Source of the DNA: an uncultured virus (IMG/VR IMGVR_UViG_3300000439_000022)
Taxonomy: Duplodnaviria; Heunggongvirae; Uroviricota; Caudoviricetes
Length of the DNA: 20,000 bases
Reading direction: 5' to 3' (one strand)
Virus record (IMG/VR): IMGVR_UViG_3300000439_000022
In this document: piece after piece, positions 1 to 20,000 of the stretch
How the letters are laid out: every line of letters begins with the position of its first letter
How positions within the stretch are numbered: the stretch's first letter is position 1
The notes under the pieces: generated by a model
Told to the model about the DNA's origin: nothing
Databases searched by the model: none
Seen by the model: only the letters and a program-made list of their open reading frames with translations
Translations under genes and position numbers: made by a program

Positions 1-1
1 A

Positions 2-499
2 GTCTTCATTCCAAAAGATAGGGATGAAGAATTTCTGCTTAATTTCAGGGTTCGTCTTGAACCAGAAACCAAATTATGGTTTGGTAAACATAAGGATAAA
101 ACAATGGCTGAAACACTTCATGAAGATAGATCATATATCTATTGGCTCCATGACAAAGGTTTTAATTTATCCAAAGACCTCAAGAAGATGTCCAATGATA
201 TCACAAGAGAACATTATCGTATGTTAAAGAATGATGGTGAAGAATTGGAAAATATTGATGTGCCAGAAGAAATGACACATGATGAAAAAACATATGCATC
301 ATTAACTTATATTGGTGGCGGCAAGATTATGCATGTTCCAGATTTTGCTTTCAATAAATGGGCAAAGCAATTCAAATCCCATCTTGATGAAACCGTTTTA
401 TGTAAACATCATCCTGGTGGTGATCGTGATGATGATGAGTGGGGATTAATGCCAGGTGATGCTGATAGTATAAACGATTGTTTTGATTTTAATTTTTAG
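2..499 (+). CDS. 5'-truncated hypothetical protein with DUF3820/exodeoxyribonuclease X C-terminal-like motif
   Basis: The frame of the 104..499 ORF is open back to base 2 and reads ...PETKLWFGKHKDKTMAETLHEDRSYIYWL, matching the FGKHKGK..I.E...Y..WL motif; the true start lies upstream of the window. Confidence 0.6.
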   Translation, partial: VFIPKDRDEEFLLNFRVRLEPETKLWFGKHKDKTMAETLHEDRSYIYWLHDKGFNLSKDLKKMSNDITREHYRMLKNDGEELENIDVPEEMTHDEKTYASLTYIGGGKIMHVPDFAFNKWAKQFKSHLDETVLCKHHPGGDRDDDEWGLMPGDADSINDCFDFNF

Positions 500-502
500 T
501 AT

Positions 503-946
503 ATGAATCAGAAAAAATGGAAATTTGTTGGTTTCAATACCAATAGACTTGAAATGAAGGATGAATATGGTCAAATATGGCATATACCAGAACATTATTT
601 GGTTGATGAATTTAATAATCAATTTAAATCGAAACACACACTCAATAAAATCATTAATCATCCCAGGGGTTATTTGACCAACAATGAGATAAAGGTCGCA
701 ATGAGTATGTTGCAATGGTTAGGAACAAATGTTGGCAGTGAATTTTATGAGACAGCAATGAAAAAGGCTTCGGATAAAACTCAGAAGCTTGATTTTATTT
801 ACAGAATCATCAACCCAATTAAGAATAAAGCCAAATGCGATAAAAAACCTATATCAATTCATAATGATATATATAACTTTTATTATTATACTAATGGTAC
901 TAATAACACATTAACATTATATGGATCAAACGCAGAAAACAATTGA
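503..946 (+). CDS. hypothetical phage protein
   Basis: 147-aa ORF starting 3 nt after the previous stop; A/T-rich start context. Confidence 0.65.
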   Translation: MNQKKWKFVGFNTNRLEMKDEYGQIWHIPEHYLVDEFNNQFKSKHTLNKIINHPRGYLTNNEIKVAMSMLQWLGTNVGSEFYETAMKKASDKTQKLDFIYRIINPIKNKAKCDKKPISIHNDIYNFYYYTNGTNNTLTLYGSNAENN

Positions 947-1085
947 GAACTTTAAGATAAGGTTCCCAGCCGCATATAAAATTTATATGGATGGCGATAA
1001 CCAGCTTGAGATGTTAAGATGGATTATCGATAATCTTGATAAGATAGCCCTAAACACTGAAAAAAATAAAAACATCAAAAAATAA
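921..1085 (+). CDS. small hypothetical protein (54 aa, MDQTQKTIENFKIRFPAAY...)
   Basis: Hand-translated ORF below the track cutoff; fills the gap before the next promoter. Confidence 0.5.
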   Translation: MDQTQKTIENFKIRFPAAYKIYMDGDNQLEMLRWIIDNLDKIALNTEKNKNIKK

Positions 1086-1102
1086 AATATCCCAAATTTT
1101 AT

Positions 1103-1133
1103 TTTGTTGCTAATTCGTTTTGTTGTATCTTTG
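1103..1133 (+). promoter_or_regulatory. Bacteroidota primary-sigma promoter (-33/-7)
   Basis: TTTG 1103-1106, 19-nt spacer, TATCTTTG 1126-1133. Confidence 0.75.
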
Positions 1134-1150
1134 TACGACAAAACGATTTT

Positions 1151-2188
1151 ATGTTAATTGAATATCCAAAAAATATTAGGTTTGGTTTTGAATCAACCTG
1201 GAGATTAAAGAATAAGGAACGTCAAAAAAATATTGATGACAACGGATCTTACTTAGACAAAACTGAACTTACTAAGAATAAAAAGTTCATGACCAAATTT
1301 GCTAAGCTTGACCAATTCAGAGAGATTGATGTTGACCCATATAATATTGAAATTCCAACTGTTAAGGTTGTGAATAAAAAATTATTGCTTGATCAATTCA
1401 CCAAGTTATCAAAATTAATGGATGAATATGGTTATATAGAATCAAGTCGTTCATTTAATAATAATTTTGAAGGGGGCGGACATATTCATATAGACTATAC
1501 TGGTATATTCACTAAGTTAGGATATGGTGTAGAATTGAATTTGTGGCTTAAAAAGATATTTAATCACACCGATGAAACATTAAATAAATTGGGCATGGGT
1601 TCGGAACCAACCTCTTCAGTATTTTTTGCTCCATTTTCATTATTTGTTCATAATCTCAATACCTTTATAATCAATAATCCATGGATTCCATGGACATTTA
1701 ATGATCCAAACGATAATTTAAATGCCATCAATAACATTATCAATAATTCATTGAATAAAGATATTGTTCAAATAAAAAAAGATGGTTTGATGCGTAGCGC
1801 CAATCTTAGTATTGATATAAAGAAATGGGCAATAACTGTAAGACCAGAATTCGGTACAATTGAGTTTCGTTTCTTTGGTATGCCCAAAAATGCTGATGAG
1901 TTGGAAACAAACATCGATTTAGCCATGGCTATTTACAAATACTGCTTTGACTTAACGGCAAAGGGAATCAAATTAGAAAGCCATTACAAGTCATGGAAAG
2001 ATTTTCGTAACATAAGTTACCCACAAGCAACCAGAGGCCTCAGAAAGGTCTGCAAATTGCTTAAAATCGATTATAATAAACTTAAAGATACTGGTAAAGT
2101 TAATAACATGAAAATAAGATACGCTTTTCATGAAACACTTATCAAATCTAAAGATTGGAATAAACTTACGCATCAAATATTAAATTAA
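1151..2188 (+). CDS. putative amidoligase (COOH-NH2 ligase, Amidoligase_2-like)
   Basis: Ordered motifs FGFE, D..NIEIPT, GGGHIHID and R...GTIEFRFF, typical of the glutamine synthetase/GCS-fold amidoligase family. Confidence 0.7.
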   Translation: MLIEYPKNIRFGFESTWRLKNKERQKNIDDNGSYLDKTELTKNKKFMTKFAKLDQFREIDVDPYNIEIPTVKVVNKKLLLDQFTKLSKLMDEYGYIESSRSFNNNFEGGGHIHIDYTGIFTKLGYGVELNLWLKKIFNHTDETLNKLGMGSEPTSSVFFAPFSLFVHNLNTFIINNPWIPWTFNDPNDNLNAINNIINNSLNKDIVQIKKDGLMRSANLSIDIKKWAITVRPEFGTIEFRFFGMPKNADELETNIDLAMAIYKYCFDLTAKGIKLESHYKSWKDFRNISYPQATRGLRKVCKLLKIDYNKLKDTGKVNNMKIRYAFHETLIKSKDWNKLTHQILN

Positions 2189-2194
2189 TAAATA

Positions 2195-2226
2195 TTTGTT
2201 TAGTAATTTTATTTATATTAATTTTG
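2195..2226 (+). promoter_or_regulatory. Bacteroidota promoter, probably leaderless transcript
   Basis: TTTG 2195-2198, 20 nt, TAATTTTG 2219-2226; ATG at 2231. Confidence 0.7.
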
Positions 2227-2230
2227 TGCT

Positions 2231-2407
2231 ATGACAGTTAAAGAATTTCAACAAGCTAAAATAGCTGTAGAATTGCAAATAGAAGCAATCTTAAATGATT
2301 TCAATCAAGTATGTGTTGTGAACGATTTTCAACTGGAAAAGGTTCAGATAAAAACAATCGGTACTGATGAAGATAGAATATTCAGCGTAGATTTATTAGT
2401 ATTATAA
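2231..2407 (+). CDS. small hypothetical protein (58 aa, MTVKEFQQAKIAVE...)
   Basis: Hand-translated ORF directly after a consensus promoter. Confidence 0.6.
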   Translation: MTVKEFQQAKIAVELQIEAILNDFNQVCVVNDFQLEKVQIKTIGTDEDRIFSVDLLVL

Positions 2408-2422
2408 TCAAAAATAAAATAT

Positions 2423-2620
2423 ATGAAACAAAATACATTAGCTTTAGTCCTCCTTATTATGTTAATATTCATTTGGACTGTGATTTTTACATCATGCAAT
2501 ACACATAAAGATGCGGATCAATATTATAAAAAAAATATTGACTCATTGGTAATACTTGACCATAGCAAAATCCCTGATTCATTACCAAATAATGTTCGTG
2601 ACACACCTGTTTGGGAATAA
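2423..2620 (+). CDS. putative lipoprotein
   Basis: MKQN, hydrophobic stretch, then FTSC lipobox-like site. Confidence 0.6.
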   Translation: MKQNTLALVLLIMLIFIWTVIFTSCNTHKDADQYYKKNIDSLVILDHSKIPDSLPNNVRDTPVWE

Positions 2621-2647
2621 GAAAGTTATCTATTACTAAAAGAAATA

Positions 2648-2679
2648 TTCGTTTTTTATAAAAACATAGCATATCTTTG
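2648..2679 (+). promoter_or_regulatory. Bacteroidota promoter, probably leaderless transcript
   Basis: TTCG 2648-2651, 20 nt, TATCTTTG 2672-2679; ATG at 2684. Confidence 0.65.
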
Positions 2680-2683
2680 ATTT

Positions 2684-3121
2684 ATGAAAAAGATAAACAA
2701 TTATTTTGATCACTTTTTTGAAAATCTTCACCTATTCAAAGTATGGGTTATTTTTTGTATTGTATGTACAATTATGTTCTTTTTAATATGGACAAGTATG
2801 GATAATCTTTTATCTACATCAAATGCTGATAAACTATCAAATCATCTTAAAGACCCAATTGCTTTTTATCTTACATTAGGTACTGTTATGGGTAGTTTGG
2901 GAACAATGTTGTTATCTCTTGGTCGTTATGCTCAAAAGTTTTATAGAGAGGCTGATATGATTGAGCAATTGGTTAAGACAGCTAATACCAAAGAGGAATT
3001 GGAACACATATGGGCTAATGAGTTCAAAGCTCTTGCAAATAAAAGTTTTCATCAACAAACTGGTTCCAGATTGCTTGAGATAAAAACTATCATCAAAACA
3101 AAATACGAAATATTTAAATAA
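2684..3121 (+). CDS. hypothetical membrane protein (2 TM)
   Basis: 145-aa ORF with two hydrophobic segments and a helical C-terminus. Confidence 0.7.
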   Translation: MKKINNYFDHFFENLHLFKVWVIFCIVCTIMFFLIWTSMDNLLSTSNADKLSNHLKDPIAFYLTLGTVMGSLGTMLLSLGRYAQKFYREADMIEQLVKTANTKEELEHIWANEFKALANKSFHQQTGSRLLEIKTIIKTKYEIFK

Positions 3122-3128
3122 ATAATAT

Positions 3129-3464
3129 ATGAGAATAAGTGCTATATTTTGGAATATCATTTATGTTGTTGTAAACTTAATTTTATTTCTAACAATTAAG
3201 GATTATATTTATCCTTATTGTATTTTTTCGTCCATTCTTGCTTATGCTTTCGCTTTTGCTTTCGCTTTTGATATATTAAGTAGGTCTAATAATTTCAAAA
3301 ACCAACCATGGATTTTTTTAACGCCAATTGGTTTGATAGGTTTGGCTTTTGCTGGAATTTATTATATCGTTCTTTTGGTTGAAGATAAATTTATTATACC
3401 CTTCAATAAGTGGATAAATGAAATAAATAGTGAAGTTGAAAATAACGAACCAGATTATCATTAA
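3129..3464 (+). CDS. hypothetical membrane protein (about 3 TM)
   Basis: 111-aa hydrophobic ORF, closely packed. Confidence 0.65.
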   Translation: MRISAIFWNIIYVVVNLILFLTIKDYIYPYCIFSSILAYAFAFAFAFDILSRSNNFKNQPWIFLTPIGLIGLAFAGIYYIVLLVEDKFIIPFNKWINEINSEVENNEPDYH

Positions 3465-3475
3465 TAAAAATATAT

Positions 3476-3691
3476 ATGAAACACAAAATTTTTAAAGGTT
3501 TATTAACATTTTTATTGTTAATATTAACATGTTCAATACTCACATTTCTTGGTTGGATGTTTATTTATCATCTTTTAATATCTGAGTTAATAATGGTAGG
3601 TGTTTTACTATTGCGGATTTTAATTATTTGGTTCAAATGGACATATAATATAATATCAAAAGTTTACGATAATTACAGATTAAATAAATAA
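3476..3691 (+). CDS. small membrane protein (2 TM)
   Basis: 71-aa hydrophobic ORF. Confidence 0.6.
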   Translation: MKHKIFKGLLTFLLLILTCSILTFLGWMFIYHLLISELIMVGVLLLRILIIWFKWTYNIISKVYDNYRLNK

Positions 3692-3692
3692 T

Positions 3693-3878
3693 ATGAAAAA
3701 AATAATTACAGATTGGGAATGGCTCTCATTAAGAATCATTACCTTATTCGCTTTGGCGATGTTAATATCATTCACACCAGAACTACTTCGTGGATTTTTT
3801 GGCGATGAATTATATGTTCCTCAAGGCGGCTTTGTTTCCTTATTCAGTTCTAATGGTGGTGGTTTTTTTTACCTTTAA
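3693..3878 (+). CDS. small membrane protein, possibly truncated
   Basis: 61-aa ORF with one TM; ends just after a T8 tract (3863-3870). Confidence 0.5.
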   Translation: MKKIITDWEWLSLRIITLFALAMLISFTPELLRGFFGDELYVPQGGFVSLFSSNGGGFFYL

Positions 3879-3889
3879 ATGGTATATTA

Positions 3890-3988
3890 ATGAGTGATAA
3901 AAAATTTTGGAATGAGGATTTGCCGATTGGTTTGATTATCCTTATAGTTATTGCGTTAGCGATATACCTATCATTCTCAACTATATGA
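3890..3988 (+). CDS. single-TM microprotein (32 aa, MSDKKFWNEDLPIGLIILIVIALAIYLSFSTI)
   Basis: ATGA overlap with the next gene; paralog at 6201-6314. Confidence 0.65.
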   Translation: MSDKKFWNEDLPIGLIILIVIALAIYLSFSTI

Positions 3989-4278
3989 ATATAATTAACA
4001 ATCAAAATATTGTCGATAAAACGCCTGTTATTACGGTTTTTTTATTGGAGGGTGCAAACATATCCCAGATACATAGAATGTGGACAGAACACAGTGCAAA
4101 TGGGCAATCCTTGCAAGGTTGGATATTTGTTACCATAGCTCTTATACTTTGGGCAAACTTTTATAGGGTGTGTTGTAAAGACCAAAAATGGGCATATTAT
4201 ACCACATTATTCGGAATATTTATAAATTTATTGTTAGTATTAACAGTAATATATTTTAGATACATACATCACCAATGA
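3985..4278 (+). CDS. PQ-loop/SemiSWEET-like 3-TM membrane protein
   Basis: ISQIHRMWTEHSANGQS resembles the PQ-loop signature xPQIx+...SAxGxS (P replaced by S); three TM segments; 97 aa. Confidence 0.55.
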   Translation: MNIINNQNIVDKTPVITVFLLEGANISQIHRMWTEHSANGQSLQGWIFVTIALILWANFYRVCCKDQKWAYYTTLFGIFINLLLVLTVIYFRYIHHQ

Positions 4279-4310
4279 ACTTATTCTAAGTTCTAAAAAT
4301 TATATAATTT

Positions 4311-4484
4311 ATGATATTTTTATTCCGTTGGTTTAAAAGATTGCTTGGCTTGATACTATTTGTTTGATTTGTTTTTGAGGCAATGTTATATGTTTTAACA
4401 TTAGGTATTTACGATCCATGGGATTTTTATGGCAATCCAGATTCAAAATTATTTAGATTGGCATTAAAACTTTTGGAAAGTTAA
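4311..4484 (+). pseudogene. small membrane protein interrupted by an in-frame TGA
   Basis: MIFLFRWFKRLLGLILFV*FVFEAMLYVLTLGIYDPWDFYGNPDSKLFRLALKLLES; TGA at 4365-4367 inside a continuous hydrophobic segment. Confidence 0.45.
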
Positions 4485-4503
4485 ATTAGTTTCCATATCT
4501 TTG
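4472..4503 (+). promoter_or_regulatory. Bacteroidota promoter, probably leaderless transcript
   Basis: TTTG 4472-4475, 20 nt, TATCTTTG 4496-4503; ATG at 4508. Confidence 0.75.
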
Positions 4504-4507
4504 TATT

Positions 4508-4678
4508 ATGAACGCAACAGAATATGAAAAGCGCAGAGATTACTTTTTAAAAGTTATGCGCAAACAAAATGCCATGTGGGAACGCAATATTGAAATGGAA
4601 GAAAAGGCCAGGAAACCACTTAGACAAAAAACATCGTCTGATATTCATAAACGTGTACCAACCAAAAGGTTTGTATGA
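4508..4678 (+). CDS. small basic hypothetical protein (56 aa, MNATEYEKRRDYFLKVM...)
   Basis: Hand-translated ORF directly after a consensus promoter. Confidence 0.6.
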   Translation: MNATEYEKRRDYFLKVMRKQNAMWERNIEMEEKARKPLRQKTSSDIHKRVPTKRFV

Positions 4679-4766
4679 TTAACATTAATACTAAAACAAG
4701 ACGTGATTTTGTTTCACCTGCATATACAACAAACTGGAATGAATTACCAATAGCATTTTAAAAGAT

Positions 4767-5033
4767 ATGGAATTTAATAAACTACAACGATTCGGAAACG
4801 ATCCAAAGATACCAACAGAGTTGCCAATATATCAAAAGAATATTATTGAAGCAATGCGCAACGGTAGTTTCATTTGGCAAGATGATTTTGATAAAGTCAC
4901 CTACCATATCAGAATTGGTAAAAAAATTCATACTTTGATTGAACCATTAATATGCACATTGATTTTCAGGAATCTAATATCCGATATTGATTATTCACTC
5001 ACTGAATATGGCGAAAAAGTTAAATTAATTTAA
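4767..5033 (+). CDS. hypothetical protein, possible winged-helix fold
   Basis: 88-aa ORF; C-terminal YSLTEYG resembles the wHTH wing Y.LT..G. Confidence 0.55.
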   Translation: MEFNKLQRFGNDPKIPTELPIYQKNIIEAMRNGSFIWQDDFDKVTYHIRIGKKIHTLIEPLICTLIFRNLISDIDYSLTEYGEKVKLI

Positions 5034-5044
5034 TAATAAATAAT

Positions 5045-5326
5045 ATGACATTAGAATCAATTAATAAACAAATCCAAGAATTGGAAGCTAAGAAAAAAGA
5101 ACTCTTAGAACAACTTGAATACGTTAAAAAGTTAAGCCCAGCTCAACGTCTGGCTGACCTGCTTCATTCAAAACAATGTCATTTTGCACACGAAGACCAA
5201 TGCGGTTGGTTTTATGAATCATGGGACAACCCAGGTTATTCTCGCAATGAATACCTTTCAAAAGCAAATAAAATGCTAAGGGAATTTGATTTCGATACCT
5301 GCTGTAAAATGGTCAACTTCGTTTAA
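5045..5326 (+). CDS. hypothetical phage protein (coiled coil plus His/Cys motif)
   Basis: 93 aa; LADLLHSKQCHFAHEDQCGWFYE may bind metal. Confidence 0.7.
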   Translation: MTLESINKQIQELEAKKKELLEQLEYVKKLSPAQRLADLLHSKQCHFAHEDQCGWFYESWDNPGYSRNEYLSKANKMLREFDFDTCCKMVNFV

Positions 5327-5328
5327 TC

Positions 5329-5526
5329 ATGACAGAACTTCAAACATTAAAAGAGGCTGAGATTATTCTTGCTGGTAATTATTGGGAAAACTTTAAATTT
5401 CAAAAGGATATTGCTATGTTCATGGGTGGTAATCACCCACGATTATTGAAACTTATTGATGAAACCAATAAAATACAAAAGGAGTGGCATGAAATAAAAG
5501 CAAAGATTGCTGCTCTTGAAAAATAA
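5329..5526 (+). CDS. hypothetical protein
   Basis: 65-aa ORF starting 2 nt after the previous stop. Confidence 0.65.
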   Translation: MTELQTLKEAEIILAGNYWENFKFQKDIAMFMGGNHPRLLKLIDETNKIQKEWHEIKAKIAALEK

Positions 5527-5527
5527 A

Positions 5528-5559
5528 TTTGGTTGTTCCAAAATTGTTTCATATCTTTA
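5528..5559 (+). promoter_or_regulatory. Bacteroidota promoter variant
   Basis: TTTG 5528-5531, 20 nt, TATCTTTA 5552-5559. Confidence 0.6.
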
Positions 5560-5578
5560 TGTTCTCAAACAAAATCTT

Positions 5579-5905
5579 ATGAACATATCAAACAATACAA
5601 CAACCGAAACTTGGTTAGATACATTCGTAAAAGCAACCTATAAAGGTTGGGAATGTTATATGGACTTCAATGGTGTTATGACCTGGTGGTGCAATGGCGC
5701 TCCAGGTTTTTGCCTTTTGGCAACTCCTGATTGGATCGGTTGTGGTTTCACACCAGTTGATTATACAACAGATTTGGATTATTATAATCTTGGAAAGATT
5801 GATAAATCAGACTTTAAAGACTTCACCGAATATGCCCAAGCAATTGAACCTTATCTTAATATCTTTTTAACTGAGGATGAAACAAACGATTTTTTAAATC
5901 ATTAA
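5579..5905 (+). CDS. hypothetical protein
   Basis: Track ORF 5507..5905; start moved to ATG 5579 (MNISNN) downstream of the promoter. Confidence 0.65.
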   Translation: MNISNNTTTETWLDTFVKATYKGWECYMDFNGVMTWWCNGAPGFCLLATPDWIGCGFTPVDYTTDLDYYNLGKIDKSDFKDFTEYAQAIEPYLNIFLTEDETNDFLNH

Positions 5906-5907
5906 AA

Positions 5908-6204
5908 ATGAACAAAAATAAACTTATTGCCAAATTTATGGGTTACATCACCGATGATACCCTTCTTGATAATTTTGATGAAACATATCCTGTACATAAG
6001 GATTGGAATCTATTATTTACTGTATTAGAAAAAATTGAATCACTTGGTTATCATCCAACTATATCAAAGCGACAATTCCAAGTATATTCATCAAACTGGA
6101 AAATGATAATTGATTCAGATTTTTATGATTCTTTCTTGGAAAATGCCTATCATGGTGTTAATGCCTTTATTAAATTTTATAACGAAAAAAATGGTTCCAT
6201 ATGA
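5908..6204 (+). CDS. phage protein, ABA-sandwich-like
   Basis: NKLIAKFMG ... HKDWNLLFTVLEKIE pattern recalled from Bacteroidota phage proteins. Confidence 0.5.
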   Translation: MNKNKLIAKFMGYITDDTLLDNFDETYPVHKDWNLLFTVLEKIESLGYHPTISKRQFQVYSSNWKMIIDSDFYDSFLENAYHGVNAFIKFYNEKNGSI

Positions 6205-6314
6205 GAAAATCTCGATTCTGGCTTGAAGACTTGCCACTTGCATTATTATATATAATGTTTTTTGTTTGTATATTCTTATTTGGATATCTAACCTTCACAT
6301 CACTTATTAATTAA
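6201..6314 (+). CDS. single-TM microprotein (37 aa, MRKSRFWLEDLPLALLYIMFFVCIFLFGYLTFTSLIN)
   Basis: ATGA overlap with the previous gene; paralog of 3890-3988. Confidence 0.65.
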   Translation: MRKSRFWLEDLPLALLYIMFFVCIFLFGYLTFTSLIN

Positions 6315-6330
6315 TATAAAATATAATAAT

Positions 6331-6897
6331 ATGTCAGATTTATTAAAATTGGTAAAATTTTGCTTAAACGATAAAGATTTTTATTTATCAAAATCAAAAA
6401 AGAAATCTATTAAACGTTATTTTGTAGATGATTACGGTTCAGATGCGATTAGATGTGATATAGATTTTGATTCTATTCAACCAACTATTAAAAACAAATA
6501 TATCTTAGATTTAAAATCTAAAATGTATCAATCAATCAGAAAGACATTTGATTTATCTAAAAGATTATCACCAGAGTCTTGTTTAGAAATAAATTTTGAA
6601 GATCAGCCGCCAATCAATATATTTGATGCCTTTAAAGTTAACGAGAGTAAACCATTTGATGCTAAATTTACCATAGATAAAAAATTCCCTTTCTTTAAGA
6701 AAGAAATCGAATATACATTTAACTATGTTGCAAATTTCGTGGTTAAGAAATATTATATATCTTGCGGTTCAATTAAAGAAGAAATAACACATGAACAATT
6801 TTTAGAATTGGTCAAATTATTTGAAGATAATAAGAAAATACTTCGAGAAGAGGCTGATAGGGAAAAAATTAGCAAAAGACTAAGCAATTATCAATAA
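6331..6897 (+). CDS. hypothetical protein, paralog of 8772..9395
   Basis: Shared FCLNDKxFY, IQP, INFxDxPP, YTFNY and RLSxY motifs. Confidence 0.8.
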   Translation: MSDLLKLVKFCLNDKDFYLSKSKKKSIKRYFVDDYGSDAIRCDIDFDSIQPTIKNKYILDLKSKMYQSIRKTFDLSKRLSPESCLEINFEDQPPINIFDAFKVNESKPFDAKFTIDKKFPFFKKEIEYTFNYVANFVVKKYYISCGSIKEEITHEQFLELVKLFEDNKKILREEADREKISKRLSNYQ

Positions 6898-6907
6898 CAT
6901 TACATAA

Positions 6908-7420
6908 ATGTCCAATATCAAAATTTTCAATTTATTAGGTATACGCCATACTGGTGAGGTATTATACTCTGATGATAAAAGATTCTATTGTTATGAGGAT
7001 ATTATCGTTGATTTGCATAATAAAAAATCAATACAATTAACAGAGTTAACACCAACTAATCTACTATCCAAACAACTTGGATTGGATTTAGAATACATTA
7101 TTGTTTATGTTGAAAATGATTTCGATAGTGAACTTTGTAACGGACAAGACGGTATTCGTTATGGTGCTTATAACCGTCTTGTATTTAAATTGGATGATTT
7201 TGAAATAGAGATTAATGAACATCCAAATGGTCAAAAATATTACATTCATTATAATGATAGTTATAATAAAAATATTAAACCAACAACTATAAGATTTGTG
7301 TGTTATAAGTGGGAAGAAAATATTTGGATCAAAGAAATAATCTTTGATTTATATAGTGAAAAAATAAATTATAAAAAATATCCAGATTTGATTAAAAGAA
7401 ATATCAATAGATATCAATAA
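6908..7420 (+). CDS. hypothetical protein
   Basis: 170-aa ORF, convergent with the next gene. Confidence 0.65.
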   Translation: MSNIKIFNLLGIRHTGEVLYSDDKRFYCYEDIIVDLHNKKSIQLTELTPTNLLSKQLGLDLEYIIVYVENDFDSELCNGQDGIRYGAYNRLVFKLDDFEIEINEHPNGQKYYIHYNDSYNKNIKPTTIRFVCYKWEENIWIKEIIFDLYSEKINYKKYPDLIKRNINRYQ

Positions 7421-8607
7421 TTAATCATATCTTTCATTCTATCCAAAGACTCATTCAAAGACTCATTAGATTTCTTACCCCATTTGCTACCCTTTTTAGG
7501 CGTACCACAAGATGCTGGTGTTGGTCTGCAAGCTGGATATTTTCTATTCTCTCCAGGTTTTCTACCACAGGCTTTGCAGGTCTTTCTTCCAGATGGATTA
7601 GTTTTGCATGTATTACAATCAACCCAACCTTTTGATCCTCCGCCACCTTTTCTTGAAAACCAACCATGTAAACCCTGGGATTTCTCCTTTGAATAATCCG
7701 TTTTCTTTGCTTCATCCATATCATTCAATTCGGTTGTATCATCGATAAGATATTGATTTGCCTTTTCAAAATTGAATATTACATATTCATAATGTCCTTG
7801 CTGCATACCATCATAACCTAACTTTAAAATAAGCTCCGACCAAAGTTTATCTGTATCCCAGCTTATTTTATTACTAAATATTCTCCACCCATACCATATA
7901 GATTCACGACCAATCAATTTTTTAAAAATATCAGCAATAAAATCATACATAGAACCTAAATGGATATTAATATCCATGGTTTCTTTTGCTATTTGTTCGA
8001 TATTATTTACTAATGTTTCATCTATCTTATCATTTAAATCTAAAATATTAAGATTAGATATATCTAATTTAGTAATTTCTTTACCGTAGTCTTTAGCTTT
8101 ATATACGCTCGATGAAAAATATGTACCCCAACCTAAATTAGCTCTTAACCCACCTCTAATAGAATCAGGATCCAATTTGGTAATTTTTTTGTCACCACCG
8201 TGATATACAATTTCAGGACTTGAAAATTCAGCTTCACTCACAGATTTTGAACTGGTTTCACCACCAGCTTGTCTTTTCTTTCTGCCAGCACAATGAGCTT
8301 TTTGACTAAAACCCTTTGGATGTGAACAATCTATACTTTTCTTGTACTTTTTTGTCCATTTTTCAGCAATTTCTTCATCGGTTTCTTCCAAACCTTCAGA
8401 TTTGCTACCCCAATTGCTTGCCCCAGCTTTGCGACATTTAACCAATGCACCACTGGCATAAGCAGATGGCCATACCTTGTATCTGCTCTTAACCTTATAG
8501 TAACACGCATCCTTTTTCTCAGCAAGTTGTTCTTCGCTAAGTTCTGAATCATCAGCAATTTCCAATAATCTGTTAATTTGTTCTTCTGAAAGTTTAAATT
8601 TTGACAT
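7414..8607 (-). CDS. modular Cys-rich phage protein with a central ADP-ribosyltransferase-like (ART-PolyVal-type) domain
   Basis: VYHGG..., GWGTYFSSS..KAKDYG and GYDG.....EYVIFN (H-Y-E clade ART pattern), flanked by basic Cys-rich modules (DACYYKVKSRYKVWPSAYASG; SIDCSHPKGFSQKAHC; GLHGWF...WVDC...CGR...YPACRP). Confidence 0.7.
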   Translation of the reverse strand: MSKFKLSEEQINRLLEIADDSELSEEQLAEKKDACYYKVKSRYKVWPSAYASGALVKCRKAGASNWGSKSEGLEETDEEIAEKWTKKYKKSIDCSHPKGFSQKAHCAGRKKRQAGGETSSKSVSEAEFSSPEIVYHGGDKKITKLDPDSIRGGLRANLGWGTYFSSSVYKAKDYGKEITKLDISNLNILDLNDKIDETLVNNIEQIAKETMDINIHLGSMYDFIADIFKKLIGRESIWYGWRIFSNKISWDTDKLWSELILKLGYDGMQQGHYEYVIFNFEKANQYLIDDTTELNDMDEAKKTDYSKEKSQGLHGWFSRKGGGGSKGWVDCNTCKTNPSGRKTCKACGRKPGENRKYPACRPTPASCGTPKKGSKWGKKSNESLNESLDRMKDMINY

Positions 8608-8625
8608 TTGTAATGAAGAATTTTA

Positions 8626-8634
8626 TATAAATAT
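8626..8634 (-). promoter_or_regulatory. candidate phage late-type promoter motif ATATTTATA (TATAAATAT on +)
   Basis: 18 nt upstream of the inverted 397-aa gene, which lacks a TAnnTTTG promoter; the + strand reads as the T4 late consensus TATAAATA. Confidence 0.3.
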
Positions 8635-8665
8635 TTGGTATTTCGGTTAAAAACACATATCTTTG
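8634..8665 (+). promoter_or_regulatory. Bacteroidota promoter
   Basis: TTTG 8634-8637, 20 nt, TATCTTTG 8658-8665. Confidence 0.7.
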
Positions 8666-8706
8666 TGTTCAAAATCAATAAAAATAACAAAAATTCTCCC
8701 TCTATA

Positions 8707-8738
8707 TTTGTTTGAATTAAAAAAATTGTTTACCTTTA
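8707..8738 (+). promoter_or_regulatory. second, tandem Bacteroidota promoter variant
   Basis: TTTG 8707-8710, 20 nt, TACCTTTA 8731-8738. Confidence 0.55.
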
Positions 8739-8771
8739 TATTATGATACCAAAATTTACAAATATTAATAT

Positions 8772-9395
8772 ATGAAAGAAAAATTAATACAATTGGCAAG
8801 CTTTTGCCTGAATGACAAATCATTTTATAATCAAATGGTAATTTATAATCAAATGGTAATCTCAAAAAAAGATATCCAAAAGACCTTTGGTACAGGTTAT
8901 GAAACTTTTTATTCCCATAAAAGGGATTATAATATTGATAGCTCAACCATTCAACCCAAAGTTAGTGATAAGATTAAATCAACTATACTCAATACTTTTC
9001 ATGAAGAACTTCAAAAAAATAATGAGCCTATTGAGTGTACTATTCCAATGCTAACCATAAACTTTTCAGATATGCCACCGTTAAATATTTACAGGAGATA
9101 TTTGACAATAGGTCAAACTGATAAAGTTGGTTATGTTACTATAAATAAAAAAATACTGTTTTTTAATATTCCAAAAGTATATACCTTTAATTATACCGAA
9201 TATACTCGTGGTATTCAATATTTTATAAAATCAGCGACAGTTGAAGAACAAGTAACTGAAGAGGAATATTATAAACTAATTGATTTATATGACAAAACCT
9301 TTACTGAAGTTGAGGATGAGAATGCTCAACTAAAAATTAAAAATGATATATTAAAGGTTGATGAAAGATTATCCGTATATTTGCAAAATAAATAA
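8772..9395 (+). CDS. hypothetical protein, paralog of 6331..6897
   Basis: 207 aa; colinear shared motifs with 6331..6897. Confidence 0.8.
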   Translation: MKEKLIQLASFCLNDKSFYNQMVIYNQMVISKKDIQKTFGTGYETFYSHKRDYNIDSSTIQPKVSDKIKSTILNTFHEELQKNNEPIECTIPMLTINFSDMPPLNIYRRYLTIGQTDKVGYVTINKKILFFNIPKVYTFNYTEYTRGIQYFIKSATVEEQVTEEEYYKLIDLYDKTFTEVEDENAQLKIKNDILKVDERLSVYLQNK

Positions 9396-9402
9396 AAACA
9401 CA

Positions 9403-9945
9403 ATGTCAAAAACAATTGAAATATCCGATGAAATGTATGGCAAGTTAATTGAACTTGCAACGGAAATGACCACACAAAACCCAAGATGCACTCGTATGCC
9501 CCATATATTTCAAATTAGAAATTGGAAAAAGGTATACGATGCTGAATTGAATGGAGACATTCACATCTTTTTGGATAGAGGTAATGGTATTGAGATAGAA
9601 ACAGTCGAACAACTTATTAACTACCTGAATGATTCTAATGTCGAATTCGTTGAGGCGGAAGTTAAAGAGATGTGGGATAACCGTTCCGAATACTCATGGC
9701 AAGATGACCTTAAAGATTGGTTAGAGGAACGAGTTCCAGATCTTGAGGTATATTCATACTCATTAGTACCAGAATATACCAATTGTTTCTTAACAGCCAA
9801 GGCCGCTGAGGAACATCTTAAACTTAACCATTACCACTACCATGCGAATGCTGATGTTTATCTTAATCATGCCTGGAGAAACCCAGAAGCAGAATTAGTT
9901 AGCACATTCCTATGCAATTTGATTGGCAAAGATTTGCACACATAA
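9403..9945 (+). CDS. conserved phage hypothetical protein
   Basis: Track ORF 9358..9945; likely start MSKTIEISDE at 9403; TQNPRCT..P.IFQI and FLT.KAAEEHL..N.YHY motifs. Confidence 0.7.
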   Translation: MSKTIEISDEMYGKLIELATEMTTQNPRCTRMPHIFQIRNWKKVYDAELNGDIHIFLDRGNGIEIETVEQLINYLNDSNVEFVEAEVKEMWDNRSEYSWQDDLKDWLEERVPDLEVYSYSLVPEYTNCFLTAKAAEEHLKLNHYHYHANADVYLNHAWRNPEAELVSTFLCNLIGKDLHT

Positions 9946-10043
9946 TGTCCGTGGAAAACAAATATAAAACTAAAAAATTTATCGATGGTTGTATGTTAGC
10001 ATATAACGCAAAAGAAAATATTGATTTTCATTAAAATAACATT

Positions 10044-10232
10044 ATGACTTTAGAAGAAGCAAGAGTTGCAATTTCAGAGGGTAAAAAAGTAACCCACAGA
10101 TACTTCACCGATGATGAATATATTCACATGGGTAAGAACGGTATTTCCTTTGAGGATGGTGTTAAAGTCCCAGCTGATTGGTGGGACAAAGATTATTTAA
10201 AAACAGATTGGAGCATATATCAAAAAGATTAA
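10044..10232 (+). CDS. small phage protein, distantly DUF2829/Tad2-like
   Basis: MTLEEA..AI.EGKKVTHRYF ... terminal DW pattern. Confidence 0.45.
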   Translation: MTLEEARVAISEGKKVTHRYFTDDEYIHMGKNGISFEDGVKVPADWWDKDYLKTDWSIYQKD

Positions 10233-10233
10233 T

Positions 10234-10452
10234 ATGGAAAAGAAATATATAATAACTCAAGAACAATTTGAACAGATTGGACATTATAAAAGAATGTTCG
10301 AACTTAATGCACAATGCATATCAGACTTATGCAATTGCGAAAAAGATGATATTGTTTATGGTTTTGAACTTGGCAAAATGCATACACACCTCAGAGATTG
10401 TTATATTGAGATGATGGAGCTGGAAAATGAAATTAAGGAACAGAAAATGTGA
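10234..10452 (+). CDS. hypothetical protein
   Basis: 72-aa ORF starting 1 nt after the previous stop. Confidence 0.65.
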   Translation: MEKKYIITQEQFEQIGHYKRMFELNAQCISDLCNCEKDDIVYGFELGKMHTHLRDCYIEMMELENEIKEQKM

Positions 10453-10456
10453 AAAG

Positions 10457-10781
10457 ATGGAATATAAATTAACAAAAAAATATCAACATAGCAAAAAATG
10501 CAATGATAACAGAAGAAGAAATTTCTTAATCTTCTTCCTTAATGATATACAAATATTTAAACAAAAAGTTCCATATGATGAAAACTTTGACCATGGTTGC
10601 CAAAACAGAACATCATTTGATAATATCTATCTTTTAAACGGTTATATTAACCAAAAAAGACAATCTGATGCTAATGTTAGCTGTTTCGGAAATGAGAGAA
10701 GTAAAATATCCTGTATCAAAAAAGATATTGGAACAATTCAATATACCAAAAGATCTTAAAATTAAATTGTCAAATGATTAA
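10457..10781 (+). pseudogene. hypothetical protein, probably frameshifted
   Basis: The frame from ATG 10457 stops at 10759, while the +1 frame (open 10638-10781) gives a more protein-like tail (REVKYPVSKKILEQFNIPKDLKIKLSND) that overlaps the next start. Confidence 0.4.
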
Positions 10782-10977
10782 ATGTACAGATAAAGGCATG
10801 TGGACTTGTATCGGAAAAAACGGTACACCAAAAAAACAATTCCCAGATGATAAATCGGCAATATCTGCCGCCAAACTTATCAATGAGAATAACCCACAAC
10901 CATTTACAAAACTCGTTGCGTATAAATGCACACAATGTAACAAATATCATCTAACTACCAGAAATAAGAAAATTTAA
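10774..10977 (+). CDS. small zinc-ribbon phage protein
   Basis: C...KKQF.....A ... AYKCTQCNKYHLTT. Confidence 0.7.
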   Translation: MIKCTDKGMWTCIGKNGTPKKQFPDDKSAISAAKLINENNPQPFTKLVAYKCTQCNKYHLTTRNKKI

Positions 10978-10978
10978 T

Positions 10979-11290
10979 ATGAAAAGAGACTTAAAATTAT
11001 TGATGGTAATCTTATTAGCACCAATAATAATTATTAGTTGTAAAAATACGGATACGAAAACAATCTATTATAAAGAATCAACCGAATGTTTAATTTATGG
11101 CGATTCTTATACAACAACAGACATTACAATGATGCCGTCTGGAATACCTATGGGTGATGGATTATACCTAAGCTCAAGTGAACACCGACATTGTAATATT
11201 GAAAAAGTAGATGCAACTTGGTTCACGATAGATAGTAATTGGAATAGAATTATTGTTAAACAAACATCTTTTGAACGTAAACTAAATTAA
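10979..11290 (+). CDS. putative lipoprotein
   Basis: Signal peptide ending IIISC-KN. Confidence 0.65.
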   Translation: MKRDLKLLMVILLAPIIIISCKNTDTKTIYYKESTECLIYGDSYTTTDITMMPSGIPMGDGLYLSSSEHRHCNIEKVDATWFTIDSNWNRIIVKQTSFERKLN

Positions 11291-11301
11291 CAAAATTTAA
11301 A

Positions 11302-11565
11302 ATGAAAACCGAACAAGAAATAAAAGAATTAGCTAATAAGATATATAAACATGATGGCATAATCACAAGTGGATTAGATTATGAGATTGTGGATTCAATA
11401 CAAGATAAAAAGGAAGGTTTTGTACGTGCATACATGCTTGCTCAAACCGATATGCAAGCTCATTTTATAAATGAAGCTATTGGATTTGCAGAGTGGATAG
11501 TAGGTTTTATTGGACTTGTAATTGATGTAAAAGACATTTATAAACGCAAAAATAATAACATATGA
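11302..11565 (+). CDS. hypothetical protein
   Basis: 87-aa ORF, ATGA overlap with the next gene. Confidence 0.6.
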   Translation: MKTEQEIKELANKIYKHDGIITSGLDYEIVDSIQDKKEGFVRAYMLAQTDMQAHFINEAIGFAEWIVGFIGLVIDVKDIYKRKNNNI

Positions 11566-12224
11566 CACCATATAAATTAACGGATGAAAAAATACAATTC
11601 AATTTCAAAACACTTTACCGTATTGAATTAACAGAAGATTGCATATGGGGAAAAGCTGGAACAAAAGGTGGTTTTATTGAGAAAGTGAGTAACTTATTGG
11701 ATGATGCTTGGGTATCTGGTAATGCTCACGTATATGGTAATGCTTATGTATCTGGTAATGCTTGGGTATTAGGTAATGCTCAGGTATATGGTAATGCTCA
11801 CGTATCTGGTAATGCTCAGGTATTTGATAATGCTTGGGTATCTGGTAATGCTCACGTATCTGGTAATGCTCAGGTATTTGATAATGCTTGGGTATCTGGT
11901 AATGCTCACGTATATGGTAAATCTGAGGTATCTGGTAATGCTCAGGTATTAGGTAATGCTCAGGTATTTGGTAACGCTTTAGTTTCTGGTATGGTTGTAA
12001 TATGTGGTGAAGCTAAAGTTGAGAAAACATCAGATTATATGACAATATCCTCTTTGGGTAACACAAATAGGACAATAACCATTACATTTTCAGATAAAAT
12101 GATATCAGCTGGCTGTTTCAGAGGAACACTCCAACAATTTAAAACCGCCGTTGATGAAAAATACAACGGAAAAGGTAATTACTACCCAACAATACAATAT
12201 ATTGAAACATTATTTAATATGTAA
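11562..12224 (+). CDS. hexapeptide-repeat (left-handed beta-helix, YdcK-like) phage protein
   Basis: LYRI...G..GGFIE..NL N-terminus, 16 NAxVxG-type hexapeptides, AGCFRGTL..F C-terminus. Confidence 0.85.
   Translation: MTPYKLTDEKIQFNFKTLYRIELTEDCIWGKAGTKGGFIEKVSNLLDDAWVSGNAHVYGNAYVSGNAWVLGNAQVYGNAHVSGNAQVFDNAWVSGNAHVSGNAQVFDNAWVSGNAHVYGKSEVSGNAQVLGNAQVFGNALVSGMVVICGEAKVEKTSDYMTISSLGNTNRTITITFSDKMISAGCFRGTLQQFKTAVDEKYNGKGNYYPTIQYIETLFNM
11703..11990 (+). repeat. coding 18-bp tandem repeat x16
   Basis: Consensus aatgctNNNgtatNtggt; includes an exact 54-bp higher-order duplication (NAHVSG-NAQVFD-NAWVSG twice). Confidence 0.9.
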
Positions 12225-12230
12225 AATAAA

Positions 12231-12262
12231 TTTGGTGATATCAAATATGCATCTTATCTTTG
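12231..12262 (+). promoter_or_regulatory. Bacteroidota promoter
   Basis: TTTG 12231-12234, 20 nt, TATCTTTG 12255-12262. Confidence 0.75.
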
Positions 12263-12279
12263 TAATCTAAATCAATTTT

Positions 12280-12504
12280 ATGAAAAATCTATTTATCCCA
12301 ATTTTACTGTTACTACTATTATCCTCTTGTATTGATGTATATCAACCTGGTGACATGTATGTATCATCAATAAATGGTGTATATAAAAACAATATGTGTA
12401 ACTATTACATCAGTGGCTCTTATTCCGTTACAGATATAAAAATAAGTGACACCTGCGGCAAATTCATGGTTGGCGATAAATTAAATCTAACCAAATCTAA
12501 ATAA
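12280..12504 (+). CDS. putative lipoprotein
   Basis: MKNLFIPILLLLLLSSC lipoprotein signal. Confidence 0.7.
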   Translation: MKNLFIPILLLLLLSSCIDVYQPGDMYVSSINGVYKNNMCNYYISGSYSVTDIKISDTCGKFMVGDKLNLTKSK

Positions 12505-12514
12505 AACATTTAAC

Positions 12515-13222
12515 ATGTCAAAGAAAGAAAAACTCATTCAGTCATTATCAACTGTAATTTTAGCATTGGAAAATGATACAGTGCTATATAATTGGAAACA
12601 ACAAGCACAATGCAATTGTGGCCTCGTTGCTCAGGTTTTACTTGGTAAGAACCAATACGAATTGAAACATGAACTTAAAAAACAAGAATTATTCAATAAA
12701 AAAATATTAAAAGAAGCAATTGGTAGTGAAAACGGTACTTGGAGGGATGCCGTTAAAGCGTATTGCCCAATATCTCAAAGACCATTGAAACAAATCTTTA
12801 TTGATTTGGAAAATGCTGGTTTAAGCAAAGATGATATCTCCCATTTGGAATATATGAATAACCAAGCCATATTCGCCAAATCAGGTATTGAAAAAACAAA
12901 AAAATACAAAAAATCTGTTAACGTTGGTACCAAAAAAGTACCAGTTAATACATTCTTTGGTAAATTATTTCGCATCACCAAATCAGAACCTATATATGAA
13001 ACCAAAGAATTTGAGGAAAAATATGATTGGTTTGCCAACAAAGAAAATCTTATCAAATATTTAAAAGCCTGGGTTTTAATATTGAAAGATGAAAAAGAAT
13101 CGGTTGACTTTGATGATATTGATGCCTACAGCAAAAATGATCTTAATGAAAGATTATTGGTTGCCGTTGCTGATGAAGATTATTCTTTGGCCGCAAGACT
13201 TAGAGATGAAATAAACAAATAG
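12515..13222 (+). CDS. hypothetical protein with a C-terminal UVR (UvrB/UvrC) coiled-coil motif
   Basis: C-terminal LNERLLVAVADEDYSLAARLRDEI matches L...L..AV..EdYE.AA.LRD.I. Confidence 0.7.
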   Translation: MSKKEKLIQSLSTVILALENDTVLYNWKQQAQCNCGLVAQVLLGKNQYELKHELKKQELFNKKILKEAIGSENGTWRDAVKAYCPISQRPLKQIFIDLENAGLSKDDISHLEYMNNQAIFAKSGIEKTKKYKKSVNVGTKKVPVNTFFGKLFRITKSEPIYETKEFEEKYDWFANKENLIKYLKAWVLILKDEKESVDFDDIDAYSKNDLNERLLVAVADEDYSLAARLRDEINK

Positions 13223-13249
13223 GTGGCTTTATATCCCAAAGAAATCAAA

Positions 13250-14176
13250 ATGGAATACAAAAATTATAATCAAGAAATACCAGTAACAAGAGAAACAATA
13301 AATATGGAATACAAAAATTTTAGCCAATGGAGCATTTTAGGTGACGGTGGGTTTTTACCAGCAACAGCCTCACTGAACACATTACCCTCAGGATTATATG
13401 AAATAACATGGGACTATAAAGTTAATGATTTTTGTATGCTTTATCAGAAAATAAACACTGATGAATTATTTGAACTACCAACAGAGGAAATCGAAAATAT
13501 CCTCAAGGATATAAAATCATTTTGGAAAAAGAAAGACTTTTACCAACAATATAAACCCACGCATAAAAGAGGTATATTACTCCATGGTGATCCTGGATGT
13601 GGTAAATCTGGTATTATTCAACTTTGTATGAAGCAAATTATTAACGAACTCGAAGGTATCGTAATAAACCTCAAAGACGAAAATTCAATCAAAGGATATC
13701 TCGAACTAATCCCAAAATTTAGACAAATTGAACCCAATCGACCACTGATAGTAATTATCGAAGATATCGATTCGGTTGCCGAATATAGCAATGATTGCAC
13801 ATCAGCATTGCTAAATATCTTGGATGGCATAAAACAAATCGAAAACGTTGTTTATATCGCAACAACCAATTATCCAGAAAAATTAGCCGAAAGAATCACA
13901 AACAGACCATCCAGATTCGATAGAAGATATTACGTTTCACCACCATCAGAAGAAGTTAGAAAAGTCTATATCCTTAATAAAATTGGTGATAGCAAATCTG
14001 AAATTGATATAAATCGCTGGGTTAAAGACACAGAAGGCCTATCCATGTCACACCTAAAAGAACTATTTACATCCGTTGTTCTGCTCGATATAGAATATGA
14101 ATCAGCCATAGCACACCTCAAAGGAATGAAAAAAATACCAAGAGGAAAAGCACATAAAGAAATCGGATTTAAATAA
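13250..14176 (+). CDS. AAA+ ATPase (classical clade)
   Basis: Walker A GDPGCGKS, Walker B IIIEDID, SRH TTNYPEKL...RPSRFD; start at 13250 or 13304 (16-bp duplication atggaatacaaaaatt). Confidence 0.9.
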   Translation: MEYKNYNQEIPVTRETINMEYKNFSQWSILGDGGFLPATASLNTLPSGLYEITWDYKVNDFCMLYQKINTDELFELPTEEIENILKDIKSFWKKKDFYQQYKPTHKRGILLHGDPGCGKSGIIQLCMKQIINELEGIVINLKDENSIKGYLELIPKFRQIEPNRPLIVIIEDIDSVAEYSNDCTSALLNILDGIKQIENVVYIATTNYPEKLAERITNRPSRFDRRYYVSPPSEEVRKVYILNKIGDSKSEIDINRWVKDTEGLSMSHLKELFTSVVLLDIEYESAIAHLKGMKKIPRGKAHKEIGFK

Positions 14177-14216
14177 TCAAACCTATTATACCTTTACATC
14201 TTAAACTTTAGTTACA

Positions 14217-14387
14217 ATGACCAAAGCACAACAACTGGGGATAACAGAATTTCCATACCAAGAATTTGATTCCAACGGTAAACTTACTTATCATGAAGAT
14301 TCAACTGGGTCTTGGCATAAATTTGAATATGATTCCAACGGTAATGAAAGCTATTGGGAAATTTACCAGAATATGGCACCCATATGA
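14217..14387 (+). CDS. short DSNG-repeat phage protein, possibly truncated (56 aa)
   Basis: MTKAQQLGITEFPYQEFDSNGKLTYHEDSTGSWHKFEYDSNGNESYWE...; 15-bp direct repeat at 14267 and 14330 (21-aa period). Confidence 0.6.
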   Translation: MTKAQQLGITEFPYQEFDSNGKLTYHEDSTGSWHKFEYDSNGNESYWEIYQNMAPI

Positions 14388-14557
14388 CATTAGAAACCTT
14401 CATAGCAAACGTTAATTGTGGCGGATTTATCGACTATGACGGAATAGGTAACTACGCAACAAATACTCAAATGTCCAATATAGAAATATACCCAAGCGAT
14501 ATAAAATCTGGAACATACAGAAAAGATTTTACACATATAGTATGGTTTAATCGCTAA
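14354..14557 (+). CDS. hypothetical phage protein, possibly N-terminally truncated
   Basis: LPEYG..MTLETF...V..GGFIDYDG.G.YA motif; nearest ATG (14384) overlaps the upstream stop. Confidence 0.6.
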   Translation: MGNLPEYGTHMTLETFIANVNCGGFIDYDGIGNYATNTQMSNIEIYPSDIKSGTYRKDFTHIVWFNR

Positions 14558-14604
14558 TACACACACACACACAAATTTTAAATTAATATCTGAATTTTAC
14601 TAAT

Positions 14605-15966
14605 ATGTCAATCATCACAAGAAAAATTAAACTAATCCCAGTAGGAGAAACCAGCAAAGATAGAACAAAAGTCTATAACTTTATTAAAGATATATCCAAA
14701 GAACTCGCAACAGTAGGAAACCAAATTATTAGACAACACGTCAATAATAACTTTAACCTTAAAGAAATCCTTGATACAGAAAAATGTACCAAAAAAATTG
14801 CCGTGGAAAAACTTACAGCACAACTCACCACCTCAATCCAAAATAGCGGCTACAGAATAACCACCTCCCTACCACATATAGCATCAGACATCAGATCAAA
14901 TCTGAACCAAGATATATATAAAACCATAACCGAAAACTTCTACGATATACTAAATAATAAAGTATCAATCCCTTCCTACAAATCAGAAAAACTGCCAATC
15001 AGATTCTCAAATAAAATATATTTAGATAATAACAAATATCTAATAGATTTCCCAATCACACAAACACAAAAACAAAAATTTAATAATATATCATTCGAAC
15101 TCTTCTTCGGAAAAGATAAATCCAATAACAAAATTATTGTAAGAAAAACCATTACACAAGAATATAAAATGTGCAATAGCTCATTACAATATAACGGAAA
15201 AGATCTTTTCCTCTACCTAACAGTCAATATACCAGAAACAAAATCAAAAGATATCATCCCAAATAAAACAATGGGAATCGATATGGGCATCAATAGACCA
15301 GTCTCATTCTTTATCACAGATGAAGAAAAACAACCATACCAAATCGATATAAACTCCAAAATACAACACGATAGAATGAGAATGCTAAAACATAGACAAT
15401 CAATTGCAAAAGCTCTCAAACTAACAACTGGCGGTCACGGAAGAACCAAAAAACTTAAAGCACTCGAACAATTCAGAGATAAAGAAAAAAATTGGGCGCA
15501 AACCACAAACCATAGAATATCTGCCGAAATTATCAAAATAGCACAACAATATAACGTGGGTATCATAAAGATGGAAGACCTAACTGGAATCACCAAAGAT
15601 ACAAATAACCAATTCCTTAAATCTTGGGCTTACTTCCAACTGCAAACATATATCAAATATAAAGCAGAAATGGCTGGAATTACAATCCAATGGGTTAACC
15701 CAAAAAATACTTCCAGAGAATGCCCAACCTGCCACACAATCAATGAGGAAAATAGATCAAAACAAGACTATACCAAATTCGAATGCGTTAACACAGCTTG
15801 CACCGATTACCTAAAAACCCTCGATGCAGATATCGTGGCAGCAACAAATATAGCACACAAATTGGGACTGGAAGAAAAACCAAACTCAAAAGCTGGAAGA
15901 ATTAAAGCCGCTAAACTAAAAAAATCTCAAGAAATTCCTCAACAAAATTTGGAACTATCAATTTAA
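14605..15966 (+). CDS. cas12f: Cas12f-like (Cas14/TnpB-family) RNA-guided nuclease, 453 aa
   Basis: RuvC-I GIDMG (D226), RuvC-II MEDL (E324), zinc finger CPTC...C....C (C373/376/394/399), RuvC-III DADIVAATNIA (D409); ITRKIKL N-terminus; adjacent CRISPR array; no tnpA in the window. Confidence 0.88.
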   Translation: MSIITRKIKLIPVGETSKDRTKVYNFIKDISKELATVGNQIIRQHVNNNFNLKEILDTEKCTKKIAVEKLTAQLTTSIQNSGYRITTSLPHIASDIRSNLNQDIYKTITENFYDILNNKVSIPSYKSEKLPIRFSNKIYLDNNKYLIDFPITQTQKQKFNNISFELFFGKDKSNNKIIVRKTITQEYKMCNSSLQYNGKDLFLYLTVNIPETKSKDIIPNKTMGIDMGINRPVSFFITDEEKQPYQIDINSKIQHDRMRMLKHRQSIAKALKLTTGGHGRTKKLKALEQFRDKEKNWAQTTNHRISAEIIKIAQQYNVGIIKMEDLTGITKDTNNQFLKSWAYFQLQTYIKYKAEMAGITIQWVNPKNTSRECPTCHTINEENRSKQDYTKFECVNTACTDYLKTLDADIVAATNIAHKLGLEEKPNSKAGRIKAAKLKKSQEIPQQNLELSI

Positions 15967-15979
15967 TTCACTACATTTG
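15948..15979 (+). promoter_or_regulatory. Bacteroidota promoter for the guide-RNA locus
   Basis: TTTG 15948-15951 (inside the cas 3' end), 20 nt, TACATTTG 15972-15979. Confidence 0.75.
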
Positions 15980-15983
15980 TAAC

Positions 15984-16164
15984 ATAATTAATAGCTCTTA
16001 ATTTATTGATAAAATAAGGTTCCAAATTAATATTTGGATCGTGCTGGCTGTACAGCATAAGGTGAACAATGAATAAACATTGTAAATATTTTAATATGTT
16101 AGGAGGAATTATCCTCACTCACCAAATACCTTTTAAACTTATACCACCTAAAGGTATATACAAC
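15984..16164 (+). ncRNA. putative tracrRNA/omegaRNA-like scaffold fused to a half-repeat
   Basis: Hairpins TCCAAAT/ATTTGGA (16021-16038), GTGCTG/CAGCAT (16041-16058), ACAATG/CATTGT (16066-16083) and GAGGA/TCCTC (16103-16116), the last two enclosed by GGTGA/TCACC (16061-16123); anti-repeat ATACCTTTTAAA at 16126-16137; 5' end inferred from the promoter. Confidence 0.7.
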
Positions 16165-16359
16165 ACATTTCCAAAACGTTTTACCAAAACAATGGTGTAA
16201 AAGACCACAATTTGAAAGGTATATACAACATAGAACAGATCAACCATAACGCAGAAGTGGTGTAAAAGACCACAATTTGAAAGGTATATACAACCCTGAA
16301 CAAAACCCATTAATTCATCCACTGGTGTAAAAGAACACAATTAAAAAGGTATATACAAC
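16150..16359 (+). CRISPR. mini CRISPR array: half-repeat plus 3 repeats, 3 spacers
   Basis: Repeat GGTGTAAAAGACCACAATTTGAAAGGTATATACAAC (36 bp; 37 if the shared preceding T is counted) at 16194-16229, 16259-16294 and 16324-16359 (last has 3 mismatches); 15-bp 3' half at 16150-16164; unique 29-nt spacers at 16165-16193, 16230-16258 and 16295-16323; 65-bp period. Confidence 0.95.
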
Positions 16360-16378
16360 AAATACCAGCCTTTTTTTT
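16343..16378 (+). terminator. possible intrinsic terminator at the array end
   Basis: GGTAT/ATACC stem (16348-16366) using the last repeat, followed by T8 at 16371-16378. Confidence 0.45.
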
Positions 16379-16528
16379 ATATCTATCTGTATTCAGATCA
16401 ATAAAATTAATACTAAATTAATGCCTTTTAATACCGAGAATATATTATAGATAAAAACATATGAATTCTATAGAAATATACTCATCTGTATTCATTATGT
16501 AAACCCTTGCTAATCAAGCATTTATGAG

Positions 16529-16564
16529 GTGTGGAAAAGTGGTAAATTGTGGTAGAAAATGGTA
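16529..16564. repeat. 10-bp-phased (G)TGGTA direct repeats, MraZ-box/iteron-like
   Basis: GTGT 16529, GTGG 16539, GTGG 16549, ATGG 16559 in non-coding AT-rich DNA. Confidence 0.55.
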
Positions 16565-16710
16565 AAAAAAAATAGTGAATACAATACAAAGAATTTGACA
16601 CCCTCTCCTATTTAACAAATATTTTTTTTAATTATATGTAATTCTTTGAATTCTGCGCCCCATTCCTACCCCTTACATGAATACATATAATTTTTTGTTA
16701 TATGAATTCT

Positions 16711-17223
16711 TTACTTTAGTTGAATGCTTCTAAGTTTCATTATTTTGTCTGTGAATTCTCTGGCCAGGTCTACTTTGAATACATCGAGTTTGTCTTGAGC
16801 TTTTTGTTTATCTGATGTAATGATTCTGGTTCTATCTTCGTATGAGTAGCTTACAGGTTCCCAGGATATAGCGATATTAATGGGATCATATATATTATTT
16901 TTTTCATTTAGGAATACTGTATAGTGTTTGGAGTATATCTCACCGAATTTATATATTTTGTGTGGTACATATAATAATTCATTAATCTTTGCGATATCGT
17001 CTTTGGATTCGAATGTGCATGAATCCACTATATTGTCTGAGTACATGTAGAACTCATTTGTGGGTGGTGTGATTAATCTTTTTTTATTGAGATATTGGGT
17101 TGTGCTTATATAGGCCAGATCACCGTCATTATTTATAATGGGTACATATAGTTCAAGTACCTGGCTATATATGGGTTCATCGAATGTTCTCTTTGATTTC
17201 AATATTTCATTAATATGTAGCAT
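16711..17223 (-). CDS. hypothetical protein
   Basis: 170-aa ORF with its own upstream promoter. Confidence 0.7.
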   Translation of the reverse strand: MLHINEILKSKRTFDEPIYSQVLELYVPIINNDGDLAYISTTQYLNKKRLITPPTNEFYMYSDNIVDSCTFESKDDIAKINELLYVPHKIYKFGEIYSKHYTVFLNEKNNIYDPINIAISWEPVSYSYEDRTRIITSDKQKAQDKLDVFKVDLAREFTDKIMKLRSIQLK

Positions 17224-17239
17224 TCAGTTTTATTTTGCA

Positions 17240-17271
17240 CAAAATTAATGAATTTACTATTATTATACAAA
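17240..17271 (-). promoter_or_regulatory. Bacteroidota promoter
   Basis: On -: TTTG (17271-17268), 20 nt, TAATTTTG (17247-17240). Confidence 0.7.
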
Positions 17272-17298
17272 TATGAATTATTGTAATATGAATAGATT

Positions 17299-17338
17299 AA
17301 AAAATATATCCCAGCATTCAATTATACTGGGATATATT
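17299..17338 (-). terminator. intrinsic terminator
   Basis: 12-bp perfect stem AATATATCCCAG/CTGGGATATATT (17303-17338) followed by a T-run on -; lies downstream of 17356..17895. Confidence 0.75.
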
Positions 17339-17355
17339 GTTATTGAGGGGTTATA

Positions 17356-17895
17356 TTACCAGGAAGATGAGTAGTAGAAGCTACCGCCTTCTTCAGTTAG
17401 TAGTGGTTCTAATTGTTGTATAGTATCTTTTAGGTCATTGATATAGTATTCATCGTATTGGGTTGAGCCGAAGAAGAAGCCAGATTGTGTTGGTAATAGT
17501 TCTTCAGCCAGTTCTGTGTTTTCTGCCACTTCAACATCTGTTTGTTCATCTGAATGCCATCCAGTTTCAACTTGGATAGTTTTTTTGGGAGAGTTTTCCA
17601 AACTGGCTAATACTTTTTTGCAGGTTTCTACCAGTTCTTTAAGTTGGTCTAAACCGACATAGTGTTCTCCACAATCATCTTCACCGTCTTGTACATTTTG
17701 GACAAACCAATTGTGAATTTGATTTGCTTTTCGCCAGTAAGCAACTTCTTCAATAATTGTGCTTATGCGATTGGTTTTAATGGTTGGATGTTCTTTACCG
17801 TTTTGCATTACGGTAATATTAACCCTTTGTTCATCTGAATGATGTTCCCAATTTTTTACATAAGTGTGCTTATGCAAATACATGTCTAAACCCAT
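17356..17895 (-). CDS. conserved phage hypothetical protein (MGLDMYL/YWRKANQIH family)
   Basis: MGLDMYL, EVAYWRKANQIHNWF, GFFFGSTQYDEYY and terminal YYSSSW motifs, widespread in phages. Confidence 0.85.
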   Translation of the reverse strand: MGLDMYLHKHTYVKNWEHHSDEQRVNITVMQNGKEHPTIKTNRISTIIEEVAYWRKANQIHNWFVQNVQDGEDDCGEHYVGLDQLKELVETCKKVLASLENSPKKTIQVETGWHSDEQTDVEVAENTELAEELLPTQSGFFFGSTQYDEYYINDLKDTIQQLEPLLTEEGGSFYYSSSW

Positions 17896-17926
17896 AGTAT
17901 ATTATTTTGTTTTTGAAATTTGACTA

Positions 17927-17958
17927 CAAAGATATTCTTTATAATTGAAATCATCAAA
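17927..17958 (-). promoter_or_regulatory. Bacteroidota promoter
   Basis: On -: TTTG (17958-17955), 20 nt, TATCTTTG (17934-17927). Confidence 0.75.
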
Positions 17959-17999
17959 TTATTATACAGATATATTTTAATGTAATATGTTTATAATAA

Positions 18000-18033
18000 T
18001 AAAAGAAAAGAGCCACCGTAGACACGGCAGCTC
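18000..18033 (-). terminator. intrinsic terminator
   Basis: On -: GAGCTGCCGT-GTCT-ACGGTGGCTC then TTTTCTTTT. Confidence 0.85.
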
Positions 18034-18059
18034 CATATTTAAAACAAAACAAACAGATA

Positions 18060-18665
18060 TTAAATATTGTCATTATCTTCTTCTTCTTCGGATGAATCGT
18101 CATCCCAATTGTCATCATCGAAATCCCCATCGTATTCAATGAATATAATAACGAGAGCAATATATTCTTGTTCAGCTGAATCCTTTTCACCTGTGCAGAT
18201 ATATGATCCGTCACCCCAGCCAGATGAGCTAACAACGCCGTAAGGTACTGTACCCCATCCATCTTCGCCTAAGGTTTGTGCTGCGCAAGCTCTATACCAT
18301 TCATCACCAGGTTTTTCAGCATAATTATCTTCAAATTCTTTGGGTAAATCTTTTGCAATCTCATCATCACGGTAATATTTTTGGTCAAAGAAACCAGCTT
18401 GTCCAGAGTCAACTCCGACAACGAAGGGAAGTTCCCCACCTTTGTAAGCCAGATCAATGATATTGGAATTCTTGAGGTAGGCTTCATTGTTATAGGCGTA
18501 TATGGATTTTATACGTCCATTATCATTCATGTCCACCCCTGCTGTCCAAAGACCAGGTTTTACATTTGGGATTATCCCTTGGCACCAGGTTGGTGGATCT
18601 ATTGTATAACATGGGTCACTTACCACCATGGCACCTGAATCGATTTTAAAGGTTTTTTGCATCAT
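18060..18665 (-). CDS. DUF4241-like protein with an acidic tail
   Basis: SG...VSDPCY, GVDSGQAGFFD and SSGWGDGSY motifs. Confidence 0.75.
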   Translation of the reverse strand: MMQKTFKIDSGAMVVSDPCYTIDPPTWCQGIIPNVKPGLWTAGVDMNDNGRIKSIYAYNNEAYLKNSNIIDLAYKGGELPFVVGVDSGQAGFFDQKYYRDDEIAKDLPKEFEDNYAEKPGDEWYRACAAQTLGEDGWGTVPYGVVSSSGWGDGSYICTGEKDSAEQEYIALVIIFIEYDGDFDDDNWDDDSSEEEEDNDNI

Positions 18666-18671
18666 ATGAAT

Positions 18672-18779
18672 TTATCTCCTTTTTTTGGGGGATTTTATTT
18701 TTGGTTGCGCTTTTTGTTTGCTACCTGTCTTAACTACCTTATAGGAATTTTTACTAATTTTAACTACTCTTTTTGCCAT
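18672..18779 (-). CDS. highly basic microprotein (35 aa, MAKRVVKISKNSYKVVKTGSKQKAQPKIKSPKKRR)
   Basis: Hand-translated; sits between a consensus promoter and the DUF4241-like gene. Confidence 0.6.
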   Translation of the reverse strand: MAKRVVKISKNSYKVVKTGSKQKAQPKIKSPKKRR

Positions 18780-18789
18780 TCTAATTTTA

Positions 18790-18821
18790 CAAATTTAAAG
18801 GTTAATAAATTATGATACAAA
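18790..18821 (-). promoter_or_regulatory. Bacteroidota promoter
   Basis: On -: TTTG (18821-18818), 20 nt, TAAATTTG (18797-18790). Confidence 0.7.
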
Positions 18822-18860
18822 TATGTTTTATAGTAATATGTTTATAGGGGCTGGGTAATG

Positions 18861-19334
18861 TTAGTGGGATTCTACTATTTCAGGTTTTTTAACCCATTCA
18901 AGGAATTCTTTTGGGGTACCTTCGAATAGTACTTTATTTCGTTTAGACCCAATACTTTTACATTTGAGGATTAATGATCGCTCGTTATAGTTGAAGTTTG
19001 TACCTTCATCGACAATAACATCGTAGGCGTAATCCTCCCACACATTTGTGGTACCAGGTTTGTAGAGGTAAATATCACCAGGGGTGTCACCTTTGAAGTG
19101 TGAGACAATTTGTGCGGCGAGGCATCCAATGCCGTTAAATAATTGTAGGTTATCTTTGGATAAACCGATTCCGTTAACAAGTTTGCCAGAGGCAAGGAAC
19201 CGAGCAAGCTCAGTTCCGTGGCCTTTAGGGTACCCATCGAATTGACGGTACATTGTTGCAATTTTGTTTGTACGTACTTTGGAATCTTTATCCGTATACT
19301 TTCGGATAATGTTAGTTAGAGATCTTGTTCCCAT
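18861..19334 (-). CDS. conserved phage hypothetical protein (MGTRS/YRQFDGYP family)
   Basis: MGTRSLT, MYRQFDGYP.GHG.ELA.FL and NG.GCLAAQ...HFK motifs. Confidence 0.85.
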   Translation of the reverse strand: MGTRSLTNIIRKYTDKDSKVRTNKIATMYRQFDGYPKGHGTELARFLASGKLVNGIGLSKDNLQLFNGIGCLAAQIVSHFKGDTPGDIYLYKPGTTNVWEDYAYDVIVDEGTNFNYNERSLILKCKSIGSKRNKVLFEGTPKEFLEWVKKPEIVESH

Positions 19335-19363
19335 TTTTGTTTTGATTTTAAATGTTAAATATA

Positions 19364-19708
19364 CTATTTTGATTTGGATTCGAATAATTTCCTTAGGGAT
19401 TGTTCTTGGGCAATTTTTTCTTTTACATCTTTTGCCGTTAGTCTATTAGCATAATCGAAATGCCATGCGTCCCATAATTGTATATGAACCAGTTCCAGTG
19501 GTTTGATTGAAGCAACCATATACATTGCGTAGCCATCTGCCACTGGGAATTTAATTGTCTCACCAACATGTTCGGTGGGATTCCTATTGCGTAAAAGATC
19601 TTTGAGGTCTGACAGGTATTTGTCGCAGGCCACATGATAACCTTTAATATTACCAAAATTTAAATCAGGAAGCTTTGGATCCTTGGGAGCAGAATAGATT
19701 TTTGCCAT
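19364..19708 (-). CDS. conserved phage hypothetical protein
   Basis: 114 aa; GE.I.FPVADGYA.YMV motif. Confidence 0.75.
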   Translation of the reverse strand: MAKIYSAPKDPKLPDLNFGNIKGYHVACDKYLSDLKDLLRNRNPTEHVGETIKFPVADGYAMYMVASIKPLELVHIQLWDAWHFDYANRLTAKDVKEKIAQEQSLRKLFESKSK

Positions 19709-19727
19709 TTCGTTTTGTTTTAGGATA

Positions 19728-19758
19728 CAAAGATAATCACAATATTGATACCTCCAAA
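19728..19758 (-). promoter_or_regulatory. Bacteroidota promoter
   Basis: On -: TTTG (19758-19755), 19 nt, TATCTTTG (19735-19728). Confidence 0.75.
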
Positions 19759-19798
19759 TTTATTTAATACATATTTTTAAAAATATATGTTGATATAA

Positions 19799-19830
19799 CT
19801 TGTTTTAGTTAAAAATTGTTAGTACTTTTG
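19799..19830 (+). promoter_or_regulatory. divergent Bacteroidota promoter
   Basis: CTTG 19799-19802, 20 nt, TACTTTTG 19823-19830; ATG at 19836. Confidence 0.6.
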
Positions 19831-19835
19831 TATGT

Positions 19836-20000
19836 ATGAAAAAAATGATTGTATTTGTTATGTTAGCAGGGATGCTAAGCGTAACCGCTACAGCTCAGTC
19901 AGCTCACAAAGTTGATTCAGCTAAAGTAAAGACTGATAAGACAGTTAAGCCAGTTGTTAAGCCAGCTGTAAAACCAACAACACCAGTGAAGCATGAAGCT
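19836..20000 (+). CDS. secreted low-complexity protein, 3'-truncated by the window edge
   Basis: MKKMIVFVMLAGMLSVTATA|QSAHK: Sec signal with Gln at +1 (Bacteroidota Q-rule), then VKP repeats. Confidence 0.7.
   Translation, partial: MKKMIVFVMLAGMLSVTATAQSAHKVDSAKVKTDKTVKPVVKPAVKPTTPVKHEA

Follow-up and report, generated by a model that had tools for sequence, protein, structure and literature searches.

Among nucleases with solved structures, the best match to the protein described here is Al3Cas12f (grouped with Al1Cas12f1 in the Cas12f-MG119 family, from Alistipes-type contigs; PDB: 9NZO and 9NZR; PMC13186708), an enzyme of 488 residues whose validated sgRNA was joined in the laboratory by a GAAA loop. 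Type V-F/V-U variants without adaptation genes were reported from huge phages in 2020 (Al-Shayeb et al., PMC7162821), and these, as that report describes them, combine a class 2 type V effector having conserved catalytic residues with small arrays and no Cas1, Cas2 or Cas4. Fusion of a half direct repeat to the tracrRNA is likewise already published: it was described, together with omegaRNA arrays, for the lineage leading from Cas12f to RpoE-associated dCas12f (Altae-Tran et al. 2023; Hoffmann et al. 2025 preprint; PMC10691335, PMC12259090), and in the cases that these accounts outline the nuclease has been inactivated, the association with arrays lost and sigma-factor genes gained. The TnpB proteins of IS200/IS605 transposons, which have the ancestral fold, are accompanied by an omegaRNA that lies just 3' of the gene or overlaps it and is one continuous RNA ending in the guide. 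In the transposon-CRISPR intermediates termed TranC, the effector is small and TnpB-like and reportedly works with CRISPR RNAs as well as with a single scaffold-and-guide RNA.

Here we compare with these systems a locus on the plus strand of a 20,000-nucleotide stretch of viral DNA (hereafter the window), in which a cas12f gene is followed by a predicted tracrRNA-type scaffold RNA and a short repeat-spacer array. By its sequence it has the features of type V-F, namely a small Cas12f-like effector with a split RuvC and a TNB domain, an adjoining array and a predicted tracrRNA. We consider it highly probable that a large phage, whose host is probably a member of Bacteroidota, carries in this locus a self-contained cassette for CRISPR interference of type V-F (Cas12f).

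The sole long ORF in this part of the window (14605-15966) codes for a protein of 453 residues, within the range of about 400-700 that is usual for effectors of type V-F, and profiles, alignment and an AF2 model identify it as Cas12f. When it was aligned with 30 homologues, some as distant as 40% identity, the catalytic RuvC residues D226, E324 and D409 and the four cysteines of the TNB zinc finger (C373/C376/C394/C399) were found in invariant columns across all 31 sequences, so that the complete RuvC triad and four-cysteine finger described in the earlier note are well founded. The Pfam Cas12f1-like_TNB model was recovered with 54.4 bits (cut-off 26.3), and the PADLOC models Cas12u3 and Cas12f both matched over the full length (e-values 1.9e-90 and 5.4e-88). 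Cas12u3, a model of V-U3 origin, matches the Cas12f1 group (AsCas12f1, CnCas12f1, SpCas12f1, OsCas12f and RhCas12f). A single-sequence search of PDB recovered Cas12f or dCas12f proteins as the top 14 of 15 matches (Al3Cas12f, e-value = 5e-51). The corresponding profile search recovered Al3Cas12f with e-value 8e-81 and dCas12f (9n9c) with 1.8e-38, and brought up no TnpB structure at e-values of 0.001 or better; PDB matches down to 1e-28 were to Cas12f only. Consistent with these searches, an AF2 model of the protein (pLDDT 85.3) found AsCas12f (TM 0.74-0.83) and Al3Cas12f (TM 0.70) as its top Foldseek matches, with e-values of 1e-28 to 1e-17 for Cas12f versus 1e-12 for TnpB, the latter at a TM of about 0.5. 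LaTranC, at rank 40 and a TM of 0.47, resembled the model only weakly; the protein falls within Cas12f by every profile used. Thus the profile searches, the comparison with solved structures and the AF2 fold agree in making the protein a Cas12f rather than a transposon TnpB. Two further assignments were rejected: the Cas12f2 (Cas14b) subtype, for which NCBIfam CRISPR_Cas12f2 gave 98.7 bits, far under its cut-off of 450, and membership in the dCas12f-sigmaE systems, given the intact RuvC triad and the lack of an adjoining sigma or HTH gene.

With Al3Cas12f the protein shares its fold and a link to Bacteroidota, but it is shorter and phage-borne, and in the single-sequence search its first ~77 residues were left unaligned to the longer N-terminal/REC helices of Al3Cas12f. 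The AsCas12f1 group resembles it in the full-length Cas12u3 match, in the TM-scores of AsCas12f and in having arrays without cas1, cas2 or cas4; however, identity to this group is just 22-28% over the Foldseek alignments, and the repeat and scaffold sequences differ. The protein and its homologues form a sub-clade within the Cas12f branch that holds Al3Cas12f, AsCas12f and CnCas12f, and enzymes already in use are no larger than 453 residues; the earlier note's terms 'uncharacterised lineage' and 'hypercompact' were in this respect overstatements. The sub-clade itself appears from sequence comparison to be well delimited and phage-associated, nearly all of its known occurrences being on contigs of large phages, and contains no characterised member. 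The searches recovered 193 protein clusters of it, many of them on contigs of 130-340 kb; its members on viral contigs were recovered by an alignment-based scan, while a single-protein scan of viral contigs returned no relatives.

Given the common ancestry of these proteins, we weighed the possibility that the gene is the TnpB of an IS200/IS605-type transposon, whose omegaRNA merely happens to precede repeats and which would serve the maintenance of the transposon and not immunity. The protein does match the NCBIfam guided_TnpB model with 152.9 bits (cut-off 100), its homologues are publicly labelled 'IS605 OrfB family transposase', and the scaffold RNA occupies the position of an omegaRNA, overlapping the 3' end of the ORF in the relatives L008, L010, L087 and L088. 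Such a match is no surprise in a family derived from TnpB, and the PADLOC Cas12f-type profiles score about twice as high as the TnpB model. The gene contexts also differ from those of transposons. A Pfam scan of the 29 ORFs of the window detected no cas1, cas2, cas4, tnpA or other Y1 or serine transposase gene, and among 73 ORFs flanking 15 relatives there was likewise no Cas1, Cas2, Cas4, Y1 or serine transposase. The same scaffold adjoins repeats in all 17 close relatives for which flanking DNA was available, and about 14 of the 17 have regular arrays with a period of 65-66 nt, in part read by eye; L090, L091 and L164 have modules of short units. Moreover, members of the family were seen once per contig, whereas distant TnpB-like relatives are multicopy, with seven loci in one Geobacillus genome. 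We therefore regard a transposon TnpB as a most improbable account of this locus, and the linkage to arrays and the absence of transposases run counter to what the earlier note had named as grounds for abandoning its interpretation.

The viral setting that the earlier note read from the neighbouring phage-type genes is supported for the genome as a whole: the record is viral and the carrier is a large phage. Its statement that adaptation genes are lacking also extends beyond the window, as no Cas1 was detected in a 49-kb record (G001) that overlaps positions 1-10912 and no adaptation genes were found within the 58 kb read. Neither the window ORFs nor those flanking the relatives include an rpoE/sigma or HTH gene beside cas12f. 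The only close match in a genome is to a MAG (G002) labelled Flavobacteriaceae. Together with promoter boxes of Bacteroidota type (see below) and the derivation of the nearest characterised relative from an Alistipes contig, this favours the Bacteroidota host that had been proposed.

Downstream of the gene lies a predicted tracrRNA-type scaffold RNA (16010-16137, plus strand) that is supported by a covariance model (93.5 bits), by covariation and by its minimum-free-energy fold. Its predicted elements are a stem 0 (16022-16037), a stem 1 (16041-16046 with 16053-16058), a closing helix formed by GGUGA (16061-16065) and UCACC (16119-16123), a stem 2 (16066-16071 with 16078-16083), a stem 3 (16103-16107 with 16112-16116) and an anti-repeat, AUACCUUU (16126-16133). 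The RNA from 16018 to 16193 folds with -41 kcal/mol (z = -4.58), and none of 200 shuffles folded as well. Across the relatives, 91.2% of the cells for the 22 modelled pairs are paired, versus 33-45% when the pairing is slid; 16 of the 22 pairs have changed on both sides in a compensatory manner, and the observed values were reached by none of 500 shuffles. This significant fold, together with conservation and covariation, bears out the structured non-coding region seen in the earlier reading. A search of 197 sources (1.15 Mb) with the covariance model recovered 27 sites, two of which had been left out of model building; all lie on the strand of the gene, within the window or 17 loci of the family, and thus beside this clade only. 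Rfam offered no family for the scaffold, its sole match having an e-value of 0.76 and lying far under the gathering score. In the window the anti-repeat 8-mer is able to form all eight pairs with the downstream repeat. Of 16 modules in which a repeat recurs, 11 allow this full pairing, and the pairing is kept through compensatory changes in L092 (AUCCC:GGGAU) and L009 (CAACC:GGUUG).

The scaffold and array may be transcribed from a candidate promoter box, TACATTTG (15972-15979, plus strand), that lies 38 nt ahead of the scaffold. Its pattern, TAnnTTTG, is that of the Bacteroidota-type -7 box. Of the 27 scaffold modules, 10 have an exact TAnnTTTG in the 90 nt ahead of them, versus 7% of random 100-nt windows. 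The promoter postulated earlier is only partly borne out: a box of this type is present, and matches of sigma-70 type (15) are no commoner than in shuffles (13.5 +/- 3.9). At the other end, the transcript is likely to stop at a run of eight T residues (16371-16378) that comes after a weak hairpin (GGUAU...AUACC; 16345-16378 with the run, plus strand). Because the hairpin falls under the G+C criterion of a terminator scan, which itself performed at chance level, we only infer that transcription stops there.

The array spans 16129-16359 and consists of three 29-nt spacers with a period of 65 nt. A repeat finder recovered three copies at a spacing of 65 nt and picked up the inverted repeat for a later copy, and TRF reported 16150-16364 (period 65, 3.3 copies, score 191); with two exact 36-nt repeats starting at 16194 and 16259 these searches confirm the 65-bp periodicity first noticed in the bare sequence. 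In order along the plus strand, the array comprises a 5'-truncated first repeat unit (16129-16164) of which only AAAGGTATATACAAC (16150-16164) is kept, spacer 1 (16165-16193), full repeat 1 (16194-16229), spacer 2 (16230-16258), the identical full repeat 2 (16259-16294), spacer 3 (16295-16323) and a degenerate terminal repeat with three mismatches (16324-16359).

Such a tiny array, imperfect at both ends, speaks against an active system and could instead be the decaying, non-functional remnant of a CRISPR locus acquired by the phage; the lack of adaptation genes and of recognisable protospacers would fit this. Searching the array with blastn against 50,697 phage records returned only repeat-spanning or low-complexity matches at chance level (e-value ~2), and exact 20-22-nt seeds of spacers 1, 2 and 3 had no match in IMG/VR. 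Within the window and the fetched loci there was no match at up to seven mismatches, nor any for an 18-nt seed at up to two. The family to which the MAG G002 belongs was searched in 401 genomes; the weak matches in 14 of them (per-genome e-values from 5e-4 to 1e-2, with 23 of 24 nt identical at best) are about what chance would give. With no protospacer at hand, the targets and the activity of the system remain matters that we infer. Nevertheless, decay would leave several features of the locus to be explained: the ORF is intact and its catalytic and zinc-binding residues are invariant, the scaffold helices are kept by compensatory changes, anti-repeat and repeat co-vary, and a first unit truncated in this way is shared by at least 18 of the 27 modules, which come from different phages. 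Hence we think a remnant improbable, and retain an interference cassette as the preferred interpretation.

The truncated first unit itself deserves attention. Its first 20 nt have an identity of 0.25 to the full repeat and its last 16 nt one of 0.94, and AAAGGUAU (16150-16157), within the part that is kept, pairs in cis with the anti-repeat AUACCUUU over a loop of 16 nt. Anti-repeat and half repeat would therefore be joined in one molecule directly ahead of a guide, which makes spacer 1 the probable guide of a natural single-guide RNA. The distance from the scaffold to the end of the first repeat-type 3' tag is 10-28 nt in 18 of the 27 modules, which leaves no room for a full 36-nt repeat. The layout of the fused unit, found in at least 18 of the 27 modules, consists of an anchor (CACUCA..), the anti-repeat, a loop, the half repeat, a 7-nt tag and the guide, and is that of the laboratory sgRNA of Al3Cas12f. 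The latter also shares the hairpin stems, the closing helix ending in CACUCA.. and the repeat 3' end (..AAC), the difference being that tracrRNA and half repeat are naturally joined here. The hairpin formed in cis is the weaker one, with 8 bp (-6.2 kcal/mol) versus 12 bp for pairing in trans with a full repeat, so that the unit could also have arisen by decay of a first repeat, without selection as an sgRNA; its recurrence in different phages is more readily explained by selection than by random decay. It is a possibility worth entertaining, though we stop short of favoring it, that the clade natively uses two guide formats per cassette, a chimeric scaffold-half-repeat-guide RNA and crRNAs that borrow the scaffold in trans. 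As in the dCas12f lineage, at least in the outline given by its published accounts, the half repeat keeps the 3' end of the repeat and scaffold-and-guide units may occur in tandem (L091 and L164); unlike in that lineage, the fused unit occurs together with full arrays, on phages, and beside a nuclease gene whose RuvC triad is intact. The placing of the guide at the 3' end of one RNA also recalls TnpB and its omegaRNA, from which the locus differs in having spacers between repeats and no transposase.

These parallels raise the question of whether the system, or at least its fused first guide, is mainly an RNA-guided regulator that binds its target without productive cutting. Natural precedents are the tracr-L sgRNA of Cas9 and the dCas12f-sigmaE systems of Bacteroidota; chimeric single guides are, by the published outlines, native to the nuclease-dead dCas12f proteins (PMC12259090, PMC10691335), a related lineage that the profile search detected through 9n9c, and the description of huge-phage systems puts forward a phage repressor, 'dCas14' (PMC7162821). 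On the other hand, the triad here is not only intact but invariant, no rpoE or HTH partner gene is adjacent, spacer 1 has its full 29 nt in place of a shortened guide, and, with up to seven mismatches allowed, it matches neither the window nor the fetched loci. A mainly regulatory role thus appears unlikely, about as much so as decay.

For the interference cassette that we favor, the following mode of action may be proposed by analogy with characterised Cas12f enzymes. One transcript, from the TACATTTG box at 15972 to the T-run at 16371-16378, would yield both scaffold and guides. A dimer of the nuclease would bind one scaffold:guide RNA, read a short 5' PAM (Al3Cas12f and its relatives use T-rich ones) and cut double-stranded DNA matching approximately the first 20 nt of the spacer. 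Spacer 1 would probably act as a natural single-guide RNA, and spacers 2 and 3 would pair with the scaffold RNA in trans. Given the lack of adaptation genes, the array might be inherited or be served by the Cas1-Cas2 of the host. The whole would constitute a movable add-on gene cassette of the phage, with a likely use against competing phages or other mobile elements. It would add one more case of adaptation-less CRISPR interference on a phage, and at 453 residues the enzyme is of a size sought for genome editors delivered by viruses, with a guide-RNA architecture legible from the DNA. The fused unit beside normal arrays offers a simple system in which to study how an omegaRNA split into tracrRNA and crRNA and how these fused again. 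If two guide formats are indeed in use, these phages would represent a nuclease-active living intermediate between split tracrRNA/crRNA and the re-fused guides of dCas12f, and would provide ready-made minimal sgRNA designs.

The modules also vary in number and arrangement within the clade: some members have two scaffold-array modules around one gene, and in L091 and L164 whole scaffold-and-guide units are tandemly duplicated.

The 453-aa product of the plus-strand ORF at 14605-15966, whose start (MSIITRKIKLIPVGE...) agrees with the consensus start of its aligned homologues, is a Cas12f. Pfam searches recovered a Cas12f1-like TNB domain (e-value = 1.4e-14), with a match to OrfB_IS605 below threshold, and the protein scored 152.9 bits against the broad RNA-guided TnpB family of NCBIfam (cut-off 100); Cas12f2 identity was ruled out because the score against that model was 98.7 bits, under its cut-off of 450. 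End-to-end PADLOC matches were obtained with Cas12u3 (1.9e-90) and Cas12f (5.4e-88). Among solved structures the best sequence matches were PDB 9NZO and 9NZR (5e-51), which according to the depositing paper (PMC13186708) represent Al3Cas12f from an Alistipes-assigned contig, followed in order by SpCas12f1, CnCas12f1, AsCas12f, RhCas12f, OsCas12f, a nuclease-dead Cas12f and Un1Cas12f. A 31-member family profile ranked the solved structures as the single-sequence search did and recovered no TnpB structure at E <= 0.001. A confident AlphaFold2 model (pLDDT 85.3, pTM 0.67) superposes best on AsCas12f (TM 0.74-0.83) and Al3Cas12f (0.70); TnpB structures trail at TM of about 0.5, their E values weaker by fifteen orders. 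The RuvC residues D226, E324 and D409 and the four-Cys zinc finger called in the earlier note are right: these three columns and the cysteines at 373, 376, 394 and 399 are invariant across the 31-sequence alignment. By homology with characterised Cas12f enzymes (PMC13186708; 10.1101/2024.02.06.578965), the protein would bind its scaffold:guide RNA as a dimer, recognise a short 5' PAM, probably one containing T, and cut double-stranded DNA; the PAM reported for Al1Cas12f1 is DTTR (10.1101/2024.02.06.578965). The nearest characterised relatives of this Cas12f are already in use as editors.

In the AT-rich window (31.1% G+C), the cas12f stop codon is followed by a 227-nt non-coding stretch (15967-16193), then by two exact copies of a 36-nt repeat at 16194 and 16259 and a further copy with three mismatches at 16324, with a period of 65 nt (repeat finder; TRF score 191). 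A fourth, partial unit ends at 16164 and retains only the terminal 15-16 nt of the repeat. Three spacers, each of 29 nt, occupy 16165-16193, 16230-16258 and 16295-16323, and the last repeat is followed by a short hairpin and then eight T (16371-16378). In the Al3Cas12f supplement the crRNA 3' ends, among them ..GAAUAUCCAAC and ..GUGUGAAC, mark the ..ACAAC end as typical of the family (PMC13186708). Searches of 50,697 phage records, of IMG/VR with exact 20-22-nt seeds, of the window with the fetched loci and of 401 genomes from the taxonomic family of the MAG with a relative recovered no convincing protospacer for spacers 1-3. Two minus-strand ORFs over the scaffold and array (15963-16118 and 16119-16340) are unsupported and were taken as spurious. 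An (AC)7.5 microsatellite at 14559-14573, located 32 nt ahead of the cas12f start codon and after the stop of ORF 14354-14557, is possibly a slippage site influencing expression. The 330-nt non-coding stretch that separates the array from convergent minus-strand genes (16379-16710) contains a direct repeat, TATCTGTATTCA, at 16378 and 16477, 3.5 copies of AAAAATGGTA at 16535-16569 and several inverted repeats.

Every locus of the family has a common series of elements adjoining its repeats. In order, these are a hairpin, stem 1 (GUGCUG...CAGCAU in the window), GGUGA, stem 2 with its AAUAAA loop, a stem 3 that varies, the anchor CACUCACCAA and the anti-repeat AUACCUUU; the UCACC of the anchor pairs with the earlier GGUGA. 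We examined covariation over 22 pairs in 25 aligned scaffold modules, using as controls partners slid by 1-3 columns and 500 shuffles. Standard pairs filled 91.2% of the cells, against 33-45% with slid partners; 16 of the 22 pairs were changed on both sides (4-11 when slid), and the covariation score was 0.532 (<=0.153 when slid), with none of the 500 shuffles attaining any observed measure. Pairing in these modules reaches 97-99% for stem 1, stem 2 and the closing helix and 66% for stem 3, which is poorly aligned; the closing helix alternates among GGUGA:UCACC, AGUGA:UCACU and CCUGA:UCAGG. A single-sequence RNA fold of the window's own module likewise recovered the scaffold helices. A covariance model run over both strands of 197 sources (1.15 Mb; L001-L004, L006, L084 and L201-L208 among the fetched loci were left out as duplicates or for size) found 27 sites, all on the strand of the gene and all within the window or 17 family loci, two of them outside the training set (the third module of L091, and L092); it found none beside about 175 more distant TnpB/Cas12-like genes or in 38 kb of phage DNA upstream. 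Complementarity between anti-repeat and repeat survives change, being AUACC:GGUAU in most loci, AUCCC:GGGAU in L092 and CAACC:GGUUG in L009, and the anti-repeat pairs at 8/8 positions in 11 of the 16 modules having a recurrent downstream repeat. No Rfam family was found for the scaffold, whose element order, like the CACUCA.. anchor preceding the anti-repeat, recurs in the experimentally validated guide RNA of Al3Cas12f. The locus first noticed from the sequence, with its 453-aa ORF, RuvC and zinc-finger residues, structured non-coding region and array of 65-nt period, is confirmed.

The protein collection contained 193 clusters related to the 453-aa protein at E <= 0.001; among the 120 matches listed, identities run from 97% to 39% and several relatives lie on contigs of 117-340 kb. 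Relatives with flanks came from IMG/VR (L005, with L006 the same region, and L007-L011; 41-53% identity), from metagenomes (L085-L095 and, on a 144-kb contig, L084, which is identical to the window; L089 was dropped because its 1.5-kb contig has no usable flanks) and, in species genomes, from L164 alone (45% identity), located in a Flavobacteriaceae-labelled MAG on a contig of 248 kb. These relatives are array-linked, not transposon-linked. Repeat units with the same terminal motif adjoin the gene in all 17 informative loci, as regular 65-66-nt arrays in about 14 and as short-unit modules in L090, L091 and L164, a split judged partly by eye. Neighbouring genes vary between loci, and none of the 73 flanking ORFs (at least 99 aa) at 15 of the 17 loci encodes Cas1, Cas2, Cas4, a Y1 transposase or a recombinase. 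The remaining 44 species-genome loci, found in a scan with two peptide patterns that a Cas12f lacking them, such as the Al3 type, would escape, have best-segment identities of <=41%, are nearly all partial-protein matches and include multi-copy TnpB-like genes (e.g. seven loci in one Geobacillus genome). The first guide of the metagenomic locus L095 (4013-4041, behind the fused unit) is identical over 19-22 nt to a conserved coding stretch (..DLVYKKGKFY..) in TnpB-like genes of four unrelated contigs (L132:2505-2526, L139:759-777, L106:2505-2523 and L030:1166-1187, the last at 21/22). The match starts from the third nt of the guide, and its 5' flank (AAGC/AGGC) is not T-rich; the guide could be a spacer acquired from a TnpB-carrying element, or the match could be due to chance, the database being enriched for TnpB-like genes.

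Window positions 1-10912 are 100% identical to the end of a 49-kb IMG/VR virus record (G001) rated 16% complete. Of the 46 ORFs of at least 119 aa (at least 360 nt) in the 38.5 kb that precede the window, 31 have hits to phage protein families at E <= 1e-5, among them a head maturation protease, RNA ligase, homing endonucleases, a sigma factor and NAD-salvage enzymes, and 9 of the 30 window ORFs match PHROGs, mainly families of unknown function. A Pfam scan of 29 window ORFs found no cas1, cas2 or cas4, and no cas1 was found in G001 by a search whose control was positive in 7 of 14 genomes. The reading of the locus as a minimal phage-borne Cas12f system is supported by the Cas12f profiles and structures, the array-linked relatives and the phage-family neighbours. 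It adds a further example to an established kind, phage CRISPR systems without adaptation genes, V-F and V-U variants of which were described by Al-Shayeb et al. 2020 (PMC7162821). The NAD-salvage set of G001 comprises a ribose-phosphate pyrophosphokinase, a nicotinamide phosphoribosyltransferase and a NUDIX hydrolase (L209:2447-3412, L209:6235-7821 and L210:2229-2615, both pieces of that record) and could offset NAD-depleting host defences. Within window ORF 11562-12224, a hexapeptide-repeat protein given its matches to YdcK beta-solenoid repeats and phrog_7964, lies an 18-nt tandem repeat of 14.9 copies (11711-11978; TRF score 340). A 397-aa minus-strand ORF (7414-8607) matches phrog_727 and, below threshold (25.4 bits, cut-off 31.2), PF18760, an ADP-ribosyltransferase domain of polyvalent phage proteins.

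TAnnTTTG, the -7 promoter box of Bacteroidota, occurs 52 times against an expected 36.2 +/- 6.2, a count reached in 2 of 200 shuffles, and its copies often lie just upstream of ORF starts. One at 15972-15979 is 38 nt ahead of the scaffold (16010-16137), and exact copies lie within 90 nt upstream of 10 of the 27 scaffold modules, compared with 7% of random windows. Given these boxes, the match in the Flavobacteriaceae-labelled MAG and the Alistipes relative, a Bacteroidota host is likely.

The most interesting part of the locus is its naturally fused scaffold-guide unit, together with the duplicated modules of its relatives. Within the window, a 16-nt loop separates the anti-repeat (16126-16133) from the half repeat AAAGGUAU-AUACAAC (16150-16164), the two pairing in cis as a hairpin of 8 bp, and spacer 1 comes next. 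The laboratory sgRNA of Al3Cas12f has the same design, with anti-repeat, GAAA loop, 3' part of the repeat, 7-nt tag and guide (PMC13186708), whereas the loop in the window is natural. The first repeat-type tag ends 10-28 nt past the scaffold in 18 of the 27 modules, which therefore have no room for a full repeat; a full repeat directly follows the scaffold in two (the upstream module of L088, and L094). In the other seven the first unit was too diverged for our script; visual inspection shows a degenerate half unit in six of them and a near-full repeat in L093. We infer that the fused unit may serve as a functional single guide; alternatively, it might be a decayed leader-proximal repeat, its remnants being retained through pairing with the anti-repeat. 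Published accounts of the passage from Cas12f to a nuclease-dead, RpoE-associated lineage (PMC10691335; PMC12259090) describe half repeats joined to the tracrRNA as well as tandem 'omegaRNA arrays', so that the fused first unit is a variant of a known feature, and it and the duplicated modules already have precedent in that related lineage. Unlike in the lineage as described there, the fused unit of the window occurs with an intact nuclease and full arrays.

Several relatives vary this arrangement. In L008, L010, L087 and L088 the downstream scaffold lies inside roughly the last 70-90 nt of a longer ORF (475-486 aa) and the fused half repeat starts immediately after the stop codon, an overlap arranged as in tnpB/omegaRNA. 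Many loci have two scaffold-array modules with the gene between them. In L091 the whole scaffold occurs three times in tandem (1688-2217), and behind each copy come a fused hairpin that is very short, a guide of some 18 nt, a mini repeat of 28 nt and a second guide; in L164 two such modules flank the gene (3762-3877 and 5321-5437); both resemble the 'omegaRNA arrays' of the dCas12f lineage. On a 91.5-kb IMG/VR contig (L212:1812-2152) a scaffold, a fused unit and three full repeats lack any cas12f homologue in the 2 kb to each side; this is an orphan guide module, whose nuclease may be encoded elsewhere in that phage.

What the first reader, a model, noticed from the sequence alone, without database searches (positions are those of the whole stretch)
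15984..16193. Natural single-guide architecture: tracr-like scaffold fused in cis to a half-repeat and spacer 1, and also able to pair in trans with full repeats
Seen: the first array unit keeps only the last 15 nt of the repeat (AAAGGTATATACAAC, 16150-16164). ATACCTTT (16126-16133) pairs with its AAAGGTAT (16150-16157) across a 16-nt loop, so scaffold, handle and spacer 1 form one contiguous RNA like an engineered sgRNA or a TnpB omegaRNA. The longer anti-repeat ATACCTTTTAAA also gives 12 bp (one G-U) with TTTGAAAGGTAT, which exists only in full repeats. At least four hairpins and a GGTGA/TCACC-closed multiloop lie upstream. Known: type V systems arose from TnpB, with the omegaRNA splitting into tracrRNA and crRNA. 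Inference: this locus may use both fused and split guides, as a TnpB-to-Cas12 intermediate or a secondary re-fusion.
Basis: partly seen in the sequence, partly recalled or inferred. Interest (0 to 1): 0.9.

Follow-up and report, generated by a model that had tools for sequence, protein, structure and literature searches.

The report
Phage Cas12f with built-in single guide
A small phage-borne CRISPR nuclease gene is followed by a guide-RNA scaffold already joined to a shortened repeat and its first spacer, a natural "single guide" that many relatives share and that resembles guide forms already described for related enzymes.

Summary
Window 14605-15966 encodes a 453-aa Cas12f1/V-U3-family nuclease with an intact RuvC triad and zinc finger. 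Downstream on the same strand lies a structured scaffold (core 16039-16134). Its helices covary across 37 homologous copies. The anti-repeat (16126-16133) folds onto a 15-nt repeat tail (16150-16164), which runs straight into a 29-nt spacer. Three full 36-nt repeats and two more spacers follow.

The half-repeat is not random decay. Of 64 distinct homologous scaffold copies, 45 have a truncated first repeat fused close to the anti-repeat, 6 have a full first repeat, and 9 have a degenerate variant. The fused guide differs even between loci whose proteins are identical.

The 16-nt "loop" holds a second anti-repeat segment. Full repeats therefore pair much better in silico (-17.1 kcal/mol) than the half-repeat (-7.8 kcal/mol), so both modes are possible on paper.

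Expression, processing and targets could not be tested. A tracrRNA/half-repeat fusion is already published for nuclease-dead Cas12f relatives, and dual guide use for TranC. I rate this a new variant of a known kind. An outgroup suggests secondary re-fusion rather than a primary TnpB-to-Cas12 intermediate.

The parts
14605..15966 (+). Gene for a 453-aa Cas12f1/V-U3-family RNA-guided nuclease (P0001)
   Evidence: PADLOC Cas12u3 1.9e-90 and Cas12f 5.4e-88, both nearly full length. NCBIfam guided_TnpB 152.9 bits, above its cut-off of 100. Pfam Cas12f1-like TNB 1.4e-14. Best solved relative is Al3Cas12f 9NZO, 5e-51. D226, E324, D409 and C373/C376/C394/C399 are invariant in 40 homologues.
15948..15979 (+). 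Candidate Bacteroidota-type promoter: TTTG 15948-15951, 20 nt, then TACATTTG 15972-15979. This would put the transcript start near 15985.
   Evidence: Read from the sequence. TAnnTTTG lies between -110 and -20 of 19 of 46 homologous scaffold copies, against 117 of 1785 background 90-nt windows. The consensus itself is recalled; the term appears in Bacteroides promoter papers seen only as a search listing. Inference, not shown.
15985..16038 (+). Probable 5' part of the RNA, with hairpin 'stem 0' (16021-16027 paired with 16032-16038)
   Evidence: Folds. A hairpin abutting stem 1 is predicted in most copies outside the short-tail clade, with different sequences. The 5' boundary is not determined.
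16039..16134 (+). Scaffold core (tracrRNA/omegaRNA-like): stem 1 16041-46/16053-58 with loop GCTGTA 16047-52; closing helix GGTGA 16061-65 / TCACC 16119-23; stem 2 16066-71/16078-83; stem 3 16103-07/16112-16; start of the anti-repeat
   Evidence: Covariance model R1 hit of 81.3 bits, E 7e-14, the only hit in the window. On 37 copies, 93.5% of cells are paired against 73.0% in shuffles, and 164 cells change on both sides against 59 (0 of 500 shuffles; slid controls 48% or less).
16126..16146 (+). Two-part anti-repeat: ATACCTTTTAAA (16126-16137) and TTATACC (16140-16146)
   Evidence: Duplex with full repeat R2/R3 is -17.1 kcal/mol (12 bp + 7 bp), against -7.8 with the half-repeat. Loop against the 5' part of its own repeat is -8.2, against -4.2 +/- 1.7 for shuffled loops (1.7% of shuffles as good).
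16150..16164 (+). 5'-truncated first repeat (15-nt handle) fused in cis. 16150-16157 pairs with 16126-16133. Its end TACAAC could form a pseudoknot with the stem-1 loop, with one C.A mismatch here.
   Evidence: On 29 fused copies the hairpin has 97.6% of cells paired and 3 of 6 pairs change on both sides. The pseudoknot has 97.1% paired and one pair switches A-U to U-A in L083 and L088.
16165..16193 (+). Spacer 1 (29 nt), directly 3' of the fused handle
   Evidence: Same length as spacers 2 and 3. The corresponding first guide differs between loci with near-identical scaffolds, for example L048 and L049, whose proteins are identical. No target found.
16194..16323 (+). Repeat 2 (16194-16229), spacer 2 (16230-16258), repeat 3 (16259-16294), spacer 3 (16295-16323)
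   Evidence: No targets found.
16324..16359 (+). Terminal, degenerate repeat 4 (3 mismatches), with no spacer after it
   Evidence: Degeneracy at this end fits + strand polarity with the guide 3' of each repeat.
16360..16378 (+). AAATACCAGCC followed by T8 (16371-16378): possible end of the transcript
   Evidence: A weak hairpin between repeat 4 and the T run, but z is only -1.52 (14 of 200 shuffles as good), and the consensus scan did not call a + strand terminator. Suggestive only.

Best explanation
The locus is a compact type V-F1-like (Cas12f1/V-U3 family) CRISPR system. It sits in what looks like a large phage, probably of a Bacteroidota host.

The likely mechanism is this. One + strand transcript starts just after the nuclease gene, near 15985. 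It contains a roughly 150-nt structured scaffold whose anti-repeat folds back over a 16-nt loop onto a 15-nt remnant of the first repeat. That remnant runs directly into spacer 1. Scaffold, handle and guide therefore form one RNA: a natural single guide, comparable to a TnpB omegaRNA or an engineered Cas12f sgRNA. The 8-bp hairpin is too short to be an obvious RNase III substrate, so this guide probably stays in one piece.

Spacers 2 and 3 follow full 36-nt repeats. These repeats can pair with the same anti-repeat plus a second segment hidden in the 'loop' (12 + 7 bp). This could happen on another scaffold molecule, or by alternative folding of the same transcript. Each scaffold would then be loaded with one of three guides.

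Shown here: the anatomy, the covariation of the scaffold, the conservation of the fused first unit across relatives, and the in-silico pairing energies.

Inferred: the transcription start and end, the absence of processing, loading into the nuclease, DNA cleavage, and the use of both modes.

In evolutionary terms the fused unit most likely arose when a tracrRNA-adjacent first repeat was shortened, a partial collapse back to a single guide. It is less likely to be a leftover of the original omegaRNA.
For: Protein:
- Cas12f1/V-U3 profile matches over the full length.
- Catalytic and zinc-finger residues are invariant.
- The nearest solved structure is Al3Cas12f.

Scaffold:
- Model R1 gives 86 matches at E<=0.01 in 73 sources. 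All are on the strand of the nuclease gene, and there is one in the window.
- Helices covary strongly. Examples: GGTGA/TCACC becomes AGTGA/TCACT, and CCTGA/TCAGG in L090.

Fused unit:
- I took 82 of the 86 matches. The four left out were three cut at contig ends and one at 26.9 bits.
- These collapse to 64 distinct copies. Of those, 45 have a truncated first repeat 13-54 nt after the anti-repeat.
- By my reading, 18 of the 45 are followed by full repeats, as in the window, and 27 by short tails or nothing.
- The pairing is kept while loop length varies from about 5 to 25 nt. Compensatory changes occur, for example ATACCTTT/AAAGGTAT against ATACTAT/ATAGTAT in L076.
- Fused units occur in both deepest clades of the protein tree. 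The window's own clade (window, L044, L045, L046; support 100/100) is entirely fused-plus-array.
- First guides differ between near-identical scaffolds.

Dual pairing:
- Energies are -17.1 kcal/mol with a full repeat against -7.8 with the half-repeat.
- In a fold of the whole transcript the anti-repeat takes a full repeat.
- Loops match the 5' part of their own repeats better than permuted ones: sum -61.4 against -44.3 +/- 6.7, with 0.44% of permutations as low.

Polarity:
- The degenerate repeat lies at the 3' end and is followed by T8.
- A promoter-like TAnnTTTG lies upstream.

Precedent:
- A half-repeat fused to tracrRNA, and omegaRNA arrays, were proposed for a Cas12f1-derived Bacteroidota clade (PMC10691335, section 12 read).
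- Single chimeric guides were found by RIP-seq for dCas12f (PMC12259090, passages read).
Against: - No RNA evidence of any kind.
- No target for any of the three spacers: not in the window, not among exact 20-mers in IMG/VR, and not in GenBank phages. Interference activity is therefore unsupported.
- Covariation between the anti-repeat and the fused tail cannot by itself separate cis from trans pairing, because tail and full repeats evolve together within a locus.
- The many copies are related to one another. The counts (45 of 64) and the permutation test overstate independence.
- The cis hairpin in the window is weak (8 bp, -6.2 to -7.8 kcal/mol) and is out-competed in silico by full repeats.
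- The terminator-like fold is not significant.
- Six homologous copies have a full first repeat, so the truncation is not obligatory.
- No cas1/cas2/cas4 in the 20 kb, so how spacers are acquired is unexplained.
Confidence: 0.62

Rival explanations
1. This is an ordinary dual-RNA Cas12f system. The tracrRNA gene simply abuts the array and the first repeat has lost its 5' part by deletion. Spacer 1 is unused, or is used only after ordinary tracr:crRNA pairing and processing. The cis hairpin has no role of its own.
For: The outgroup loci L124/L125 have a split tracrRNA with a full first repeat 12 nt downstream. Six ingroup copies also start with a full repeat. Full repeats pair far better with the anti-repeat than the half-repeat does. 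The loop keeps complementarity to the 5' part of the full repeat, as expected of a normal long anti-repeat.
Against: The truncation recurs in 45 of 64 distinct copies and in several protein clades. The tail always keeps exactly the part that pairs with the anti-repeat and the stem-1 loop. In 27 copies there is no full repeat at all, so only the fused or short form is available. The first guide turns over like a spacer. Spacer 1 keeps the 29-nt unit length.
Confidence: 0.2
2. The fused unit is a primary relic. The family would be a direct TnpB-to-Cas12 intermediate (TranC-like) in which the original omegaRNA still carries its own guide, and the array grew by duplication of its 3' end.
For: Fused units are present in both deepest clades of the family. 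In L003/L006/L048-L054 the downstream scaffold overlaps the 3' end of the ORF, as omegaRNAs do. L003 has a scaffold plus guide and no array downstream. The protein passes NCBIfam's guided_TnpB model. The published model says arrays arise from omegaRNA segments (PMC10691335, passages), and TranC has been described (Jin et al. 2025, seen only as cited).
Against: The protein scores as Cas12f1/V-U3 over its full length. Its closest outgroup is a canonical split system. No TnpA and no transposon ends were seen in the 20 kb. The window's loop holds a second anti-repeat segment matched to the 5' end of the full repeat, which fits descent from a full-length anti-repeat. The full repeat's 5' 21 nt shows no likeness to the scaffold (read).
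Confidence: 0.13
3. The fused guide is a regulatory natural single guide, like tracr-L of Cas9. It would direct the nuclease to a partly matching site to control expression rather than to cleave invaders.
For: A natural sgRNA with that role exists for Cas9 (Workman 2021; recalled, and seen only in the reference list). In the 'class X' relatives the roughly 31 nt after a degenerate handle (TTCACAAY) are conserved between loci, unlike a spacer.
Against: In the window, spacer 1 has no match elsewhere in the 20 kb with up to 3 mismatches in 20 nt or up to 2 in 14 nt. First guides of the window's type vary between close relatives. The rest of the contig could not be searched.
Confidence: 0.04
4. 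The array is read from the - strand, so the 'half-repeat' is merely the far end of the array.
For: None was found. Generic promoter-like matches occur on both strands at chance level.
Against: All 86 scaffold matches are on the + strand of their loci. The anti-repeat, pseudoknot and closing helix only work in the + sense. The degenerate repeat and the T8 run lie at the + strand 3' end.
Confidence: 0.01

Closest known systems
Cas12f1 / type V-F1 (formerly V-U3) dual-RNA systems, e.g. Al3Cas12f (PDB 9NZO), AsCas12f
   Same: Protein family. A multi-stem scaffold with an anti-repeat, and pairing between the repeat's 3' end and a scaffold loop. The array lies downstream on the same strand. Engineered sgRNAs for these enzymes join a trimmed tracrRNA 3' end to a trimmed repeat 5' end through a tetraloop (PMC13186708, methods passage). 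That is what this locus does naturally.
   Different: Here the joint is encoded in the genome for the first unit, with a 16-nt loop in place of a tetraloop. Full repeats follow in the same array. No cas1/cas2/cas4 nearby. Phage context.
Single chimeric guide RNAs of nuclease-dead Cas12f (dCas12f-sigmaE / 'Sigma-TnpB') and the proposed fusion of a half direct repeat with the tracrRNA
   Same: Altae-Tran et al. 2023 (PMC10691335, section 12) propose this sequence for a Cas12f1-derived Bacteroidota clade: array minimised to a half direct repeat next to the tracrRNA, then fusion into a re-emerged omegaRNA, then duplication into omegaRNA arrays. Hoffmann et al. 2025 (PMC12259090, passages) found single guides by RIP-seq and describe the dual guide 'collapsing again'. 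The relatives seen here show the same stages: a fused half-repeat, and tandem whole-scaffold units in L077-L079.
   Different: The window's nuclease keeps all catalytic residues. There is no rpoE or HTH partner in the 20 kb. The fused unit coexists with full repeats and 29-nt spacers in one array. The solved dCas12f (9N9C) is a more distant relative (3.7e-20) than active Cas12f (5e-51).
TranC (transposon-CRISPR intermediates; Jin et al., Cell 2025)
   Same: Small TnpB-like effectors with short arrays and no adaptation genes, some of them in phages. They are reported to be guided by split tracrRNA/crRNA derived from the right-end RNA (as summarised).
   Different: The paper itself is not held, so clade membership and whether it shows a genomically fused first unit could not be checked. 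This protein scores as Cas12f1/V-U3, not as a novel clade.
TnpB omegaRNA (IS200/IS605)
   Same: Scaffold and guide in one RNA just 3' of the gene. Pseudoknot between the guide-proximal end and an upstream loop. In some relatives the scaffold overlaps the ORF's 3' end.
   Different: No TnpA or transposon ends seen. The guide is followed by CRISPR repeats and further spacers rather than by flanking DNA.
tracr-L, the natural single guide of Streptococcus pyogenes Cas9 (Workman et al. 2021; recalled)
   Same: A tracrRNA form that folds on itself to give a natural single guide.
   Different: Different effector family. tracr-L is regulatory and has a short partial match to its own promoter. No such match was found here.

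Membership tests
Cas12f1 (type V-F1 / V-U3) | Full-length profile match to the family | tested here: met
   PADLOC Cas12u3 302 bits (residues 3-420) and Cas12f 294 bits. NCBIfam has only a Cas12f2 model, which scores 98.7 against a cut-off of 450 and is not met; guided_TnpB scores 152.9 against a cut-off of 100.
Cas12f1 (type V-F1 / V-U3) | Intact RuvC D-E-D triad and zinc-finger (TNB) domain | tested here: met
   D226, E324, D409 and C373, C376, C394, C399 are invariant in 40 sequences. PF07282 1.4e-14.
Cas12f1 (type V-F1 / V-U3) | Adjacent CRISPR array, and a tracrRNA whose anti-repeat pairs with the repeat | tested here: met
   Three full repeats plus one truncated repeat. Anti-repeat:repeat duplex -17.1 kcal/mol. 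Covarying scaffold. All of this is in silico.
Cas12f1 (type V-F1 / V-U3) | Works as an asymmetric homodimer on one guide RNA | not tested
   No fold or complex job was run.
Cas12f1 (type V-F1 / V-U3) | RNA-guided, PAM-dependent cleavage of double-stranded DNA | not testable with these tools
   No protospacer was found from which to read a PAM.
TnpB / omegaRNA of IS200/IS605 | Lies in a transposon with TnpA and/or defined ends, with the guide being the DNA flanking the right end | tested here: not met
   No transposase other than the nuclease itself among 18 neighbouring ORFs (Pfam) or 19 ORFs (PHROGs). Spacer 1 is followed by repeats and other spacers. Transposon ends were not searched for specifically.
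TnpB / omegaRNA of IS200/IS605 | Single RNA with the scaffold and the guide at its 3' end | tested here: inconclusive
   The DNA encodes such an arrangement for spacer 1, and it is conserved. The RNA itself was not observed.
dCas12f-sigmaE (Sigma-TnpB) | Inactivated RuvC with C-terminal truncation, and a linked rpoE gene | tested here: not met
   The catalytic residues are present. No sigma-factor family among the neighbours.
TranC | Membership of one of the published TranC clades | not testable with these tools
   The defining paper is not held. The supplements of the preprint that lists clades are closed.

The most novel reading that the evidence does not exclude
This is a family of nuclease-competent Cas12f enzymes of large phages. 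Its guide genes show, in living genomes, every step between a dual-RNA CRISPR array and omegaRNA-like single guides:
- a full first repeat placed next to the tracrRNA;
- a truncated first repeat fused into a natural single guide and still followed by full repeats (the window);
- arrays made only of 13-20-nt handles at irregular spacing;
- tandem copies of the whole scaffold plus guide.

In the window's form, one scaffold per transcript would choose among three guides by mutually exclusive folding. The cis guide would be favoured kinetically and the full-repeat guides thermodynamically. Guides would be renewed without any Cas1-Cas2, by recombination between phages.
Probability: 0.3. Interest if true: 0.75.

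Novelty: new variant of a known kind. Interest (0 to 1): 0.6.

Why it matters
If the fused RNA works as encoded, nature has already made single-guide RNAs for an active miniature Cas12f. The loops that evolution tolerates (about 5-25 nt, with handles of 13-16 nt) are ready-made designs for compact genome editors.

The family would also give a testable series for a much-discussed question: how omegaRNA, tracrRNA/crRNA and chimeric guides interconvert. Here that could be studied with an intact nuclease rather than the nuclease-dead exapted forms in which re-fusion has been described.

It also raises the question of how phage mini-arrays without adaptation genes renew their guides.

Tried and rejected
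- Rfam at gathering threshold: no family in the window. No tRNA.
- Own assembly not held. The nearest virus record, G001, shares window k-mers but has no relative of the nuclease, and 11000-20000 has only three short matches there. It gave no insertion boundaries.
- GenBank phages: no match to 14000-17000. At E<=10 the array gave only chance-level hits, E 2 or worse.
- A single-protein scan of IMG/VR found nothing. The alignment-based scan was needed.
- Spacer targets: none in the window. None as exact 20-mers in IMG/VR.
- An all-guides-against-all-loci BLAST of 259 guides gave 5 hits of 20 nt or more. Four are repeat artefacts. One (L082 against L006) is an A-rich gene-start match after a terminal repeat, which I rejected after reading both sites.
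- The terminator after repeat 4 is not significant.
- My first motif regex was mistyped and found nothing; corrected.
The window's contig record is not searchable. The TranC paper is not held.
- The Cas-delta paper and the 'Cas12 hacker' paper turned out to concern other families.
- No structure prediction, fold search or complex job was run.
Full report
**Observation.**
- A 453-aa ORF (14605-15966, + strand) is followed by a non-coding stretch and a short array.
- The full repeat is 36 nt (GGTGTAAAAGACCACAATTTGAAAGGTATATACAAC) at 16194-16229 and 16259-16294. A third copy at 16324-16359 has three mismatches.
- Only the last 15 nt of the repeat stand before spacer 1, at 16150-16164.
- All three spacers are 29 nt.
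- ATACCTTT (16126-16133) is complementary to AAAGGTAT (16150-16157) across 16 nt.
- The longer ATACCTTTTAAA pairs over 12 bp, with one G-U, with TTTGAAAGGTAT, which only full repeats carry.
- The repeat tail occurs four times in the 20 kb, all of them here, against 0.28 expected.

**The gene.**
- The protein is a Cas12f1/V-U3-family nuclease. PADLOC Cas12u3 scores 1.9e-90 and Cas12f 5.4e-88, both nearly full length.
- Pfam Cas12f1-like TNB scores 1.4e-14. NCBIfam guided_TnpB is above its cut-off, while the only Cas12f model there (Cas12f2) is far below its own.
- The best solved relative is 9NZO/9NZR at 5e-51. That entry is Al3Cas12f, from a contig assigned to Alistipes (PMC13186708, passages and section 8 read).
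- In an alignment of 40 homologues the RuvC residues D226, E324, D409 and four zinc-finger cysteines are invariant. An active nuclease is therefore expected.
- The neighbouring ORFs match PHROG families of unknown function, an AAA ATPase and a beta-solenoid protein. There is no cas1, cas2, cas4, TnpA or sigma factor.
- The nearest held record is an IMG/VR virus fragment. Relatives lie on viral contigs of 246-311 kb. A large phage is therefore the likely context.

**The scaffold is real.**
- Homologues of the protein were collected from IMG/VR, metagenomes and species genomes.
- Downstream and upstream of their genes the same non-coding element recurs.
- An alignment of 37 copies (A3) supports four helices: stem 1, a closing helix (GGTGA/TCACC in the window), stem 2 with an AATAAA loop, and stem 3.
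- In that alignment 93.5% of cells pair, against 73.0% in shuffles. 164 cells change on both sides, against 59. No shuffle of 500 reaches these values, and slid controls stay at 48% or less.
- A covariance model built from the alignment (R1) finds 86 matches at E<=0.01 in 73 sources, every one on the strand of the nuclease gene. It finds exactly one in the window, at 16039-16134 (81.3 bits). More distant TnpB/Cas12f loci in the same search gave nothing except one match of 26.9 bits.
- The window's own fold reproduces these helices and the cis hairpin (z -4.48).
- The loop of stem 1 (GTTGTA in most copies, GCTGTA in the window) is complementary to the repeat's last six bases (TACAAC). Across 29 copies this pairing holds in 97.1% of cells. 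It switches A-U to U-A in L083 and L088, where the loop is GTTGTT and the tail AACAAC. In L004 the pair is GTTGTG with CACAAC.
- Such a pseudoknot between the repeat's 3' end and the tracrRNA is described as general for Cas12 tracrRNAs (bioRxiv 10.1101/2025.01.20.633832, passage).

**The half-repeat is conserved, not decayed.**
- I took 82 of the 86 matches. The four left out were three cut at contig ends and one at 26.9 bits. With 150 nt of downstream sequence they collapse to 64 distinct copies.
- 45 have a first repeat reduced to its 3' tail, ending 13-54 nt after the anti-repeat.
- 6 begin with a full repeat: L054 upstream copy, L057, L090, two in L004, and L063. In L063 a 23-nt handle sits after an 8-nt loop.
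- 9 have a hairpin, a degenerate tail TTCACAAY and about 31 conserved nucleotides before the array ('class X').
- One (L081) has only a remnant, one is a weak match, and two have too little sequence downstream.
- By my reading, 18 of the 45 are followed by full repeats, as in the window. The other 27 are followed by short tails only or by nothing. L003 has scaffold, handle and guide with no array.
- Across 29 fused copies the anti-repeat:tail hairpin pairs in 97.6% of cells, and three of six pairs change on both sides. The loop meanwhile varies from about 5 to 25 nt.
- A protein tree was built from 46 rows. Duplicates, fragments and L092, which has an internal stop, were left out. It places fused units in both deepest clades. 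The window groups with L044, L045 and L046 (100/100), all of the same type. The short-tail loci form one derived clade (100/100).
- First guides differ between near-identical scaffolds. L048 and L049 have identical proteins but different downstream arrays. L066 and L067, and L077 and L078, differ in single first guides.
- These copies are related to one another, so the counts are not independent events.

**Both pairing modes are possible in silico.**
- The anti-repeat region (16123-16149) binds the half-repeat at -7.8 kcal/mol.
- It binds full repeats R2/R3 at -17.1. This is because TTATACC (16140-16146), inside the '16-nt loop', pairs with GGTGTAA at the 5' end of the full repeat.
- In a fold of the whole presumed transcript the anti-repeat takes a full repeat rather than the half-repeat.
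- Over 11 loci of this type, loops match the 5' part of their own repeat better than permuted partners: sum -61.4 against -44.3 +/- 6.7, with 0.44% of permutations as low. For the window alone the values are -8.2 against -4.2 +/- 1.7. Relatedness inflates this test.
- The scaffold thus seems built for full repeats as well. This fits use of both forms, but it equally fits descent from an ordinary long anti-repeat.

**Polarity and ends.**
- The degenerate repeat lies at the 3' end and has no spacer after it. A T8 run follows (16371-16378). The hairpin before the run is weak (z -1.52), and the consensus scan calls no + strand terminator.
- Directly after the stop codon lies TTTG-N20-TACATTTG (15948-15979). 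I recall this as the Bacteroidota promoter pattern; the term TAnnTTTG occurs in Bacteroides promoter papers that I saw only as a listing.
- TAnnTTTG stands between -110 and -20 of 19 of 46 scaffold copies, mostly near -60 to -75, against 117 of 1785 background windows.
This is an inference.
- One relative lies on a contig of a Flavobacteriaceae MAG (L123).

**What could not be shown.**
- No RNA data could be reached.
- No spacer has a target in the window, in IMG/VR as an exact 20-mer, or in GenBank phages. A screen of 259 guides against all fetched loci gave nothing credible.
- Expression, processing, loading and interference therefore remain inferences.

**Comparison with what is known.**
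- Altae-Tran et al. 2023 (PMC10691335, section 12 read in full) describe a Bacteroidota clade derived from Cas12f1. In their scenario the array was minimised to a half direct repeat next to the tracrRNA, the two fused into a re-emerged omegaRNA, and whole omegaRNAs then duplicated into arrays. They also mention Cas12f1 and V-U40-43 groups with arrays resembling omegaRNA arrays.
- Hoffmann et al. 2025 (PMC12259090, passages) showed by RIP-seq that nuclease-dead Cas12f homologues use single chimeric guides. They speak of the dual guide 'collapsing again'.
- TranC systems (Jin et al. 2025) are cited as intermediates in which the right-end RNA is split. I could not read that paper.
- Engineered Cas12f sgRNAs are made by trimming and joining the tracrRNA and the repeat.
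- The idea is therefore in print. What I did not find in print is this combination: an intact nuclease, a phage setting, a fused first unit together with full repeats in one array, and the range of forms within one family. The supplements of the papers cited may bear on this and were not seen.

**Origin.**
- The closest outgroup loci (L124/L125, Bacteroidaceae MAGs, 31-33% identity) have a tracrRNA whose long anti-repeat matches the full repeat, and a full first repeat only 12 nt further on (read by eye).
- Together with the Cas12f1 assignment and the second anti-repeat segment in the window, this favours shortening of a tracr-adjacent first repeat over a primary relic.
- Against that, fused units occur in both basal clades, and in one clade the scaffold overlaps the ORF end like an omegaRNA. 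The question stays open.

**Verdict.**
- The reading as a natural single guide is well supported as conserved anatomy but untested as RNA biology.
- It is a new variant of a known kind. Interest 0.6.

Noticed in passing
L003:1519-1700, L006:1987-2170, L051:1291-1470, L060:1301-1480; also L001, L002, L055, L056, L058/L059 upstream copies: 'Class X' scaffolds. After the anti-repeat come a T/A-rich hairpin, a degenerate handle TTCACAAY and about 31 nt that are conserved between loci (for example ATGTTGATTCGTAATAAGATGGGTTAACCAT). Only then does the array begin. A conserved 'first guide' might be a regulatory guide or a leader.
   Followed up: partly
L077:3374-4280, L078:1727-2215, L079:3378-3865, L066:2010-3242, L067: Three or four tandem copies of the whole scaffold, each with its own fused guide, interspersed with 13-20-nt repeat tails at irregular spacing (about 17-60 nt). 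This resembles the 'omegaRNA arrays' mentioned in PMC10691335, but the nuclease gene looks intact.
   Followed up: partly
L003, L006, L048, L049, L051, L054 (both sides of the gene): These phage loci carry two guide modules for one nuclease gene. Upstream is a scaffold plus a longer array. Downstream is a short-loop fused single guide whose scaffold overlaps the last roughly 60 nt of the ORF.
   Followed up: partly
L048 versus L049 (downstream arrays): The nuclease proteins are identical in the tree, but the downstream spacers and repeat variants are entirely different. This suggests that whole arrays are exchanged by recombination.
   Followed up: no
window 15993-16010 and the equivalent place in relatives: A motif (A)GTTC(T/A)TTGA(A/C)ATATT lies 29-65 nt before many scaffold cores, between the promoter-like TAnnTTTG and stem 0. 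The window has a diverged form (AGCTCTTAATTTATTGA). Its role is unknown.
   Followed up: partly
window 14559-14574: A (CA)8 microsatellite about 30 nt upstream of the nuclease start codon.
   Followed up: no
window 1-11000 versus 11000-20000: The nearest held virus record (G001, 49 kb, CheckV completeness 16%) shares 67% of the window's sampled k-mers. It has no relative of the nuclease, and 11000-20000 has only three short matches there. Either the shared part lies elsewhere in the window or the genomes are mosaic.
   Followed up: partly
window 11562-12224 and 7414-8607: A YdcK-type beta-solenoid repeat protein (PHROG 7964, 1e-61). On the - strand there is a 397-aa protein with a weak ART-PolyVal (ADP-ribosyltransferase) match that falls below Pfam's cut-off.
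   Followed up: no
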